Below are positions 1 through 64,000 of a DNA stretch of 64,000 nt, in pieces. A model generated the notes under the pieces. It saw only the letters and a program-made list of their open reading frames with translations. It did no database searches and was not told the DNA's origin. The stretch covers positions 1 to 64,000 of the forward strand of contig CAWFOU010000008.1 of NCBI GenBank assembly GCA_963817525.1, written 5' to 3'. The DNA is from an uncultured archaeon (GTDB lineage: Archaea; Thermoproteota; Nitrososphaeria; Nitrososphaerales; Gagatemarchaeaceae). Numbering within the stretch: the first letter of the stretch is position 1; every line of letters begins with the position of its first letter. The position numbers and the translations under genes were made by a program.

Positions 1-133
1 ATAAGCTCCACGGCGCTTATCGAATTTATTTGAGAGATTCACTTCTTCCGGCAGGCGATAATGCAGGTTCGGGCCGGAAGGGGCTCGCACCCAAAAGGGA
101 CATTTCTACTCCCACCGGGGCGGTGGGTACGGG

Positions 134-189
134 CCGCCATTGGCTCGTGGCCTGATGGCTTCTCAAATGTTCCCATTCTGGACATCATG
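134..189 (+). repeat. Imperfect direct repeat, copy 1 (upstream of DUF4209 gene)
   Basis: Aligns ungapped to 2015-2070 at about 44/56 positions, with a perfect 15-bp core GTTCCCATTCTGGAC (169-183). Confidence 0.85.
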
Positions 190-242
190 ATTAGGCTCAA
201 GGTCTTTATGAAGGATGGTTGCGAGTTTTCGGCTGAACAGTC

Positions 243-1958
243 TTGTCCGCTTCAAACTCGCCGGATCCGGAGGCAATACTTTCCACTGCAGAGAACACCA
301 TTTTGGTCGAGGAGGACTTCAGCGGGAATTTCTTTAAGGTATTCGATGAAGCGCTGAAGCTGATTCCTGCAGAGAACGCCAGGCACGAGCAGGTGTTCTG
401 GGAAAGGGCGGCCTTTGTTCACATGTATTACCTCGAGCCAACAATAGTCGGCGGGAGCAAACTTTCAGTCGCCGGTATCGAGGCTTTTCGCGCTGGGCTG
501 CTGAAGGAGGGTTTGGTCAACCCTGACAAGGCTGTCGCTTATCTCAAGCTGAGGGCAGAAAGCACGATGAATCCGTTCTACAGAGCGAAGTTCTCGTTCA
601 CGCTCTGGCATGTTACGAAAAGGCCCGAGTATGCCACGACTGCAGTCAAGGCGTATGTCGACTGCGCGAGAAAACAGCTTGGGAACAAGCAGTACGGAGA
701 TGTATTTCACAAATTCATGACCGCAATGTTCATTGCGAAATTGCCGGGATACGAGAGCGCAAGAAAAGACCTAGGAACGGCCCTAGTACCTCTCTGCACG
801 GGGCTTGCAAACTCCAACAACTTCGGTTTGTCTTTGCTGATACTGCAGACGGCCATATTCTTGTCAGGGGACATACCACCAGCTGATCTACCCAAGCTCG
901 CTGAATGGGCGAGCACCACTTCTGCCTCCCTGAGGGCAAAGCAAGAGTTCAGGCTCGCGCGTGAGTTCCTATCCGTGGCCGGGCAGCTGCAGAAGAATGG
1001 CAGCACTGCCATGAAGCAGACCCTTCAGCAAATCGCCCTAATGCACGAGGAGGAGGCGAGCAAGGCCATCCAAGATGGCAACCCAAGTGCGATGTTCTTC
1101 TGCTATGAAGCTGCGAATGCCTTCCAGAGAAGCGGTGACAGCGCGAAATACAAAGAGATGCTCTCGAAGGCAGCAAAGGCGACGTCACTCATCCAATATA
1201 ATCAACATGAGGAGACTTTCGAGTTGCCCAATCTCGAGATAATAGGCAGCACCCCAGAGGAGATTTACAGGGAAATTGGGTCGTGGACGGGCGTAGACCC
1301 CCAGCCCGACGCCATCAACGGAGTGGTGAGCTCGCTGGCAGGGGCCAATGCGCTGTCAAATACGATGATACGGGTAATAGAAAGCGGCGGTTACCCTATC
1401 GCAATTGGGGCGGGGGAGGATTTCGAAAAGCTGGAATCCGAAATCTTCTGGATCGTGCTTCAGGAGAGTCGCATGTGTGCGGCTGTCGCAAATCTGGAGG
1501 AAAACGGCCGGGTAGATGCGGCCTCGCTAAACAAGTTCCTTTCCCTGGGGAATGTGGTTAGCAAAGACACCTTGGAATTGACAAGCGAAGGCGTCAAGGA
1601 ACACTTCGATAAGAGGTACATCGCTTCATGTCACATTTTCCTGCCCCAAATCGAAGCGACTTTGAGAACCATGCTCGAGACATCGAACGTTCCGGTGGCA
1701 AAGCAGGAAGAGGGCGGGATTAGGTCAAAGGAATTGGGCGGCCTCTTGACGGATGAGAAGGTACGAGAGTTCCTTGGCCATGGTTTTGCAGCCTACCTGT
1801 ACGCCAAGCTCGCTAATCCAAAGGCGCTCAATCAACGAAACCTTGCTCTGCACGGGTTAATGGAATCCAAACACTTCAATCAGAACTTGTCAATAAGCTG
1901 CATCTACATTCTGTTGAGGTTCTTGGCCATGGGCCAAACGCCCGTCGCTAGCTCATAG
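243..1958 (+). CDS. DUF4209-like protein (helical N-terminus, C-terminal HEPN-like domain)
   Basis: 571-aa ORF; C-terminal HIFLPQIEATLR and NQRNLALHG (R-x4-H) pattern typical of DUF4209/HEPN. Confidence 0.7.
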   Translation: MSASNSPDPEAILSTAENTILVEEDFSGNFFKVFDEALKLIPAENARHEQVFWERAAFVHMYYLEPTIVGGSKLSVAGIEAFRAGLLKEGLVNPDKAVAYLKLRAESTMNPFYRAKFSFTLWHVTKRPEYATTAVKAYVDCARKQLGNKQYGDVFHKFMTAMFIAKLPGYESARKDLGTALVPLCTGLANSNNFGLSLLILQTAIFLSGDIPPADLPKLAEWASTTSASLRAKQEFRLAREFLSVAGQLQKNGSTAMKQTLQQIALMHEEEASKAIQDGNPSAMFFCYEAANAFQRSGDSAKYKEMLSKAAKATSLIQYNQHEETFELPNLEIIGSTPEEIYREIGSWTGVDPQPDAINGVVSSLAGANALSNTMIRVIESGGYPIAIGAGEDFEKLESEIFWIVLQESRMCAAVANLEENGRVDAASLNKFLSLGNVVSKDTLELTSEGVKEHFDKRYIASCHIFLPQIEATLRTMLETSNVPVAKQEEGGIRSKELGGLLTDEKVREFLGHGFAAYLYAKLANPKALNQRNLALHGLMESKHFNQNLSISCIYILLRFLAMGQTPVASS

Positions 1959-2014
1959 CTCTGTGAAAGTTCTTTGAGGGGGCATGAAATCTGGCATTAT
2001 GAAAAAGGATGATA

Positions 2015-2070
2015 CCGCCCTTGGCTCGTACGCCAGAGGCTTCTCAAGCGTTCCCATTCTGGACGTTATG
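2015..2070 (+). repeat. Imperfect direct repeat, copy 2 (downstream of DUF4209 gene)
   Basis: Same core GTTCCCATTCTGGAC at 2050-2064 plus shared TTGGCTCGT and GGCTTCTCAA. Confidence 0.85.
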
Positions 2071-2099
2071 GTGGGTCTTAGCGGGTTTGGTCGCATGCG

Positions 2100-3488
2100 C
2101 TACTGTAGAGGGCCGTACAAGGATTCGTGTAGATTCCTGGCCTCCTGAACTATTTGATCCGCATACTTCCTAGCCTGTGAACCCTTACCCCCATACAAGG
2201 TTACTATGGACTGGGCAAGGACGCCCGTGTTTTCCTCGTCCAGTTCTCGTAAATCTGTGAGTTGGACAACTTTTAGGCCTGTTCTTTCAGAGACTTCTTT
2301 CATAATTTCAATCGAATGATGTCTAAGCAGCTCGAGTAGTTCTTGGGGAGCAGAATCCAATAAGAAACCAAGATCGGCAGTCTCGATGATTTCGCTCGGT
2401 CTAATGCCGAGCTTAATCAGAAGGGCCTCGTACATTTTCTTTACATCGCTAAACCGCTGCAGATTACCATAGAATGACGCCGGCTTCCCTTCAAGCCGGT
2501 CAGGAGTCTCTATTCGCATGGTCAGCGGGTCAATCTCCGCGGGAGAAGACAACGTAATTGTTCTCAATTCCCTTCGGGAGCGAACGAAGGAACTCGTCGA
2601 CGATCACTCCACTCCTCGCGAAGTGAACGGAGGAAATGGAAGAAACCATATCGATCTTGCCCTGTTCTCTAAGGTCTTTCATCTTTGTCGCAACTACTCT
2701 TCTCTTCTCAATTGACTCTTCTTCGTTTCGTTCTTGCCTTCGTTTTTCAAGATGACGTACAGCTTAGGGTTTGGATATGCTTCGATCAGGTTATTCACGA
2801 GCGAATTATATGACAATTGCCTCGTCGTGACGTATCCTCTCAATCTTTCAATCAACTTATGGCTCCATTTTTCCGAAGCGAATAAGCGACTTACCCTCTC
2901 GAGTTCTTCTCCCTTTAGTGTGGCGATTGCGCTCTCGAATTGCTCTTTTTTGCAGGATTCAAACGTCGAGCGCAGCTCTTCGAGACTTGGCGGCATCCTC
3001 GTAAAGGCGAAGTAGTAGCGACCGATGTTCTCTTGTAGCTCCGGATGCCGATTGAGCACGTCTTTGATGTACTGCTTCGCCTCGGTGTCTGCGTATCTTA
3101 CAAGAAAGAGGAAGGTGATGGTTTCCTTGAAACCGGGATTAGCCAGCTTGGCGCCTTTCGCCTGAGCTTCAACATCTTTCGCTACGTCTTCCGAGATTTT
3201 TCGCCAGAGGCTCGCCAGACTGCTCTGATCCTGCACACTTGTCGCATTCAGGTAGTCCACCAGATAGTCCCGGGAGATTCTTTCCGGAACACGCGCCAGG
3301 TCCAGACCATGAATGGCAGAAAAGGTGGCTAAACCCCTCGAAAGACTGTCTTTGAAGGCCAATCGTTTGTGGTATTCGATTGATTTCTCGAGTCTTGCGT
3401 TCTGACGATGCTCCCAATACCAAGCTAGGAGGCCTATTAGCCCGATTAACCATCCGGTGTATTCCAGAACTGAATCGAGGACGCCCAA
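2100..3488 (-). pseudogene. Hypothetical protein with N-terminal membrane anchor, split by about 2 frameshifts
   Basis: ORFs 2694..3488 and 2100..2567 are bridged by a plausible third-frame peptide (RRVVATKMKDLREQGKIDMVSSISSVHF...NNYVVFS); N-terminal GWLIGLIGLLAWYW helix. Confidence 0.55.
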
Positions 3489-3494
3489 CGTTAG

Positions 3495-4097
3495 TCACTT
3501 GCGTGACTCTTCGATTGCTGTCAGTCTAACGACCACGGGAGTCTGAAGTTTCTCCCATTCTGATAGTCTCTTGATATTTATTTTATTGACGAGGGATATC
3601 GGGTTCATTGGGTCATCTGGCTGCAGAACCATCTCTCCAGTAGCATGGTCACGGTAATAGTTGCCTCGTATTTTCCCCTTCGCGATTCGAACAGACTTCC
3701 CAGAGTCATCAGCCATGAGCGCGACTGAATATGCCCACTGCCCTCCGAGAGCGATTAACTCAGGAGCTTCAAGATTCTCTTTTCGATGGAACTCAGCTTG
3801 GGCGTCCCCTTCAACCGATTTGATTTTCTTCTTGGGGGCGGTGGCCGCTCCGATGATGCTTCTTAGCTTATTCTTGTCTTCGTTTACCAGCGCATTGATT
3901 TGTGTTGACAATACTGCCTGAAGAATTTCTTCAGTTTCATGATCATCCGTCAAGATGTCGTACGTAACTGATGCATGCTTGCCCACGACCTTGACCAGGT
4001 CCTCGGGATCTTGTGTCTCAGGGCTTCCTAAAAGTCTTCTAGAATGCGCGTTCAAGCCAATTGAGCGATTTTCGTCCAAGGCCTCAATATCACACAA
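3495..4097 (-). CDS. Hypothetical protein
   Basis: 200-aa ORF ending 6 bp before the next minus-strand gene; no recognised motif; start uncertain. Confidence 0.55.
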   Translation of the reverse strand: MCDIEALDENRSIGLNAHSRRLLGSPETQDPEDLVKVVGKHASVTYDILTDDHETEEILQAVLSTQINALVNEDKNKLRSIIGAATAPKKKIKSVEGDAQAEFHRKENLEAPELIALGGQWAYSVALMADDSGKSVRIAKGKIRGNYYRDHATGEMVLQPDDPMNPISLVNKINIKRLSEWEKLQTPVVVRLTAIEESRK

Positions 4098-4176
4098 CTC
4101 AAGTATGAGCTACGTGAGGTAGGTGCGTCAGCCGTCGTGGTAATCGGAAACCCCTTCCAAAGGAGCAAGAAGAATA

Positions 4177-5730
4177 GTGGCACGCGACAATAACAGCAAC
4201 GAGAGTAACGGAGCAAACCTAGGATTCGAGGAGAAACTCTGGAAAGCAGCCGACAAGATGCGCAGTAACATGGATGCGGCCGAGTACAAGCACGTCGTAC
4301 TTGGTCTGATATTCCTGAAGTACATTTCCGATGCCTTTGGCGAAGTTCATGAAGAGTTGAAGAAGGACAAGACCGCTGACCCGGAGGATAAAGATGAATA
4401 CATGTCGAGAAGAGTATTCTGGGTACCAAAAGAAGCAAGATGGGACTACTTGGCGAAGAATGCGAAGAAGCCTGAAATTGGAAAGCTAATTGATGATGCA
4501 CTGGACGGCATAGAAAGAGACAACCATTCTCTCAGGGGCGTTCTCCTGAAGAATTATGCAAGACCTGGGCTTGAACAAACAGAGACTGGGCGAACTCATT
4601 GACCTAATCGGAACCATTGGTCTGGGCGACAGGGAAAACAGGAGCAAGGACATCCTCGGAAGGGTCTACGAGTATTTCTTGGGGCAATTCGCAGATGCGG
4701 AAGGAAAGAAGGGTGGGCAATTCTACACCCCCAGAAGCATCGTCAGGCTTCTGGTCGAGATGCTAGAGCCATACAGAGGGAAGGATTTTCGATCCCTGCT
4801 GCGGCTCCGGAGGAATGTTTGTTCAGAGCGAGAAATTCGTAGAAGCACACGGCGGAAAAATTGGGGACGTGTCAATCTTCGGGCAGGAAAGCAATCAGAC
4901 AACCTGGCGGCTATGCAAGATGAATATAGCCATTACGAGGAATTGATGCCAAGATTGAGTGGGGGGATTCTTTCCGAGATGACCAATTCAAGGACTTCAG
5001 GGCCGACTTCATTCTGGCTAATCCGCCTTTCAACGATAGCGATTGGGGTGGAGAACTCCTTGCAGGATGACTCGAGGTGGAAGTTCGGAATCCCTCCAAA
5101 AGGAAATGCCAATTTTGCTTGGGTGCAGCACTTCATTCAACATCTGTCGCCTACTGGAATCGCCGGCTTTGTTCTCGCCAATGGTTCAATGTCTTCCGAC
5201 ACTTCAAACGAGGGAGAGATTCGCAAGAACATAATCGAAGCGGATTTGGTCGATTGCATGGTGGCTTTACCCTCCCAATTGTTCTACAACACGATGATTC
5301 CAGCTTGCTTGTGGTTCGTTTCACGTGACAAGAGAAATCACAAGTTCAGAGACAGAAGCAGACGAGGTACTTTTCATTGACGCTCGCAAGCTTGGAGCCA
5401 TGGTCGATAGAAGACACAAGGAATTGAGAGATGAGGACATAAAGAAAATTTCAGAAACATACCATGCTTGGAGAGGAGAAATCAAGGACAAGAGAATATC
5501 AGGACATCCCTGGTTTTTGTAAATCTGCTTCATTGGAGGAGCTAAGAAAGAGGATGGATTCTGACGCCAGGTAGGTTCGTAGGAGCAGAGGAAGAGGAAG
5601 ACGATGCAGAAGTATTCGAAGAGAAGATGAAGCGATTGACTGTCGAACTTTCGGAGCAATTGAACCGAGAGCAGGAGCTGCATGATGAAATCAGGAAGAA
5701 TTTGGAGAACATAGGGTTCAAATGTATGAG
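4177..5730 (+). pseudogene. hsdM: Type I R-M methyltransferase HsdM, several frameshifts
   Basis: [32 protein letters not shown] (~4791) and LANPPFN (~5015) occur in shifting frames. Confidence 0.9.
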
Positions 5731-7027
5731 GACGAGCAAGACCAACATTAAACAGACCGAAATAGGAAAATCTCCGGAGTCGGGCATGGCGGGCAAGTGG
5801 CGACAGGCCAGGCTTGCAGAAATCTGCGTACACAGTGCTTTCGGACCTCGCTTTTCCGGCGCGCTTTATGCATCCGACGGGAACGTTGCCACACTTCGCA
5901 CGACAGATATTAGCGAGGACGGTCGCATTGAATACGCGACTATGCCGCTCGCGCGCTCGACTTATCGAGGTTCCAACAACACCTCCTGCACGAAGATGAT
6001 TTAGTCGTCACAAGAACAGGCCGAGTTGGCACAGCTGAGTCTTCGATGGTTTTCGACTACCCGTCCTACCGGGAGCGTTCCTGATTCGTTTCCGGCTCAA
6101 TCGGAAATTAGCAGAGCCTAACTTCTACAAGTACTACTTCAATTCTCCTGAAGGGCATGCCCTCATCACATCGGTTGCCACCGGTTCGGTTCAGCAGAAC
6201 CTTAACATCACATCATTGCATGGCCTCTGGTCCCGGTGCCGCCTTTGATAGAACAACACGCCATTGCCCACATCGTCGGCACGCTGGACGATAAGATCGA
6301 ACTGAACGAGCAGATGAACAAAAACCTCGAAGCAATAGGCAAGGCAGATCTTCAAGCACTGGTTCATTGATTTCGAGTTTCCAAACGAGGAAGGCAGACC
6401 CTACAAGTCCTCGGGCGGGGAGATGGTTTACAGATGAAGGATTGGAAAAGGAGATACCAGACGGAATGGGAGTCTCAGGGACGATGGGACGATGTCATAG
6501 AACTTGCCTACGGCAGAAACTCCTAGAAGATCGAAATGCGTTGGACAATGGAAAATAACTGTTTTCAGGCAATCAAAGTCAAATCGGCTGCATTGATTAC
6601 GGAAAGGCTGTAAGCGATTGGTCCACAAAACTGAGTTGGCGAGAAGGGCTACAGTCCTGGCAATCGCTCAACAACTGTAGTCACAAGTAGGCCTTCTTCC
6701 CCATTGATACACTATTCTATAGTCGATCCTAAAAGCATTATCGAAGTATCGTATTTCTTCTGTAATTTACTTCTCGAATTCAAGATTGCATTCCAAGGGG
6801 ATAATCTGCGGCGGTTACCCTGGCACGTTAACATAGAAATATTGATTGACTCAAACAATGTAGTTCCTTCGCCTAGAATAATCGAAGCCTTTGATTGTCA
6901 GAATTCCAGACATTGTTCACGAAGATATCATGCTAATGCTTCGGAAACGCATTTTGTCGCAAATTCGTAGATTTATTCCTTCCCCAAGCTCATGTCAGGA
7001 AAGATAAGAGTTCCCTCGACGAGGTGA
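5726..7027 (+). pseudogene. hsdS: Type I R-M specificity subunit HsdS, heavily frameshifted
   Basis: KQTEIG start, [22 protein letters not shown] central conserved region, KLMSGKIRV end; lies between hsdM and hsdR. Confidence 0.85.
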
Positions 7028-7031
7028 ACAT

Positions 7032-10000
7032 ATGAGAAACATCATTCCGAATCAGATGTCGAGGAAAATGTCTTAGCAATACTTGGAAAGTCTCGGCTAT
7101 GAAATAATCAGAGGAGACAACGAGGACTATCTTCCCGGCGGAAGCTCTGCCTTAAGATCCGATTTCAAAGATGTCATTCTGATTGATACGACTAAGAGCA
7201 GCACTGAAGAAGAATCAACCCGTCCATTTCTGAAGAAGCAAGAGAACAAGCAATAAAGCAGGTTTTGAGAAGCGAAAGCCAGAAGCTCATCGCCGATAAT
7301 GAGAATTTCCAAGGATGCTGGTAGATGGCATTGATGTTCCAATTCAATCAGTAGAAGGAGAAGGCCTACAAGAAGGTCTGGCTATTTGACTTCGAGAAGC
7401 CAGAGAATAACGACTTCCTAGCGGTCAACCAATTTACGGTTCGAGAGAACAATGTCGAGAGAAGGCCTGATGTCATTCTGTTCGTCAACGGAATTCCGTT
7501 GCTAATCTTCGAACTGAAGAATCTGGCCGACGAGAACGCCACCATCTGGACAGCCTATGACCAGTTCCAGACCTATCAGGACCAGATGCCTTCTCTGTTC
7601 AGGTACAACGAAATCCTCGTGATCAGCGACGGCGTCGAGGCAAGGGCGGGGACCATAACCTCCGAAAAGGAGAGGTTCATGCAGTGGAAGACAATCAACG
7701 GCGAAAAACCGAGGAAGGGGCTGACGGAAATCGAAGTACTGCTAAGGGGGATGTGCGAAAAGCAGAGGCTTCTCGATATCGTCAGAAACTTCATCGTCTT
7801 TGAGAAGGATAAGGAGACAAAGAAGAAGGTAGCTGCCTATCACCAGTACTGGGCGGTAAACAAAGCGCTCAGGTCAACGCTAACTGCCAGAAGGGGGAAC
7901 AAGAAGGCGGGAATCGTCTGGCACACCCAGGGCTCGGGAAAGTCCCTGACCATGATCTTCTACTCAGGCAAGCTCGTCAGGGAACTGGACAACCCAACTA
8001 TCGTAGTCTTGACAGACAGGAACGACCTGGACGACCAGCTGTTTGGCACCTTCGGGAGGTGTGAGGACATACTAAGGCAGAAGCCAGTTCAAGCCGAATC
8101 TAGAACGCACCTGCAGGAATTGCTCAGGGTATCTTCGGGAGGTATCGTGTTCACCACGATACAGAAGTTCTTTCCGGAGGAAGGCAGGGAAAGATATCCG
8201 GTCCTGTCGGAGAGGGACAACATCGTTGTCATTGCAGACGAGGCCCACAGAAGCCAGTACGGGTTCTCTGCCAAGATTCTGGCCAAGAAAGACAAGACGC
8301 TGATAACCTACGGCTATGCCAAATACCTGAGAGACGCTCTACCCAAGGCCTCCTTTATCGGGTTCACGGGCACGCCCATAGAAAAGGCGGACAGGTCTAC
8401 TCCGGCGGTCTTCGGAAAATACGTCGATACCTACGACATAGAGCAATCAGTAGACGACGGCGCGACCGTGAGGATCTACTACGCGAGCAGGCTGGCCAAA
8501 CTAGAGCTGAAACCGGAAGAAAGGCCGAAGATAGACAAGGAATTCGAGGAATTGACAGAAGGGGAAGAGGTCGAGGGCAAGGAGAAGCTCAAGAGCAAAT
8601 GGGCGAGGGAGGAAAGGGTAGCAGGCTCCCCGAAGAGGATCGAGAGGATTGCGCAAGACATCGTCACGCACTTCGAAGAAAGGACGTCTCTTACCGGGGA
8701 AAAGGGCATGATCGTCTGCATGTCGAGACGAATCTGCGTCGACCTGCACAACGGAATCGCGAAGTTGAGGCCTTCGTGGTACGACAAGGACGACGAGAAA
8801 GGGATCGTGAAGGTCGTGATGACGGGGTCTGCCTCCGACCCAAAGGAATGGCAGGAGCACATCCGAAACAGGATCAGAAGAAGGAAGATAGGCGACGAGT
8901 TCAAGGATCCGGAGAATCCGCTCAAGCTTCTCATCGTGAGAGACATGTTCCTGACGGGATTCGACGCTCCTTCCCTCCACACGATGTACCTCGACAAGCC
9001 GATCAAGGGGCACACCCTGATGCAGGCGATAGCGAGGGTCAACCGGGTCTATCCCGGGAAGGAGGGCGGGCTAGTGGTCGACTACATGGGGGTGGGAGTC
9101 GAGCTGAAGAAGGCCCTCTTCGATTACACCGAAAGCGGCGGCAAGGGGAAGCCTACGCTCGACCAGGAGAAAGCGGTCCTGCTGATGCAGGAAAAATACG
9201 AGGTCGTCAAGGACATGTTCCACGGTTTCAACTACAGGAGGTTCTTCGAGCTGAGTGCGAGCGAGAGGGTGCCGTTCATGCCTCAGGCGATGGAGCACAT
9301 CCTCAAGGAGCAGGGCAAGAAGGAGAGGTTCGCGAGGGAGACCACCGCGCTCCTGAAGGCGTTCTCTCTTGCCGTCCCTCAGGAGGAGGCGATGGAGATC
9401 AAGGAAGACGTCGGGCTGTTCCAGGCGATAAAGTCCGCGATAACCAAGACGACAGAGACGAAGAAGGAGGAGAGCGAAGAGCGGTTCGACGCCGCGATCA
9501 AGCAGATTCTCTCCAAGGCCGTGATTTCGGACAGGATCATAGACATCTTCGAGGCTGCCGGCATGCAGAGGCCAGAGCTCTCAATCCTCTCGGAGGGCTT
9601 CCTGTCAGAGATGAAGGAGATGCCCCAGAAGAACCTCGCCTTCGAGGCCCTCAAGAAGCTGCTGAACGACGAGATACGATTCATCTCCAAGAGGAACGTC
9701 GTCCAGGGCAAGTCCTTCATGGAGATGCTTGACAAGACGATCAAGAAGTACACCAACAGGAGCGTGGAGGCCGCCCAGGTCATCGAGGAACTGATTGAGC
9801 TGGCGAGGAAGGTCAGGGAGGAGAAGGAGAGAGGGAAACAGCAGAACATGACGGAGGATGAACTGGCCTTCTACGACGCACTGGGCGCCAACGACAGCGC
9901 GGTCAAGGTTCTCGGCGACGAGACCCTGCGAAAGATAGCCTTGGAGCTGACTCAAATGATAAGGAAAAGCGTCACGATAGACTGGACGCAGAGGGAGAGC

Positions 10001-10135
10001 GTGCAGGCAGAGATCCGGCTGAAGGTCAAGAAGATACTGAGAAAGTATGGCTACCCTCCCGACAAGCAGGAGAAGGCCACCCAGACGGTGCTGGAGCAAG
10101 CCGAACTCGTGGCAAGAGACTGGGTAGGCAACTGA
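7032..10135 (+). CDS. hsdR: Type I R-M restriction subunit HsdR (N-terminal ~470 bp frameshifted; intact ORF 7499..10135)
   Basis: RRPD...[11 protein letters not shown] nuclease motif, HTQGSGKS Walker A, DEAH box, [21 protein letters not shown]. Confidence 0.93.
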
Positions 10136-10198
10136 AAGGAACTCACGAAGTCAGGCCATGGAGGCTGAAAATGGTCCCAGAAAAGCAAGCAACGCCAA

Positions 10199-10912
10199 TT
10201 ATTCAGCATGTCTGGATTCTGATTTGAATTGGGATTTTATCTCGCGCAGCCGAGCCTGATCGTCTCCAAGCAGCGATTCAAGGGCGAGCAGCGCGTCCTC
10301 TCTGGTTTGCCTTTGTTCGGCTAGGTTTTCATCCTTGTATTGCAAGAATGGGATAATGTGAGTCACCACGGACATGTCATTCTGCCTTCCGAGGGAGAGG
10401 AGAGCACTCTGGACGACTAGATAATTCGGATATTCTAGCAGCTTGAGCAACAGAGGGACGAGCCTCTCATCCTTGATTTCTTCCATGGCCTCGGCGGCGT
10501 CACCAACTGCGAATGTTTGGTCATAGTTCTTCTCTACAAACCCGACTATGGCAGGGACGGCAGTCTTCCCTAGTTTTCGGAGCCATCTGATGCACGTCAT
10601 GTCACTGCCGTCGTCAAGTTCTGCCTTGCTGTATGCCAAGAGAATCCTTAGGAGAAGTGCTGAGGATTGATTCCCTCCAACGCGACCAAGAATCTCAGCG
10701 ACGTAATCGATGTAGTACCGACCCTCCTTCTCCCTCTCATACCTTTCAATGAGCTGGATGAGCGCAGGCATAGCTGACTCTTTTCTTCGGGCTAGTTCAT
10801 CAATGGCCTTCGCCGGCTTCGCCGGAGTCTCCTTCGCATTGTATACCTCTTCCCTGTCGTTGACGAGAAGCGACTCTACCAACCTGTCGGCTCGCTCCGT
10901 CAAGCTCGCCAT
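10199..10912 (-). CDS. HEAT-repeat (PBS lyase-like) protein
   Basis: Repeated helical units such as AAEAMEEIKDERLVPLLLKLL and SALLSLGRQND...VVTHIIPFL. Confidence 0.7.
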   Translation of the reverse strand: MASLTERADRLVESLLVNDREEVYNAKETPAKPAKAIDELARRKESAMPALIQLIERYEREKEGRYYIDYVAEILGRVGGNQSSALLLRILLAYSKAELDDGSDMTCIRWLRKLGKTAVPAIVGFVEKNYDQTFAVGDAAEAMEEIKDERLVPLLLKLLEYPNYLVVQSALLSLGRQNDMSVVTHIIPFLQYKDENLAEQRQTREDALLALESLLGDDQARLREIKSQFKSESRHAE

Positions 10913-11044
10913 TCAACTCCCATGGTTGCGTCGGATACCAATCTGTCCCGCCTTGGTGCATCCTTGGCAGATATATCTCAAGTGTGCGCGCCAGCGCATG
11001 AAGGAAATATCAGAAAGTCTTAATGATTTGAGTCATCTCTCCTG

Positions 11045-12364
11045 TTGGGCGTGCTGAGGATCCTTCAGGTCATCCATGGGTATCCTCCCAGATACAACGC
11101 GGGCTCGGAAGTTTACACCCAGGCTCTGGCCAACGAGCTGACACGGCAAGGACATTCCGTCGCCGTATTCTCAAGAAAGGAGGATCCTGTGCAACCTGAA
11201 TACGAGCTGTCAGAAGAGGTTGACCCTTCCAATTCTCAAGTTAGGCTGCACACCGTCAATCTGGCAAATAGCCGCGACAGGTTCAGCCATGTCAAAGTGG
11301 ACGATGCCTTTGATGAGGTGCTTGACCGATTCGATCCCGACGTCGTCCACATCGGACACCTCAATCACCTCTCCACGTCGATTGTCCACAGAGCTGCGCG
11401 AAGAAAGAAGCCGATCCTGTTCACGCTTCACGACTTCTGGCTTATGTGCCCCAGGGGGCAGTTTCTGCAACTCAACCTTACGGGCGAGCAAAAGGCCCTC
11501 TGCGACGGCCAGGAGGATCGGAAGTGCGCAACACATTGCTACGCGCGGTACCACACGGGCCTGCCGTATGCTGAAGAGCAGGACATCGCCTACTGGACCG
11601 GATGGGTTGGTGACAGGATGGCACACGTGCACGATCTCGTTGCACACGTGAACCTGTTCATCGCTCCGTCCGAGTATCTCAGAAAGAGGTTCATCGAGGA
11701 GTTCGGTGTTGACGGTGGCCGAGTAATCTATCTTGATTACGGCTTTGACCACAAAAGGCTGGGCCTCCGAGCCCGAAGGAAGGAAAGAGATTTCGTCTTC
11801 GGCTACATCGGAACCCACACTGTCGCCAAAGGCATTGACCTGCTAATCCAGGCGTTCGCAAGGGTCGACGGGAAGGCAAGGCTGCGCGTATGGGGCAGGG
11901 AGAACTCTCAGGTCACGCCCGCGCTAAAGGAGATGGCCGGAAGGCTTTCCTCGCCCAAGCGGGACCAGATTGAATGGCTCGGAGAATATAGGAACGAGGA
12001 CATAGTCAAAGACGTCTTCAACAGCGTCGACGCCGTCGTGGTGCCGTCAATCTGGGTCGAGAACTCCCCGCTGGTCATACACGAAGCTTTGCAAGCGCGA
12101 ATTCCCGTGATAGCCTCGAACCTGGGAGGAATGGCCGAGTACGTGAAGCATGAAGTGAACGGCCTGGTCTTCGAGCCTCGCAACGCCTCCGACCTCGCTC
12201 GTCAGATGCAGCGCTTTGTCGACGACCCGGCGCTGGCTTCAAGGCTGGGAGGGGCCGGATACCTCAAGTCGCAGTCCCACGACGTCCCGTCGATTGAAGA
12301 GCACGCGCGGAACCTCACGACCCTGTACGAAAGCGCGCTTGGCAGGAGAGTTATCGCAGGTTGA
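11045..12364 (+). CDS. Glycosyltransferase family 4 (GT-B)
   Basis: HGYPP...GSEVY N-terminus, TLHDFW, KGIDLLI, VPSIWVENSPLVIHEA; Cys-containing insert. Confidence 0.9.
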   Translation: MGVLRILQVIHGYPPRYNAGSEVYTQALANELTRQGHSVAVFSRKEDPVQPEYELSEEVDPSNSQVRLHTVNLANSRDRFSHVKVDDAFDEVLDRFDPDVVHIGHLNHLSTSIVHRAARRKKPILFTLHDFWLMCPRGQFLQLNLTGEQKALCDGQEDRKCATHCYARYHTGLPYAEEQDIAYWTGWVGDRMAHVHDLVAHVNLFIAPSEYLRKRFIEEFGVDGGRVIYLDYGFDHKRLGLRARRKERDFVFGYIGTHTVAKGIDLLIQAFARVDGKARLRVWGRENSQVTPALKEMAGRLSSPKRDQIEWLGEYRNEDIVKDVFNSVDAVVVPSIWVENSPLVIHEALQARIPVIASNLGGMAEYVKHEVNGLVFEPRNASDLARQMQRFVDDPALASRLGGAGYLKSQSHDVPSIEEHARNLTTLYESALGRRVIAG

Positions 12365-13425
12365 TCGGCGCCATAGATGATGGACCCTGGAGAATCACCT
12401 TCGATACCAATCCAGACGACTGCAACCTTCACTGCGTAATGTGCGAGGAGTTCAGCGAGTTCAGCGAAAAGAGGGTGGGGCGGACATTGGAGAGACGCCC
12501 ACCGCGTCGAATGGACGTCGGTCTGATCAGGAAGGTGGTGGAGGAAGCCTCCAAGCGCGGACTCAAGGAGATCATACCGTCGACGATGGGCGAGCCTCTT
12601 CTCTACCATGAGTTCGAGGAAATCCTCTCGATCTGCGATGAGTTCGGCGTCAAGCTGAATCTGACGACCAACGGAACGTTCCCAGGGAAACCAGTTCGAC
12701 AGTGGGCGCGCCTGATTGCCCCGGTTGCAAGCGACGTCAAGGTATCGTGGAACGGTGCGACCGCAAGGACTGCGGAGTCGATTATGAAGGGAATCAGCTT
12801 TGAAAGAGCCCTCGCCAATGTGAGGGAGTTTGTCGGGGTCCGGGACGAAATTGCGTCGACGGGCGGCAACCGCTGCAGGGTCTCATTTCAGTTGACGTTT
12901 CTGGAGACAAATGTCGACGAGCTGCCTGATGTGGTCAAGCTGGCCGCTTCCCTCGGGGTCGACAGGGTCAAGGGTCACCACCTTTGGGTTCATTTCCAGC
13001 AGATTGCGGGATTATCCATGCGCCGCAGCCCCGCCGCGGTGTCCAGGTGGAACCGGCTCGTTGAGCTGGCCGAAGAGGCCGCAGAGAAGTACCGGCTGCC
13101 GAACGGCCAGCGCGTGCTACTTGAGAACATCTTTCCCCTGGACCCCTCGAGTGATGAGATATCACCTGGAGCGGTCTGCCCCTTCCTGGGGAAGGAGGCC
13201 TGGGTGTCCGCTGAAGGGCGCTTCAACCCGTGCTGTGCGCCGGATGATCTCAGGCGGACTCTGGGAGAGTTCGGCAACCTCAGAGAGAAGGGCATCATGG
13301 AAATCTGGACAGGAGAGGAGTATCGCTCACTCAAGTCGACCTACCTCAATAACGACCTGTGCAGAACGTGCAACATGAGGCAGCCCAGGCCCCAGCCCAC
13401 CCTGCATATGCTGTCAGAGGCCTAG
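12361..13425 (+). CDS. Radical SAM protein with C-terminal SPASM/twitch-like domain
   Basis: CNLHCVMC (CxxxCxxC), GEPLL, TTNGT; C-terminal CPF...PCC...GNL...IW...CRTC. Confidence 0.9.
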   Translation: MIGAIDDGPWRITFDTNPDDCNLHCVMCEEFSEFSEKRVGRTLERRPPRRMDVGLIRKVVEEASKRGLKEIIPSTMGEPLLYHEFEEILSICDEFGVKLNLTTNGTFPGKPVRQWARLIAPVASDVKVSWNGATARTAESIMKGISFERALANVREFVGVRDEIASTGGNRCRVSFQLTFLETNVDELPDVVKLAASLGVDRVKGHHLWVHFQQIAGLSMRRSPAAVSRWNRLVELAEEAAEKYRLPNGQRVLLENIFPLDPSSDEISPGAVCPFLGKEAWVSAEGRFNPCCAPDDLRRTLGEFGNLREKGIMEIWTGEEYRSLKSTYLNNDLCRTCNMRQPRPQPTLHMLSEA

Positions 13426-14366
13426 GTGAGAGGTCGAGCAAGGTCCTCATCACGGGGGGCAACGGCTTCGTGGGAAGCCATGTGGCTGACCGTCTCCTCG
13501 CCCGTGGCAATGTCGTGAGGCTTCTTGACCTGAACTTCGATTGGCATTCGGCTGATACCAGCGCCGAAAGGGTCAACTGCGATGTACTGGATTACAGTGG
13601 ACTTCGGAGGGCGGCGGAATCGGTAGACGCTATCCTTCATCTGGCTGCCGTGTCCAGGGTGGAAGACGCTGAGAGTGATCCAGAGAGATGCATCAGGGTC
13701 AACGTAGGCGGAACAATGAATGTAATCCGCGTAGCCCGCGAGACCTCGAAAGCCCTGGTCTTCGCGTCCAGCCGGGAGGTCTACGGAGACGCCGAAGCCC
13801 TTCCAGTCAACGAAGAGACGCCGAAGAGACCCCTCTCTGCCTATGCGCGCTCGAAGCTCGCTGCCGAAAACCTGCTGGCCGAAGCTGGCATAACGGAGGG
13901 CTTGCGGTACACGATAGTCAGGCTGTCGAACGTCTTTGGCTCGCCCCGCGACAGAAGGGAACGTGTGGTGCCCACGTTCGTCAGGCAGGCACTCGCGGGG
14001 CAGCCGTTGACGATCCATGGTGGGGCACAGTGCATGGATTTCACCTTCATCGATGACGTAGCCGATGCAGTTGCGTCTATTGCCGAGAATCCTGGCCGTT
14101 CGAGAGGGGAAGATTACAACGTGGTGTCCGGACGCTCCCACACCGTAATCGAGCTGGCACGCATGGTGCGGCGTTACACTCGCTCGAAGTCCGAATTCAC
14201 CTTCGAGGGGCCGAGAGCATACTATGCGGGAAGGTTCATCGCAAGCGCTGCCAAGATTGACGCGCTCGCCGGAAGGCAGAACGCGGTGCGTGGACTTGAC
14301 GAGGGGCTACCGTTGTGCATCGATCGCGTCGCAGGTCCCAAGATGATGGAAGCAGTGCACGATTGA
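13359..14366 (+). CDS. NAD-dependent epimerase/dehydratase (extended SDR); true start probably near 13426
   Basis: ITGGNGFVG, HLAA, SSREVYG, YARSK. Confidence 0.9.
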   Translation: MQNVQHEAAQAPAHPAYAVRGLGERSSKVLITGGNGFVGSHVADRLLARGNVVRLLDLNFDWHSADTSAERVNCDVLDYSGLRRAAESVDAILHLAAVSRVEDAESDPERCIRVNVGGTMNVIRVARETSKALVFASSREVYGDAEALPVNEETPKRPLSAYARSKLAAENLLAEAGITEGLRYTIVRLSNVFGSPRDRRERVVPTFVRQALAGQPLTIHGGAQCMDFTFIDDVADAVASIAENPGRSRGEDYNVVSGRSHTVIELARMVRRYTRSKSEFTFEGPRAYYAGRFIASAAKIDALAGRQNAVRGLDEGLPLCIDRVAGPKMMEAVHD

Positions 14367-15085
14367 ATTTCACGCGCGAGCGCCCTGACCTGAGCAAGAT
14401 TCGCATCTCCCCTGACGGAACGCACCACCTGCTCGATGGAAGATCCCTCTATTCTAGGCGATTCTCTTCAGTAATGAATTTCCACGAACCAGGGGTTGCC
14501 GCCGTGAAAGACAATCACGGGTCGTTACACATAGACCTAGCCGGGAAGCCCCTCTACAGACGGCGATTCAAGCAGGCGTTCGGCTTTTATCAGGGGCTTG
14601 CGGCAGTCGCGGATGACTCGCGCTGTTTCCACATCGGTCTCGACGGCAGGCCGGTCTACGGGGAGAGGTACGCGTGGGTTGGCAACTTCCAGGAAGATAG
14701 GGCCGCCGTCAGAGACGTCCAGGGAAGCTACTTTCATATCGACCTTGACGGACGCCGCCCCTACAGAGGGAAATACCGTTATGCCGGCGACTTCAAGCAT
14801 GGATTGGCGGTCGTGTACGATTCCTCAGGAAGCCCATTGTGCATCGACCGGGATGGAAAACAGTTGCGGACGGGAAGCTACCGAGCACTCTGGCAGTATC
14901 ACAAGGACTACGCGGTTGCGGAGGATGGTCGTGGATTCTTCCACGTAGATAAGGAAGGACATGCTATCTACACGAAGAGGTACCGCTGGGTCGAACCCTT
15001 CTACAACGGTTTTTCTCTCGTCGAGGAATTCGATGGAAGGCTCGGCCTCGTCAATGAACGAGGCAAGTGGCAAGCTCACGATTAG
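14363..15085 (+). CDS. WG-repeat-like protein
   Basis: Repeats of F-x-x-G-[LV]-A-[AV]-V...FHI-x-x-x-G-x-P-x-Y; TTG start overlaps the upstream TGA. Confidence 0.75.
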   Translation: MNFTRERPDLSKIRISPDGTHHLLDGRSLYSRRFSSVMNFHEPGVAAVKDNHGSLHIDLAGKPLYRRRFKQAFGFYQGLAAVADDSRCFHIGLDGRPVYGERYAWVGNFQEDRAAVRDVQGSYFHIDLDGRRPYRGKYRYAGDFKHGLAVVYDSSGSPLCIDRDGKQLRTGSYRALWQYHKDYAVAEDGRGFFHVDKEGHAIYTKRYRWVEPFYNGFSLVEEFDGRLGLVNERGKWQAHD

Positions 15086-15185
15086 AAATCAGAAGAGACG
15101 CTAACTAATGTTAGGCTGTCAGGTTCCTAGTCTTGCTAGGGGTTGCAGCCATGGGCCATGGAAAAGGTCCAAAAAAAGAAGAGAG

Positions 15186-15206
15186 GCGGATATGAATAAT
15201 ATCCGC
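15186..15206 (-). terminator. Hairpin followed by a T-tract; probable terminator of the ArdC-like gene, now separated from it by the IS
   Basis: GCGGATAT-N5-ATATCCGC stem; T7 run downstream on the minus strand (15171-15177). Confidence 0.55.
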
Positions 15207-15239
15207 ATTCATGTGAGGGCTCCAGGATGGCTCTTCGCC

Positions 15240-15484
15240 TTCCTGCTGATGCGGAGGGGTGGGCACGGCTCGTTATTAGCCTAGCGACTCGACCGGGGTA
15301 GCAGCTCGCCACGCTCCGCTTTTACCGCATGCATTCGATAAGCGCTCCACCTATGGTGGGCGTATTCTGACGATTCAACGGAAGCGGAGCATGCCACACT
15401 CAACGGGCAAAGCTCTCGGAGCTTGCGCTCCGCGCTCAGCGGATATAGAGTGGTCAGGCGTGCTGCCCTGTCCCGACTGTCGCG
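15240..15484 (-). ncRNA. Candidate bridge/seek RNA in the 3' non-coding end of the IS110 element
   Basis: By eye it folds into two hairpins with large internal loops (GGAGC-GCAA-GCUCC cap; GCUCCGCUU/AAGCGGAGC stem with a CCACC-AUA-GGUGG cap); loop segments match the IS flanks. Confidence 0.6.
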
Positions 15485-16582
15485 CTAGGCTACGCCGCCA
15501 CCTCCTCTCTCGAGGCCTTCGAGCTTCTTGTTCGTGAGCGCTTCGTTCTCCCACCTCCAGTGCTCCCTCGTCTTCAGGACGTGGTAGGTCATCCGGAGCA
15601 GCTTCTTCATCGCGAGGACGTGGGCTCGCTTGCCGCTCTTTGTCCTCTCCTTCTGGTGGACGTAGTACCGGTGGAGGTGGGGGTTCCAGTGCATGACCGT
15701 GTCGGTCATGATCCCGAGGGTCCACCTGGCTATCGACGGGCCGTCCTTGGACATCCTGCCTCTCCTCTTCACGTTCGCGCTGTCGCGCGTCTCCGGTATG
15801 ATCCCGAAGAAGCTCGCCAGGTGGTCGACCGTCGGGAAGCGGTTGACATCCCTGACGTACGAGGAGAAGAGCGCAGCGAGATAGTAGTCCACCCCGGGGA
15901 TCGTCATGAGGAGCTTCACGTCCTCGTTGTCCTTTACGAGCGCCTTGGTCCTCTCCTCGAGCGGAGCGCATCTCTCCTCGTAGAACGCGATCTTCTCCAT
16001 CATCGTCTTCAGGACGAGGTCCCTGTCGTCGCCGAACCTGATCGACCTGATCGCCTCCCTCCTCGCGGCGCTGAAGTTGTTGTTCGCCTTCGGGAGCGTC
16101 GCGTAGACGTCCTCTCTCTTGAGGTAGCTGATCGCCGAGCTCTTCGTCCTCGCGATCTCCACGCCGAGCTTCACCCGCTGAATCAGGAGGTCCCTCAGGA
16201 TCTGTTCCTCCCTCGTGAGGAGGTGCGACTCTGGCAGCATGTCCATGAAGAGTAGCCTCGCGATCTTCTCGGAGTCTGCCCTGTCGTTCTTCTTCTTGGA
16301 CCTCACGATGAGCGCGAGCTCCTTCGGGTGGGCGACCGTGATGTTCTGATATCCCATCGCCCGCAGCCTCCTGTTGACGGGATAGGCCATCGTGCTCGCC
16401 TCGTACCCGATCCTCGCGTCCTTCGGTATCCTGCTGGAGAAGAGGGCGTAGCCCGCGTCGTCCATGGAGAAGTTGAACCTCTCCGATATCTCGCCCAGGA
16501 CGGAGTACATCGTCGCGACGCTGAACTCTTCGCCCAGGTCCAGTCCTACGGCAGGTGTCCTCGGAATGCTCAGTTGGCTCAT
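15485..16582 (-). CDS. IS110-family DEDD recombinase/transposase
   Basis: VGLDLG, GYEAS, KNDRADS (DEDD); TIPGVD and FFGIIPETRDSAN (catalytic Ser region); ORF open to 16639. Confidence 0.95.
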   Translation of the reverse strand: MSQLSIPRTPAVGLDLGEEFSVATMYSVLGEISERFNFSMDDAGYALFSSRIPKDARIGYEASTMAYPVNRRLRAMGYQNITVAHPKELALIVRSKKKNDRADSEKIARLLFMDMLPESHLLTREEQILRDLLIQRVKLGVEIARTKSSAISYLKREDVYATLPKANNNFSAARREAIRSIRFGDDRDLVLKTMMEKIAFYEERCAPLEERTKALVKDNEDVKLLMTIPGVDYYLAALFSSYVRDVNRFPTVDHLASFFGIIPETRDSANVKRRGRMSKDGPSIARWTLGIMTDTVMHWNPHLHRYYVHQKERTKSGKRAHVLAMKKLLRMTYHVLKTREHWRWENEALTNKKLEGLERGGGGVA

Positions 16583-16651
16583 TGCCCTTCGAGCTGTCCT
16601 CGTGTCGTTTTTCTCTTTCTTCGTTGTCATTCTCTTCACCCTGACGCAGTA

Positions 16652-16677
16652 GCGACTCCCGTCCTGACGGGAGTCGC
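16652..16677. repeat. Perfect 12-bp inverted repeat in the IS left end
   Basis: GCGACTCCCGTC-CT-GACGGGAGTCGC. Confidence 0.8.
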
Positions 16678-16725
16678 GGGCGAAGAGCCATCCGGAGGAG
16701 AGCCCTCACAATTCAGTCAACGGCA

Positions 16726-17656
16726 TCAGTTGGCAGGGTAGATCAGGTCCAGGACCTTCTTCGTCCTGTCCAGGACGCGCATGCAGAGCCTTCCGACCAT
16801 CTGGGGGTTGTTGGACTGGGCGTACATGGCGATGTAGCTCCAGCTGAAGCTGTCCGCGGGCCTGCCGTAGAGCCTGGCGAGGGTGGCTGCCACGAGCTGC
16901 GCTATCGTCTCGGCCTCCGGCTCCTGCCCGTGGCCGCTCTTGGGTTCGAAGGTGCTGTGGATTGCGTGGCCCGAGCTCGTGGAAGAAGACGTCCCAGTCC
17001 TCGGTGGCAAGGACGATGGTCTTGTTGGTGTGGTCGGTGGCGCCGTACATGCCCGGGGCCAGTCGCTCGTACTGGACCTTCATCCCGAACCTCTCGGCGA
17101 CCTCCATGAGGGGAGGAGGGTTCCTCGGCTCGTAGACGGGGAGGTCCTGGCCGGACGTGTCCTCGTACCGGAAGACGGGGATCGCTTTGAACCCGATGAG
17201 GACGTCCCTGAACTCCTCCGCCCTGGCTCGCCCTGCTCGTCAACGGCTTCCTTGCTTTGACCTTCTTCCTGACCGGCCCCAGGATCCAGAACGCCTTCGT
17301 GCCCTCTGCAGACCCACCTTCCTGCCTCGTTCCACTGCCGGAAGCCCCTGGCATCAGAGGTTCCAGCCAGCGAGCATCAGGAGCTGGTTGCCGAGGGACC
17401 ACTTCGAGGAGGGCTTCTCGGGCGCGTTGATCAGGGCCTTCGCGCACAGGTCAGGGAGCTCCTTCGAGGAGAAGAGCTGGACTATCTTCTCGAGTTCGGA
17501 GTTTGCTCGTTGCCTCCATGATGCCTCGGTTGCGGCCGGCGTCTGGTGTGCTTCCGGCGTCGGTGTCTCGGCGGCTTCCGCTGGTGACTCTTGGTGGACA
17601 TGAGCGAGTTCGCCTGCCGTTACTTCCGTTTCCTTTCGGCTGGGGGTTTCTTCATC
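16726..17656 (-). pseudogene. ArdC-like protein (ssDNA-binding N-domain plus zincin-like domain), frameshifted
   Basis: Joined frames give KWSLGNQLLM, DARGFRQWNEAGR, TKAFWILGP, IPVFRYEDT, FFHELGHAIH, EAETIAQLVA. Confidence 0.75.
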
Positions 17657-17825
17657 GAGCTTCTCCTTTTTCCCTTACACTTAGTTGCAGAGGGCTATTT
17701 CCTCGCCCACGCTGGGCTCTCCGATGGCGTCCGCTCGCGCCAGATCTTCAAGTGCCGTCCGCAAAAAGAGAAAAATATGGAATACGGCTTCAAAGGCCTG
17801 GTCAGCATTTAACGCGGGTCGGGCA

Positions 17826-17982
17826 GGTTGCCATTCTCGGGACGGCTGTTGGCAACCCTGCAATCAAAATGGCAACCCTGGATGGCGATTTGGCAACCTC
17901 TTGCCTCGGTTTTGGCAACCCCGGGACAGGTTTTGGCAACCTTCAACCCGTAATTTGGCAACCCTGCTTTGCCGCGTTGCCA
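17826..17982. repeat. Iteron-like array of TGGCAACC
   Basis: Direct copies at 17850, 17870, 17891, 17913, 17934, 17956 (20-22 bp period), bracketed by inverted copies at 17826 and 17976. Confidence 0.9.
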
Positions 17983-18835
17983 AAGCCGCGAGCCAAGGGA
18001 GGCGGAGTCTGCCCGGCTCTTGAGGTCGGCAGGATGTCAGTATAGACCTGGAAAATCGGTCCAAAAAACACACAAGGGGGAGGGAATTAACTAACCCGCA
18101 ACTCTCTACCTGCGCTCACATAGGGCTACTGCGTCTCGATTCGGTGGTATTGGCAGCTTGGACAGAGGATCCGCGACGGGCATGAGCTCAAGCAGGGTGG
18201 CCAACGGGACGAAGAGGTCTTTCTAAGGTCCGATGTCGAAGACGTACGCGTTAGCTTCTCGTGTCTGGGGCCTTTGCTGTCCATGTGGGCGATTGGAACG
18301 GCGGCCTCAGAGATCTGCATTGGAGCATCGACCTCCCGATCGCTTTTCCTGATAGGGGGTGCTTTTCCAATCGTGGCCTGGTCGGGGCTGCCCATGATGG
18401 ATCAGCTCCAAAACCTGTTTCGCCCTGTCCAGGACGCGCATGCGGCGCCTCCCAACACTGGGGCTGTTTGATTGGCGGTGTCTACGAAGACTCTTACCGC
18501 GGCGTGAGTGGGGAGGTAAATGTTCGGGCGTGGTTGCGGATCCAGAATCGTTACTTCAGGCGCGAAGTAGCTATTGCGCAGCTCTGCCGCTTGGGCATAG
18601 CCGAGGCTACTGCTCCTCTAACGGCACACTCCTACTGGAGCGGGCCTCTGTTTTTGTTTTGGGGGGGGTTGCTTTGAATAGCGATGGAGAAGTAGGCGGG
18701 GATATTTAACGCGGGCAGACCGCGGCCGTTCCTGTCGCGCTTTCCATGACCTCGGACGCAGTCGAGCCCAACACACTCGGGTGTCGCGAGCCGGTCAGGG
18801 CCGAGCCATGACGAAAAGGCGCGGGTGGCGATGGC

Positions 18836-19192
18836 AAAGTGGACAACTTCAGGAGGTCCGGACGGCGCCAAAGTGGACATCCCGGTCGAAAGTGGACATC
18901 CAGGCAGGTTCGGGGGATGAATGTGGACGTCAAGGGTGCCTAAAATCGGGTCGCGGTTGCAAGATCCATGTCCACTTTCGCGCGCCTAGGGGCGGTAAAT
19001 GTCCACCTTCGGGCCTTCAGCCAGGGCGAAAGAGGTCGTCGATGTCAACCTTTGAGAGCCAAAGGCTTGACATCAAAGCCCAGGCTTGACATTTTGGGTC
19101 CAGGGTTGACATTTTTTGAGGGGAAAGACATCACGTATCCGCGTTGCCCCGGCAATGGGCCTGCATTGTCCACCTTCATGGACGTGGACATG
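18836..19192. repeat. Array of GTGGACAT/GTTGACAT-like motifs in both orientations
   Basis: Copies at about 18839, 18873, 18892, 18923, 18968(rc), 18999(rc), 19042(rc), 19066, 19085, 19105, 19166(rc), 19184. Confidence 0.85.
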
Positions 19193-19226
19193 GGTCGCTT
19201 CGGGCACGAGCCAGCCTAAGGGCTGC

Positions 19227-19355
19227 TAATGCTCCACCCTGGAACATTAGCGCGTTTGGGTTAATGCTCCACCCTGGAACATTATTGCACTTTGGAGTAA
19301 TACGCAACCCTTGCGCATTATCGCGTCTGGACCAATACGCAACCCTTGCGCATTA
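19227..19355. repeat. Four tandem 35-36 bp units, each with a 23-bp imperfect palindrome
   Basis: TAATGCTCCA-CCC-TGGAACATTA at 19227 and 19262; [T/C]AATACGCAA-CCC-TTGCGCATTA at 19298 and 19333. Confidence 0.9.
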
Positions 19356-19706
19356 GCCAGTCCCCCGAGACCAGCGGGTCAGTTTTGACGACGCGCGCCG
19401 TCTCACGGGAGCTGTAGCCATATGCAGGCCACAAGTCTCTGCAAGAGTTATGGCCTACATTGGGCCATAACTTTCGATGCTCACGTCGGACAGGCCTAGC
19501 GAGGATGTTCGCAAGGGAACGATTACGCTCGGCAAGCAATTCGTGGACGGCAAGCTTCTTGGGAGGAAGCGAAAGCGCGTCTAGCGGCGAAGAAAAGATT
19601 TCGAGGCATACGCAAAACATGCCGTCTCAACAACAAGCGCAAAATTTAGTAGAATGCAAGCGGAATGCTTCCGATTTTTGTGGGACCCGAGCACAATCCG
19701 CTCGGC

Positions 19707-19781
19707 TAAGGCACAACCCTTGTGCATTAGCTCGTTTGGGCCAATGCACAACCTTTGTGCATTAACCAGTCCGGGAGACCG
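19707..19781. repeat. Two further palindrome units
   Basis: TAAGGCACAA-CCC-TTGTGCATTA (19707) and CAATGCACAA-CCT-TTGTGCATTA (19742), followed by CCAGTCC..GAGACC as after the first block. Confidence 0.88.
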
Positions 19782-20030
19782 TGATACCCAGGTCAGAGAC
19801 GCAATCAGGCGCTAAAGATCCTATTCGCGGTTCTCGCCGTTCAATCGCGGGCGTTCCCTCCTCTGGAGGGCCCGAGACCCGCTAGGCTGTCATTAAACCG
19901 CAAGTGGTGAGTAGCGGCAGAGCTATTTATTCTGACATCTGGAACGTGGTTCCAGACGTGCTTGCCCGCCCCGAAGAAGGAATATCTTGGAACTTTTAGT
20001 AATCTGGTTCGGGCAACTTTCCTGGCCACC

Positions 20031-20088
20031 AATGTCCACCTTAGCTGGACAAGGCTGGACATGTCAACCCCTACCATGTCCACCCTTC
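20031..20088. repeat. Second cluster of ATGTCCAC/TGGACA motifs
   Basis: Copies at 20032, 20045, 20055, 20061, 20076. Confidence 0.75.
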
Positions 20089-20281
20089 AAGGCTAAGGGA
20101 CAAGGGTTGTCACATGTTCCCACCAGACAGTGAGGAGAGCTTGATTCTGTACCCGTGTTAAATATGCAGAACCAGAATACATCCATGGTCCAGGAAGGTC
20201 ACGAGGCTGAGAAGAGAGAGTTCGTAACGGTCAGGAGAGCTGACCTAGAGAGGATCATGGCCCTCCTTTCGAGGCTGGAAG

Positions 20282-20449
20282 ATCAACGTCCTAATGAAGC
20301 ACGAACTGCCTCCCTTGAATATCGAGCTGGAGAACAGGCAAGAGTATTATGAGGCGCTCAGGGAGTATCAGACCAACGGAAACCTGCGTCCTAGCCTCGA
20401 TTTGATGCTGAAGGAGTACCGGCGGCTCAAGGCAGCTCTCAAAAGGTGA
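20282..20449 (+). pseudogene. C-terminal remnant of a Fic-family protein
   Basis: INVLMKHELPPLNIELENRQEYYEALREYQTNGNLRP resembles the helices that follow the Fic motif; the HPFxxGNGR core is absent. Confidence 0.55.
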
Positions 20450-20612
20450 CTACAGTTTCGTGCGTTGTAGTCACCCAGGTTTGGACTCATGAAGGGCTCC
20501 CAAGTGAGGTTGTGGATTCCGTTATCATTAGGGTTCATGGCGCCTCCGCCTGGGCATTTCACTCGCACGTTGAGCTATATGGAGTGGATGGCAGACTTGA
20601 ATCCTATTCTGG

Positions 20613-21098
20613 TTAACGATGGGAAGATGCAATCCCCAGTCTGAATTCTTCCCTGAATCTATTGATCTCATCTGCATTTAGCTTTTCGATGAAATCAAGC
20701 AATTTGGCATTGAACTGCTCGGCTGTTTTGGTCAATTCGATTACTTCTGCCTTCGCAATTTTGAATCCCACGTAATATTGCTTGTCTATTCTCTCCTTCT
20801 TTGCATCCAGAATTTCTGTGTTGTCAAGTGCGAACAGTTCTTTCAGAAGGATTATTGAGGCTGTGTGGTTTTGGCACTTGATGCCAACCACGTACAACAA
20901 CGCTTGCACCGAGTTATACATGCTATAATATGCCATTGTCACGGATTCTTCCAGTTTCTCATTTGCGGAAAGCAATTTGGCTGAGGATAGGTTGCTTTCT
21001 GATTTTTCAAGATAAGATTGTTTAATGGCGATGCTCGGTGAAACGAGTTTCAAAATTCCTTGTTTGTTCAGCTTGATCAGGAAAGGCTCTCTTTTCAA
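20613..21098 (-). CDS. HEPN domain protein
   Basis: YLEKSESNL, AYYSMYNSVQALL, CQNH, RIDKQY; directly downstream of an MNT gene. Confidence 0.85.
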   Translation of the reverse strand: MKREPFLIKLNKQGILKLVSPSIAIKQSYLEKSESNLSSAKLLSANEKLEESVTMAYYSMYNSVQALLYVVGIKCQNHTASIILLKELFALDNTEILDAKKERIDKQYYVGFKIAKAEVIELTKTAEQFNAKLLDFIEKLNADEINRFREEFRLGIASSHR

Positions 21099-21618
21099 AG
21101 AAATCTTCGACGCCCTTTATCACTACGTGAGTTCGGTCTATCTCCTTTATGAGGTTGTTTTCCTTATCGTAGGATCCTATCTTCACACTCAGCCTTGAAT
21201 CAATGTTCTCAATTTCTTTTCTCAGCCTCCTGCTTTGCGTTTCGACAAACAAGTCTATGTCGCTCTTCTTGCTTGCTTCCTTCTTAGCATAAGAACCGAA
21301 TATAACCGCAAGTTTGACCCTTCTATTCTGCTGTAGCTGCTGGACAATTCTTCTAAGCTCTGGATAAGTCTTCAGAAGTTTCGTGAGTTTGTAGAGCTCT
21401 GTCATCAACACAAAGTTTCTCGCTTCGACGGTGCTCTTAATGAAAAATGCTTTGTTTCTCCCTTCGCTACTGGCATCGAGAATGTTCTCTCCCACTAGCT
21501 CTTTTGTCCTTCTCAGAACAGCTGTGTGATTAGTTCCAAGTCTCGCTGCTATTTCTCTGGCATGTAGGTGCTCTCGAAGGAGAATGTCGATTATTTCGAA
21601 TGATAGGTTCTGTTCCAT
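21022..21618 (-). CDS. wHTH-MNT (minimal nucleotidyltransferase) antitoxin
   Basis: N-terminal LHAREIAARLG HTH; FGSYAK...SDIDL (GS-x10-DxD). Confidence 0.88.
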   Translation of the reverse strand: MEQNLSFEIIDILLREHLHAREIAARLGTNHTAVLRRTKELVGENILDASSEGRNKAFFIKSTVEARNFVLMTELYKLTKLLKTYPELRRIVQQLQQNRRVKLAVIFGSYAKKEASKKSDIDLFVETQSRRLRKEIENIDSRLSVKIGSYDKENNLIKEIDRTHVVIKGVEDFFEKRAFPDQAEQTRNFETRFTEHRH

Positions 21619-21641
21619 ATGGAACGCAATTGTTCCATATG
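21612..21641. promoter_or_regulatory. Putative autoregulatory operator over the MNT start codon
   Basis: Perfect palindrome GTTCCATATGGAAC (21612-21625) and partial copy TGTTCCATATG (21631-21641). Confidence 0.55.
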
Positions 21642-22038
21642 ATAATAAAGCTTCCAAAATTGGTTTGGAATGAGGTCAGAAACAATGTGCGCAGTTTAAA
21701 GTTTTAAACTTTATAAAATTCAGGACCGAGGGCTGTTTATACCACTAGCAGTACTAGGTTCGTTCGGCGGAGAGGAAGTTTTGCTGTCTTGCGAATGCCC
21801 GCAATTCGGACATGCGCGGCCATCTGGCGAGACTTGTCTTTCCAATGTGCGAACGCGAGCGTTCGGGGATTTCGCCGCACGTTGGGTTCATTGCGCCTCC
21901 GCCGAGAACACTTCATCCCTGCGTTGGTAGCCGACACGATGCTTGTCATCATGGTGCATCAAGATGTCGACTCCGGTGGAGGCCTTGGGACTGATTGGTC
22001 GTGGCGAAAATTCGCTCTGTCGGAATCTGGGCGCCTGA

Positions 22039-22515
22039 TCAGGACTTGAACGAATCGTAGATGCCGACGGCTATGGCGAGGATGAGGAAGACATTGAACA
22101 CGTAGAACCAGGGCCCAAAGACCCACGAGGGGATCACGAAATCTATGATGATGAGGATGAAGATGACAAATCCTAGGCCCTCCGCATCGTTGTACTTCTG
22201 CGCCGACCTCGACCCTTCATACTCCCTCTCCACCTCGCGGTTGGCCGCTTCCTGGTTCAGCCTGTAAAATAGGACCTCACGCGGGTCATCGTACTTGTCG
22301 GGGCCCAGGGCATCGTACAGGGCCCTCTTCTCGGCGTCCGACAGGACGGCATAGGCTTCGCTTATCTCCTTGAACCTCCCGCCTTCCCCCGCGTCCCTGT
22401 CGGGGTGGTACTGGAACGCGAGTCTCCTGAACGCTTCCTTGATCTCGGCACTCGAAGCCGCCCTCGGCACCCCCAGGACTTCGTAGAAGTCTCGGGTCAA
22501 ACCAGAGCCCCTCAT
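22039..22515 (-). CDS. J-domain protein with two C-terminal transmembrane helices
   Basis: DFYEVLGV...QYHPD...EAYAVLSD; hydrophobic C-terminus; start overlaps the integrase stop. Confidence 0.88.
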
Positions 22516-23787
22516 CCAGGAGCCGTGCCCCGCTGCGCCTTAGCGGCACCTCCTGCGGGACTTGGCCCCTCGGGAGCCGGCGTCTTGAGGTACTTCTCCA
22601 GGAGACCCCTGAGCTCTGACACCTCCTTCTTGGTGCTCTCCTCCTTCACCGCGACCTTCGCCCTCTCCGCCTGGTCCAGGGGCGAAGCACACCTGGGGCA
22701 GTAGAGCATCCCGGGGGAGGCCTTCTCCTGGCACCTCGGGCAGATCACGGGGGAGAAGCTCGGCTTCGGCGGCTCGACGGGCCTCCCCGAGCCGTAGACC
22801 TGCTGGTACTTCTGGTCCAGGTCGCCGCCCGAGAGGTGGACGTACCTCCCCGGGACCTTGGAGCTGGGCGACCACCCGAACATCAGCCTCATCTCGGCGT
22901 CGGTGAGGAACCTCGCGTTCCTCGTCGCGCTCCCGTGCCTGAACATGTACATGTGGCACCGCCCCTTCCTGAGGCCCGCCTTCGACCCCGCCTCCTTGAC
23001 GAGCTTGTCAGCTGCGAGCCAGCTCATCGGCTGGTTCAGGTGGTTGGTGGAGGTCGTCAGCCAGAGCGGGGCGTTGGGGTCGCTCCTGTAGGGGTGGGTC
23101 GAGATATGGTCGGCGAGGTAGGCGGCCGAGGAGATCAGCCTCAGCGTCCTCCACCCCGTCTTCCCCTGCCTGATCTGGACCACGACCCCGTTATCGTCGA
23201 ACGTCAGGTCCCCGATCCGGAGAAGGAGGAACTCCGACGGCCTCCCGCCCATCTCCCCGTAGGCCGCGAGGAACGCCTTGTCCCTGAGCCTGTCGGTGGC
23301 CCTGATCATGCCCTCGACCTCCTGGTCGGTGAAGAAGAGGGGCGCCCGCCTCTCGGACTCCTTCACGTTCTTCCTGAGCCACCTTACCTCGTCGGGGTAG
23401 GGGGTCTCCTGGTCGGTGTCACCGTACCTGACGAACTTCTGGAACCGTCTTCACGACCATGTGGAAGTCCGCCATCGTCTCCGCGGAGTAGTGCCGCACC
23501 TCCCCCGTCCTCTTGCTGACGATCTCGTGGTCGGCGAGCTTCGTCATGAGGTCCTCGATGTCCTTCCTCTTCGCCCTCCTCCATGGCACGCGGAGCATGT
23601 GCGACGCGGTGCGCACCATGTTGGCGTACTTCGCCTGCCTGCCCGTGGAGACCCGCAGGGCCTTGATGTGCTCCAGGAACGCGAGCAGCAGCTTCCTGTC
23701 CTCATCCCTCAGCGTCGGGTCGTTGTTCACCCTAGAGAGCGCGTTCTTGAGGTTGTACTCGTAGTCGTGGATGAGGTCCGGGGTCAT
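22512..23787 (-). CDS. Tyrosine recombinase/integrase with C-terminal zinc ribbon; one apparent +1 frameshift near 23449
   Basis: GGRPSE, GKTG, HMYMFRH, FGWS, RYVHL; CPRC-x10-CPRC; N-terminal part is in ORF 23419..23847; adjacent to a tRNA 3' end. Confidence 0.9.
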
Positions 23788-23859
23788 ACGGTACGGGCCC
23801 TCTTTCGTATTTAAGGCGGGGTACCCAGAAAGTCGGGGATTTGCCAATGTGGGATAAGG

Positions 23860-23955
23860 TGCCCCGGGCGGGATTCGATCCCGCGTCGCCGACTCGAAAG
23901 GCCAGCATACTCTCGATACTGTTTGGTCAGTTTGACCGGACTATACTACCGGGGC
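23860..23955 (-). tRNA. tRNA-Glu(TTC) with a ~21-nt intron in the D-loop region
   Basis: Acceptor GCCCCGG/CCGGGGC-A, anticodon arm CTGGC-CTTTCGA-GTCGG, T arm GCGGG-ATCGAAT-CCCGC; extra segment at ~23912-23932. Confidence 0.9.
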
Positions 23956-24137
23956 CCTTGTGGACGGGCCTCCCGAGAGCACCAATTAGAGGTTTGCCCA
24001 TGGCAAGCGTCGCCAGGACGATTCTTCAGGGAAGATGAACGGACTGAAGATCGGCTGCAGCTCCTAACAGCGTTAGACGGGCAAGGTGCCTGTCGACAAT
24101 CCTAAATGCTTCCAGCGCCAACGCGAGAACCGGTAAC

Positions 24138-24710
24138 ATGGATTTGCGGCACGGAATCGGAAAGAAGGCGGAGACCGCGGTCATCGTCGTCGCGATCCTG
24201 TCAATCGTCGGTGGGGTCACCCTGGGCTTGAGCACCGCACTGTCTGCAAGGACCACGACGTCCCTAGCCCAATCTCCCCCCGCTACCACGGCGACCGGCC
24301 AGTCGACTTCCACGTCGTCCTTGGCGACAAGCTGCGCTCTCTCGAACTACCCGGACGTCTTGAACGACACCCTCCCGCTGACGAGCAGCACGCTCCTCGA
24401 GCTGGGTGACAGCATCGTCGGCCTGGGCCTCCAGCCCCATTCAGCGTTCTACTTTGGGTTCACCCCGAGCCAGAACTCAACGGTCACGGGTGAGATTCAA
24501 ACTGGCGCAATCCCCATCACAGTCGAGGTGCTGGGCGGGAACGGGTCGGCAATCACCCAGCCCTTCTTCGACCAGACGGGGACCGATGTGCACGTCGAGG
24601 CAAGCCTTCCGGTCGGGAACACCTACCGCTTGCTACTCGAGAACGGCCAGAAACAGGCCTTGGATTTGTCGATAACTCAGAGTTTGGAGGTGCTCTATCC
24701 GGGTTGCTGA
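24138..24710 (+). CDS. Secreted or membrane-anchored protein with Ser/Thr-rich linker
   Basis: KKAETAVIVVAILSIVGG hydrophobic leader, S/T tract, beta-rich C-terminal domain. Confidence 0.7.
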   Translation: MDLRHGIGKKAETAVIVVAILSIVGGVTLGLSTALSARTTTSLAQSPPATTATGQSTSTSSLATSCALSNYPDVLNDTLPLTSSTLLELGDSIVGLGLQPHSAFYFGFTPSQNSTVTGEIQTGAIPITVEVLGGNGSAITQPFFDQTGTDVHVEASLPVGNTYRLLLENGQKQALDLSITQSLEVLYPGC

Positions 24711-24768
24711 GTCCAAGGTTAGACTGCAGCACGCCTGGCTATCAGACTCTCCGGATGTCGACTCGGCG

Positions 24769-25476
24769 CTATCCCAGATAGCACCATTCGCCGACCTCCT
24801 CCACGGCCAGACTAGAATCGACGCGGACTCCTGGCAGCTCAATGACCGAGCCTCTCGGCAGGTAGGAGGCGGAATCCGCTTCGCCGGAATCGATGGTCCG
24901 GAGGGACGCCAGGAACTCCGACACTGGCAGGCTAGACTCGTAGTAGACCTTCCTTCCGAGCTGAAGAGGCCTCGAGCCTGTCTTTGGCGTGGCCGTGACA
25001 CACCGGATCTGCGAGGAGCGCGAAGCTTTCCCCAGCAGGCGCCTGAGCACGGCGGCTTCGTCTGGCGTGAGGCCGCAGGTGCCTTCTCGCCTCAGGCAGG
25101 TCCAGACCCGAAGCGACTCAAGCCGAGGGAAGAACTGCAAGACGGCGGCGGCCCCCGTCCGCTTCAGCGAGTAGTAACTAGCAGCTCCACCGACCCCCTC
25201 CCTGGGAGAGGCGAGAAGGTCGGGGACCGCGGGGGCGAGGGCGTCGAGCAAGTCGGCACCGGAGCCCGCCAGCCCCAACACGCCGTCGAGCGCGATTCGC
25301 TGATGGCCCTTGACCGCGACCCGTCTACCCGACCCACTCCCCAAGCGGACGGAGAACCCCCTCGCTTCAAGGTGAGCCGACAGCCGCTTTAACTGCGCCT
25401 CCGTAAGCTTCGGGAGCGGGAGGAAGTATCTCCCGAGGGAGGGGACGTGTAACTGGTGGAGCGCGAATCGGAGCAT
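24769..25476 (-). CDS. Hypothetical protein
   Basis: 235-aa ORF filling the gap, divergent from the prenyltransferase. Confidence 0.55.
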   Translation of the reverse strand: MLRFALHQLHVPSLGRYFLPLPKLTEAQLKRLSAHLEARGFSVRLGSGSGRRVAVKGHQRIALDGVLGLAGSGADLLDALAPAVPDLLASPREGVGGAASYYSLKRTGAAAVLQFFPRLESLRVWTCLRREGTCGLTPDEAAVLRRLLGKASRSSQIRCVTATPKTGSRPLQLGRKVYYESSLPVSEFLASLRTIDSGEADSASYLPRGSVIELPGVRVDSSLAVEEVGEWCYLG

Positions 25477-26406
25477 CAGGTCATTACGACAGCCGCAAAA
25501 TATTATATATATCGCGCAGGGCTGAGGCGCACCGGTCCCGCACTTTTGGCCAAGAAAGACCTAGAGTTCCTCGACAGGATTGAGGTCCAGACGACTGAGT
25601 ACCTCGAGAAAATCGACGGGGCCATCGAAGCAGAACTCAGCAGGTACAGAGAGTCCAAGTTCCACGGCCCTCTTCGATATGCCCTCGAGGGGGGGAAGCG
25701 CATCAGGCCCATGGCGCTGCTCCTCGCCGCGAAGGCGGTGGGAAACACCGACGACACAAAGGCCCTCGACGCGGCCGTCGCGGTCGAGCTCTTGCACGCC
25801 GAGTCGATAATCCACGACGACATCATAGACCAGGAGGCGTCGAGGCGTGGCAGGGCCGCCTTCCACGTCAGGTACGGATACAGCACGTCGCTGCTCACCG
25901 CCGACTTTGTCTTCGCGATGATCCTCGCCATAGCCGCGAGGTATCCCGACAGGAGGGTCGCAGCCACGATAAGCAACGCGGCCATGAACATGTGCGAGGG
26001 CGAGTACGCCGAGCTCACGATCGACCCGGAGGTGTACAAGCTCGACTGGGACGAGTACCTCGAGGTAATCTCCAAGAAGACCGCGTCGCTCTTCGAGACG
26101 GCGGTGAGGCTCGGAGGGCTCGTCGCGGGGGCATCCACAGAGAAGCTCGACGCGCTCACGGAGTACGGGAGATACCTTGGGATCGCCTACCAGATACACG
26201 ACGACATACTCGACTGGGGGACGGAGGACAAGATCACTGCCGCCCTCAAGAAGAGGGGGGACGAGAGGATGCTCCTGGCGAGGCTCCAGACGATGACCGA
26301 CTCCTACGCGAAAAAGGCGAAGGAGAGGCTCTCGGCCCTGGAAGAGAACTCGGCGACCGCGCTCCTACGCGAGCTGGCCGACTTTTCTGTGAAGCGCGAC
26401 TTTTAG
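25456..26406 (+). CDS. Polyprenyl diphosphate synthase (GGPP synthase-like)
   Basis: GGKRIRP, HDDIID, KKTASLF, YQIHDDILD; true start probably downstream of 25456. Confidence 0.93.
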   Translation: MERESEHQVITTAAKYYIYRAGLRRTGPALLAKKDLEFLDRIEVQTTEYLEKIDGAIEAELSRYRESKFHGPLRYALEGGKRIRPMALLLAAKAVGNTDDTKALDAAVAVELLHAESIIHDDIIDQEASRRGRAAFHVRYGYSTSLLTADFVFAMILAIAARYPDRRVAATISNAAMNMCEGEYAELTIDPEVYKLDWDEYLEVISKKTASLFETAVRLGGLVAGASTEKLDALTEYGRYLGIAYQIHDDILDWGTEDKITAALKKRGDERMLLARLQTMTDSYAKKAKERLSALEENSATALLRELADFSVKRDF

Positions 26407-27896
26407 AGGCCTAGGAGCGGGGGCACGGCCTTCTGCAGCAGCGATATCACAGTGCCGGGGAATAACCCGAACGCTACGATAAGCGCCACCAGGACGCCGA
26501 AGATCAGGATCATAGAGAGCGGCTCCTCCACGGGGGATGCGTCGCCTTCGGGCTCGTCCAGGTACATGCGCTTGATCACCCACCCATAGTAGCCCATGCT
26601 CAACGCGCTGTTGAGGACGCCGGCGACGGCGAGCCATGCGAATGGCGAGTTGAGCACCGACGTGAAGAGGAGGAGCTTGCTCCAGAACCCGCTGAGCGGG
26701 GGGACGCCTGCGAGCGCGAGGAAGGATATGGCCATCGCGAAGGCGGTGACCGGCATCCGCTTCCCGAGCCCGTTGAATGTCTCGAGGGCCCCGCTCCCGA
26801 GCTTGAATATCACCAGGCCGGCCCCGACGAACGCGACCCCCTTCATCACGGAGTGGTTGACAATGTGGAAGAGCGCGCCCTCCATCCCGAGCTGGGCCTG
26901 CGCCGCGAAGGCGGGGTTCCCCTGCCCGTAGGAGTAGATTACAAAGCCGATGAGGATGTAGCCCGCCTGAGCGATGCTAGAGTAGGCGAGGAGGCGCGTC
27001 ATGCTCTTCTGCGTGAGCGCGGCGAGGTTCCCGAGGGTCATCGTGAGGAGGGCGAGGACGGCGAGGACGTTGGGTATCGTGAAGAGGCCTCCATGGGGCG
27101 TCAGCGAGTAGACGGTCGAGATCGCGAGGACGACCCTGATCAGGGCGACGAAGCCCGCCTTCTTGGTGCCCGCGGCGAAGAGCGCGGCGACGGGAGTCGG
27201 CGCCCCCTCGTAGGCGTCCGGCGCCCACATGTGGAAGGGCACTATCGACATCTTGAACCCGAAGCCCACGATGAAGAGGAGGACGGCCAGCCCGGCGACG
27301 GGGTCCGTGAGCTGCGAGCCGAGCGAGGTGGCGGCCGCGGCGATGTTCGTCGTGCCCGTCAGGCCGTAGGTGAGGCTGATGGCGTAGAGGATGATGGCCG
27401 ACGAGAGCGCGCCCAGGACGGCGTACTTGACGGCGGCCTCGTTCGACTCCTCCCTGCCCTTCTGGAAGCCCGCGAGCGCGTAGGTGGGGATGCTCATCAG
27501 CTCCCACGCCACGAAGAGCATCAGGAGGTCGACCGAGTACGAGATGAGGAGCATCCCGAGCGCGGCGAACGAAAGGAGCGAATAGTAGAACGAGGAGTTG
27601 CTCGACTTGCCCGAGGGGACGAGCGTCAGCGACGCGGCCGCGACGAAGAGCGTCACGAAGAGCGTCAGGATGGCGAAGAGGTTGCCCAGCGAGTCAGAGG
27701 CGAGGAGCGTCCCGAAGGGCGCCGTGCTGGTCGACCCCGTTGCCGCGTTGAGGGCAATCGATAGGAGCGCCAGCAGGAGGGCGGCGATGAGGAGGTAGCC
27801 TGGGAGCTTCCCGCGCTGCCCCATGAACTGGAGGAAGGGGACGCCCAGCGCGGCCGCGGAGAGGACCACTATCGCGAAGAGGACATAGTCCGACAT
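26403..27896 (-). CDS. nuoN: Complex I subunit N
   Basis: EAAVKY, FKMSIVPFHMWAPDAYEGAP, RLLAYSSIAQAGY. Confidence 0.95.
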   Translation of the reverse strand: MSDYVLFAIVVLSAAALGVPFLQFMGQRGKLPGYLLIAALLLALLSIALNAATGSTSTAPFGTLLASDSLGNLFAILTLFVTLFVAAASLTLVPSGKSSNSSFYYSLLSFAALGMLLISYSVDLLMLFVAWELMSIPTYALAGFQKGREESNEAAVKYAVLGALSSAIILYAISLTYGLTGTTNIAAAATSLGSQLTDPVAGLAVLLFIVGFGFKMSIVPFHMWAPDAYEGAPTPVAALFAAGTKKAGFVALIRVVLAISTVYSLTPHGGLFTIPNVLAVLALLTMTLGNLAALTQKSMTRLLAYSSIAQAGYILIGFVIYSYGQGNPAFAAQAQLGMEGALFHIVNHSVMKGVAFVGAGLVIFKLGSGALETFNGLGKRMPVTAFAMAISFLALAGVPPLSGFWSKLLLFTSVLNSPFAWLAVAGVLNSALSMGYYGWVIKRMYLDEPEGDASPVEEPLSMILIFGVLVALIVAFGLFPGTVISLLQKAVPPLLGL

Positions 27897-29416
27897 CAGA
27901 AGTTCAGGGCTCCGTGGACAAGGTTCGCCGTCCACTGCGCGACGGGGGCGGCGGGCGAGAGTATCAGGAATGAGAAGACCGTGAGCACCACCAGCGGGAC
28001 GAGGTAGAGCGCGACAACCGTGGCGTCTGCCCTGGAGATGTCCGCTACGGGCGCTGACGAGGCGGTGACCGGGGCGGGAGGCACGTGGTCAATGATGACG
28101 CGCTTCAGCATCCAGAGGAAGTAGCCTCCCGTGATGACGGGGACGACGACGGTGATCGCCGCGGGGGCGTACGCGGAGATCCCGCCTGAGATGACCATGA
28201 GCTCTGCGAGGAAGCTCGCGAAGGGCGGTATCCCCATCGTGGCGGCGCTCCCCACCGCGAGGAGGGCTGCCATGACCGGGGCGCGCTGCCCCATCCCCCC
28301 GAGGAGAGGGATCTTCCTCGTCCCAGAGTGCTTCTCGACGAATCCGGAGACGGTGAAGAGCGAGCTGGTCGCGAGGGCGTGCGTGAACATCAGCAGGATC
28401 GCGCCCTCGATCCCCAGCGGGTTGCCCGAGAGGACGGTCGCGAACGCCCCGAAGAGGACGAAGCCCATGTGGCTGATGCTCGTGTAGGCGAACATCCGCT
28501 TGAGGTCGCTCTGGAGGAGGGCCACCACCGCGCCGTAGAACATCGAGAACACCGCCACGATGATGAAGGCCCACGCGTACTGGTAGGCCGCCTGCGGGAA
28601 GAGTCCTAGGGCGATCCTGATGACCGCGTACCCAGCGAACTTCGGGAGTATCCCTGAGAGGAGGGCGTTGACCGGGGCGGGCGCCTGCTCGTAAGCGTCC
28701 GGCTGCCAACTGTGGAAGGGGAAGACCGGGAGCTCCACCGCGCAGCCCACGAAGACGGCGAGGAGGGGGAGGTACTGGAGCCCCGCGGGGATGCCGAGCC
28801 TCGCGAGGTCGGGTATGTCGAAGGTGGAGAGCGAGACCCCGAAGTAGAGGGCGAGGAACCCGAGGAGCATCACCGCGCTCCCTGCGAAGGTGAAGATGAT
28901 GAACTTCAGAGCCGCGTACTTCCTCCTGTCGCCCCCCCATACCCCGATGAGGAAGAACATCGGGATGAGCGTGAGCTCCCAGAAGAGGTAGAAGACGACC
29001 AGGTTCAGGGAAGTGAACGTCCCCATCGACGAGGCCACGACCAGGAGGAGGAGCGAGTAGTAGACGGGCTCCCTCTTGTCTATGAGGGCCTTCGAGCTGA
29101 GGATCGAGAGGACGGCCACCATCCCGGTCACGAGGACTAGGGGAGCGCTCAGGCCGTCGAGCCCCAGCAGGATGTCCACCCCGAAGCCGGGCAGGGTGAT
29201 CCAGGGGTGGTCCTCGACCAGGGCGTAGTTGCCGAGCGCCGGGGTGTGGGCGTAAACGAACCAAAAGTCGTAGCCCGCGATCAGGAGGGTCGCGCACGCA
29301 AAGGCGGCCGCGATGTAGGGGGCGCTCTTCCTGGCGCCTCCCATGCTGGAGACCGCGAAGGTGACGCCGCTCCCCAGGAGGGGGACGATGATGAGCAGCG
29401 AGAGGTCGTAGCCCAT
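27896..29416 (-). CDS. nuoM: Complex I subunit M (second copy)
   Basis: LGLDGLS, FYLFWELTLIPMFFLIGVWG, PVFPFHSWQPDAY, FAYTSISHMG. Confidence 0.92.
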   Translation of the reverse strand: MGYDLSLLIIVPLLGSGVTFAVSSMGGARKSAPYIAAAFACATLLIAGYDFWFVYAHTPALGNYALVEDHPWITLPGFGVDILLGLDGLSAPLVLVTGMVAVLSILSSKALIDKREPVYYSLLLLVVASSMGTFTSLNLVVFYLFWELTLIPMFFLIGVWGGDRRKYAALKFIIFTFAGSAVMLLGFLALYFGVSLSTFDIPDLARLGIPAGLQYLPLLAVFVGCAVELPVFPFHSWQPDAYEQAPAPVNALLSGILPKFAGYAVIRIALGLFPQAAYQYAWAFIIVAVFSMFYGAVVALLQSDLKRMFAYTSISHMGFVLFGAFATVLSGNPLGIEGAILLMFTHALATSSLFTVSGFVEKHSGTRKIPLLGGMGQRAPVMAALLAVGSAATMGIPPFASFLAELMVISGGISAYAPAAITVVVPVITGGYFLWMLKRVIIDHVPPAPVTASSAPVADISRADATVVALYLVPLVVLTVFSFLILSPAAPVAQWTANLVHGALNF

Positions 29417-29418
29417 GG

Positions 29419-31554
29419 TCAGCCCAACACTCCGGTCGCCAGTATGAAGAGGAGGAGGATCACCGCGAGGCCTATCGCGAAGATGAGGGTGTAGCGCTCC
29501 AGGATCCCGTTCTGGATCCTTCTCAAGCCCCTCGACAACCACTCGCCGTCGATCGCCACGTCGGTGGCCGCCTGGTCGACCACGCGGCCGTCGATCCAGT
29601 TCCCTGCCTTTGAGATGTAGACCCAGAGGGTCGCTGTGCCCGAGTTCACGCGCTCCAGCCCGTTGAGCTCGAATCCGTCGAGGAGCCACCGCGAGACGGA
29701 GAGGAGCGGGTCGACGAAGACCCTGTAGTAGATCGCGTTGAGGTACCAGCGGTTCTCGAGGAACCTGTAGAGCCCGTGGAGCACTCCGGTCTGCCCCACG
29801 ATGCTGCCCGGCTCGACGCGCCGGGCGATGTACAGCGCGTAGGCGGCCACCAACCCGACGAGGACGAACGCGAAGGCGATCCCGGCCGCCTCGAGGTTGA
29901 AGGAGAAGCCCGAGGCAACCGCCGGCAGGACGGCCGTCGGGTAGAGGCCGTGCAGGTAGGTCGTCGCGGCGCTCTCAAGGGCGCCGTCGATGTTGAGGAA
30001 CGGCGCGAGCACCCCGATGACCACGGTCATCCCGCCGAGTATCGCGTAGGGGACCCAGCCTAGAGGCCCGACCTCGTGTGGGTGGTGGTCGCCTTGCTGC
30101 TCATCGCTCTTCCCGTAGAATATCAGCCCGAACATCCTGAAGGTGTAGAAGGCGGTTATCCCCGCGGTCACGGCGCCGACGGCGAAGAGGCCCCACTGGC
30201 CAGCGCTCCACGCGGAAGCGAGCACCGCGTCCTTGCTCCAGAACCCGCTGAAGGGCGGTATCCCCGAGAGCGATGCGGCGGCGATGAGGAATATCGCGAA
30301 GGTCAGCCTCATCTTGTCCTTGAGCCCGCCCATCCCGTTGACATACTTGGTCCCGGTGACGTGGATGAGTACACCCGCTGCCATGAAGAGGCAAGCCTTG
30401 AAGATGGCGTGGCTCATGAGCTGGAAGACGCCCGCCGAGAGGCCCTGGGCGAAGTTCGTCGAGAGGCCCGCTATTCCGAGGGCCATTATCATGTAGCCTA
30501 TCTGCGAAGCCGTGGAGTACGCGAGTATCTTCTTGAGCTCGAACCCCACCATCCCCTGGGTGGCCATCAGGAACGCCGTGATGGCGCCTATCCACGCCAC
30601 CGTCAAGAAGAAGGGTTGGATGAGCCCCGGGTTGGCCTGCATCGCGAAGTAGAAGATCGGACCGATCCTCGCCACCAGCACGACCCCCGCGTTGACCATC
30701 GTCGCCGCGTGGATGAGTGCGGAGACAGGAGCGGGGCCTGACATGGCGTCGGGGAGCCACTCTTGGAGCGGGAACTGGGCCGACTTGCCGATCGCGCCGC
30801 CGAAGAGGAGGAGCGCCGCGGGTATGAGGAGGCCTTCCTTGGAGAGGGCGGTCGCCCACGAGTTGCTGCTCGCGAGGGCCTGAAAGTTGAAGGTGTGCGC
30901 GTAGATGAAGACCAGGAACAGGCCCACGAGCATCGCCATGTCGCCCACCCTCGTCATGATGAACGCCTTCATCCCGGCTTGGGACGGGGAGTAGGCCTGG
31001 TCCTCGCCGAGGACCTTCTGCCCGGGGGTCCCGACCCAGTTCTCCGGCTCGTCGTGGTAGTGGAAGCCTATCAGCGCGTAGCTGCAGAGGCCCACCCCCT
31101 CCCATCCGATGAAGAGCGCGAGGAGGTTGTCCGAGAGGACGATGAGGAGCATGTTCCCCAGGAAGAAGTTCATGAAGAACCAGTAGCGCGTGAGGCCGTG
31201 CTCGCCCCGCATGTAGTCGAGGCTGTAGACCATGATGAGCAGCGCGATGGAGGTGACCACGTTGACGATGATTATCGTGAACGGGTCGTACAGGACGCCC
31301 ATGTTGATCCCGAGCTCGGAGATCCACGGGACGGATGTCGGGATGACCGAGTTGTAGACCGAGATGGACTCGCCCTGGAGGACAGGTATCAGCAGGAGGA
31401 ACGCGAAGAGGGCGGAGAGGGCCGAGAAGGCGACGGCGGCGTAGTCCCTGACCTTGCCCCCGAGCTTCGAGAGCAGTGGCGTCAGGAGGGCCCCAACGAA
31501 GGGGAAGATGATCACCAGCCAGAGGTAGATGGAGGGTATCGACGCGGTCGCCAT
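29419..31554 (-). CDS. nuoL: Complex I subunit L
   Basis: FIGWEGVGLCSYALIGF, GKSAQFPLQEWLPDAM, SALIHAATMV, SGFWSKD. Confidence 0.95.
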   Translation of the reverse strand: MATASIPSIYLWLVIIFPFVGALLTPLLSKLGGKVRDYAAVAFSALSALFAFLLLIPVLQGESISVYNSVIPTSVPWISELGINMGVLYDPFTIIIVNVVTSIALLIMVYSLDYMRGEHGLTRYWFFMNFFLGNMLLIVLSDNLLALFIGWEGVGLCSYALIGFHYHDEPENWVGTPGQKVLGEDQAYSPSQAGMKAFIMTRVGDMAMLVGLFLVFIYAHTFNFQALASSNSWATALSKEGLLIPAALLLFGGAIGKSAQFPLQEWLPDAMSGPAPVSALIHAATMVNAGVVLVARIGPIFYFAMQANPGLIQPFFLTVAWIGAITAFLMATQGMVGFELKKILAYSTASQIGYMIMALGIAGLSTNFAQGLSAGVFQLMSHAIFKACLFMAAGVLIHVTGTKYVNGMGGLKDKMRLTFAIFLIAAASLSGIPPFSGFWSKDAVLASAWSAGQWGLFAVGAVTAGITAFYTFRMFGLIFYGKSDEQQGDHHPHEVGPLGWVPYAILGGMTVVIGVLAPFLNIDGALESAATTYLHGLYPTAVLPAVASGFSFNLEAAGIAFAFVLVGLVAAYALYIARRVEPGSIVGQTGVLHGLYRFLENRWYLNAIYYRVFVDPLLSVSRWLLDGFELNGLERVNSGTATLWVYISKAGNWIDGRVVDQAATDVAIDGEWLSRGLRRIQNGILERYTLIFAIGLAVILLLFILATGVLG

Positions 31555-31558
31555 CTTG

Positions 31559-33118
31559 TCAGAGCCCTCCTTTCAGGAACGGGAGCGAGCTCGCGAAGCT
31601 GTCCAGCATCTTCGTCAGTAGGTCCGGGTAGATGCCGAGCAGGATCGAGATGGCGGCGAGGACGAAGAGAGGGAGGGTGAGGGTCAGTGGCGCCTCGGTG
31701 ACGCTCTCCAGGTGCGCGGGGAGGGAGCCGAAGAAGATCCGCCGGACTGGCCAGAACGTGTAGGCCACGGTGAAGGCGGTGGCGATGATCGCGAGCAGGG
31801 CGATGGCCAGGTTGGTGTTGGCCCCGTACGCCCCCTGGTAGAAGATGCCCGTGAACATGATCCACTCCGCCTGGAAGCCGCTGGTCGGAGGGACCGCGGA
31901 GAGGATGAGGCCTCCGATGAGGCAAAGGGTTGCGGTGAGCGGCATCTTGCTCGCGAGCCCTCCCATCTGCTTGATGTCCCTCGTCCCGGTCCTTACCAGC
32001 AGGATGCCCGCGACGGAGAAGAGGATGCACTTGCCCAGTATGTGGCTGAGCATGTAGAAGATCCCGCCCGAGAGCCCGAGCACCGTCAGGCTCCCTATGC
32101 CCACGAGCGAGTAGGCGTTCTGGCTCATGGTGGACCAGGCGAAGAGGTACTTCACGTCGTCCTGCACCAGGGTCATCGCGCCGCCGAATATCATGGTGAG
32201 GAGCGCCACGAACATGAACGGGACCGAGAACGTCTGGAATATCGTGGGCATGTTCTGGACGAGGAGCCTCGCGATCACGTAGTTCCCCAGACCCACCGCG
32301 GTGGCCATAATCGGCGCGAAGGATGACGGCGGCTCGGCCTCGGCGGTCGGCAGCCACATGTGCACCCCGAAGACCCCCATCTTGACGAACCAGCCCAGCA
32401 TCACCAGGAAGAAGACCCAGTACGGGATGGAGGAGCCAGTGCTGAGGGTCGAGAGCGAGGAGACCGCGAAGCTCCCGGTCGACGAGTAGGCGACGAGTAC
32501 GCCCGCCAGGAAGATGAAGGCCCCGAGCTGGTTCCAGACGAAGTACATTATGGCGACCCTGCCCTTCTGCACGTAGCCGAAGAACGCGAGCAGGAAGAAG
32601 GTCGGTATCAGCATTAGCTCGAGGAAGAGGTAAAGCTCGATGAGGTTGGTGGAGAGGGAGACCCCGAGGAGGCCGGTGACCACAAGGAGGAAGTTGAGGT
32701 AGTAGATGCCGTACTGCCTCTTCCTGTCTTCCCCGTAGAGGCTCTCGAACCGCTTCCGCATGTAGGGCATCGAGTAGACCGCGGTCGCCGCGCAGACAAC
32801 GGCCATCACGAACGCAACCGGGAGGCTCAGGCCGTCGGCGAGAAACCCGAAGGTTAGCCCGGCCGCGGACGCCCACGTGTAGCTCTCGGTCACCGGAGCC
32901 CCGCCACCGTAGAGCCCGGAGCCCACGGAGAGCAGGAGAAGGGAGGCGTAGAGGAGCGCGACGAACGCTATCCAGCCGACCTGCCTCCCTAGCCTCTGCC
33001 CCGCCGCGAACGAGACGACCGCCGCGAGCAGGGGGACCAGGACCACCTGCAGGAGGACGAAGGGAATCTCGCTCAGCGAGGGGCCACTCCATCTGCTCGG
33101 CTCGGGGCGGTCCGGCAC
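31559..33118 (-). CDS. nuoM: Complex I subunit M (first copy); start uncertain
   Basis: FLADGLS, LYLFLELMLIP, VKMGVFGVHMWLPTA, SGFQAEW. Confidence 0.9.
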   Translation of the reverse strand: MPDRPEPSRWSGPSLSEIPFVLLQVVLVPLLAAVVSFAAGQRLGRQVGWIAFVALLYASLLLLSVGSGLYGGGAPVTESYTWASAAGLTFGFLADGLSLPVAFVMAVVCAATAVYSMPYMRKRFESLYGEDRKRQYGIYYLNFLLVVTGLLGVSLSTNLIELYLFLELMLIPTFFLLAFFGYVQKGRVAIMYFVWNQLGAFIFLAGVLVAYSSTGSFAVSSLSTLSTGSSIPYWVFFLVMLGWFVKMGVFGVHMWLPTAEAEPPSSFAPIMATAVGLGNYVIARLLVQNMPTIFQTFSVPFMFVALLTMIFGGAMTLVQDDVKYLFAWSTMSQNAYSLVGIGSLTVLGLSGGIFYMLSHILGKCILFSVAGILLVRTGTRDIKQMGGLASKMPLTATLCLIGGLILSAVPPTSGFQAEWIMFTGIFYQGAYGANTNLAIALLAIIATAFTVAYTFWPVRRIFFGSLPAHLESVTEAPLTLTLPLFVLAAISILLGIYPDLLTKMLDSFASSLPFLKGGL

Positions 33119-33164
33119 CGCGCGTTCGCTAAGTATCCGGGAAGCGTTGTCTCTCCCATTTGAT

Positions 33165-33473
33165 CTACCCCTTGAGGTTCTTCAGCTCGCTCACGTCGAC
33201 GTCGTCGTGGATCCTGTAAGCCACCACGACGATCGCCAGTATCACGGCGGCCTCCGCGGCGGCGAGGGCGATCGAGAAGAGCACGATCGTCTGCCCGGCT
33301 GCGGCCGGCCATAGGAACCTGTTGAAGGCGATGAAGTTGATGTTCGCTGCGTTGACGAGTATCTCCACAGAGAAGACGAGCCTCATGGCGTTCCTCTTGG
33401 TCACCAGGCCGTAGATCCCCACGCCGAACAGGAGGGCCGATACCACGAGGTAGTCCGAGAGGGCGACTGTCAT
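33165..33473 (-). CDS. nuoK: Complex I subunit K
   Basis: SVEILVNAANINF, LAAAEAAV, LKG end. Confidence 0.95.
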   Translation of the reverse strand: MTVALSDYLVVSALLFGVGIYGLVTKRNAMRLVFSVEILVNAANINFIAFNRFLWPAAAGQTIVLFSIALAAAEAAVILAIVVVAYRIHDDVDVSELKNLKG

Positions 33474-33479
33474 GCCGCT

Positions 33480-34013
33480 CTAGGAGCCCTCCCTCTCTTC
33501 GGCGGGGCGCGGGCCCGCCGGGTCCACCTTGGCCAGCGTGATCGCCCCAAGGACAGCCGCGGCGAGCACCAGCGCCATCACCTCCAGGGCCGGGGCGTAC
33601 TGGCCCGTGATGAGCTGGCCGATCCCCACGAAGCTCGGAGCGGTGGCCTGCTCGCTGGTGGTCGAGAATCCCGCCGCGATGAAGCTCGAGACCAGGGAGG
33701 CGATGAGGGCTATCACCGTGACTATAGCCGCTGCCCTCGCGGCAGGTCCCATCGAGTCGCCGAACCACCTCCCCTCCCTAACCAGCATCACCGTGAAGAG
33801 GAGCAAGACCGCGACGGCGCCCACGTAGACGGTTATCTGGAAGACGGCCACGAACGGGGAGTCGAGGAGGAAGAAGAGCGAGGCGACGCCGAAGAAGCTG
33901 GTCGCGAGCCCCACGGCTCCGTAGATGATCTCCTTGGCTTCGAGCGCAGAGATCGCCCCACCCACGGCCACGACGGCCAGAGCGGCGAAGGCCACGTCCG
34001 TCGGGTCAACCAT
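33480..34013 (-). CDS. nuoJ: Complex I subunit J
   Basis: FQITVYVGAVAVLLLF. Confidence 0.93.
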   Translation of the reverse strand: MVDPTDVAFAALAVVAVGGAISALEAKEIIYGAVGLATSFFGVASLFFLLDSPFVAVFQITVYVGAVAVLLLFTVMLVREGRWFGDSMGPAARAAAIVTVIALIASLVSSFIAAGFSTTSEQATAPSFVGIGQLITGQYAPALEVMALVLAAAVLGAITLAKVDPAGPRPAEEREGS

Positions 34014-35637
34014 GGGTCACTGTCCCTCTCTTCTGGTCGAACTTCACCCTGGCCTTGCCCAGCTCGTCCGGCGGTGGGAGCATGAGCATGTCTGGGGTGT
34101 ACTTCAGGCTGGCCTTGTCGTAGGCCGAGAGCTCATAGTCGTTGCTCATGGAGAGCGCGTCGAAGGGACAGGCATCGACGCAGTTGCTGGTCGCGAGCCC
34201 CAACGGGCTGAAGGTGTGGTCACCGTCCACCGTGACGTCCATGACCCTGAAGTCGGTCACTTCGATGGTCTCTATCTTCCTGATCGGGAGGAAGACATAG
34301 TTCTCCGAGATGTGAAACTTGTCGGCGTGCTTTGAGGGGCGGTAGTCGAAATCTATTTTCCACAATGCAGCGAGCTTGATGGCCCATCTTCCGAAGACAT
34401 CGACATGATAAGACGGTAGCTTGTCCTTTGGTTCGCTCCTCTCCAGGGTTGCCACGACTCCCACCTTGGCCAGCAGCTGCTGCAGTTGAAACGCCATGAC
34501 TTCGGACGTCGTCGTAAAGTTGAGGTACTTCTGGCGAGGCTGCCTGATCCTGCATCCATCTCCCTGCCATTCACCCTTCAGGACCTGAAGAATCTTTTCG
34601 TGTTCAGCGAAGAAGACCCAGTCAGTGAGGTGCTTGTTTGGAGCACCCTTCCCGAATTGAGAGAAGAAGTCCTCTGCCAAGGCAGAGTTGAATGCCAGCC
34701 TCAGGCCGTTCTCACCATTCTTCTTCAAGGCGGCCCGCTTTCCGAAGAATCTCTCGAGTAAGTCGTTGCAATCGGCAACAAGGCTGCCCATCTCGCTCAC
34801 GTTGAAGTCGAAGTTGACTGTCCTCCCTCCGTCGCACGACCCTTCGGCAAGGTAGAACCCAATGAGCCGGAAGAGGTCAGGGGACGCGTCGAGGACGAGC
34901 TTTCTCTTCGCGGATCCAAACCTGTGCATCGGGACGTCTCTCTCGTATTTCGCCACCGGGACTTCCTTCTTCACGACTGGACTGACAAGATAATCGCCGA
35001 GCTTCAGCTCCCCCGGCTTGTGGAACATCAGGGGCTCGGTCCTCCTCAAGAGCCTGCCGTCTTTCCTGTTCGACTTTCTTCTCGAGACAGCTATTATTGG
35101 GTGGTCAGCGGTGCAAACCAGAGGTTCTGGCTTGCCGTAGACGTGAATCTTGTAGAGTGTCCCAGTGTACCTCATGTCCCACACCTTGGTGACTGGCTTG
35201 TACTCCCCCGTGTGGGTTAGGAGCAAATCTCCTAATACAACCTCTTTTAGCTGTTTTAAGCCCGGATTAGTCACGACAGGCGTATCGGGGGCTAAACAGA
35301 GCCCGCAAAAGACGCATCTTCCGTAATCCACGGCGGGCCAGTAGTTCTTCTTGTTCTGCGGCTTGTCCCTCACCATCGTCTGCATCTCGATGGCAACGGC
35401 AACGCCGTCGCAGGCGATGGCGCAGAGCTGGCAGCCCGTGCACTTGTCCTCCTTGAGGACGTGCCTGCCCTTGAACCCTGGAAGGCCCACGCCCGCCTTC
35501 GGGTCGAAGCGGTAGCCCGGGCCCTGCAGGTCGAGCTTCTGGTCGGGGTAGCGCAGGGTCATCCTGGGGCGGAAGGCGTGCCTGACCCCCGCCCAGCCCG
35601 CGGTCCAGGCGCCCTTGATCTGAGATAGCATTCCCAT
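34006..35637 (-). CDS. nuoI: Complex I subunit I interrupted by an intein
   Basis: CTGCQLCAIAC, and a second ferredoxin motif CVFCGL|CVDACP split by a 372-aa insert. Confidence 0.93.
   Translation of the reverse strand: MGMLSQIKGAWTAGWAGVRHAFRPRMTLRYPDQKLDLQGPGYRFDPKAGVGLPGFKGRHVLKEDKCTGCQLCAIACDGVAVAIEMQTMVRDKPQNKKNYWPAVDYGRCVFCGLCLAPDTPVVTNPGLKQLKEVVLGDLLLTHTGEYKPVTKVWDMRYTGTLYKIHVYGKPEPLVCTADHPIIAVSRRKSNRKDGRLLRRTEPLMFHKPGELKLGDYLVSPVVKKEVPVAKYERDVPMHRFGSAKRKLVLDASPDLFRLIGFYLAEGSCDGGRTVNFDFNVSEMGSLVADCNDLLERFFGKRAALKKNGENGLRLAFNSALAEDFFSQFGKGAPNKHLTDWVFFAEHEKILQVLKGEWQGDGCRIRQPRQKYLNFTTTSEVMAFQLQQLLAKVGVVATLERSEPKDKLPSYHVDVFGRWAIKLAALWKIDFDYRPSKHADKFHISENYVFLPIRKIETIEVTDFRVMDVTVDGDHTFSPLGLATSNCVDACPFDALSMSNDYELSAYDKASLKYTPDMLMLPPPDELGKARVKFDQKRGTVTHG
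34183..35298 (-). mobile_element. Intein with LAGLIDADG endonuclease in nuoI
   Basis: Starts CLAPDTPV; block B CTADHP; LIGFYLAEG and LKGEWQGDG; ends VMDVTVDGDHTF...ATSN followed by C; lower GC than the exteins. Confidence 0.93.
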
Positions 35638-35641
35638 CGGC

Positions 35642-36910
35642 TCAGAGGCCTCCTATGGTGTAGAGCCCTAGCGAGAGGACGAGGAGCGCGATGAAGAGGT
35701 TGAGGAAGGAGAGGAACATGAGCTTCGACCACCCTCCCTTGAGGAGGACGTCTATCCTCACCCTGGGGAGGACCGCCCTGGGGAGCATCATGGCCACCAT
35801 CACTATGAAGGTCTTGATGATGAACCACGCCGGCGGGAGCAGCCCGGGCCCGAACCAGCCGCCGAGGAAGAAAGTGGTGAAGATGCCCGCAAGCGCATAG
35901 AACTTGATGTAGGTCGCTAGCTGGAAGACGCCGAAGTTCATCCCGCCATACTCGGTCTGCCAGCCGGCCACCAGCTCCGTGTCGGCCTCGGGGAGGTCGA
36001 ACGGGATCCTCTCGAGCTCGGCGAGGACGCAGATGAAGAAGACTATCGCCCCCAGCGGCTGGAGGACTATGAACCAGAGGCTGCTCTGCGCGTAGACTAT
36101 CTTGACGAGGTCGAGCGAGCCCGCGAGGACGACCACGCCGAGCACGGAGAGGATCATCGGGATCTCGTAGGCCACCATCTGATGGAGCGCCCTGAGCGAG
36201 CCGAGGAGCGAGTACTTGTTGTTGCTAGACCATCCGGCCAGCATCACGACGAGCGGGGTGAAGCTGATTATCGCGAAGACGAAGATCGCCCCGACCGAAG
36301 GGTCGGCTATGTAGGTCGTCGGTCCGAGGGGAAGGAGCGAGAGGAGGGCGCCCGATATCGCCATGAGCGCGAGCGGGACCGAGAGGTATACCGCCTTGTC
36401 GACCTCGTCCGGGATGATTATCTCCTTGAAGAGGAGCTTAAAGAGGTCGGCGAAGTTCTGGAGGATCCCCTCCCAGCTGCCGGCGTACTGCGGGCCGACC
36501 CTTAGCTGGACCTTGGCGATGAGCTTTCTCTCCACCCAGACCATGAAGACGGTGGAGAAGAGGGCCGCGAAGGTGAATCCCGGGAAGGCAGTAAAAGCGA
36601 TCAAGCTCTTCGTGGGTTCGGTGGTCAGGACCTGCATCATGAAGGAGCCTATGCCGCTCGGGCTGGTCGGGGGCGGGGGTAAGGGAAGCGGCAGGGAGGT
36701 GAAGAGGGCGAACATGCTCTTCCCGAAGAGCACCGGGGTGAGGAAGTACCCCAGGGCGAGGAGGATCGATACGAGGACGAGCAGCCCCACTACCAGTTTG
36801 ACGACGTGCCTGATGAACCCCCCGAAGGTGGTGATCTGCCTAGGCACGCTCACGTCCTCTTTTCTAGCGCTTGCACCCGCGCATGATATTTCAATCTTGC
36901 GAGGCGACAT
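35642..36910 (-). CDS. nuoH: Complex I subunit H
   Basis: VERKLIAKVQLRVGP, DLFKLLFKE, ERIPFDLPEA. Confidence 0.95.
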   Translation of the reverse strand: MSPRKIEISCAGASARKEDVSVPRQITTFGGFIRHVVKLVVGLLVLVSILLALGYFLTPVLFGKSMFALFTSLPLPLPPPPTSPSGIGSFMMQVLTTEPTKSLIAFTAFPGFTFAALFSTVFMVWVERKLIAKVQLRVGPQYAGSWEGILQNFADLFKLLFKEIIIPDEVDKAVYLSVPLALMAISGALLSLLPLGPTTYIADPSVGAIFVFAIISFTPLVVMLAGWSSNNKYSLLGSLRALHQMVAYEIPMILSVLGVVVLAGSLDLVKIVYAQSSLWFIVLQPLGAIVFFICVLAELERIPFDLPEADTELVAGWQTEYGGMNFGVFQLATYIKFYALAGIFTTFFLGGWFGPGLLPPAWFIIKTFIVMVAMMLPRAVLPRVRIDVLLKGGWSKLMFLSFLNLFIALLVLSLGLYTIGGL

Positions 36911-36961
36911 CCTCGGTTTTCCGGGAGACCGCCTCGTGGGTGCGTTCGCATTTTCTTCAAC

Positions 36962-38616
36962 CTAGAGAGCGGCCGCGTAGTCCTGGAGCATCTTCCTGTA
37001 GATGCTCCGCGGCGGGAACCCTACACCGGTGAGGTAGGTGGAGAACTTCACCCTCCCCTTGTCGTCCTTTATGGTGTCCTCGATGGCGTGGATCTCCTCG
37101 CCGACCACCGCGTACGCGGTCGCGTAGCCCGGGAACATCCCCTCGTGCGCGGGGAAGAGCTGGTAGTAGACGTTGCTCTTCGGGACGCCCGTGTGTGCGT
37201 TGGCCCAGTCGATGAACTCGAAGAGCGTCTGCTTGCCTGTGTTGATGCGGACGTCCCCGATCACCCTCAGGAACCTGATCAGCCGCCACTTGCGGGTCTG
37301 GAACTCCAGCTCCGCGTTGATGAGCTTTAGCCCGCCGTACTTTCCCAGCAGCGTCACGTATGCCTTCTCCGCCTTTGTGAGGGACCCCTTGCTCTCCAGC
37401 CTCACCGAGGCCTCGAGGAACTCCCTCTCCCTGTTGAACGACAGGCCCTCGGTCACCGGCGCCATCATTAGCGTGGGGACGAGCTCGAGCTTGCTCGGGC
37501 GCCCCCCAAAGTGGAGGACGCTGTTTGAGTGGTTGACGCAGTGCCCGTACTCCTCGTGGACTAGCAGATCCATCAGCTGGGAGACCGACTTGGGGGGGTC
37601 CCTCTTCGGGTCGGTCGTGAGGAAGTAGATCTGGAAGGGCTTCTTGGTGAAGGTGTCGAAGAACGACGCCGCTCCGGTCGGGAGCATCCCGGAGAGGTAG
37701 GCCGGCGTCTGGATGACCTTGGTCTTGTACTTCTTGTTGATCCTGACAACATCCTCGTCGACGAACTCCTGTATGACCTTCCTCATCCCGTTGGTGATCC
37801 TCAGGAGGTCCTTCGGCTTCAGCCTCGCCCTGTCGACGAGGTGCTTCTCGACGGCCTCCGGGGTCGCGTCGCACTTGTACTCCTTCGCGAGCCTCTTCGT
37901 CACGTTGCGGTAGCGCGGGAGCTCCTCCGCGAGCCACGCGAGCGCCTTCTTCTCCAGGTCGTCCGGCGTCTCGGTGTAGTCCAGCCCGTTCTCGAGCGCG
38001 ACCCGGTAGAACCTCTCCCTCCCGAGCGCGAACTTGGTCCTCTTGAACGCAACCTCGACCTCCTCGAAGGTGCCCTTCCCGAAGCCCTTGAGCTCGAAGA
38101 GCGAGACGAACTTCTTCGCCTTCTCCCTGAGCCTCTCGCAGTCCCTCTTCAGCTCCTTGCCCTTGATCTGCCCCGATATCGCGTCGAGGACCTCGATGAC
38201 GCCGTCCAGCCTGTAGAGGGTGAGAGCCTTGACGGCGGAGGGGACGTCCCTCTTCGCGAACCTCTTCTGGGTGGCGTCTATCGCCTTGATGGAGTCGGAG
38301 ACGAGCGAGGAGATGTGCGCCTCGTTGACGCCCTCCTTGGTGAGGTGGTTGAAGATCGAGCCGACGATGTCGTCTAGGACGGGTTGCGGCTCGTCGAACG
38401 AGAGGGTAGTCTCCATGCAGTCGAGGAGTCTCCCCTGGAGCTCGTTCGTCGTCCTCCGCCTGAGCGCCCTGACGCTCTCGAGCGCGCGCCTGACGTTCTC
38501 TTCGCTGGGGATGAACAGCCGCCCGGCGTATTCCTCGAACCCGCATGTGTATGCTCCGGACGGGGAGAGCTCCTTCCAGAGCTCGAATATCTCGTCGTCC
38601 AGGGATTTGGTCACCA
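36962..38616 (-). CDS. DUF885-like putative zinc metallopeptidase
   Basis: LLVHEEYGH, TEGLSFNRE, RVIGDVRIN, PGYATAYAVVG; start approximate. Confidence 0.65.
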
Positions 38617-38631
38617 AAGTCGACCAGCGCC

Positions 38632-40113
38632 TCACGCGGCCACCGCAGACAAGTTGAAGCGGCTCTTGGTGTCGTCTATCTCTACCAGGAGCTTCTTCCT
38701 CCACTCCGGGAACCCCTTCGGGGTCGTGGGGTAGGTGAGGTTGTGCTGGACGAGCGCCTCACTCTTGTCGGCCGTGTAGCGGAGCCCCTTGGCGAGGTCC
38801 ATCTGGCTCGCTGCCCTCATGAGGAGCACCGGGTTGAGCTTGCTGATCGAGTTAAACCTGGGGTGGCGCCTCTCGGTGATGGCGTCGATGTCCTCCTGTG
38901 TGAGGAAGTGCTTCATCCCGAAGTTGATCTGCTCGTTGGTGATGGTCTGGAGGTAGCGCCTGAGGACCTCGAACGATGCCATCTGGTAGCCGTGGGTGGT
39001 CATGTACTCTGAGTTATAGGCCCATAGGCCCTCCTGGGAGACGTCGTTCGCCTCGATTGCGTGCGCCGCCACCTTGCCCAATATCATCGCGGCGTACATC
39101 GACGGCCCAATCCCCCCCGCGTCGAGGGGCCTGGGCAGCCAGGCGGCGTCCCCTACCACGGCGAACCCGTTCGCTACCATGCAGTCGTTCTGCCTCCTTA
39201 CCGGGACCTGCCAGTTGCCCTTCTCGTTCCCCTTGTCGTCAGGGTTGGTCGAGAGCCGCCCGTTCCTGATGCACGGGTTGTCCTTCACGTACTGGTCGAT
39301 GAGCGTGGAGAGGTTGTCGCTCAGGCCCAGCTTCTTGTTCCTCCTGTCGAGGCCGGGCTTCGAGACGCCGAGCCCGATGTTGACCTTGTTCTGCCCCTTG
39401 GGGAAGACCCAGGCGTAGCCCGCGGGGGCGATGACCTGGTCGAGGTGGATGAGGCAATAGTCAGGGGTGAAGTACGTCTCGTCCTGTACCCCCTGGTCGA
39501 ACTCCATGAGGTAGCGGCCCGTCGCCTCCATGTCCTCGATGTCTATCTCCCTCTCGATGTAGCTGTCTATCGGGTTGAACTTCCTGAGCACGGAGGAGGA
39601 GCCTGACGCGTCGATCACCATCTGCGCGCTCGCCTTGAAGGGGTTGCCCTCCGAGTCGCGGCCCTGAAGCCCTCTGATGTAGCCGTCCTCCGCGACCAGC
39701 TTCTCAGCGGTGGTCCCGAACTTGAACTCGACCCCAAAGCCCTTCGCGTCCTTTACCTGCCGCTTTGGCATCAGCTTCCTGTTGAGTATGAACCCCTCGC
39801 CCTCGAAGAGGACCTTGGTCTGGTGGTCGGGCGAGTAGACGTAGATCCCCTTGACGGGGTGCTCGAGCTCGGGGGAGCCGTACTTTACCCCGATGCTCTT
39901 CTCGATGAATCCGATGCTCTTCTTGCTCGCGGCGTCGCCGCAGATCCACCCGTTGTTGGTCTTCTTTCCGGGTTCCTCTTCTGTGTTCCTGTCGACGACG
40001 AGGACACGCGCACTTTGCTTCGAGTAGTAGCCTATCGCAGCGGCGGTGAGGAGGCCGGACATGCCACCGCCTGCGATTATCACGTCATAGTCGTATTTCG
40101 CCAAGCATTGCAC
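38632..40113 (-). CDS. Geranylgeranyl reductase family flavoprotein (DGGGPL reductase-like)
   Basis: DVIIAGGGMSG, ICGDA, GYAWVFPKG, VGDAA, AGGIG. Confidence 0.88.
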   Translation of the reverse strand: MQCLAKYDYDVIIAGGGMSGLLTAAAIGYYSKQSARVLVVDRNTEEEPGKKTNNGWICGDAASKKSIGFIEKSIGVKYGSPELEHPVKGIYVYSPDHQTKVLFEGEGFILNRKLMPKRQVKDAKGFGVEFKFGTTAEKLVAEDGYIRGLQGRDSEGNPFKASAQMVIDASGSSSVLRKFNPIDSYIEREIDIEDMEATGRYLMEFDQGVQDETYFTPDYCLIHLDQVIAPAGYAWVFPKGQNKVNIGLGVSKPGLDRRNKKLGLSDNLSTLIDQYVKDNPCIRNGRLSTNPDDKGNEKGNWQVPVRRQNDCMVANGFAVVGDAAWLPRPLDAGGIGPSMYAAMILGKVAAHAIEANDVSQEGLWAYNSEYMTTHGYQMASFEVLRRYLQTITNEQINFGMKHFLTQEDIDAITERRHPRFNSISKLNPVLLMRAASQMDLAKGLRYTADKSEALVQHNLTYPTTPKGFPEWRKKLLVEIDDTKSRFNLSAVAA

Positions 40114-40190
40114 CAGGATTGGGTATTTCGCGAAAGCAACTAATATCTATATAAGCGCTTCTCCGACGTTATAGGCGAGGAGGCGCTTGG

Positions 40191-40892
40191 TTGAAGGAAG
40201 ACGAGCTTTCGAGGGAGCTTAGGAAGCTCGGGCTCACCAGCTATCAGGCGAAGTGCTACGTGTTCCTGGTGAAGCTGGGGCCGACCGACCCCAGGAAGCT
40301 CGCCGCCAAGGCGTCGATGCCATACCCGAATGCCTACGAGGCGCTCGGGCGGCTGTCCGACCTCGGATGGGTGGAGCTCGTGACGAGGAGGCCCGCGGTC
40401 TACAGAGCGAGGGACCCGTCAACCATCCTCGAAGAGACCCAGTCCAAGCTCCGAGAGACCTTCGACTCGCTGGAGGCCATGTACAAAGCCACGCCTGCGG
40501 ACGAGGCGGAGCTCGTCTACACGCTCCGGGGGAAGGACAGGGTGCTCTCGAAGCTGGTGGAGATGATCAGGGGGTCCCGCTCCAGCATGATGCTCGTCAC
40601 CCCCGCGGAGACGCTCCAGGGGTCGGACATCCTGCTCGAGGAGATCCGAAGGGCCGCCTCGCGGGGGGTCGACATCAGGGTCATGACGGACGAGGCAGAG
40701 CTCAAGGGCCTGCCCGCCAAGGTGGAGGCGCGCACGGGCAGCATCGTCGCCTTCGACTTGCTAGTGGACGACAGGGCCGCGTTGATAGGGCTGCCGGACC
40801 TCTCGGCGGCGGGATGGGTGGAGAGCAGCGCGGTCGCGAGCCACTTCATGCAGTTCCTGGAGCTCCTCTGGAGCACCGGGTCTCAGAAATAA
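40191..40892 (+). CDS. TrmB-family transcriptional regulator
   Basis: LGLTSYQAKCY...YEALGRLSDLGWV...RPAVYRA. Confidence 0.9.
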   Translation: MKEDELSRELRKLGLTSYQAKCYVFLVKLGPTDPRKLAAKASMPYPNAYEALGRLSDLGWVELVTRRPAVYRARDPSTILEETQSKLRETFDSLEAMYKATPADEAELVYTLRGKDRVLSKLVEMIRGSRSSMMLVTPAETLQGSDILLEEIRRAASRGVDIRVMTDEAELKGLPAKVEARTGSIVAFDLLVDDRAALIGLPDLSAAGWVESSAVASHFMQFLELLWSTGSQK

Positions 40893-40970
40893 GAAAAGGG
40901 TGAAGGCGCCACCCGACCGCCTAAGAAAGCGGTCGGATGACCCGCTTCGAGCTGGATCCGCCTGACGCGG

Positions 40971-41618
40971 CTAGCTTCCGCTGCTGAAGACCGACTCGTC
41001 CTGGGCGGAGGGAACTTCTGGGAAGTTCTCGCCCATGCGCTTCTCGGCTATCGCAGCGGCCTCCGCCATGATCTTCTCTGACTCCTCGCTCGTCTCGGTG
41101 CTCATGAAGAAGCTGGAGCCCGTCAGCCCGCCGACGTCCGTCATCATCGTGCTGAGCTCGGTGCCGATGTCTCCGAGGGCTCCCTGCGCGTCTGGCAGCG
41201 CCGTCGCGAGGGACGTCCTGACGTTCTTTATCACGCCGATCGCCGGTGCGAGGACCGCGGTGAAGTCACCGAACTCGGTGACCGTCTGCAGCCTCATGGT
41301 GATCTGCTCTAGAGCAATCTTGGACTGGGTGACGATCTTGGTCATCTTCTTGACCTCGGCGAGCTCGTTGGAGTAGGCCTTGCTCGTCGCCTCGTCGTGG
41401 GCCTGGACGGCCGCGACCGTCTTCTTGAATATCGCCGTCTCCCTCTGCTTCATGCGATTCAGGGCGCCATCGAGCCGGTGTATCTCTTGGTTGAGCTGGC
41501 CGGTGGCCTTCTGAATCTGAGGCTTCAGCGGCTGTGGGCCCCTGATAGTCTCCCTTGTCTTCTGTCCGAAGCTTCCGTTGGAGGCTGCGGGTTTCCAGTT
41601 CTTCTCGAATTTGCTCAT
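40971..41618 (-). CDS. ESCRT-III/Snf7 (CdvB paralog)
   Basis: PLKPQI...AYSNELAEVKKM...ALEQITMRLQTV...SEKIMAEAAAIAE...FPEVP, typical of thaumarchaeal CdvB paralogs. Confidence 0.85.
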   Translation of the reverse strand: MSKFEKNWKPAASNGSFGQKTRETIRGPQPLKPQIQKATGQLNQEIHRLDGALNRMKQRETAIFKKTVAAVQAHDEATSKAYSNELAEVKKMTKIVTQSKIALEQITMRLQTVTEFGDFTAVLAPAIGVIKNVRTSLATALPDAQGALGDIGTELSTMMTDVGGLTGSSFFMSTETSEESEKIMAEAAAIAEKRMGENFPEVPSAQDESVFSSGS

Positions 41619-41704
41619 GTCGGTGAATCTCTCGGCATCGATGTGCCATGAGACGGAGATACCGTGCCGAGACAACAAGGTTTGATGGTGTGGTAAAGTT
41701 TGGT

Positions 41705-42481
41705 TTACTCCGAAGCGGGACGCCGGCGTTTGACGTCATGCTCCTGCTGCAGCTTGAGCATCTTCGAGACTATCTTTTCGTGCTTCTCTTCGTCCGCGTC
41801 TATCCACTGGAAGAGGAGCTGGGCGATGGGGTGGCCGATGTGGATGCTCCCGGCGAGGCTGGCCTCGTTGGCGGAGTCCTCCAGCTCAATCAGGCTCTGG
41901 AGTATCGCCTTGCCGGGCATCTCGATGTCCGTCTCCCTCCCCGACTCGAGCCAGGATATGACCTGAGAGACGACGTCCCCGTGCCTTATGCTGTCCGCGG
42001 CTATCATTCTCAGGAGCATCTTGGAGTAGTCGTCCGCGGTCTGGTTGGACAGCTCGAGGTACTTCTCCGCGGCGGTGAGCTCCAGCCTGAGCCTCTCCCT
42101 CAGGACCCTCAGGGCCTCGTCCCGCTCGGGCCTCTTCGGCCGCTCCTGCGCTACCATCCTACCCCGGTTCATCACCATCACCTGGCGGGCCGTCTCGACG
42201 AGCTCCGTGGTCTCTATCCCTCCCAGCCCGGAGCGCAGCCTCTTCACGAGCTTCTCGGCGAGGGGGTCTATGAGGCGGTCGATCGAGGCGAGGTCAGGGG
42301 TGCTCCCACCCCTCTTCCGCTTGAGGTATTGGGTCACCGCAGACTGGGTGACGTTGAGCGCCGCCGCGGCCTCCTTCGGCCTGAAGCCCTCCTTCACCAG
42401 GCGCTCCGCGAGCCTCGCGCGTATCATCGGGATGAGCCGCTCCTCGCTCTTAAAGTCGGGGGGAAGCCGCCCTGATGACAC
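41705..42481 (-). CDS. HTH regulator fused to a ferritin/rubrerythrin-like domain
   Basis: AAAALNVTQSAVTQYL; E...DSIRH and E...DEEKH di-iron-like pattern. Confidence 0.7.
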   Translation of the reverse strand: MSSGRLPPDFKSEERLIPMIRARLAERLVKEGFRPKEAAAALNVTQSAVTQYLKRKRGGSTPDLASIDRLIDPLAEKLVKRLRSGLGGIETTELVETARQVMVMNRGRMVAQERPKRPERDEALRVLRERLRLELTAAEKYLELSNQTADDYSKMLLRMIAADSIRHGDVVSQVISWLESGRETDIEMPGKAILQSLIELEDSANEASLAGSIHIGHPIAQLLFQWIDADEEKHEKIVSKMLKLQQEHDVKRRRPASE

Positions 42482-42525
42482 GGAGGCCGAGCGGGGAGGA
42501 GGCGCTAAATCCTTTGTGCCGGGGT

Positions 42526-44322
42526 TTAGGCTGCCTCGCCCATCTCGTAGGCGTCGATGGTGTCGTTGATCAGGTCAGCGAGCACCACCATCTTCGCCTT
42601 CAGCGTGTCGAGCTTCACGTTCTCCTTCGCGTAGTCGAGGGGGAGCGCCATTATGGCCTTCAGCTCCGCGGAGGCCTTGTCGAGCTGGACTATCCTCTCC
42701 CGCGGCAGGAGCAGCTCCTCCTGGACCTTCTTCGCCTTGTAGATCAGCTGGTCGCCGTTGTTGATGAGCAGCGCCTCCTCCCTCCTCGCGCGGTCTATAC
42801 CGGAGAACGTCTTGCTCTCCTCGATGAGCCTCTTCCTCTCCTCCTCGGAGATCTTCATCCTCCCCGTGATGTTGACCCTCTGCTCGACGCCGCTCGCGAG
42901 CTCCTTAGCTGAGACGTGCATTATGCCGTTGGCGTCAATCTCGAACCCCACGACTATCTGCGTAGCCCCTCTCGGCCTCGGGGCGAAGCCCTCTAGGTCG
43001 AAGCGCCCTATCGAGACGCAGTCCACGGCCATCGTACGCTCCCCCTGGACGACGTGGATGTTCACCTCTGTCTGGTTGTCCTCGGAGGTGGTGAACGACT
43101 GCGTCTTTGAGACGGGTATCGGCGTGTTCCTGTAGATTATCTTCTGCACGGTCCCCGCGGCGTCCTCTATCCCCAAGGTGAGCGGGGTCACGTCGAGCAG
43201 CTTGTAGTTCAGCTTCCCCGCGAGGACCGCGCCCTGGTAGGCCGCCCCGATCGCGACACACTGCATCGGGTCCACGCCCTCTTCCGCGGGCTTCCCCATG
43301 TACTCCTCAACCACCCGCCTGACGAGGGGCATCTTGGTCTGCCCTCCGATGAGGATGAGCTTGTCGATGTCTTCCGGGCTGAGCCTTGAGTCGATGAGGA
43401 CGGTCCGGATGGTCGTGTTCACCCTCTTCACTATCGGCAGGGCGAGGTCCTCGAGCTCCGCCTGCGTCAGCTCGTACTTCAGGTGCTTGGGGACGCTCCC
43501 CACAGTCGCGAGGAACGGGACGCCCACCTCGACGGTGAGCTCGTTGGAGAGTTCTATCTTCGCCTTCTCGGCGGCCTCCTTGAGCCTGACCATCGCGGGG
43601 ACGTTCTCCCGGAGGTTGACTCCGTTCTCGTTGTAGAACTGGTTCGCCAGCCTCTGGACGATTGCGTTGTCTATGTCCGTACCTCCCGTCTGGGTGTCGC
43701 CGCTGGTGGCGAGGACCCTGTAGGTCTCGCCCTCTATCTCCATCGTGGTGACGTCGTGGGTGCCACCGCCGAAGCTGAACACCATGATCCTCATCTTGCC
43801 TTGCGTGCTCGAGGCGGCCCTGTCCAGGCCGTAGGCGAGGCACGCGGCGGTGGGTTCGTTGATTATCCTGATGACCTCGAGGCCTGCCATAGCCCCCGCC
43901 TCCATGGTGGCCTGCCTCTGGTTGTCGTTGAAGTGCGCCGGGACGGTGATGACGGCCTTCCTGACCGCCGCCCCTAGGTACGCCTCGGAGTCTGACTTTA
44001 TCTTGCGGAGGATGAACGATGAGATCTCCTCGGGGCTGTACTTCTTCCCGTTGACCTCGACCTTGTACTCCGTGCCCATCTTCCGCTTGATCTCGAGGAC
44101 CGTGCCGTGCGGGTTGAGAGACATCTGCCTCTTCGCCTTCTCGCCCACCACGACGGTGCCGTCGGGCATGAAGGCGACGACCGAGGGGAACATCTTCCCC
44201 TGGACGGCTTCGCCGTCCTGGCTAGGGACAGAGATCGCCCCCGACCCCTCGTAGACCGCGGCCGCGGAGTTGGTCGTCCCCAGGTCGATCCCGAGGATCT
44301 TCTCCGGGGCGGAGGATGCCAT
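42526..44322 (-). CDS. Hsp70/DnaK-family protein, atypical paralog
   Basis: GIDLGTTNS, TVPAHFND, INEPTAA, LLDVTPLTLGIE; variant FSFGGGTHD. Confidence 0.92.
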   Translation of the reverse strand: MASSAPEKILGIDLGTTNSAAAVYEGSGAISVPSQDGEAVQGKMFPSVVAFMPDGTVVVGEKAKRQMSLNPHGTVLEIKRKMGTEYKVEVNGKKYSPEEISSFILRKIKSDSEAYLGAAVRKAVITVPAHFNDNQRQATMEAGAMAGLEVIRIINEPTAACLAYGLDRAASSTQGKMRIMVFSFGGGTHDVTTMEIEGETYRVLATSGDTQTGGTDIDNAIVQRLANQFYNENGVNLRENVPAMVRLKEAAEKAKIELSNELTVEVGVPFLATVGSVPKHLKYELTQAELEDLALPIVKRVNTTIRTVLIDSRLSPEDIDKLILIGGQTKMPLVRRVVEEYMGKPAEEGVDPMQCVAIGAAYQGAVLAGKLNYKLLDVTPLTLGIEDAAGTVQKIIYRNTPIPVSKTQSFTTSEDNQTEVNIHVVQGERTMAVDCVSIGRFDLEGFAPRPRGATQIVVGFEIDANGIMHVSAKELASGVEQRVNITGRMKISEEERKRLIEESKTFSGIDRARREEALLINNGDQLIYKAKKVQEELLLPRERIVQLDKASAELKAIMALPLDYAKENVKLDTLKAKMVVLADLINDTIDAYEMGEAA

Positions 44323-44422
44323 CAGAATTTTTTGGCGAGTTTGGGGTCTATAAGACTTCGTCAACACGAAACGATTCTCTCGTCAGGAATGCGGCACGAG
44401 ACGAATCGGTTCGCGCGCCGCT

Positions 44423-45520
44423 CTAGCTCGACGTCGAGCTCCTCAAGGCTTGGCCGAAGGACTCGACGAAGAACTTCGCTTGCTTCTCGGTGAGGTTCCC
44501 AAAGTGACCCACCCTGAGCATCTTGGTGTTGTTCTCCCCCAGACCCCTCGCGACGTCTATCCCGTATTGCTCGCGGAGGTTCTTCTGGATGGTGGGGGCC
44601 GCACCTGGGGCGGTCCAGATGCCCGTGACGGTGTCAGCCCGGTATCCCTCCTCGACCACGAGCTTGCTCTTCGTGGCCTCCACCCCATCCCTGATCGTCT
44701 TGGCGTTGCTCTTGTGCCTCTTCCACCTCTCGTCGAGCCCCTCCTCCTCAACCTCTTTGAGGGCCTGGTTGAGGGCTTGCATGAGCTGCACGGCCGGGGT
44801 CGCAAAGTATGAGCGGGGGTCGTCCATCACCCCCTTCCACCTCAGGAGGTTCGCATAGTAGGTCCTGACCCTGTCCTTCTTCGCCTCGAGCTGCGCCCAG
44901 AACCCCTGCGACACCGCTATCAGGACGGCTCCAGGCGGCGCGGCGAGCGCCTTCTGGGAGCCTGCGAAGGCCAAGTCCGCCCCTATCTTGTCAAAGTCGA
45001 GCTCGATCCCGCCGACCGAGCAGACGCCGTCGACGATCGCCAGGACGCCTGCCTCCTTCGCCTCCTTCACGATCTCGGCTATGGGGTTGCAAACGGTCGT
45101 CCCCGTGTCGACGTGGGTCACGTAGAGGGCCTTGAATCGCCCGCCCGCGAGCTTCTTCCTCACCGCGTCGGGGTCGGCATGGAGCCCGAAGCCGGTCCCG
45201 AGCTCCTCCACCTCCGCGCCGTAGCACCTGTTGATGTCCACCATCCGCTGGCCGAAGTATCCCGTGTTGAGCGCGAGGACTCTGTCTCCGGGCTGGACCG
45301 TGGCTGCCACCGCCGCTTCCATCCCCACGGTCCCCGTCCCCGTGAAGACGAACTGGTAGCCTTTTTCGTTCTTGAACACCTTCCTAGCGAGCTGGACGGT
45401 CTCGGAGAAGTTCTTGGCGAATTCCGGGTCGGTGTGCCCCAGCTGAGGCTGGGACAGGACCTCACGGACGCGGGTCGAGAGGTTGGTTGGGCCCGGCACC
45501 ATCAGGAGTCTTTCTTCCAT
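44423..45520 (-). CDS. Class V aminotransferase (serine-pyruvate/alanine-glyoxylate type)
   Basis: LMVPGPT, GTGTVGMEA, HVDTGT, GSQKALAAPPG, RVGHFG. Confidence 0.9.
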   Translation of the reverse strand: MEERLLMVPGPTNLSTRVREVLSQPQLGHTDPEFAKNFSETVQLARKVFKNEKGYQFVFTGTGTVGMEAAVAATVQPGDRVLALNTGYFGQRMVDINRCYGAEVEELGTGFGLHADPDAVRKKLAGGRFKALYVTHVDTGTTVCNPIAEIVKEAKEAGVLAIVDGVCSVGGIELDFDKIGADLAFAGSQKALAAPPGAVLIAVSQGFWAQLEAKKDRVRTYYANLLRWKGVMDDPRSYFATPAVQLMQALNQALKEVEEEGLDERWKRHKSNAKTIRDGVEATKSKLVVEEGYRADTVTGIWTAPGAAPTIQKNLREQYGIDVARGLGENNTKMLRVGHFGNLTEKQAKFFVESFGQALRSSTSS

Positions 45521-45596
45521 CGCGTCGGCCGCCGTCAAGGCGATTCTTAAGCCCACGTCCGGTGGCTGGCACACGCCTGGGCGATGCCAGAGGGTG

Positions 45597-46856
45597 CTAG
45601 GGGTTCCGCGTGCGGGGAGGCTCTTGCGGCTCCACGACCAACCATGCAGGTTTCAACGTCCGATGGGTGCTGATGCAATCGAAGCAGAAGGGAATCCAAC
45701 CGGCCTTCGTGGTCTGCATGGCCGCGCTCACTACTTTTGATTCGTCGAGCATCATCGGCGGCTCGTGGATCCTGATCTCGTTCCGCACCTGCTTTCCGCA
45801 TCGGACGCAGTTGTAGTTTGCCGGGGTGATCTGCCACGCCGGTCCCAGCGCGCCCAGCGCGGTGGACGCCATCTGGCTCGTCCTCTCTGTCTCCTGCTCC
45901 AGCAACGACGCCGAGTCCCACAAGCTCTCGAAGAGCAGGAGGTTGGCGCGTGTGGTGACTGGGTTGGTCGAGTACACCGCTGATCTTACCGCCTCCAGGA
46001 AGTCATCCTGGGAGTCGTCCTTCTTCTCTATCAGAAGCGAGCTCTTGCGGTCTACGACAAGGATGGTTACGGCCTGCTCCTCTCCCCTCGGCGAGATGCG
46101 CTGAAACCTGATCGGGGATTTTCTTTGTCCCGTCGCCGACATGCCCGCCAGCATGTCCTCCACTCTCAAGTCCATCGGCGTGAGCAGCCGGACCTTCAGA
46201 CCACGGTTCGTCGCGCCTTCCTCCAACGCGCTGATCATCCCCATCCTTTCCGCGCGGAGGAGCGAGTTGGCGCTCGCGACGAAAAGGAGGGCTTCTTCCC
46301 TTGCCTGATCGATGAGTTCGAACGCCCTGTTTCGGATCTTTACGGGATCGTAGATCAGTTCAGTCTGACTCGGGATCACGCCCAACTCTATCTCGGCGAT
46401 CCTCTGCTCCGCCGGCACACCGCGCTCCCAGAGCACATCGAAGAGCGCTTGATGATGTTTGACCACATTCTCCTCGTTGCTGTAAAGAAGCTTCCCGCCC
46501 GGGTTGAACTCCTGTGTACCCAGCGTCGCCAGATATTCGCTGTCGTTGACCGCGAAGTTCCCGCCAATTCCGTAGACGTGGCGGATCTGGACGCCATCCT
46601 TCGAAGAGGCCTTGAGATACTCAAGGTTATCCTTGTCTATCTCTGTGACCAGTCGTAGCTTTCCGCCTCTGGCGGCTATCCCATAGTAGAGCTCGTTGAT
46701 CCTCAAGTTGATCTCGCGCGGCGGTATCGCGACGGCGCAAATGTCCATCCGGCTATTCGCATTCCTGAAGAAATCGTACACAGCCTCCAAGACGTTTTCT
46801 GTGCCGTAGATCACCTCGGTCCTGTCGTCCGTGGGTTCAGGCGCTGATGACGACAA
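45597..46856 (-). CDS. Tandem TrmB/PLD-like sensor domains with C-terminal CxxC...CxxC
   Basis: RTEVIYGTENV, LRLVTEIDKDN, FDVLW, ILVVDRKSSL, FESLW resemble Nitrososphaera kinase N-termini; no kinase core. Confidence 0.6.
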   Translation of the reverse strand: MSSSAPEPTDDRTEVIYGTENVLEAVYDFFRNANSRMDICAVAIPPREINLRINELYYGIAARGGKLRLVTEIDKDNLEYLKASSKDGVQIRHVYGIGGNFAVNDSEYLATLGTQEFNPGGKLLYSNEENVVKHHQALFDVLWERGVPAEQRIAEIELGVIPSQTELIYDPVKIRNRAFELIDQAREEALLFVASANSLLRAERMGMISALEEGATNRGLKVRLLTPMDLRVEDMLAGMSATGQRKSPIRFQRISPRGEEQAVTILVVDRKSSLLIEKKDDSQDDFLEAVRSAVYSTNPVTTRANLLLFESLWDSASLLEQETERTSQMASTALGALGPAWQITPANYNCVRCGKQVRNEIRIHEPPMMLDESKVVSAAMQTTKAGWIPFCFDCISTHRTLKPAWLVVEPQEPPRTRNP

Positions 46857-46932
46857 AAAAGCCCCGGCACTCCTTCGCGGCGCGGATTTATTTGAGTGTT
46901 CTCTAACAAAGTTCGTAGCGCGGCAGGGCGTC

Positions 46933-49059
46933 TCAGGCGGGTTGACGAGAGGGTGGGGAGACCTCCTCGACAGCGTGCAGCGGATGGACGACCTTCAGGC
47001 CCAGGCCGTCGGAGATCTGCATCGAGCAGACGCTGCTCTCGGTTGCCACCAGCTTGCGCCCGCTCTCCCTGAAGAGGCGGAAGAGGTGGTCCCCGACCTG
47101 CATCGAGAGGTTGTATCCCAGGTCGCCGTGCTTCATCCCGAAGGTCCCCGCCATCCCGCAGCAGGTGCCGTTCTCGACTACCTGGACCTTGTAGCCCGCA
47201 GCGATGAGGAAGTCGATGGCCGGCCTCCCTCCCGACACCGACCGCTCGTGGCAGGGGATGTGGAAGCCTATGGCTTCCTCCGTGGGATACGCTGGCTTCA
47301 GCTGGAGGCTGGCGAGCCTGGGCTGCACGAACCCGAAGAACGGGAAGCTCATCTCGCGCGACCTCTCCGCGAGCTCGCCGGGGACGAGTGTGGGGTAGAC
47401 CTCCCTCAGCATGTAGACCGCCGTCGGCTCAGTGGAGACCACGGAGTACCCTTGGTCGAGGTACTTTCTCAGGGAGTCCAGGTTGCTCTTGGCGACTGAC
47501 GTGGCCTTGGAGAGGTTCCCGTAGGAGATGTAAGGCATCCCGCTCCACTTTAGGTTCGGGACCTCCACCTTGTAGCCCAGCGCGACGAGCATCCTCACCG
47601 CCCTGACCCCGAGCTGCGGGTCGTTGTAGTCGGCGTAGACGTCGGGGAAGAAGACCACCTTCCCAGCTTCCCCGGTCCCGTTGCCGAGGGGCTTGAGCCT
47701 CGCCCTGAGCCTCTTCCTCGAGAAGGCTGGCAGCGTCCGCCTCTTGTCCACGCCGACCAGCGACTCCATCACGGCCCTGGTCGCCCCCCGTCGCAGGAGC
47801 CAGTTCGAGGCGGGGGCGGTCGCGCTCGCGACCTTGGCCAGGGTCTCCGAGGCCATGAAGAAGTCGTTGACGAGGAGCTGGCCGTTCTCGTCGACGTCCT
47901 CCTCCTTCACCTTGGCGATCATCATGGGGATGTTGATGTCGACGGGGCAGATCTCCTTGCAGAGCCCGCACGAGACGCAAAGGTGCGCGAACGCGGCCTT
48001 GTCCAGCCCGTGCACCTCGGCCGTCCAGGGGATCCCGATGGGGCCCGGGTAGATGTACCCGAAGGTGTGGCCTCCCGCGATTCCGTAGGTGGGGCAGACG
48101 TTCATGCACGCCCCGCACCTGATGCAGTTCAGGGCCTCGGAGAACCAGGGGTCGTCCCTCATCGCCGACCTGCCGTTGTCCAGGATGATTACGTGGTACT
48201 CCCTCCCCTCAGTGGAGCCCGCGAGGGGGCCGTGCTGGGTGATCACCGAGACGTAGACCGTCATGTTCTGGCCGGTGGCGCTCGCGCTATGCCCCTTCAC
48301 GAGGTAGGCGGCGTCGGTCCACTTGGGGACTATCTTCTCCATCCCGATTAACACCAGGTGGATCTTCGGGAGGCTGGTGACCAGCCTGCCGTTGCCCTCG
48401 TTCGTCTCTATCACTATCGAACCCGTCTCGGCCACCCCGATGTTGGCCCCGGAGACCCCGATGTCGGCCGTGAGGAAGAGCTGGCGCAGGTAGGCCCTCA
48501 CGGCCTCCAGGATGGGCTGGTCCTCGGGAGGTATCTCCCTGCCGACGGCCTTTGAGACGAGCTCGGCGATCTCCTTCACCGACTTGTGCGCCGCCGGCAT
48601 CACGAGGTGCACCGGGGTCTCCCCCGCGACTTGGATGATCAGCTCCCCGAGGTCGGTCTCGACCGACCGTATCCCGACCTTGTCCAGCTCGTGGGTGAAC
48701 TCTATCTCGTCCGACGTGAGGGACTTGGCCTTTACTATCAGCTTCGCGTCGACCCTCTTGGAGAGCTCCTCGACGTAGCGCATAGCGTCGGCACCGGTCT
48801 TGGCGAGGAAGACCTGTCCGCCGTTCTTCCGGACGTTCTCGGCGAACTCCTCGACGAGCCGCGGGTTCGCGACCGCTCTAGTCTTCAGGGCCTTGTTCGA
48901 CTCCTTGATGGCGTGGATGTCGAGCTGCTTCTCCTTGGCGAGGAGGGCCGCCCTGTTTGCCCTGGCCTTTGTCATCGAGTTCCAGAACTTCTCCGAGGAC
49001 TCCTTGTCGTTGAGCGAGCGCTTGAGCTTGTCAAGCAGCGCCTGCCTGCTGCTGGTCAT
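46933..49059 (-). CDS. LutB/LldF-like Fe-S protein fused to CCG (GlpC/GlcF-like) domains
   Basis: ETDLGELIIQ, NEGNG, CIRCGACMNVCP, CVSCGLCKEICP, HIPCH, CCGMAG. Confidence 0.88.
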   Translation of the reverse strand: MTSSRQALLDKLKRSLNDKESSEKFWNSMTKARANRAALLAKEKQLDIHAIKESNKALKTRAVANPRLVEEFAENVRKNGGQVFLAKTGADAMRYVEELSKRVDAKLIVKAKSLTSDEIEFTHELDKVGIRSVETDLGELIIQVAGETPVHLVMPAAHKSVKEIAELVSKAVGREIPPEDQPILEAVRAYLRQLFLTADIGVSGANIGVAETGSIVIETNEGNGRLVTSLPKIHLVLIGMEKIVPKWTDAAYLVKGHSASATGQNMTVYVSVITQHGPLAGSTEGREYHVIILDNGRSAMRDDPWFSEALNCIRCGACMNVCPTYGIAGGHTFGYIYPGPIGIPWTAEVHGLDKAAFAHLCVSCGLCKEICPVDINIPMMIAKVKEEDVDENGQLLVNDFFMASETLAKVASATAPASNWLLRRGATRAVMESLVGVDKRRTLPAFSRKRLRARLKPLGNGTGEAGKVVFFPDVYADYNDPQLGVRAVRMLVALGYKVEVPNLKWSGMPYISYGNLSKATSVAKSNLDSLRKYLDQGYSVVSTEPTAVYMLREVYPTLVPGELAERSREMSFPFFGFVQPRLASLQLKPAYPTEEAIGFHIPCHERSVSGGRPAIDFLIAAGYKVQVVENGTCCGMAGTFGMKHGDLGYNLSMQVGDHLFRLFRESGRKLVATESSVCSMQISDGLGLKVVHPLHAVEEVSPPSRQPA

Positions 49060-49685
49060 CTCCCCCCTGCCCCCCCTTGCCAGTCGAGGATGATGGCGTG
49101 GATCGTGTGAGGCCCGTGCACACCGTAGAGGAGCCTCATCTCGATGTCCCCAGTCTTGCTCGGGCCTGAGATGAAGGAGACGATGGGCTTCCTGGAGCCG
49201 GGCGACGCCTTGACCAGCTCCCCGACCATTGGGAGCGCCTCGGCGAGGTCTCGGAGGATGCTGGAGCGCTCCAGCAGCGCGACGTGGATTATCGGGAGCG
49301 AGGAGGCGAGCTTTGCCGAGTCATCGTAGACCACCTCGAGCATGGCCCCCTCGAGCGCCACCCCGTTGACGGCCCACGTCACCCCGGCGTCAGCGGCGGC
49401 GAGCACCCCGACCGCCTCGCTGGGCCGCCCGTTCTGGAGGTCTTCGACGTAGTCCGCCTTCAGGCCGGTGAGCGCGGCGCCGACCGCCTCGGCGTATTGG
49501 GGTGGCACCCCCGCCACCACGACGGACTTGCAGCCCGCCTTTGACAGGATGGTGCGCAGCGCCTCGGCGGTCTCGGCCTCGTCCTTGGCCATGTGGGGCT
49601 CGACGTGAAGGTCCCGCAGAGAGCTAAGAAACTTCTGGACGACCTCGGCCGCGGGTCCGCTCTGCGCCCCGGTTGGTCTCTCCAT
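49056..49685 (-). CDS. LutC/LldG-like LUD domain protein
   Basis: FISGPSKTGDIE...GVHGP. Confidence 0.9.
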   Translation of the reverse strand: MERPTGAQSGPAAEVVQKFLSSLRDLHVEPHMAKDEAETAEALRTILSKAGCKSVVVAGVPPQYAEAVGAALTGLKADYVEDLQNGRPSEAVGVLAAADAGVTWAVNGVALEGAMLEVVYDDSAKLASSLPIIHVALLERSSILRDLAEALPMVGELVKASPGSRKPIVSFISGPSKTGDIEMRLLYGVHGPHTIHAIILDWQGGAGGR

Positions 49686-49791
49686 TTGTTGGCGCACTCG
49701 CCGGCGCGCGGCGCTTTAAATGCGCCGCGGTCGAGCTTTCGGCAGGTGTCGTCCGGGCGTTTGAGGCTTCGTCGCAATATTCATAAACGCC

Positions 49792-50283
49792 GTGAAACGA
49801 CCGAATATTCTCGTGAGCAAGAGACTAAACACTCAGAAGTACGCTGTGAGCATGCCGGAATTATGGAACAACTCTGAGATGCTCATGAGCGAGGTTCCCG
49901 CGCTCCTAAAGGCCGCGGAGAACACCTCCTATGAGGGAAGGACGTTCACCTACGCGAGGGGAGGCCCCGGTGGGGTGCTCGCCTTCAGGGAGGCCTCGGA
50001 AAAGTCTTGGATAGCGCTATCACAGGTGACCGACATCCTGGTCGAGAAGCTCCTTCACAAGGTCCCGAAGGGATCCTACGAGCGCAGGCTGGCCCTCAGG
50101 GAGATAGAGGCAAAGTGGCCAGAGGTCGCCTCGAACCGCTTCTACGACCGGTACGCGGCGCTGACCAGCTACCTGAGGAACAACCAGGTCTACCTGACCG
50201 CGCTCGACCTCGAGATGTTGAGGTTCGAGGTCGGCAGGCTCAACGTCTACATCACCGACGTCAAGGGCGTCATCTCAAAGTAA
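49792..50283 (+). CDS. PaREP1/HEPN-fold-like protein
   Basis: FREASEKSWIA motif; start uncertain. Confidence 0.5.
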   Translation: MKRPNILVSKRLNTQKYAVSMPELWNNSEMLMSEVPALLKAAENTSYEGRTFTYARGGPGGVLAFREASEKSWIALSQVTDILVEKLLHKVPKGSYERRLALREIEAKWPEVASNRFYDRYAALTSYLRNNQVYLTALDLEMLRFEVGRLNVYITDVKGVISK

Positions 50284-50409
50284 CACGAGCGTCGCGACCT
50301 GAGCGGGATGGTATTTTTCGAGCCAGCGAGAGCTAGGGTAGATGGCGAACCCCCGTCACGCGATGCAGAACCTCCGCTAGGATTAGGTGCTATAGTTCTC
50401 TAGATTTCC

Positions 50410-51093
50410 TTAGACGGTCAGCGAAGGCTTTTCCTTCTTCGCCTTGTTCCAGTCGTCGAGGAAGCGCTTGAGGCCGATGTCGGTCAGCGGGTGCAGGAAC
50501 ATCTTCTCCATGACGTCAGCAGGCATCGTGCCGATGTCAGCCCCCAGCTTGGCGGCCTCGAGCACGTGGATCGGGTGTCTGATGCTGGCCACTAGGATCT
50601 CGGTCTTGAACTTGTACGTCGGGCTGTTCTTTATCTCGACGAGGTCACTGATCAAGGCCATACCGTCTTGGCCGATGTCGTCCAGCCTGCCGATGAACGG
50701 GCTGATGTAGGACGCTCCGGCCTTCATGGCGATTAGCCCCTGGACGGCTGAGAAGATCAGCGTCACGTTGATCGGTATTCCCAGCGAGCTGAGGGTCTTC
50801 GTCGCCTTCATCCCCTCGGGGATCATCGGGATCTTTACGACCACGTTCTCCGCCCAGGACTTGTTGCGCTTGCCCTCCGCCACCATTCCATCGTAGTCGG
50901 TGGAGATGACCTCGGCGCTCACCGGGTGGGGGTAGACCTCCTTGGCGATGGCCTTGATGGTCTCCTCGAAGTCGGCGCCTTCCTTGACGATCAGCGAGGG
51001 GTTGGTCGTGATGCCGTCGACGAGGCCCATCGCGTTGTACTTCTTGATCGAAGCAAGGTTCGCAGTGTCGAGATAGAACTTCAATTCGAGCAC
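50410..51093 (-). CDS. tal: Transaldolase (FSA/TalC family)
   Basis: YLDTAN, GITTNPSL, VVKIP, NVTLIFS, SPFIGRLDD. Confidence 0.93.
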   Translation of the reverse strand: MLELKFYLDTANLASIKKYNAMGLVDGITTNPSLIVKEGADFEETIKAIAKEVYPHPVSAEVISTDYDGMVAEGKRNKSWAENVVVKIPMIPEGMKATKTLSSLGIPINVTLIFSAVQGLIAMKAGASYISPFIGRLDDIGQDGMALISDLVEIKNSPTYKFKTEILVASIRHPIHVLEAAKLGADIGTMPADVMEKMFLHPLTDIGLKRFLDDWNKAKKEKPSLTV

Positions 51094-51131
51094 ACTTCCC
51101 AGATTTTTCTAATAAAGCTATCGGCGTTCGG

Positions 51132-52091
51132 CTACCGCTTCATCGCGATGGCCTGTCGGGCGGCTTCCTCGATGTGGGCGGCTGTAAGGCCGTACTTGTT
51201 GAGGAGCTCCTGGGCCTCGCCGCTCTCGCCGAAGGTGTCGTTGACGCCCACCCTCTTGAGAGGTATCGGATACTGGTCGGTTAGGACCTCTGCGACAGCG
51301 GAGCCCATCCCTCCCATGACGTTGTGCTCCTCCGCGCTGACCGCCGCGCCGCACTTTCTCGCGTATTTTAGTATCGTCTCTTGGTCGATCGGCTTTACCG
51401 TGTGGATGTCGATCACGCTCGCCTGGATGCCCTTGGTCGCCAGCGACTCTGCCGCCCTCACCGCTTCCGGGAGCATTATGCCGCAGCCGAAGAGCGCGAC
51501 GTCGCTCCCCTCCCTGACGACGTTGGCCTGGCCTAGCTTGTACTCGAAGCCGCCCTCGTAGACGATGGGGGTGTTGGAGCCCTTGATCACTCCCCTGGTT
51601 ATCCTGACGTAGAACGGGCCGGGGATGTCCGCGATGGCCTTGATTATCGCTTTGACCGCGACGGCGTCCCCAGGGACGACGACGCGCATGTGGGGCACCA
51701 CCCTCATGAGGGCGATGTCCTCGACCTGCTCGTGCGAGCCTCCGTCAGGCCCGACGGTGATCCCTGCGTGAGAGCAAACCAGCTTGACGTCGAGGTCGGC
51801 ATAGCAAAGCATGTTTCGTATCTGGTCGACGCACTTGCCGGGAATGAAGATCGCGTAGGTCCCCGCGAAGGCGACCTTCCCCCCGAACGCGAGGCCCGCG
51901 GCCACACCGACGAGGTTCTGCTCGGCGATCCCGAGGTTGAAGAACCGGTCTGGGTACTTGGCCCCGAACATCCCCGACTTCATGGACTCTGTGGTGTCCG
52001 CTCCGAGCACGACGATGCGAGGGTTGCTCGCTCCTAGCTCTACCAGCGCTTCGCCGTAGGCGTTGCGCATCGCTCCCATCTTCTCTAGCAT
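51132..52091 (-). CDS. Transketolase, C-terminal subunit
   Basis: GIAEQN, GPDGGSHE, AEEHNVMGGMG. Confidence 0.93.
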   Translation of the reverse strand: MLEKMGAMRNAYGEALVELGASNPRIVVLGADTTESMKSGMFGAKYPDRFFNLGIAEQNLVGVAAGLAFGGKVAFAGTYAIFIPGKCVDQIRNMLCYADLDVKLVCSHAGITVGPDGGSHEQVEDIALMRVVPHMRVVVPGDAVAVKAIIKAIADIPGPFYVRITRGVIKGSNTPIVYEGGFEYKLGQANVVREGSDVALFGCGIMLPEAVRAAESLATKGIQASVIDIHTVKPIDQETILKYARKCGAAVSAEEHNVMGGMGSAVAEVLTDQYPIPLKRVGVNDTFGESGEAQELLNKYGLTAAHIEEAARQAIAMKR

Positions 52092-52092
52092 C

Positions 52093-52815
52093 TTAAATCG
52101 CCCTCCCTCCGGCTTCCTGTCTGGCCTTTTCCCTGAGTAACCCGACCGCCTTTATCGGGTCGGGCTTGTAGTAGACTCCTGCTCCCGCGACCAGCACGTT
52201 ACCGCCGCGCTTCACCACGTGCCCCAGGGTCTCCAGCTCGACCCCGCCGTCTATCTCGATGTCGATGGGGAGGCCCTTGTCGTTGAGCATCTGGGTTATC
52301 TTCTCGAGCTTGGGCAGGACCTCCATTATCATGGTCTGCCCGCTGAAGCCCGGGTTGACGGTCATCACGCACAGCGTGTCGAGCTTGTCCAGCCTCTGCT
52401 CGACCCAAGCTGGCATGTCGGTGGCGGGTTTGAGGGCGAGCCCCATCACCTTGCCCTTCGCGTGGACCTTGGAGTAGATCGCGTCGAAGCGCTCGCCCGT
52501 GAGCGCCTCCGCGTGGAAGCAGAAAAGGTCCGAGCCGGCGTCCAGGAACTTGTCGACGAACTTCTCCGGCTCGTCGATCATCAGGTGGGTGTCGAACTTC
52601 ATGTCGGTCTTCTTCCTCAGGGCCTTTACCGTGCCAGGCCCGAAGGTGATGTTGGGCGCGAAGTGGCCGTCAATCACGTCGAGGTGCACCTGGTCAGCCC
52701 CGCCCTTGACCGCGACCTCGAGCGCGGCAGCGAAGTTGGACTGGTCCCCGCCCAGGATGGAGGGGGCAATCTTGATCTTCCGCTTTATCGTCTCGAGTGG
52801 CATCGTCTTTTCCAC
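52093..52815 (-). CDS. rpe: Ribulose-phosphate 3-epimerase
   Basis: IAPSIL, HLDVIDGHFAPNITFG, DTHLMI, MTVNPGFSGQ, EIDGGV. Confidence 0.95.
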   Translation of the reverse strand: MEKTMPLETIKRKIKIAPSILGGDQSNFAAALEVAVKGGADQVHLDVIDGHFAPNITFGPGTVKALRKKTDMKFDTHLMIDEPEKFVDKFLDAGSDLFCFHAEALTGERFDAIYSKVHAKGKVMGLALKPATDMPAWVEQRLDKLDTLCVMTVNPGFSGQTMIMEVLPKLEKITQMLNDKGLPIDIEIDGGVELETLGHVVKRGGNVLVAGAGVYYKPDPIKAVGLLREKARQEAGGRAI

Positions 52816-53640
52816 CTACTTCAGCTCCTTGTAGATGTCTTCCATCTTTTCCTTGGTGGGCGCCGTGCCGTGGTAGGTGGGCGACCACTCCATGAAAGAG
52901 ATGCCCTTGCCCTTTACGGTGTGGGCGATGATCATCGTGGGCCTGTTCTTCACCATCTCCGCCGTGTCGAAGGCCTCTATCAGCTGCAGATAGTCGTAGC
53001 CGTCGACCTCTATGACGTTCCAGTTGAAGGCGCGCCACTTGGCCGCAAGCGGCTCGAGAGGCATGATCTGCTCGGTGAGGCCGTCCTGCTGGATGCCGTT
53101 CCTGTCGATCATGCCCACGAGGTTGTCGAGCTTGAACTTCGAGGCCGACATCGCAGCCTCCCAGACCTCGCCCTCGCCCTGCTCCCCGTCTCCCATCAGG
53201 ACGTAGGTCCTGGTGGGCCTCCCGTCGAGCCTCGCCGCGAGGGACTGTCCCACTCCCACGGAGAGCCCGATCCCCTCGGAGCCCGCGGGCATCTCAACCC
53301 CGGGGATGTCCATGTCTGGGTGCCCTTGGAGGAGCGCCCCGAGCTTCCTCAGGGACTTTAGTTCGGACATGGGGAAGTATCCGGCCTGCCCGAGGATAGA
53401 GTAGAGCAGCGGGGCCCCGTGTCCCTTGCTGAGGATGAACCTGTCCCTGTCAGGCCACTTTGGGTTCTTGGGGTCGTGCCTGAGCTTGTAGAAGTACAGG
53501 GTGACCAGAAGCTCCACCGCGGAGAGGGAGCCTCCCGGGTGCCCTGATCCTGCCTCCGCGAGGGTCTCCAATATCACCTTGCGGGTGTTGCGCGAGATGT
53601 CCTGAAGCCTAGTGATTTCCTGCGAAGTAGCCATTCCCAT
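52816..53640 (-). CDS. Transketolase, N-terminal subunit
   Basis: SGHPGGSLS, DRFILSKGH, GDGEQGEG...DRN (TPP motif). Confidence 0.95.
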   Translation of the reverse strand: MGMATSQEITRLQDISRNTRKVILETLAEAGSGHPGGSLSAVELLVTLYFYKLRHDPKNPKWPDRDRFILSKGHGAPLLYSILGQAGYFPMSELKSLRKLGALLQGHPDMDIPGVEMPAGSEGIGLSVGVGQSLAARLDGRPTRTYVLMGDGEQGEGEVWEAAMSASKFKLDNLVGMIDRNGIQQDGLTEQIMPLEPLAAKWRAFNWNVIEVDGYDYLQLIEAFDTAEMVKNRPTMIIAHTVKGKGISFMEWSPTYHGTAPTKEKMEDIYKELK

Positions 53641-53642
53641 CT

Positions 53643-54689
53643 CTATCGCCTCACCGGCATCTGGGAGACGCGGCTGAGGAAGTCACCCATCGACTCTAGC
53701 CGTTTTTCCAAGTCCTCTATCGTCAGCGTCGACGTCCTGGGCTTCTCGCTCCGGACCGTCCCCGCGATGTTGCTGAGGCAGGCGGCCTCCGTCGCCGTGC
53801 CCCCTGCGGCCACCGCGAGGGAGAAGACCCCGGTCATAACGTCCCTCACGCCGACCTTGTTGAAGAAGCTCTTCCTGCCGAATGGGAGCGGAAGCGTGGT
53901 TATCTGGTCGCGGTCGAAGACGGTCATCCCCTCCTCTCCGCGCGTGATCACGATCCCCTTGCAATCGAGCCTCCCCAAGAGGTTCACGCCCATGTTCCTG
54001 AGGCTGGTCTCGTTCACCATCGCCATCTGGGTGGCGTGGGTGGCCTCGCTGAGGTTCGACTTTAGGTAAGTCACGCCGCTGTAGTCCATGTAGTGCCTGT
54101 CCTTCGGCTGGGCGACCACGATCTTGCCCGCCTTCCTGGCGGCCGCGACCACGGAGCTGATTAGCGAGGAGGTGACGACTCCCCTGTCGTAGTCCGAAAA
54201 GACCACCGTGTCCACGTTGGGGATCTTTCCCTCGGCCGCCGTGGCCAGGGACTTCGTTATCGGGAGCGCGACCTCCTTCCTGACCTCCTGGTCGATGCGC
54301 AGATAGTGCAGCCTGTTGACCATGATCCACGTACGGAGAGAGCTGGGCCTGGTCTTGTCGACCACGATCCCCTCCACGCTGACCCCGTTCCTTGCGAGGT
54401 CATCCTTCAGCCAGACGCCATAGTTGTCGTCGCCGACCATCCCTATGACGGAGACCTGCCCGCCGAGCGACGCGACCTCGTTGGCCAGGTTGGCAGCCCC
54501 GCCGGGGAGAAGCGTCTCGCCGACATAGTCTGCCGCAGGCACAGGGGCTTCTCGCGCGAGCTTCCTCGCCGAGACCTCCACGAACCTGCTCACGAGGAAG
54601 TCGCCGAGGACTAGCATGCGGCTGCCTTGGAATTTCTTGAGGAGTCCGTTCAATCCTTCATAGGAAAGACCCGGCAAGTCCTGAACCAC
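53643..54689 (-). CDS. PfkB/ribokinase-family kinase, HldE(RfaE) kinase-domain-like
   Basis: LVLGD, REAPVP, PGGAANLA, LRIDQE, SDYDRG, ITRGEEGM; anion-hole motif is KVGVRD instead of GAGD. Confidence 0.85.
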   Translation of the reverse strand: MVQDLPGLSYEGLNGLLKKFQGSRMLVLGDFLVSRFVEVSARKLAREAPVPAADYVGETLLPGGAANLANEVASLGGQVSVIGMVGDDNYGVWLKDDLARNGVSVEGIVVDKTRPSSLRTWIMVNRLHYLRIDQEVRKEVALPITKSLATAAEGKIPNVDTVVFSDYDRGVVTSSLISSVVAAARKAGKIVVAQPKDRHYMDYSGVTYLKSNLSEATHATQMAMVNETSLRNMGVNLLGRLDCKGIVITRGEEGMTVFDRDQITTLPLPFGRKSFFNKVGVRDVMTGVFSLAVAAGGTATEAACLSNIAGTVRSEKPRTSTLTIEDLEKRLESMGDFLSRVSQMPVRR

Positions 54690-54878
54690 GGGGCGCCAAA
54701 TTGCAGGCCTGTTTTAAGCTTAACGAAGCGGAGCCCTGCCAGCCGCGTCCCTCCGCGGGACTCTGTCTTTTTTTGGCCCGCTGAATTGGTTCGACTGCTG
54801 TCGTTTGTCGGACGTTTCAAATCGCTTCACGACGATGAAAACATAAATAACCTATGACGCGACGAAAAAAGGGTTTAC
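54690..54878. promoter_or_regulatory. Divergent promoter region between the kinase/tkt/rpe/tal operon and RuBisCO
   Basis: GAAAAC-ATAAATAA (BRE/TATA-like) about 30 bp before the ATG at 54879; TTTTAAGCTTTAA about 25-30 bp before the start at 54689. Confidence 0.55.
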
Positions 54879-56306
54879 ATGACAACAGAAGCCATGGTTG
54901 AAAGGAGATGGAGCGCCCCGAGCGTAGAGCACGACAGAGGGGACATATTCTCCACCACTCCCGACAAGGTAGACGTCGACAAGAACGTTCTGGCGACATT
55001 TTTCATCACGTGCGACCCTAGGGTCACCATCGACCAGGCCGGAGTCATCATCGCGGCGGAGCAGTCCGTAGGCACGTTCACGGACGTCTCTACGGCGACG
55101 GACCTCTCCACGAAGACAGCGGCCAAGATGTACTCTTACAAGTACGAAGACCCGTCAGGCGCGATGAAGCACTCGGGCTGGGTCAAGGTCGCGTTCCCGA
55201 CCTTCCTCCTCGACCTGGACAACAGGGGGATCCCCGACCTGTTCACCTTCGTGACAGGAAACTGGATGGGTTTCACCCCGATTCCAAACTGCAAGTGGAT
55301 AGATTTCACCCTCCCCAAGGACGTCTTGAAGCTCTTCAAAGGGCCAAAGTTTGGCGTCGAGGGCCTGAGGGAGATCGTCGGCACAACGAAGAGCCGGCGC
55401 CCCCACGTGGGGATCACAATCAAGCCCAAGATGGGCGTGACCGACCAGGGAGCAGCCCAGCAGTTCTACGACGCAGCGATGGGCGGCGTCGACACCTTCA
55501 AGGACGATGAGACCTACTTCAACCAATGGTGCTCGCCGCTCCTCGACAGGGTCGCCAAGGTCTACGAGGCGCTCGACAAAGCCAAGTCGGAGGGCGCCCA
55601 CCCAGGGGGCGAGTACATGTACGCGCCTCAGGTCACGGTGGACTCTGAAAAGTCGCTCGAGGTCGCGGACAAGATGATCGCGCACGGTGCCAGGGGCCTG
55701 ATGCTCAACATCATGGCGGCCTGGTACCCCGCGCTAAGGGCCCTCGCGGAGGACCCGAGCATCAACGTCCCGATCCACCTCCACAGGGCGTCGCACGCCT
55801 CCCTCACCCGCCACCCGAGGCATGGGATCAGCTTCAAGGTCATCGCCGGGCTGGGCAGGGTCGCTGGCGGGGACATGATCCACGTAGGGACCGCCAGAGG
55901 CAAGCTGGGAGACGCGATAAAGTTCGTCGAGATCCCCGAGATCATGGACGAGATGCAGCGCCCGAACGGGCACCTAAAGCCCATGATGGGCGTCGCCTCG
56001 GGAGGGCTCACGCCGAACAACTACCATTACTCCATAGACTTGATGGGCTTGGACATCCAGCTCCAGAACGGGGGCGCGGTCCACGGGCACCCGTGGGGCA
56101 CCAAGGCGGGCGCTACCGCTGCTAGGCAGGCAGTCGATGCGTACATGAAGAAGATCCCCCTTGAGGAGTACGCCAAGACCCACGCAGAGCTAGAGGCCTC
56201 TCTCCAGTTCTTCGGGCAAAAGTACGCCGTCGCGTCCGCGATGACCGTCGTACCAGAGCTCGGCAAGAAGGAGAGCGACTATAAGCACATGTTCCGCTCG
56301 GAGTAG
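54879..56306 (+). CDS. rbcL: RuBisCO large subunit, form III-like, catalytic residues intact
   Basis: AAEQSVGT (E60/T65), GN (N123), IKPK (K175/K177), FKDDE (K201/D203/E204), HR (H294/R295), HVGT..GKL (H327/K334), SGG, GGAVHGHP. Confidence 0.92.
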   Translation: MTTEAMVERRWSAPSVEHDRGDIFSTTPDKVDVDKNVLATFFITCDPRVTIDQAGVIIAAEQSVGTFTDVSTATDLSTKTAAKMYSYKYEDPSGAMKHSGWVKVAFPTFLLDLDNRGIPDLFTFVTGNWMGFTPIPNCKWIDFTLPKDVLKLFKGPKFGVEGLREIVGTTKSRRPHVGITIKPKMGVTDQGAAQQFYDAAMGGVDTFKDDETYFNQWCSPLLDRVAKVYEALDKAKSEGAHPGGEYMYAPQVTVDSEKSLEVADKMIAHGARGLMLNIMAAWYPALRALAEDPSINVPIHLHRASHASLTRHPRHGISFKVIAGLGRVAGGDMIHVGTARGKLGDAIKFVEIPEIMDEMQRPNGHLKPMMGVASGGLTPNNYHYSIDLMGLDIQLQNGGAVHGHPWGTKAGATAARQAVDAYMKKIPLEEYAKTHAELEASLQFFGQKYAVASAMTVVPELGKKESDYKHMFRSE

Positions 56307-56322
56307 AAAAGGGGCGATAAGA

Positions 56323-56493
56323 ATGAAGAACCACACAAAGGGCGACATCTTCTGCGAGTGCGGCGCGTGCCCCCACGACAACGCGCTCCAGTGCGCGGAC
56401 TATGGGTGCACCTGCTGCATCGCGGGGATGTCGGGCAAGCCGTACGAGCTCCACTACCTCAAGAGCGTCGGCCCGCCCGCCACCAACTTCTGA
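56323..56493 (+). CDS. Small Cys-rich protein (56 aa), missing from the ORF track
   Basis: MKNHTKGDIFCECGACPHDNALQCADYGCTCCIAGMSGKPYELHYLKSVGPPATNF; 16 bp after the rbcL stop, AGGGG upstream, strong GC3 bias. Confidence 0.75.
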   Translation: MKNHTKGDIFCECGACPHDNALQCADYGCTCCIAGMSGKPYELHYLKSVGPPATNF

Positions 56494-56679
56494 GACGTAC
56501 CGAATCGGGCCCAGTCTGGGCTCTCCTTCTCCATTTTTTAGAATCCCAATCAGATGCCGTGCTGGACCTTCGTAGAAAGTCGCCTGCTTTGCAAAGCCAC
56601 CGAAGGCGGTCGCACACGGGACAGAGCCCCGGCTACGGGCTGAGAAACAGGTGCGCCTGCTTCGGCTGCGAGGGGGGCG

Positions 56680-57573
56680 CTACTTCTTCTTGATCGCTTC
56701 CGCGATGACCGGCGCCACGCTCACGAAGCTTATCGGCCCCGCGAAGGTGTCGGTCCCTACCACGCCCTCTATGTTGTTGCTGTACATCAGTGGGAGGGCG
56801 TTGAGGCTGAGCACTGGGTGGGTGCACCCCACGTAGATCTTGCGAGCCCCCGCCTTCTTGACGAGGTTCGCTGCCTCCACGATGGTGTTGCCCGTGCTGA
56901 TGATGTCGTCGATGATTATGGCGTCCCTGCCCTTGACGTTGACGCCTTCGCCGCCCCTGACCTTGACTTTGACCTCGGTCGAGGAGAACCTCGTCTTCTG
57001 GAGGATCGCGTAGTCGGTCTTAATCTTCGCGGCGGCCACCTTCGCCCACTGCTCGGACTCGTCGTCGGGGCCGATGATTATCGCGTTCTTCGGCGTGAAT
57101 ATCCTGTTGATGTATTCGGCGATGTATGGGACCGCGGTGAGGTTGGTCGCGGGGATCTTGAACACTTCCTTGAGGGACGGGACCCTCTGGAGGTGGACGT
57201 CGATTGTGAATATCCTGCTAGGGCCTGCCTGCTCGAGGAGCTTGGCCACGAGGTGGAAGCTCAGCGGCTCTCCTGGGTGGAACCTGGCGTCTTGCCTTGC
57301 GTAGGCAAAGTACGGGATGACGACGCTTATCGACTTGGGGCTCGCGCTCTTGAACGCGTCCATGGTGAGCAGGTACTCCATGATGAGCTCGTCCGGCCTA
57401 CCCCCTAGCGGGTGGATGTAGACGATGTCCTGACCCTTTATGTCTTCTTCGATCTTGAGGTACTGCTCGCCGTCCGGGAACCTTTGTCTCTTGACCTTGC
57501 CAAGCTTCGCTCCGGTTAGGAGCGACGTCCTGACTGCTAGGGTCTCGCCTGCCGAACCTCCAAAGATTATCAT
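56680..57573 (-). CDS. prs: Ribose-phosphate pyrophosphokinase
   Basis: RFPDGE, PYFAYARQD, DVH, IIDDIISTGNT. Confidence 0.95.
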   Translation of the reverse strand: MIIFGGSAGETLAVRTSLLTGAKLGKVKRQRFPDGEQYLKIEEDIKGQDIVYIHPLGGRPDELIMEYLLTMDAFKSASPKSISVVIPYFAYARQDARFHPGEPLSFHLVAKLLEQAGPSRIFTIDVHLQRVPSLKEVFKIPATNLTAVPYIAEYINRIFTPKNAIIIGPDDESEQWAKVAAAKIKTDYAILQKTRFSSTEVKVKVRGGEGVNVKGRDAIIIDDIISTGNTIVEAANLVKKAGARKIYVGCTHPVLSLNALPLMYSNNIEGVVGTDTFAGPISFVSVAPVIAEAIKKK

Positions 57574-57589
57574 TTTTACTCGTTCTCGC

Positions 57590-58639
57590 TTAACGGGCGC
57601 CGGATTTCGCCTGGGCGCCTTCGGTGTACTGGTAGAGCTCCTTCATCAGCGAGAAGACCGCTCCGGGCGGCACGATGCCCTTCTCGGTGACGTAGAAGTC
57701 GATGTATTCCGGTGGGGTGACGTCGAAGACAGGGTTGCTGAACTTCACCTTGGGGTTGTTCGCGCTCCATTCCTTCGAGGCGATCTCCGTGTAATCCCTC
57801 TCCTCGATGTCTACCAATTCGCCGTTCAAGGTCTTGAAATCGAGCTTATAAGTTTCAGCGGCCACGATGAAGTTTACCCGCGCCTCGTGTGCCATCGTCG
57901 CGACCTGCGAGGTCCCGATCTTGTTCACCAAGGCCCCGTTCACCGCTATCGCGTCGCAGCCTACCACGGCCTTGTCGGCGTGTGCCATGTTCACCCTGCA
58001 GGCAGAGTCGCAGATGAGGGTGGTGTCGATCCCATAGGCCGCGAGGGCCGCCGCGGTCTTGTGGCCCTGGAACTTGGGCCTCGTCTCGTCGCAGAACACC
58101 TTGATGCCCTTGCCCATGTCGTAGGCCTTCTTCAGGATGCTCATGGCGGCTTCGCTGTTGCAGTGGGTGATGATGATGTCGCCGTTCTTGACCCGCCTTG
58201 CTCCTATCTCTCCGATGAGCTTTACGGCCTCCACGCTGGAGATGAGGAAGTCGTTCGCGGTGTTCACGGTCGCGTTCCTGATCTCCTCGACCGTGGCTCC
58301 CGACTCGAAGGAGGTCCTGCCTCCATAGAGCACGTAGTTCACGCCGTTGGGGAGGGAGACGGCGGTGGGCCTAGCAGACCTGAGCTTCTCACCGGCCTTT
58401 AGGACGAGGGCCCAGTATTCCCTGGAGTTCTTGGCCTTGGCCTCCTTCGCGTAGTCCCTGAGTGCCTGTGCGGCGTACCTCGCGATGCGGCCCGCACCGT
58501 GGACTCGCATGGACTTTAGGTTGTCATAGGCTTCGTCTACGGTGACTTTCTGGAATTCTTCCTTGCCTTCCTTTAGTGTCTCCACGTGAACCGTTTCGCC
58601 TTCATGGGAGCTTATATATGTATTACCCGCGAAATTCAT
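57590..58639 (-). CDS. Ribose-1,5-bisphosphate isomerase (eIF-2B family)
   Basis: GAGRIA, RPTAVSLPN, THCNS, ETRPKFQG, GCDAIAVNGALVNKIGT, NPVFDVTP. Confidence 0.88.
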   Translation of the reverse strand: MNFAGNTYISSHEGETVHVETLKEGKEEFQKVTVDEAYDNLKSMRVHGAGRIARYAAQALRDYAKEAKAKNSREYWALVLKAGEKLRSARPTAVSLPNGVNYVLYGGRTSFESGATVEEIRNATVNTANDFLISSVEAVKLIGEIGARRVKNGDIIITHCNSEAAMSILKKAYDMGKGIKVFCDETRPKFQGHKTAAALAAYGIDTTLICDSACRVNMAHADKAVVGCDAIAVNGALVNKIGTSQVATMAHEARVNFIVAAETYKLDFKTLNGELVDIEERDYTEIASKEWSANNPKVKFSNPVFDVTPPEYIDFYVTEKGIVPPGAVFSLMKELYQYTEGAQAKSGAR

Positions 58640-58688
58640 GTCTTACTCGTCGGCGAGAAAATTCGTCTGTTGTCGTCGGCCAGACGAC

Positions 58689-59087
58689 TCAGCCGAGCGA
58701 TGAGACCTTCATTTCGACCTGGTCCCGGATCTTCCGGACCTGCTCGATCGTCTTCCCCTTCGGGTCCTCTATCTCCCAGTCGACGAGCTTCTTCTGCATC
58801 TTGGCGAGCATCGGCTTGGGGCAGACCTCCTCCACCGAGCAGCCCATGGTGAAGACGTGGGTCGCATGGTTGATCATCTCGGTGGTAAGGAGCTTGGGCT
58901 TGGCCGAGGACACGTCGATCCCCTTCTCCAGCATCGCCTTGACCACGGTGGGGTTGACGGCTTCGGTGGGCATCGTCCCCGCGCTGGTCGCAATCAGGCC
59001 CCGCTTCTTCGCGAAGGCCTCTGCCATCTGGCTCCTGCCCGCGTTGTGGACGCACACGAAGAGGTAAGAGCCCTCAGACCTTGGCAT
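58689..59087 (-). CDS. arsC: Arsenate reductase, LMW-PTP type
   Basis: CVHNAGRSQMAE, TMGC...CP, DWEIEDP. Confidence 0.9.
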   Translation of the reverse strand: MPRSEGSYLFVCVHNAGRSQMAEAFAKKRGLIATSAGTMPTEAVNPTVVKAMLEKGIDVSSAKPKLLTTEMINHATHVFTMGCSVEEVCPKPMLAKMQKKLVDWEIEDPKGKTIEQVRKIRDQVEMKVSSLG

Positions 59088-59859
59088 GCTTTCTCCTCCA
59101 GACACCGAATAATAAACCAGCAAGCCCTGCGCCGACCAGTGGACCTATCAGATAGATCAGCAGGTTCCCGAGATATCCCGAGGACAACGCAGGACCTAGG
59201 CTTCTGGCGGGATTGAAAGAGGCCCCCGTGAGCGGACCGATCGCAAGGATCAGGACGAACAGCGTCGCGCCCACCAGGAGAGCCTGGGCCGCGGCCCTCT
59301 TGAGGAAGTGCGAGGCGGTGAGAGCGGCGGCCGCGAGGACGAAGGTGCCCGCCACTTCGAGGGAGACGCCTTCGGCCTGGGAGATCCCGAACCCGAGCTT
59401 CGTCGACCCCAGGGACGCGTTGGATGCCATGCCGCTGAAGATCGCCTTGAGGGTAAGGCCTGCCGAGAGCGCGCCGAGAAGCTGGAAGAAGACGTAGGGG
59501 AAGACAAGCTCCTTCTTGAGCTTCCCCGAGAGTGCGCTCGCGAATGTTATCGCCGGATTGATGTGCGCGCCGGAGTGCTTCCCTATGAGGAGGATCATCG
59601 CGCCAACGGTAAGACCGAAGACCAGGGCGACCGTCGCCAGTTGCTCGAACGACGAGAGGTGAGGAACCAAGGGAACGAGCACGACCGAACCGGCGCCGAA
59701 GAATACGAGGAGATAGGTTCCCAGCATCTCGGACAGGCAGCGTCGGCGAAAGTCCGACACCGCCAGCGGGGCTCCCTTCCCTAGCGAAGGGTTCAGGCTC
59801 GGCCCTGCCCCTGAACGGTCGGCGGGGGGCGGATGCAGCAACGACACGTGCGACAACAA
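59074..59859 (-). CDS. MIP/aquaporin channel (true start probably near 59760)
   Basis: SGAHINPA and GASFNPARS. Confidence 0.92.
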   Translation of the reverse strand: MLSHVSLLHPPPADRSGAGPSLNPSLGKGAPLAVSDFRRRCLSEMLGTYLLVFFGAGSVVLVPLVPHLSSFEQLATVALVFGLTVGAMILLIGKHSGAHINPAITFASALSGKLKKELVFPYVFFQLLGALSAGLTLKAIFSGMASNASLGSTKLGFGISQAEGVSLEVAGTFVLAAAALTASHFLKRAAAQALLVGATLFVLILAIGPLTGASFNPARSLGPALSSGYLGNLLIYLIGPLVGAGLAGLLFGVWRRKHAKV

Positions 59860-59901
59860 GACTCCGTCACTATACCCTCATGGATCGGCGGCTCTGGGTA
59901 G

Positions 59902-60135
59902 TTATCGGCCGCATTCGCCGAGGTATCCGCCGTCCGCCTTCCTCACGAGCCCGTGCACCACCAGCCTCCGGACGATCCTGGACACTATCTCCTGGTGGAG
60001 GGAGGTGGCCTCCTTGAGCCTGCCGAACGAGACCGGCTCACTAGAACTGCAGATCACGTTGCAGACCGTGGACTCGCGATCCGTGAGCTGGACGCAGTCC
60101 GCCTTCATGCAATCGTCGACGCAGCAGGCCATCAT
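59902..60135 (-). CDS. Small winged-helix protein with N-terminal Cys cluster
   Basis: MACCVDDC..., SFGRLKEATSLHQEIVSRIVRRLVVHGLV. Confidence 0.65.
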   Translation of the reverse strand: MMACCVDDCMKADCVQLTDRESTVCNVICSSSEPVSFGRLKEATSLHQEIVSRIVRRLVVHGLVRKADGGYLGECGR

Positions 60136-60218
60136 GTGCGATTAACGGATGGTCTCTTCGACCTATTTATTGACTGCCCAAAGGTTGCCGTTCTTATAGT
60201 CCGTCAGGCTATCGGCAT

Positions 60219-61403
60219 ATGGCCGAAGATAAAGGCGGCGCGGACTCGGTAAGGCTCACCTGGCCTCCGCTGGAAGAAGACCTGAGGAGGCTCTACGTTG
60301 TGGAGAAACTTTCCGCTTCGAAGATCGCAAAGGCGTATGGACTTCAGTATGCTAGCGAAAAGACCGCGGAGTCGACGATCCTCCACCATCTCAAGAAAAA
60401 CGGGATAGCCAGACGAGACGCGGCAGCGCACATCAGGAAGGTTACCCAGAAGATGGCGGACGAGTGGGTCGTCAGGTATCAGAAGGGCGAGTCGCTGAAA
60501 CAGATTGCGGGGGATGCGGTCGACGCGGTCACGGTCTTCAACCATCTCCACAAGCGGGGCCTAAGCCTCAGGGACAAGGTCGAGGCGCAGATCAAGGCCG
60601 TAACGATTCACGACAAGAAGCCGTTCCAAGGGAGTCCGGCGGATCGGGCGTATCTCGCAGGAATCACGAGGGGAGATTTCTGGGCGGGACGACACGGACG
60701 TGCAGTTCGAGTTAGGCTAGGCACAACTCATCCGGACATGGCCGCCCTGTTTCGTCTGCTATTTGGGTGGCACGGTCCGATTTACGAATATCCAAAGCCC
60801 GCCGCGCTAACGGAATACGAATGGATACTAGATTGCGATCTTGACTCAAGTTTTGAGTTTCTGATACAATCCAAGGCTGACGTATCCGAGATCATTCGCA
60901 GTTCTGACCTATTCATGAGCTTCCTCGCGGGCTTCTTCGACGCCGAGGGCACGGTCTACTTCCACAAGAAACGTAGCGGCGGTGCGTTTGAACTGGCCAT
61001 GGCAAATACGGACGAAGGACTCCTCCGCGACATTAGAGACGAACTGGCGCGACGTGGATTCGCGGTCAAGCTCGAGCGAACTAAACAATATCGAGCCGAA
61101 GCCGTCAGGCGCGGAATAAAGAACCCCGGCGAGTTCATTTGGCGGATATTAGTTTGGCGATTTGAGGACGTTCGCAGGTTGATGACGGCGATGCCAATTA
61201 GACACGCGGAGAGGACGGCCAAGTTTGCGATTGCGCTCAAGCTCGGCTACAGACCAAGGCACGAGGATCGTGAGAGAGTATTGATTGAATGGAGGTCCCT
61301 AAGGACCTCGATTAGAACTAGCCGCGACGCCTACGTCGCCCAAGCGAAGGCAATTTGCAGCTCCAAAGAACGAAGTAAGTTTAAAACATACTCAGTTCAG
61401 TAA
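60219..61403 (+). CDS. Free-standing LAGLIDADG-family endonuclease with N-terminal HTH repeats
   Basis: YLAGITRGD and FLAGFFDAEG; KLSASKIAK and GESLKQIA HTH-like segments; no intein splice motifs. Confidence 0.8.
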   Translation: MAEDKGGADSVRLTWPPLEEDLRRLYVVEKLSASKIAKAYGLQYASEKTAESTILHHLKKNGIARRDAAAHIRKVTQKMADEWVVRYQKGESLKQIAGDAVDAVTVFNHLHKRGLSLRDKVEAQIKAVTIHDKKPFQGSPADRAYLAGITRGDFWAGRHGRAVRVRLGTTHPDMAALFRLLFGWHGPIYEYPKPAALTEYEWILDCDLDSSFEFLIQSKADVSEIIRSSDLFMSFLAGFFDAEGTVYFHKKRSGGAFELAMANTDEGLLRDIRDELARRGFAVKLERTKQYRAEAVRRGIKNPGEFIWRILVWRFEDVRRLMTAMPIRHAERTAKFAIALKLGYRPRHEDRERVLIEWRSLRTSIRTSRDAYVAQAKAICSSKERSKFKTYSVQ

Positions 61404-61422
61404 ATAGAGTCTGAAACAAGCT

Positions 61423-62544
61423 CTAATGGTCTGCCTCGACCGGCCAATAATTCAATCCCCAGTACACTGGTGGGATGTCTGCGACGTGTATCCCCCTGAG
61501 CAGGTGGGGCATCACCCGCATGTTTTTGAAGCTCGGGACGCCGAGCTTGAGCCTGTAGGGCCGGGGGCTCCCATCGCTGACGATGAAGTAGCTCATCTCG
61601 CCGTGCGCGGCCTCCGTCCTCGCGTAGACCTCGCCTGGGGGGACGCGCGGCGCGGGGCCGAGCTTGAGCCTGACAGGGCCCGGCGGGATGTTCTTGAAGG
61701 CCTGCCTGAGGATCTTGACCGATTCCCTCATCTCGTGGAGGGCGACGTAGGCCCTCGCCCAGCAGTCGCCCTCGTTCTGCGAGGCGACCGAGAAGTCGAA
61801 CTCGGGGTAGGCGCCGTAGGGCTCGGCCCTCCTGATGTCGTGCGCCACCCCTGACGCCCTCAGGACGGTGCCCGTCGCGCCAAGCCTGATGGCGTCCTCC
61901 TTGGTCAGCACGCCGACGCCCTTCGACCTCTCCTCCCAGAGGGGGTTCTTGAAGAATATCTTCTCGTACTCGTCCATCCTCTTCTCGAACCAGTCGAGCG
62001 TCTCGAATGCCTGGGTCGTGAGGCCCTCGGGCATGTCGTTCCTCACCCCCCCGGGTATGATGTACGCGAAGGTGACCCGGGCGCCCCCGATCCTGGCTGC
62101 GATGTCGATGAAGAGGTCCCTGTCTCCCATGCACCATGTGATCATGGTGGTCTGCCCCACGAAGAGGCCGAGGATGCCCAGGTAGTACTCGTGGGAGATT
62201 ATCCTGTTGAGCTCCGCCATTATGACCCGGAGGTACTCGGCCCTGGGCGGGATCTTGTTGTTCATGAGCTGGTCGACCGCGAGGGAGTAGGCGAAGAGTA
62301 TCCCGGAGCTGTCGAGGATGACTGGCCTCTCGAGGTGGGGGACGTTCTGGATGTAGTTCCTGTACTCGCACATCTTCTCCTCGCCCCTGTGCACGTAGCC
62401 GGGGTCGGGGTCCGCCCTGACCACATAGTCCCCGTCGAGCCAAAGGCGGATGCGAAAGTGGCCGGCCCCCGGGTGCTGTGGCCCGAGCGAGACGGCCATG
62501 ATCTTGTCCGAGTCCGGCGAGTACTCGAAGGCTGCGGATGCCAT
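61423..62544 (-). CDS. nuoD: Complex I subunit D
   Basis: GPQHPGAGH, GYVHRGEEK, AELNRIISH, PGGVRND. Confidence 0.95.
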   Translation of the reverse strand: MASAAFEYSPDSDKIMAVSLGPQHPGAGHFRIRLWLDGDYVVRADPDPGYVHRGEEKMCEYRNYIQNVPHLERPVILDSSGILFAYSLAVDQLMNNKIPPRAEYLRVIMAELNRIISHEYYLGILGLFVGQTTMITWCMGDRDLFIDIAARIGGARVTFAYIIPGGVRNDMPEGLTTQAFETLDWFEKRMDEYEKIFFKNPLWEERSKGVGVLTKEDAIRLGATGTVLRASGVAHDIRRAEPYGAYPEFDFSVASQNEGDCWARAYVALHEMRESVKILRQAFKNIPPGPVRLKLGPAPRVPPGEVYARTEAAHGEMSYFIVSDGSPRPYRLKLGVPSFKNMRVMPHLLRGIHVADIPPVYWGLNYWPVEADH

Positions 62545-62547
62545 TGC

Positions 62548-63138
62548 CTATCGCCCCGGCGAGACGTAGTCCTTCCTCAGCGGCGGGATGTCGTTCCAGT
62601 CCTCGGGGAGGAGCAGGCGCCTCAGGTCTGGGTGCCCCTCGAAGACTATCCCCAGCATCTCGAAGGTCTCCCTCTCGTGGTACTCGGCGCCGGTCCAGAC
62701 GCCGACGAGCGACGGGGCCTTTGGGGAGTCCTCCCTGGGCAGCCGCTCCGCGAGCTGGACGACCAGGTCCTGCTGCCCGGGGACCGAGAGAGAGCCCACG
62801 AAGTAGATGACCTCGAACTCCTTCAGCGCGATGTAGTCCGTCCCGCCCACCACGTTGAGGTGGTCGAACCCCAGCCCGTCCCGCACGTAGATGGCGACGT
62901 CCTTGATCTGGGCGGGAGAGGCGGTGACCTTCACCCTGTGCGGCTTGACATAGTCCACCTTCGTGGATGGGAACTTCGCGACTATCTTGTCGGCGAGCGA
63001 CTTGGTCCTGGACGTGTCAGGAGGAGCGGGGGCGGGCGCTGGAGCCGCAGGGGGAGCCGGGGCTGGGGCGGCGGCGGGAGGCTGAGGGGGAGCGGGGGGC
63101 GGGGCGCTGGCGTTCTGGGCGGGTTGGGCTGGTTGCAC
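62548..63138 (-). CDS. nuoC: Complex I subunit C with Pro/Ala-rich N-terminus
   Basis: ERETFEMLGIVFEGHPDLRRLLLPEDW..PPLRKDY. Confidence 0.93.
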   Translation of the reverse strand: MQPAQPAQNASAPPPAPPQPPAAAPAPAPPAAPAPAPAPPDTSRTKSLADKIVAKFPSTKVDYVKPHRVKVTASPAQIKDVAIYVRDGLGFDHLNVVGGTDYIALKEFEVIYFVGSLSVPGQQDLVVQLAERLPREDSPKAPSLVGVWTGAEYHERETFEMLGIVFEGHPDLRRLLLPEDWNDIPPLRKDYVSPGR

Positions 63139-63174
63139 TCACAATTCCTCTCGTTCGTTGGGACGCGGGTCTCT

Positions 63175-64000
63175 CTACGTCCCGCGCAGGCTGTTCGAGT
63201 GCCTGATCTTCTCTTGGAGGAGGCCGACGCCCTGCATGAGCGCCTCTGCGCGCGGCGGGCACCCGGGCACGTAGACGTCCACTGGGATGATGTCGTCGAT
63301 CCCCCTGAGGACGTTGTATGAATCGAAATACAGGCCGCCGGTGATGGAGCAGTTGTGGACGAGCTGCCCGTTTGCGAAGAAGTTGTGGTACCCCGCGACC
63401 TCGATGTCGTAGACGGCATCGCTCCCTCTCGGAATGACAGAGGTGACGCGCTGCAGGCTGATTCCCGCATGGTTTGTCCTGAGCATTCCTTTGCCTTCGA
63501 ATGATCGCGAACCCGTTTTTACCCTGGTTCGATAGTCGGACCGGTATAGAGGCAATTTAGCAATCACCGACATGGGGAAACTTATGATGTATTCAGTGGT
63601 CTTCAATTGTCTTCCCTCGAGGCAATTCTCCTTTTCCTTCACGAAGACTCCCCCGACATGTATACCTCGATAGTGACATAGCTGGACGACATCCATCATC
63701 AAGTCCTTGTTCGCCGAGGAGAGTTGCCCGAAACCCTCCTTCTGTACGTAGCCATCCGACTCAATCAATCCAGCCAAGAAACTGAGAACGGAAGATATGG
63801 GCAACGTGTAGACCCAGGATGGGATTCTCTTGGTGTGGACGTCTCCCACGAGTCCGAGCGATTCGAACATCCCTGCGACGGTGCTTGACCAAATCATTAC
63901 CTGCCTGCCCTCGTGAGGTTTGAATCCGAAGAGTTCAGTGACGAGCCTCACCAGCTTGTCCCTGGAGAGGTCTCCTTTCATCAAGGAGAATCCTACGCAG
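63175..64000 (-). CDS. nuoB: Complex I subunit B, 3' part, interrupted by an intein (runs off the window)
   Basis: C-extein [38 protein letters not shown]. Confidence 0.92.
63352..64000 (-). mobile_element. Intein (C-terminal part) with LAGLIDADG endonuclease in nuoB
   Basis: [10 protein letters not shown]; [21 protein letters not shown] followed by C; lower GC. Confidence 0.93.

Follow-up and report, generated by a model that had tools for sequence, protein, structure and literature searches.

This locus raises the question of whether the non-coding DNA behind an IS110-family transposase gene in a thaumarchaeal genome encodes an RNA that directs where the element inserts. To our knowledge, recombination guided by bridge or seek RNAs, described in 2024, has so far been demonstrated experimentally for bacterial elements only. 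For the window, the whole 64,000-nucleotide stretch of DNA that was analysed, a first-pass annotation had proposed a candidate archaeal bridge RNA with loop segments matching the flanks of an insertion sequence, and all of its quoted strings and both of its hairpins lie where it had placed them on the minus strand. The analysis reported here indicates, with a probability of about 0.9, that a thaumarchaeal genome carries, at 15208-16719, an intact IS110-family element of the IS1111 type whose 3' non-coding region yields a bridge (seek) RNA of ~180 nt that guides the insertion-site choice of its DEDD recombinase.

The element and its transposase

The following features delimit the element:

15208..16719, minus strand: insertion sequence of 1512 bp, a length that includes the core dinucleotide once (TG in transposase orientation)
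15206-15207 and 16718-16719: the two core copies, CA on the plus strand and TG on the transposase strand
15213..15239, minus strand: right-end subterminal inverted repeat, followed by a 5-nt extension (ATGAA) and the core; conserved in relatives
16679..16709, minus strand: left-end subterminal inverted repeat, preceded by the core TG and an 8-nt extension, ACTGAATT (16710-16719)
15485..16582, minus strand: IS110-family DEDD transposase/recombinase gene, 365 aa from ATG (16582) or 384 aa from GTG at 16639

The host genome (G000; 15 contigs, 2.8 Mb) contains this 1.5-kb element three times, on contig C8 (the window), at C7:139116-140679 and at C1:1164346-1165901, the last copy running into the contig end. 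Alignment of the copies together with their flanks gave identity within the element limits and divergence outside them. Unoccupied sites, located through the GGTCCAAAAAAA motif in the genome and in one DNA run, read ATATCCG-CA-ACGG at C7:92766 and C7:998952 (...ATATCCGCAACGG... and ...ATATCCGCAACGA...) and likewise in a contig from a soil DNA run (X5 record 7 and its loose end), where ...ATATCCGCA is followed directly by ACGGCATCAG. The three copies and the unoccupied sites therefore fix the exact junctions and the TG core independently of the RNA loops, and the duplication at the junctions consists of the core dinucleotide TG and nothing beyond it. Paralogous gene ends (L004-L007), considered as further empty sites, were rejected because the target is absent from them. 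In the C1 copy (G000:C1:1164668-1165763; locus L028/L034), the transposase gene is split in two near residue 130 and has one in-frame TGA, so that this copy looks broken.

The two subterminal repeats pair with each other as 10 + 15 bp with an indel between the two blocks, which is longer than the 7-17 bp given for IS1111 subterminal inverted repeats in PMC11208160. When joined, the element ends read ...CACATGAA-TG-ACTGAATTG... in transposase orientation. Non-coding DNA amounts to 277 nt downstream of the gene (15208-15484), compared with ~137 nt upstream (16583-16719). A strong minus-strand hairpin, GCGACUCCCG-UCAGGA-CGGGAGUCGC, occupies 16652-16677, between the left-end repeat, which it adjoins, and the start of the transposase gene; compensatory changes preserve the hairpin pairing in L008 (CCCA/UGGG) and L044 (CUCCA/UGGAG), and it may be a leader or regulatory structure. 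A tRNA scan of 10000-22000 found none.

The predicted gene product is an archaeal (Nitrososphaerota) IS110-family DEDD transposase. It matches Pfam PF01548, the N-terminal DEDD/RuvC-like domain (E 4e-8; 33.6 bits, cut-off 29), and PF02371, the C-terminal Transposase_20 domain (E 2e-19; 70.1 bits, cut-off 21.3), and one homologue cluster, P0117, is named 'IS110 family transposase [Nitrososphaerota archaeon]'. Residues D15, E61, D100, D103 and S268 are invariant across a 36-sequence alignment of relatives, the four acidic residues being equated with the DEDD catalytic set by position. Against solved structures, the C-terminal domain alone aligns, with ISCro4 (E 3.5e-6) and IS621 (E 4.5e-6), and S268 falls on the Ser of the IS621 ESG motif, which PMC11208158 describes as the catalytic S241. 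Transposases of IS1111 elements are described in PMC11187229 as 330-350 aa long with the motif GL-P----S(T)G, which ends in SG or TG and occasionally in TA; the present protein carries GIIPETRDSA (GI-P----SA), with Ala after the Ser where Gly is expected. Among named elements in the plasmid collection, ISHvo10 of Haloferax volcanii comes closest, at 29.9% identity over 92% of the protein. At the protein level, the length of 365-384 aa and the SA ending depart from the IS1111 description, and full-length relatedness to IS1111 is at most putative.

Target site and host gene

The element splits its target into two halves:

15166..15206, minus strand: right target half, a hairpin GCGGATAT-TATTC-ATATCCGC (15186-15206) followed by a T-rich run and GGACC (15166-15185)
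16720..16729, minus strand: left target half, CTGATGCCGT in transposase orientation, holding the TGA stop of host ORF 16726-17010

The target is CCGTTGCGGATAT, or CCGT-TG-CGGATAT in transposase orientation, and it belongs to a module made up of a TGA stop, YRCCGT, the core TG, a hairpin GCGGATAT-N5-ATATCYRC, a T-rich run and GGACC. Site and orientation of insertion are both specific: every copy sits in this module and points the same way. With sequence differences, the module flanks all copies as well as L008, an element in another MAG, and it occurs unoccupied elsewhere in the genome. An intergenic module starting with GGTCCAAAAAA gave 12 matches at no more than one mismatch, with sites at 15166-15206 and 18057-18110 of the window and at C7:92766, C7:141815, C7:995569 and C7:998952 of G000; it comes in two sequence variants, one of which is the target of the element, and it may be a terminator or a small repeat element.

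Host ORF 16726-17010 is without a Pfam match. Two minus-strand frames cover the host gene (16706-17107 and 16726-17010), one containing ...VFFHELG and the other HAIHSTFEP..., and an HExxH metallopeptidase-like motif appears to be split between them by a frameshift. Look-alikes of the 3' end of this gene are present at C7:1280643, C7:142124, C8:18400 and C2:5112. The element is co-oriented with the host ORF, and read-through expression from the host gene is therefore possible; for IS621, read-through transcripts are reported to give functional bridge RNA (PMC13626964).

Relatives of the element

A search of genome contigs with the single protein gave only two close loci. In a phylum-wide protein search of 401 genomes, everything retrieved outside G000 was 24-36% identical; in the species-genome collection, the closest loci are L008 (88% protein identity) and L009 (100%), both from Thaumarchaeota/Nitrososphaerota MAGs. 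The informative relatives were supplied by a metagenome scan. A protein search returned 409 proteins with E <= 1e-20 among 8000 candidates scored, mostly ~60% identical to the query, and a profile built from 36 relatives led to 80 metagenome loci. The resulting recombinase clade spans 60-100% identity and includes many natural retargetings; its members are kin of each other, and all covariation counts given below overstate independence. The largest subfamily (among L045, L047, L056 and L062-L105) has targets of the TGGTGTG|CACACAC type, that is, GT/CA repeats, and several flanks in this subfamily resemble tRNA 3' ends (GGTTCAAAT...CGCACCA).

A conserved RNA structure downstream of the gene

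The putative RNA and its main parts are as follows:

15294..15475, minus strand: bridge/seek RNA core, a ~180-nt three-way junction, defined by covariance model R1 and compensatory changes
15457-15474 with 15295-15310, minus strand: closing stem P1
15394..15453, minus strand: hairpin 1 (target-binding loop), with outer stem CCAC/GUGG, inner stem GAGC/GCUU, a terminal hairpin and a large internal loop
15313..15390, minus strand: hairpin 2 (donor-binding loop), with a long outer stem, inner stem ACGC/GCGU, a variable terminal hairpin and a large internal loop

On the minus strand, hairpin 1 reads CCAC UC-UAUAUCCGCU-GAGC..GGAGC-GCAA-GCUCC..GCUU-UGCCCGUUGAGU-GUGG. When 15207-15484 is folded as a single sequence (z = -3.29; 200 shuffles), a long closing stem encloses both hairpins. 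For the comparative analysis, the 225 nt 3' of the stop codon were aligned from the window and from 66 loci with at least 230 nt there, leaving 55 sequences after removal of exact duplicates (alignment A4); a second alignment of 52 sequences (A5) omitted L062, L109 and L115. RNAalifold predicted 37 pairs from the 55 sequences, 25 of them compensatory. Three of its pairs within the hairpin 2 loop (A4 columns 156-208, 157-198 and 158-197) were excluded as unsupported. The curated structure, which comprises P1 and the outer and inner stems of both hairpins, has 34 pairs; across 52 sequences, 96.9% of cells are paired, a proportion that falls to 28-55% if the 3' partners are shifted by 1-3 columns. 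Both sides have changed in 22 of the 34 pairs, with hairpin 2 (helices 6-8) contributing such changes in 11 of 15, and none of 500 shuffles reached any of five measures. Among the relatives, stems are constant or compensated, whereas the loop sides vary.

The covariance model built from homologues, a check that the first-pass annotation had called for, thus describes a conserved structure. This model, R1 (158 positions), has exactly three matches in the genome, which are the three element copies (111 bits, E 4e-24). A search of Rfam over 14500-17500 at E up to 1 returned no matching family and a single chance lncRNA match.

In distant thaumarchaeal IS110 loci, R1 gives only weak matches of 15-30 bits. 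Full-length matches of 23-30 bits occur in L024, L026, L030, L032 and L036 (thaumarchaeal genomes G068 and G020) and in L033; in L024, L030 and L036 (~25% protein identity), the match lies upstream of the gene, which is the IS110-type arrangement, and in L033 it lies downstream. No R1 match was found in or around the haloarchaeal loci L123 (ISHvo10) and L124. Just past the closing stem and outside the modelled RNA, 15270-15292 (minus strand) carries the motif UAGGYUAAUARC, which is common to the window, L008, L041, L043, L044, L051 and L115.

Hairpin 1 and the target flanks

The two sides of the hairpin 1 loop correspond to the two target halves:

15438..15449, minus strand: 5' side, in which AUAUCCGC (15439-15446) is complementary to top-strand core G + CGGATAT
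15398..15409, minus strand: 3' side, in which CCGUUG (15401-15406) equals the top-strand left flank CCGT + core TG

CGGATAT is the right flank in transposase orientation, and core G + CGGATAT corresponds to plus-strand 15199-15206, which is identical to AUAUCCGC. On the 3' side, CCGUUGA had been described as the reverse complement of the flank at 16717-16723; the match is present, but its seventh base, the A after CCGUUG, is the first base of the element and not part of the flank. In the window alone, mononucleotide shuffling of the non-coding region produced an 8-nt complement to the 18-nt core and right flank in 84 of 5000 trials and a 6-nt identity to the left flank and core in 2528 of 5000, the latter being chance level, so that the earlier caution about short matches was justified for the window taken by itself. 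Since these matches are short and only modestly above chance, the case rests on the related elements, where the loops change with the flanks.

The junctions of the relatives were placed through their subterminal repeats, independently of the loops. On the 5' side, the reverse complement of the loop equals the second core base, sometimes both core bases, and the next 7-9 bases of the right flank: read in this way, the guides give G-CGGATAT in the window, TG-CCTCTT in L041, G-CTCGATA in L043, TG-GCACATGC in L044, CG-CACACGC in L045 and A-TGGGTAGGC in L058. Across 40 unique guide-flank pairs, the 5' side matches its own right flank at a mean of 7.45 of 9 bases, with 22 of the 40 at 8 or more, whereas pairing it with the right flanks of differently guided elements gives 3.67 of 9 and in no case as much as 8 (1246 pairs). 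The 3' side equals the left flank plus core TG in the relatives as well (TCCATCTTG in L059, TCGATCTTG in L102 and TTGGTGTG in L047) and scores 6.83 of 9 over 36 unique pairs, with 3.35 of 9 in cross-comparison (792 pairs, six of which reach 7); the window's own 3' side scores 6 of 9. Some matches extend to 10 nt (TGGCACATGC for the guide of L044, ATGGGTAGGC for that of L058 and TCCATCTTGA for the left guide of L059). These flank counts leave out L051, L075, L091 and L114 (right-end anchor misplaced), L109 (lacking an identifiable right end), two loci with flank sequence shorter than 10 bases, and exact duplicates. The guides of the relatives fall into well over ten target classes, and this loop-flank covariation supports a hairpin 1 loop that would read both target halves.

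Hairpin 2 and the element ends

The hairpin 2 loop would be expected to read the joined ends of the element:

15328..15342, minus strand: 3' side, in which GAAUGC (15331-15336) equals right-end GAA + core TG + first flank base C
15363..15378, minus strand: 5' side, UUGAAUCGUCAGAAUA, expected guide for the left end and nearly invariant

GAAUGC had been called junction-related at the outset, and it indeed tracks the right end together with the core and the adjoining flank base. On the 3' side, the triplet ahead of the core changes with the right end in all six variants (GAA, GCG, ACG, GAG, AGG and ATG); in the window, GAAUG occupies 15332-15336. The next base, past the core, agrees with the first right-flank base in 19 of 29 unique rows, with three different bases (C, G and T) represented; the 10 misses all belong to one subfamily, with loop ACGCGA, in which the base at this position equals the first base of the left end. 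In both hairpins, the post-core bases of the 3' sides thus match the recombinant junctions and not the substrates, a pattern that would correspond to the logic of the handshake guides described for IS621 (PMC11208158). Structure and covariation together thus extend to three of the four loop sides.

The fourth, the 5' side of hairpin 2, is nearly invariant, like the left end TGACTGAAT (TG-ACTGAAT) itself. Three registers of about 4 bp were compared between them, and none is convincing. The best, UCAG:CTGA (4 bp), is 100% complementary at two of the four positions over 30 unique rows, with one compensatory change each in L111 and L115, and seven loci with left end ACTCA are uncompensated; the others are GUCA:TGAC, which includes the core, and alignment columns 152-157 over the core and first bases.

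A further hairpin 2 segment that had been linked to the junctions, CCGUUGAAU, does not bear this out. It is the 3' end of the outer-stem strand together with the start of the 5' loop side, and it is kept in relatives with other left flanks (L041, L043, L059 and L063). As a second target guide it was rejected, because its bases covary with the opposite stem strand; it is stem sequence, and its flank match is coincidental.

Junction cores are mixed in some relatives. In the ACGCG subfamily, the core is CG in the donor guide and TG in the target guide, and most right junctions are CG, but those of L053 and L105 are TG; L058 and L082 have TA at the right junction and TG at the left. Such mixed cores would be in keeping with staggered cleavage around a mismatch-tolerant core of two bases.

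Expression and proposed mechanism

Among the 22 public runs listed, three metatranscriptomes cover small shares of the stretch. A 253-nt contig of X18 lies wholly on 15213-15465 with 0 differences, a 153-nt contig of X20, from the same study, lies on 15398-15550, and two 151-nt contigs of X19, from another study, fall within the transposase gene. These contigs are shallow (depth 3-5), carry no strand or end information and could reflect DNA carry-over, and they are a weak hint that the bridge RNA region is expressed. No circle junction or other joint was seen in DNA run X5 and the RNA runs, which leave most of the element uncovered and are uninformative on this point.

In the proposed mechanism, for which we infer RNA transcription and processing, binding by the recombinase and the chemistry, the 3' non-coding region would be transcribed into a bridge (seek) RNA of ~180 nt that the DEDD recombinase uses to pick a site. 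Hairpin 1 would read the target and hairpin 2 the joined ends of the element, the extra base by the core in hairpin 2 being the presumed counterpart of the IS621 handshake guide. Recombination at the TG core would then insert the element in a single orientation, downstream of a stop codon and ahead of a terminator-like hairpin and its T-run.

Alternative explanations

The loop-flank matches might be due to chance or be a by-product of the repeated target, with the region serving the transposase gene as a structured 3' UTR or as a terminator. The shuffle frequencies obtained for the window lend themselves to this explanation, as does the palindromic nature of the right flank, whose other arm (15186-15193) also equals AUAUCCGC. 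It is nevertheless highly improbable, because the guides change with the flanks over many targets, not one of the 1246 mismatched pairs reaching 8 of 9, and because stems are kept by compensation while the loops vary. Slightly more remote still is the idea that the hairpins act as single-stranded DNA structures at the element end, in the manner of IS200/IS605, and not as RNA. Stem covariation cannot separate DNA from RNA, but G-U pairs are frequent in the transcribed sense (GC:22 GU:17 AU:13 at one pair and CG:31 UG:20 at another); on the other strand these would be A-C mismatches, so they fit a strand-specific RNA rather than DNA. In addition, the protein is a DEDD/IS110 recombinase, whose relatives use RNA according to PMC11208160 and PMC11187229, and RNA-library contigs cover the region.

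A more serious alternative, although we regard it as rather unlikely, concerns the division of labour within the RNA: hairpin 1 alone might be the guide, as in a short seekRNA, and hairpin 2 a scaffold for protein binding or processing, the ends being recognised by the recombinase through the long subterminal repeats. Near-invariance is seen on the 5' side of hairpin 2 as well as at the left end, no register between them being convincing, the 10 + 15 bp repeats are unusually long, and, as PMC11187229 describes it, an IS1111 seekRNA of 70-100 nt with target matches only sufficed, the role of the long form being left open. The 3' side of hairpin 2, however, tracks the final three right-end bases in six variants and agrees with the first base of the flank in 19 of 29 rows, for which a pure scaffold has no reason; in addition, UCAG and CTGA have changed in a compensatory manner once in L111 and once in L115. 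The reading in which both hairpins guide the recombinase is accordingly preferred.

Implications

The locus would extend RNA-guided recombination to a well-documented natural family of Nitrososphaerota. Its series of natural retargetings is a ready data set on which guide positions matter, including the handshake-like base, and a covariance model now exists for an RNA that Rfam does not match. For annotation, the finding explains a 277-nt 'empty' region and a repeated insertion hotspot, the terminator-like module after stop codons.

More speculatively, the clade, so far found in thaumarchaeal MAGs and in soil, peat and sediment metagenomes, might be a distinct archaeal branch of RNA-guided recombinases that combines three features: RNA reading of the target and right end with recognition of the left end mainly through the long bipartite repeat, handshake bases on the guides for the bottom strand, and the lack of its own promoter, with expression by read-through. 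That all three hold together is doubtful. Left-end recognition by the long subterminal repeat draws its main support from the lack of a convincing register in the 5' loop side of hairpin 2. If this proposal is true, handshake bases on bottom-strand guides imply an order of strand exchange mirrored relative to IS621, and sense insertion between the host stop codon and the host T-run terminator would make the guide RNA a processed 3' end of the host transcript.

Comparison with known systems

The element most closely recalls the IS1111 seekRNA systems described in PMC11187229 (ISEc11, ISKpn4, ISPa11 and ISPst6). In both, the RNA lies downstream of the gene, the subterminal repeats are set in by short extensions, the top-strand match precedes the bottom-strand match within the RNA, the two overlap where insertion takes place, a specific site is entered in a fixed orientation with no target duplication, and close relatives have been retargeted naturally. 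The differences are the archaeal host, the longer transposase (365-384 versus 330-350 aa) with SA in place of SG or TG, and the longer, bipartite subterminal repeat. IS1111 seekRNAs are backed in PMC11187229 by co-purification, essentiality and reprogramming, whereas the thaumarchaeal element is known from sequence. For the IS1111 elements of ISfinder, a bridge RNA was predicted in 93% of cases by Durrant et al. (PMC11208160).

With IS621, as described in PMC11208160 and PMC11208158, the RNA shares two hairpins with internal loops, the target loop first and the donor loop second, and an extra core-adjacent base that matches the non-cognate partner in a handshake-like manner; the C-terminal domain and catalytic Ser of the proteins also align, although the sequence search finds similarity in that domain only (E 4.5e-6). 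The RNA lies in the right end here and in the left end in IS621, the core is TG versus CT, and the closing stem leads into a three-way junction. The misfit to the IS621 geometry suspected in the first-pass annotation is real: it arises because the top-strand guide lies 5' of the bottom-strand guide, the reverse of IS621 (PMC11208160) and the order published for IS1111-family seekRNAs (PMC11187229). The strand order of each loop is thus a mirror image of that in IS621, and in transposase orientation it is the bottom-strand guides that carry the handshake-like bases. Reading the element on its opposite strand would give the RNA as a whole the IS621 layout, with handshake bases at the 3' ends of the 3'-side guides.

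ISHvo10 of H. volcanii plasmid pHV4 (annotated 'IS110-like element ISHvo10 family transposase') is likewise archaeal and is the nearest named element, but it is distant (29.9%) and has no R1 match; in PMC11187229 it is classed as a diverged relative of IS1111 and said to have long non-coding stretches on both sides. Archaeal IS110-family recombinases as such are not new, with 662 on record in Vaysset et al. (bioRxiv 10.1101/2024.06.21.599552), and that text makes no mention of Thaumarchaeota or Nitrososphaer. A literature search by title and abstract start found no paper on such a thaumarchaeal element, which is not proof of absence. Collectively, these comparisons identify the element as a well-supported new example of a known RNA-guided system, not a new kind of system, and they leave the known mechanism unchanged.

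What the first reader, a model, noticed from the sequence alone, without database searches (positions are those of the whole stretch)
50410..58639. RuBisCO cluster with pentose-regeneration enzymes and R15P isomerase but no PRK: candidate PRK-independent Calvin-like cycle in an archaeon
Seen: a RuBisCO retaining every catalytic motif shares a divergent promoter with a tightly packed kinase-tktN-rpe-tktC-tal operon, and is flanked on the other side by ribose-1,5-bisphosphate isomerase and PRPP synthase. No phosphoribulokinase or AMP/nucleoside phosphorylase is in the window. Known: archaeal form III RuBisCO normally serves nucleoside salvage (AMP phosphorylase, then R15P isomerase, then RuBisCO, as in Thermococcus kodakarensis). 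The form III, transaldolase-variant Calvin cycle of Thermodesulfobium acidiphilum uses PRK. Inference: Tkt/Tal/Rpe regenerate pentose-5-P, which enters via R15P (directly by the kinase, or via PRPP) and is isomerised to RuBP. That would close a CO2-fixing cycle or electron sink rather than a linear salvage route.
Basis: partly seen in the sequence, partly recalled or inferred. Interest (0 to 1): 0.9.

Follow-up and report, generated by a model that had tools for sequence, protein, structure and literature searches.

The report
Thaumarchaeal RuBisCO cluster without phosphoribulokinase
A soil archaeon carries a RuBisCO gene set next to sugar-rearranging genes but no usual enzyme for making RuBisCO's substrate; the likely bypass through PRPP has already been proposed in print for related archaea.

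Summary
The 95%-complete genome shows no PRK and no AMP phosphorylase.

The region is two units:
- An old five-gene operon, PfkB kinase-tktN-rpe-tktC-tal. It occurs in 79 of 80 loci in Nitrososphaerales and Bathyarchaeia, and only 7 of those 80 have RuBisCO nearby.
- A patchy RuBisCO module: rbcL, a 56-aa Cys-rich ORF, e2b2, an extra Prs copy and a HEPN-like ORF. It is in 7 of 22 other genomes of the genus (8 of 23 with the window's own) and is shared with a second family that has no kinase.

So the kinase is not RuBisCO-specific. The comparative evidence favours R5P to PRPP to R15P to RuBP.

This PRK- and AMPase-free route, closed through the non-oxidative pentose pathway, was proposed by Reji & Francis and taken up by Aylward & Santoro. 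Sheridan et al. reported the rbcL/e2b2/prs adjacency in this family.

A closed autotrophic cycle is doubtful. No class I, II or V FBPase was found, and only a divergent PGK.

Verdict: real, sensibly read, not new.

The parts
49792..50283 (+). orf163: a small helical protein with a HEPN/PaREP1-like fold and no Pfam family. It co-occurs with this RuBisCO lineage.
   Evidence: - No Pfam or NCBIfam hit.
- 116 homologues at 54% identity or more, all unnamed or named 'hypothetical'.
- AF2 model pLDDT 83.5.
- Best Foldseek PDB hits are HEPN domains, but none reaches E <= 0.001; the best is 0.058.
- ESM Atlas lead: PaREP1, score 0.92.
- A homologue lies next to rbcL in G037, G402 and G374.
- Among the 80 kinase loci it is present in 6 of 7 with rbcL and 0 of 73 without.
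50410..51093 (-). Transaldolase / F6P-aldolase family gene (tal/fsa), last gene of the pentose operon.
   Evidence: PF00923 at 192 bits; TIGR00875 at 289 bits, above the cut-off of 246.
51132..52091 (-). Transketolase C-terminal half (tktC).
   Evidence: PF02779 and PF02780.
52093..52815 (-). Ribulose-phosphate 3-epimerase (rpe).
   Evidence: PF00834 at 199 bits; NF004076 at 202.5 bits, above the cut-off of 165.
52816..53640 (-). Transketolase N-terminal half (tktN).
   Evidence: PF00456 at 184 bits.
53643..54689 (-). PfkB-family kinase, first gene of the pentose operon. It resembles heptose-7-phosphate kinases but its substrate is unknown. It is not specific to RuBisCO.
   Evidence: - PF00294 at 77 bits. 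TIGR02198 (rfaE domain I) at 225.6 bits, below the cut-off of 345.
- Best solved relative is the D-beta-D-heptose 7-phosphate kinase 4e84, at 107 bits.
- The family has G-x-R-D where 4e84 has G-A-G-D, and a conserved C-terminal PVRR-type tail.
- tktN lies directly downstream in 79 of 80 loci.
54690..54878 (.). 189-nt spacer between the divergent kinase operon and rbcL, with A/T-rich TATA-like stretches about 25-35 nt before each start.
   Evidence: Read by eye from the sequence; not tested. In G020 rbcL points the other way, so all eight genes lie on one strand (L014).
54879..56306 (+). Divergent archaeal form III RuBisCO large subunit.
   Evidence: - PF00016 and PF02788.
- TIGR03326 at 284.6 bits, below the cut-off of 497.
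- Best solved relatives are archaeal RuBisCOs 2cwx and 1geh, at 223 and 203 bits.
- Catalytic columns are invariant or nearly invariant.
- It sits in a long-branched clade (100/100 support) among archaeal sequences.
- It is 72-78% identical to the RuBisCO of family f14.
56323..56493 (+). 56-aa Cys-rich ORF (7 Cys, pattern CxCxxCxH...C....CxCC) 16 nt after rbcL, followed by a T-run.
   Evidence: - Conserved right after rbcL in 6 other same-genus genomes at 75-93% identity.
- Also in G037, of another family, at 54% identity and 6 nt after rbcL.
- No Pfam family.
- Only 2 small homologous clusters among 1.84 billion representatives.
- Sequence read.
56680..57573 (-). Extra ribose-phosphate diphosphokinase (PRPP synthase) copy that travels with e2b2.
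   Evidence: - TIGR01251 at 283 bits, above the cut-off of 113. NF002095 at 282.5 bits, below 296.
- Best solved relative is the ribose-phosphate pyrophosphokinase 1u9y, at 196 bits.
- Only 29.7% identical to the genome's other Prs at C7:213457.
- 72% identical to the e2b2-linked Prs of G037 and 46% to that of G040.
57590..58639 (-). Ribose-1,5-bisphosphate isomerase (e2b2), 16 nt upstream of prs.
   Evidence: - TIGR00511 at 376.5 bits, above the cut-off of 314.
- Best solved relatives are R15P isomerases 5yfj and 3a11, at 307 and 301 bits. Methylthioribose-1-P isomerases reach at most 128 bits.
- Matches of this type (375-387 bits) occur in 9 of the 10 RuBisCO-bearing genomes among the 41 searched. 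The tenth, G040, is cut at a contig end. None occurs in the other 31.

Best explanation
The region joins two units of different age.

Unit 1 is an ancestral non-oxidative pentose-phosphate operon (PfkB kinase, split transketolase, Rpe, Tal). It works with or without RuBisCO.

Unit 2 is an acquired RuBisCO module:
- rbcL plus a 56-aa Cys-rich ORF;
- the e2b2-prs pair;
- a HEPN-like ORF.

This module is shared with a second thaumarchaeal family.

Proposed flow, with each step marked as supported or inferred:
1. Tkt, Tal, Rpe and RpiA interconvert F6P, GAP and pentose phosphates into ribose-5-P. All genes are present.
2. The extra Prs copy makes PRPP. Family membership is shown; activity is inferred.
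3. PRPP loses its beta-phosphate to give ribose-1,5-bisphosphate. No gene is assigned. Candidates are one of 12 Nudix hydrolases, spontaneous hydrolysis, or an uncharacterised cluster protein. This step is inferred.
4. e2b2 isomerises R15P to RuBP. The family assignment is strong.
5. The form III RuBisCO adds CO2 to give two 3-PGA. Catalytic residues are kept; activity is inferred.

The most likely role is a CO2-incorporating shunt. It would carry pentose or hexose carbon to 3-PGA in a heterotroph or mixotroph without needing PRK or AMP phosphorylase. A self-sufficient autotrophic cycle is less likely. The kinase feeds or drains the pentose pathway and is not the RuBP-forming step.
For: 1. No PRK and no AMP phosphorylase in the 95%-complete genome.
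2. RuBisCO, e2b2 and Prs family tests.
3. Co-inheritance. The rbcL cluster is present in 7 of 22 same-genus genomes, with the same gene set in every one. e2b2 matches of 375-387 bits occur only in RuBisCO-bearing genomes among the 41 searched.
4. The cluster Prs is an extra copy. G000 has three Prs-family genes. The cluster copy is 28-36% identical to the housekeeping copies of this order but 72% and 46% identical to the e2b2-linked copies in two other families.
5. In family f14, G402 has pgk-prs-e2b2 / rpe / tkt / tal-epimerase-rbcL-orf163-like. G374 shows prs-e2b2-rpe on one contig and tktN-tal-rbcL-orf163-like on another. G367 has prs-e2b2 / tktN-tktC ... tal, with no rbcL found. The association with pentose genes therefore recurs in another gene order and without any kinase.
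6. RpiA, a GAPDH-family gene, a PGK-family gene, an IMPase-family gene and 12 Nudix genes are present.
7. One metatranscriptome assembly holds a 1631-nt contig covering rbcL and the small ORF at about 94% likeness. Shorter contigs lie on tal, tktC, rpe, tktN and e2b2. This is a weak hint only: they are contigs of a relative, and DNA carry-over is possible.
8. The same route was reasoned independently for marine relatives.
Against: - No enzyme for PRPP to R15P is identified. No Nudix gene lies in the cluster.
- The Prs type is not RuBisCO-specific at greater distance. In a 401-genome class sample, 26 genomes had a match at E <= 1e-60. These included all 8 sampled genomes of family f22, none of which has a RuBisCO match. 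G367 of f14 also has it without RuBisCO. It may therefore be an ordinary Prs that simply came along with the module.
- The PRPP route costs two ATP equivalents per RuBP (established stoichiometry of Prs: ATP to AMP).
- Nucleoside phosphorylases exist: MTAP and a uridine-phosphorylase-like protein. A salvage input through ribose-1-P is therefore not excluded.
- RuBisCO scores below the curated type III cut-off and has not been assayed.
- The genome is a MAG with 8.75% contamination and about 5% missing.
Confidence: 0.55

Rival explanations
1. A closed, autotrophic, PRK-independent Calvin-like cycle. 3-PGA is reduced to triose-P and rebuilt to F6P. Tkt, Tal, Rpe and Rpi regenerate R5P, which returns to RuBP via PRPP and R15P.
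For: - All pentose-rearranging enzymes, Prs, e2b2 and RuBisCO are present.
- GAPDH-family and PGK-family genes are present.
- In G402 a pgk lies in the same cluster.
- The cycle was proposed for marine relatives.
Against: - No match in G000 to FBP aldolase/phosphatase (PF01950), class I FBPase (PF00316), GlpX (PF03320) or class II FBP aldolase (PF01116).
- The only aldolase candidate is a DhnA-type protein at 175 bits against a cut-off of 430.
- The canonical PGK (326 bits or more) is found in 1 of 8 RuBisCO-bearing genomes of the genus. The rest have only a match of about 150-175 bits (7 of 8 carry one; G018 has none).
- The module is patchy: 7 of 22 genomes.
- Sheridan et al. describe the family as organotrophic (passages).
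Confidence: 0.15
2. The PfkB kinase is the RuBP-forming route. It would phosphorylate C1 of ribose-5-P to give R15P, or of ribulose-5-P to give RuBP as a non-homologous PRK. This is by analogy with heptose-7-P kinases, which phosphorylate O1 of a sugar that already carries a terminal phosphate.
For: - Best family and structure matches are heptose-7-P kinases: TIGR02198 at 225.6 bits and 4e84 at 107 bits.
- No gmhA or rfaE domain II partner scores over its cut-off in any of 41 genomes. The gmhA-like pattern (g1 and G037 only) does not follow the kinase. A heptose role is therefore unsupported.
- The kinase lies beside rbcL in 8 genomes.
- The family-specific G-x-R-D motif and basic tail could bind an extra phosphate. 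This is inference.
Against: - The operon exists without RuBisCO or the 375+-bit e2b2 in most relatives. The kinase is in 25 of 41 genomes and rbcL in 10 of 41.
- 72 of the 79 kinase-tktN loci have no rbcL within 7 kb, including 8 Bathyarchaeia loci.
- No kinase was found in the RuBisCO-bearing genomes G037 and G040, and none lies in the f14 loci of G402, G374 and G367.
- No substrate evidence of any kind.
Confidence: 0.07
3. A linear nucleoside or nucleotide salvage route, like the pentose bisphosphate pathway. Nucleoside phosphorylases give ribose-1-P. A PfkB kinase makes R15P, then e2b2 and RuBisCO yield 3-PGA. The neighbouring Prs is incidental.
For: - MTAP (351 bits, above the cut-off of 306) and a uridine-phosphorylase-like protein.
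- Three PfkB-family loci in the genome.
- e2b2 and RuBisCO are the two shared enzymes of that pathway (family tests).
Against: - No AMP phosphorylase.
- The cluster kinase scores 32.8 bits against a cut-off of 330 for the ATP-dependent ribose-1-P kinase model.
- The second kinase (C1:391813) matches no kinase model over its cut-off.
- The conserved partner of e2b2 in three families is Prs, not a phosphorylase or kinase.
Confidence: 0.12

Closest known systems
PRPP-fed RuBisCO pathway proposed for marine heterotrophic Thaumarchaeota (Reji & Francis, bioRxiv 10.1101/2019.12.22.886556; Aylward & Santoro, PMC7300363)
   Same: - Divergent form III RuBisCO, 72-78% identical to that of family f14. 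Two f14 genomes are only 0.8-1.0 Mb.
- R15P isomerase, Prs and a complete non-oxidative pentose pathway.
- No PRK and no AMPase.
- Nudix or abiotic PRPP dephosphorylation invoked.
- Co-localisation of pathway genes noted (passages read).
   Different: - This is a terrestrial Gagatemarchaeum-type genome of 2.8 Mb.
- The module sits beside an older kinase-containing pentose operon.
- The Prs is shown here to be an extra copy.
- That f14 is the marine lineage of those papers is my inference from genome size and RuBisCO likeness. It was not tested.
rbcL / R15P isomerase / Prs adjacency in three topsoil Gagatemarchaeaceae MAGs (Sheridan et al. 2023, PMC10640624)
   Same: Same family and the same three adjacent genes. 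[quoted passage not shown]
   Different: - The passages I read do not mention the neighbouring pentose operon, the kinase, the small ORF or orf163.
- The paper says all three genes are absent from other family members. I find a housekeeping Prs in all 41 genomes searched.
- Its Supplementary Data 10 and 11 could not be opened.
Archaeal AMP pathway of Thermococcus kodakarensis (AMP phosphorylase, R15P isomerase, RuBisCO; Sato et al. 2007, recalled and as described)
   Same: The last two steps, R15P isomerase and form III RuBisCO.
   Different: AMP phosphorylase was tested and not found.
Pentose bisphosphate pathway and its non-carboxylating variant (Aono et al. 2015, recalled; Sato et al. 2022, PMC9700705, abstract in a search listing only)
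   Same: R15P as the entry metabolite, and PfkB-family kinases in the neighbourhood.
   Different: No ribose-1-P kinase equivalog. Here a non-oxidative pentose pathway is present, which per that abstract many archaea lack.
PRK-dependent archaeal and bacterial routes: the reductive hexulose-phosphate pathway of methanogens, and the transaldolase-variant Calvin cycle of Thermodesulfobium (both recalled; the first is mentioned)
   Same: Form III RuBisCO used for CO2 incorporation, with transaldolase in place of SBPase.
   Different: Both need PRK, which has no match here.
D-beta-D-heptose 7-phosphate kinase (rfaE domain I; PDB 4e84)
   Same: Closest family and closest solved structure of the kinase. 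PfkB fold, with the GG, NxxE and catalytic Asp positions kept.
   Different: - Below the curated cut-off (225.6 against 345).
- G-A-G-D is replaced by G-x-R-D.
- No heptose-pathway partner scores over its cut-off.
- Always the first gene of a transketolase/epimerase/transaldolase operon.

Membership tests
Form III RuBisCO | RuBisCO large-subunit N- and C-terminal domains | tested here: met
   PF02788 at 56 bits and PF00016 at 172 bits, both over their cut-offs.
Form III RuBisCO | Active-site residues, including the carbamylated Lys and the metal ligands | tested here: met
   K208, D210, E211, K182, H302, R303, H335 and K342 are invariant; K184, N128 and S374 are nearly invariant, in 25 sequences. 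The mapping to catalytic roles is recalled.
Form III RuBisCO | Curated equivalog score (TIGR03326) | tested here: not met
   284.6 bits against a cut-off of 497.45. It still scores above form II (171 bits) and the MtnW-type models (148-196 bits).
Form III RuBisCO | Phylogenetic placement within form III | tested here: inconclusive
   It groups with archaeal sequences, some named type III or III-b by their sources. It lies on a long branch (0.61) with 100/100 support. No form I, II or IV references were in the tree.
Form III RuBisCO | Carboxylase activity | not testable with these tools
   Needs an enzyme assay.
Ribose-1,5-bisphosphate isomerase (e2b2) | Curated equivalog score, and closer to solved R15P isomerases than to MtnA or eIF2B | tested here: met
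   TIGR00511 at 376.5 bits, above 314.1. 5yfj and 3a11 score 307 and 301 bits, against at most 128 bits for MtnA. The Cys of 'THC' and the Asp of 'G-x-D' align with the solved enzyme. Their catalytic role is recalled.
Ribose-phosphate diphosphokinase (Prs) | Family score and conserved motifs | tested here: met
   TIGR01251 at 283 bits, above 113. The NF002095 equivalog is just missed (282.5 against 296). Best solved relative is 1u9y at 196 bits. The FPDGE, YARQD and DDIISTG-type loops are present by eye.
Archaeal AMP pathway | AMP phosphorylase | tested here: not met
   TIGR03327 best match is 46 bits against a cut-off of 535, and that match is TrpD. TrpD is the only PF00591 protein in the genome.
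Calvin-Benson-Bassham cycle | Phosphoribulokinase | tested here: not met
   PF00485 gave no match at E <= 0.001 among 30 scored candidates. The genome is 95% complete.
Calvin-Benson-Bassham cycle | FBP aldolase and FBPase/SBPase for hexose regeneration | tested here: inconclusive
   PF01950, PF00316, PF03320 and PF01116 gave no match. One IMPase-family gene (139 bits) and one sub-threshold DhnA-type aldolase remain as candidates.
PRPP-fed thaumarchaeal RuBisCO pathway (Reji & Francis) | RuBisCO + R15P isomerase + Prs + Tkt/Tal/Rpe/Rpi + Nudix, without PRK or AMPase | tested here: met
   This shows gene content only. The PRPP to R15P step has no assigned enzyme.
Pentose bisphosphate pathway | Ribose-1-phosphate kinase | tested here: not met
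   NF053626 at 32.8 bits against a cut-off of 330 for the cluster kinase. The other intact PfkB protein matches no model over its cut-off.
Heptose-7-phosphate kinase (HldE/HldA) | Curated score and presence of GmhA and adenylyltransferase partners | tested here: not met
   TIGR02198 at 225.6 bits, below 345. TIGR00441 and TIGR02199 gave 0 of 41 genomes over their cut-offs.

The most novel reading that the evidence does not exclude
Two uncharacterised proteins follow this RuBisCO lineage: the 56-aa Cys-rich ORF right after rbcL, and the HEPN-like orf163. They could be dedicated partners of a form III RuBisCO. One possibility is a metal- or redox-dependent regulator or assembly factor. Another is the missing activity that turns PRPP into ribose-1,5-bisphosphate. 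No accessory protein of a form III RuBisCO is known to me (recalled, not searched).
Probability: 0.2. Interest if true: 0.65.

Novelty: new member of a known kind. Interest (0 to 1): 0.42.

Why it matters
How archaea with form III RuBisCO but no PRK and no AMP phosphorylase obtain RuBP is still an open, untested question. So is whether abundant non-ammonia-oxidising Thaumarchaeota fix or merely re-incorporate CO2.

This locus does not open the question. It does offer a compact set of genes for a test-tube reconstitution: the extra Prs, e2b2, RuBisCO and two conserved unknown small proteins.

The comparative data also narrow the hypotheses. The Prs route is favoured and the neighbouring kinase is disfavoured. 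The kinase itself is of separate interest as an uncharacterised, invariant first gene of the pentose operon in two archaeal classes.

Tried and rejected
- Heptose pathway for the kinase. gmhA-like and rfaE domain II-like genes never reach their cut-offs, and their distribution does not follow the kinase. Rejected as unsupported.
- Contexts of the second e2b2-like gene (C7:553682, 321.8 bits) and the third Prs-like gene (C7:180311, 161.7 bits). Neighbours are transporters, regulators and a PQQ dehydrogenase. Nothing informative came of it. One Nudix gene lies about 2 kb from the second e2b2-like gene but matches no NCBIfam model.
- 'orf139' (58636-59055, minus strand). This is a low-complexity wrong frame. 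The conserved frame is 58689-59123(-), an LMWPc/ArsC-like protein. It lies beside a MIP channel and is present upstream of e2b2 in only 2 of the 5 other genomes compared, so it is not part of the module.
- Complex prediction of RuBisCO with orf163 gave 'weak support'. The score was 0.38 (runs 0.38, 0.37, 0.45) and the best of 3 controls was 0.00. The runs agree in at least 77% of contacts and the partner pLDDT is at least 82. The tool states that the mark was reached by 58 of 80 solved complexes and 2 of 110 mismatched pairs. It also states that a pass at 0.60 or under is more often wrong than right unless the guess was likely beforehand. I do not count it as evidence of binding.
- Reads. The RNA-run contigs leave the kinase stretch (about 53.6-54.8 kb) almost uncovered.
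- Foldseek for orf163 gave no hit at E <= 0.001. The HEPN likeness is a lead only.
- aragorn's tRNA-Pyl call was not pursued.
- Literature searches. 'rfaE + transketolase + Thaumarchaeota' found 0 papers. A search for 'ribose 5-phosphate 1-kinase', 'PRK-independent' or 'phosphoribulokinase-independent' also found 0. 'PfkB + RuBisCO + ribose 1 5-bisphosphate + archaea' found nothing on this kinase.
- Supplements of Sheridan et al. and Reji & Francis (Fig. S1, Data 10 and 11) were not seen. They may already show the gene neighbourhoods described here.

Full report
WHAT IS THERE

The window is contig C8 of a 2.82-Mb, 15-contig assembly that is 95.06% complete and 8.75% contaminated.

On the minus strand:
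- tal/fsa, 50410-51093.
- tktC, 51132-52091.
- rpe, 52093-52815.
- tktN, 52816-53640.
- A PfkB kinase, 53643-54689.

These five are packed with gaps of 38, 1, 0 and 2 nt.

A 189-nt spacer follows. Then:
- rbcL, 54879-56306, plus strand.
- prs, 56680-57573, and e2b2, 57590-58639, on the minus strand and convergent with rbcL.

Kinase homologues carry names such as Nitrososphaerota or Nitrososphaerales archaeon. The organism is therefore a non-ammonia-oxidising thaumarchaeon of the Group I.1c family.

THE ENZYMES

RuBisCO:
- It has both Pfam domains.
- It scores 284.6 bits on the type III model, below the cut-off of 497. That is still above the form II and MtnW-type models.
- Its best solved relatives are archaeal RuBisCOs such as 2cwx and 1geh.
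- In a 25-sequence alignment the active-site columns are invariant or nearly so.
- In a tree of those sequences it lies in a long-branched, fully supported clade among archaeal sequences. No form I, II or IV references were included, so the sub-form is not settled.

e2b2 is a firm R15P isomerase. It scores 376.5 bits against a cut-off of 314. It scores 307 bits against solved R15P isomerases and at most 128 bits against MtnA.

The Prs passes TIGR01251. Its closest solved relative is the ribose-phosphate pyrophosphokinase 1u9y. Its nucleotide- and ribose-phosphate-binding loops look intact by eye.

ABSENCES IN THE WHOLE GENOME

- PRK family: no match.
- AMP phosphorylase: the only Glycos_transf_3 protein is TrpD.

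Present elsewhere in the genome:
- RpiA.
- MTAP and a uridine-phosphorylase-like protein.
- 12 Nudix genes.
- A GAPDH-family gene.
- An IMPase-family gene.

Not found:
- FBP aldolase/phosphatase, class I FBPase, GlpX and class II aldolase.
- Of three DeoC-family proteins, one is ADH synthase, one is LsrF-like, and one is a sub-threshold DhnA-type aldolase.

PGK:
- G000 has only a divergent match, at 151 bits and 26% identity to a relative's PGK.
- Across 41 genomes, the canonical PGK occurs in 1 of 8 RuBisCO-bearing genomes of the genus.
- It occurs in 9 of 15 RuBisCO-less ones. Three of those nine are split or partial.

TWO UNITS, NOT ONE

rbcL is present in 7 of 22 other same-genus genomes and in 2 of 16 other families sampled in the order. 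Every same-genus copy with enough contig shows the same eight genes. In G020 rbcL is inverted, so all eight share one strand.

The kinase is found in 19 of 22 same-genus genomes and in 25 of 41 overall. In eight RuBisCO-less genomes, three of them from other families, it still heads kinase-tktN-rpe-tktC-tal.

A scan of one genome per species gave 80 loci:
- 79 have tktN directly after the kinase. The one exception ends at the contig edge.
- 8 of the loci are Bathyarchaeia.
- Only 7 have rbcL within 7 kb.

The kinase is therefore an integral, older part of the pentose operon. It has family-specific features: G-x-R-D where the solved heptose kinase has G-A-G-D, and a basic PVRR-type tail. There is no evidence of a heptose pathway. 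Its substrate remains unknown.

THE RUBISCO MODULE

G000 has three Prs-family genes. The cluster copy compares as follows:
- 29.7% identical to the genome's housekeeping copy.
- 28-36% identical to housekeeping copies across the order.
- 72% identical to the e2b2-linked Prs of G037.
- 46% identical to that of G040.

e2b2 matches of 375-387 bits occur only in RuBisCO-bearing genomes among the 41 searched.

In a 401-genome class sample:
- The closest Prs relatives (51-73%) are in family f14, in 4 of 4 genomes.
- The closest RuBisCOs (72-78%) are in 3 of those 4.

Against a strictly dedicated role, Prs matches at 36-45% identity are the ordinary Prs of other families. This includes 8 of 8 genomes of f22, which have no RuBisCO match.

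Gene orders in f14:
- G402: pgk-prs-e2b2 | rpe | fused tkt | tal-epimerase-rbcL-orf163-like | hsp70.
- G374: the same neighbours as G402, split over two contigs (prs-e2b2-rpe; tktN-tal-rbcL-orf163-like).
- G367: prs-e2b2 | tktN-tktC ... tal.

There is no kinase in these clusters. RuBisCO, Prs and e2b2 thus join pentose-pathway genes in two families in different arrangements. That supports a functional link to the pentose pathway and to PRPP, and speaks against a need for the kinase.

TWO OVERLOOKED GENES

The 56-aa Cys-rich ORF:
- It starts 16 nt after rbcL and precedes a T-run.
- It is conserved right after rbcL in six other same-genus genomes at 75-93% identity.
- It is also conserved in G037 at 54% identity, 6 nt after rbcL.
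- It has no Pfam family.
- It has only two small homologous clusters among 1.84 billion representatives.

orf163 (49792-50283):
- It has no family.
- It has 116 close homologues, none with a functional name.
- It has invariant Arg/Tyr-rich motifs.
- The AF2 model is confident (pLDDT 83.5).
- The HEPN likeness is only weak, with best Foldseek E of 0.058. The Atlas lead is PaREP1 at 0.92.
- Its homologue lies 2 nt after rbcL in G402 and next to rbcL in G374 and G037.
- Among the 80 kinase loci it appears in 6 of 7 with rbcL and 0 of 73 without.
- A complex prediction with RuBisCO gave only weak support (see Tried and rejected).

EXPRESSION

One wetland metatranscriptome assembly holds a 1631-nt contig covering 54893-56521, which is rbcL plus the small ORF. 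It has 96 differences. Shorter contigs lie on tal, tktC, rpe, tktN and e2b2. These are contigs of a relative, and DNA may be present in the library. This is a weak hint that the genes are expressed somewhere.

MECHANISM

The best-supported flow has five steps:
1. Pentose interconversion to R5P.
2. PRPP formation by the extra Prs.
3. Loss of the beta-phosphate to give R15P. This step is unassigned.
4. Isomerisation to RuBP.
5. Carboxylation to two 3-PGA.

Steps 1, 2, 4 and 5 rest on family membership and co-inheritance. Step 3 is inference. Because regeneration enzymes are missing or unclear, I favour a CO2-incorporating shunt in a heterotroph or mixotroph (0.55) over a closed autotrophic cycle (0.15). 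Lower still are a salvage route via ribose-1-P (0.12) and a kinase-made R15P or RuBP (0.07).

WHAT IS KNOWN

- Reji & Francis (bioRxiv 2019; passages read) describe the same logic for marine Thaumarchaeota. There is no PRK and no AMPase. Prs makes PRPP, and abiotic or Nudix-mediated dephosphorylation gives R15P. R15P isomerase and RuBisCO follow. Cyclisation runs through the non-oxidative pentose pathway and gluconeogenesis, and the genes are co-localised.
- Sheridan et al. (PMC10640624; passages read) report the rbcL, R15P isomerase and Prs adjacency in three topsoil Gagatemarchaeaceae.
- A 2025 preprint on other non-AOA lineages finds form III-b RuBisCO with AMPase (passages read).

- The two-unit history of the region.
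- The extra-copy status of Prs.
- The recurrence of the clustering in a second family.
- The exclusion of the kinase as a required part.
- Two conserved unknown partners of rbcL.

Noticed in passing
window 56323-56493 (+): A 56-aa Cys-rich ORF (7 Cys, 1 His in a CxCxxCxH...C....CxCC pattern) lies 16 nt after rbcL. It is conserved after rbcL in 6 other same-genus genomes and in G037 of another family. It has no family and almost no homologues elsewhere.
   Followed up: partly
window 49792-50283 (+); homologues at L019:10608-11156, L145:15823-16521, L147:1990-2517: A HEPN/PaREP1-like helical protein of unknown function co-occurs with this RuBisCO lineage in three genera. It has invariant YEGR, RGG, YDRY and RNN motifs. 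The G402 copy contains an internal duplication of about 55 residues, which may be an assembly artefact.
   Followed up: partly
window 53643-54689 (-) and 80 loci L153-L232: A PfkB kinase with G-x-R-D in place of G-A-G-D is the invariant first gene of a kinase-tktN-rpe-tktC-tal operon in Nitrososphaerales and Bathyarchaeia. Its substrate is unknown. Three literature searches found nothing on it.
   Followed up: partly
window 58689-59123 (-) and 59074-59859 (-): An LMW-phosphatase/ArsC-like gene (PF01451, 73 bits) and a MIP channel lie just upstream of e2b2. This looks like an arsenic-type pair. The ArsC-like gene is present at this place in only some RuBisCO-bearing genomes.
   Followed up: partly
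G000:C7:252158-253222 and relatives: RuBisCO-bearing genomes of the genus mostly lack the canonical PGK (1 of 8 have it). They carry a divergent PGK-family gene of about 150-175 bits. In G000 it sits in a 557-aa open frame.
   Followed up: partly
G000:C7:553682-554590 and C7:180311-181291: A second e2b2-like gene (321.8 bits, just over the cut-off) and a third, insert-bearing Prs-like gene (161.7 bits) were found. Among the 41 genomes searched they occur mainly in RuBisCO-bearing genomes of the genus (also G022; the third Prs-like also G020). Their contexts were uninformative.
   Followed up: partly
window 46933-49697 (-): LutB-like (LUD + 4Fe-4S + CCG) and LutC-like genes flank the cluster. 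They are conserved beside it in the RuBisCO-bearing genomes only.
   Followed up: no
window 60219-61403 (+): An ORF with a LAGLIDADG-like domain lies between the MIP gene and a NuoD-like gene. Homologues at 42-46% identity occupy the same place in two relatives.
   Followed up: no
L048:16645-17817 (G007): A protein with a Cas12f1-like TNB domain (TnpB-like) lies next to the pentose operon of a RuBisCO-less relative. An MMPL transporter is inserted between tktC and tal.
   Followed up: no
G000:C7:727580-727673: aragorn calls a 94-nt tRNA-Pyl (cta). Only 24 tRNAs were found in the whole assembly. This is probably an artefact of intron-bearing archaeal tRNAs.
   Followed up: no
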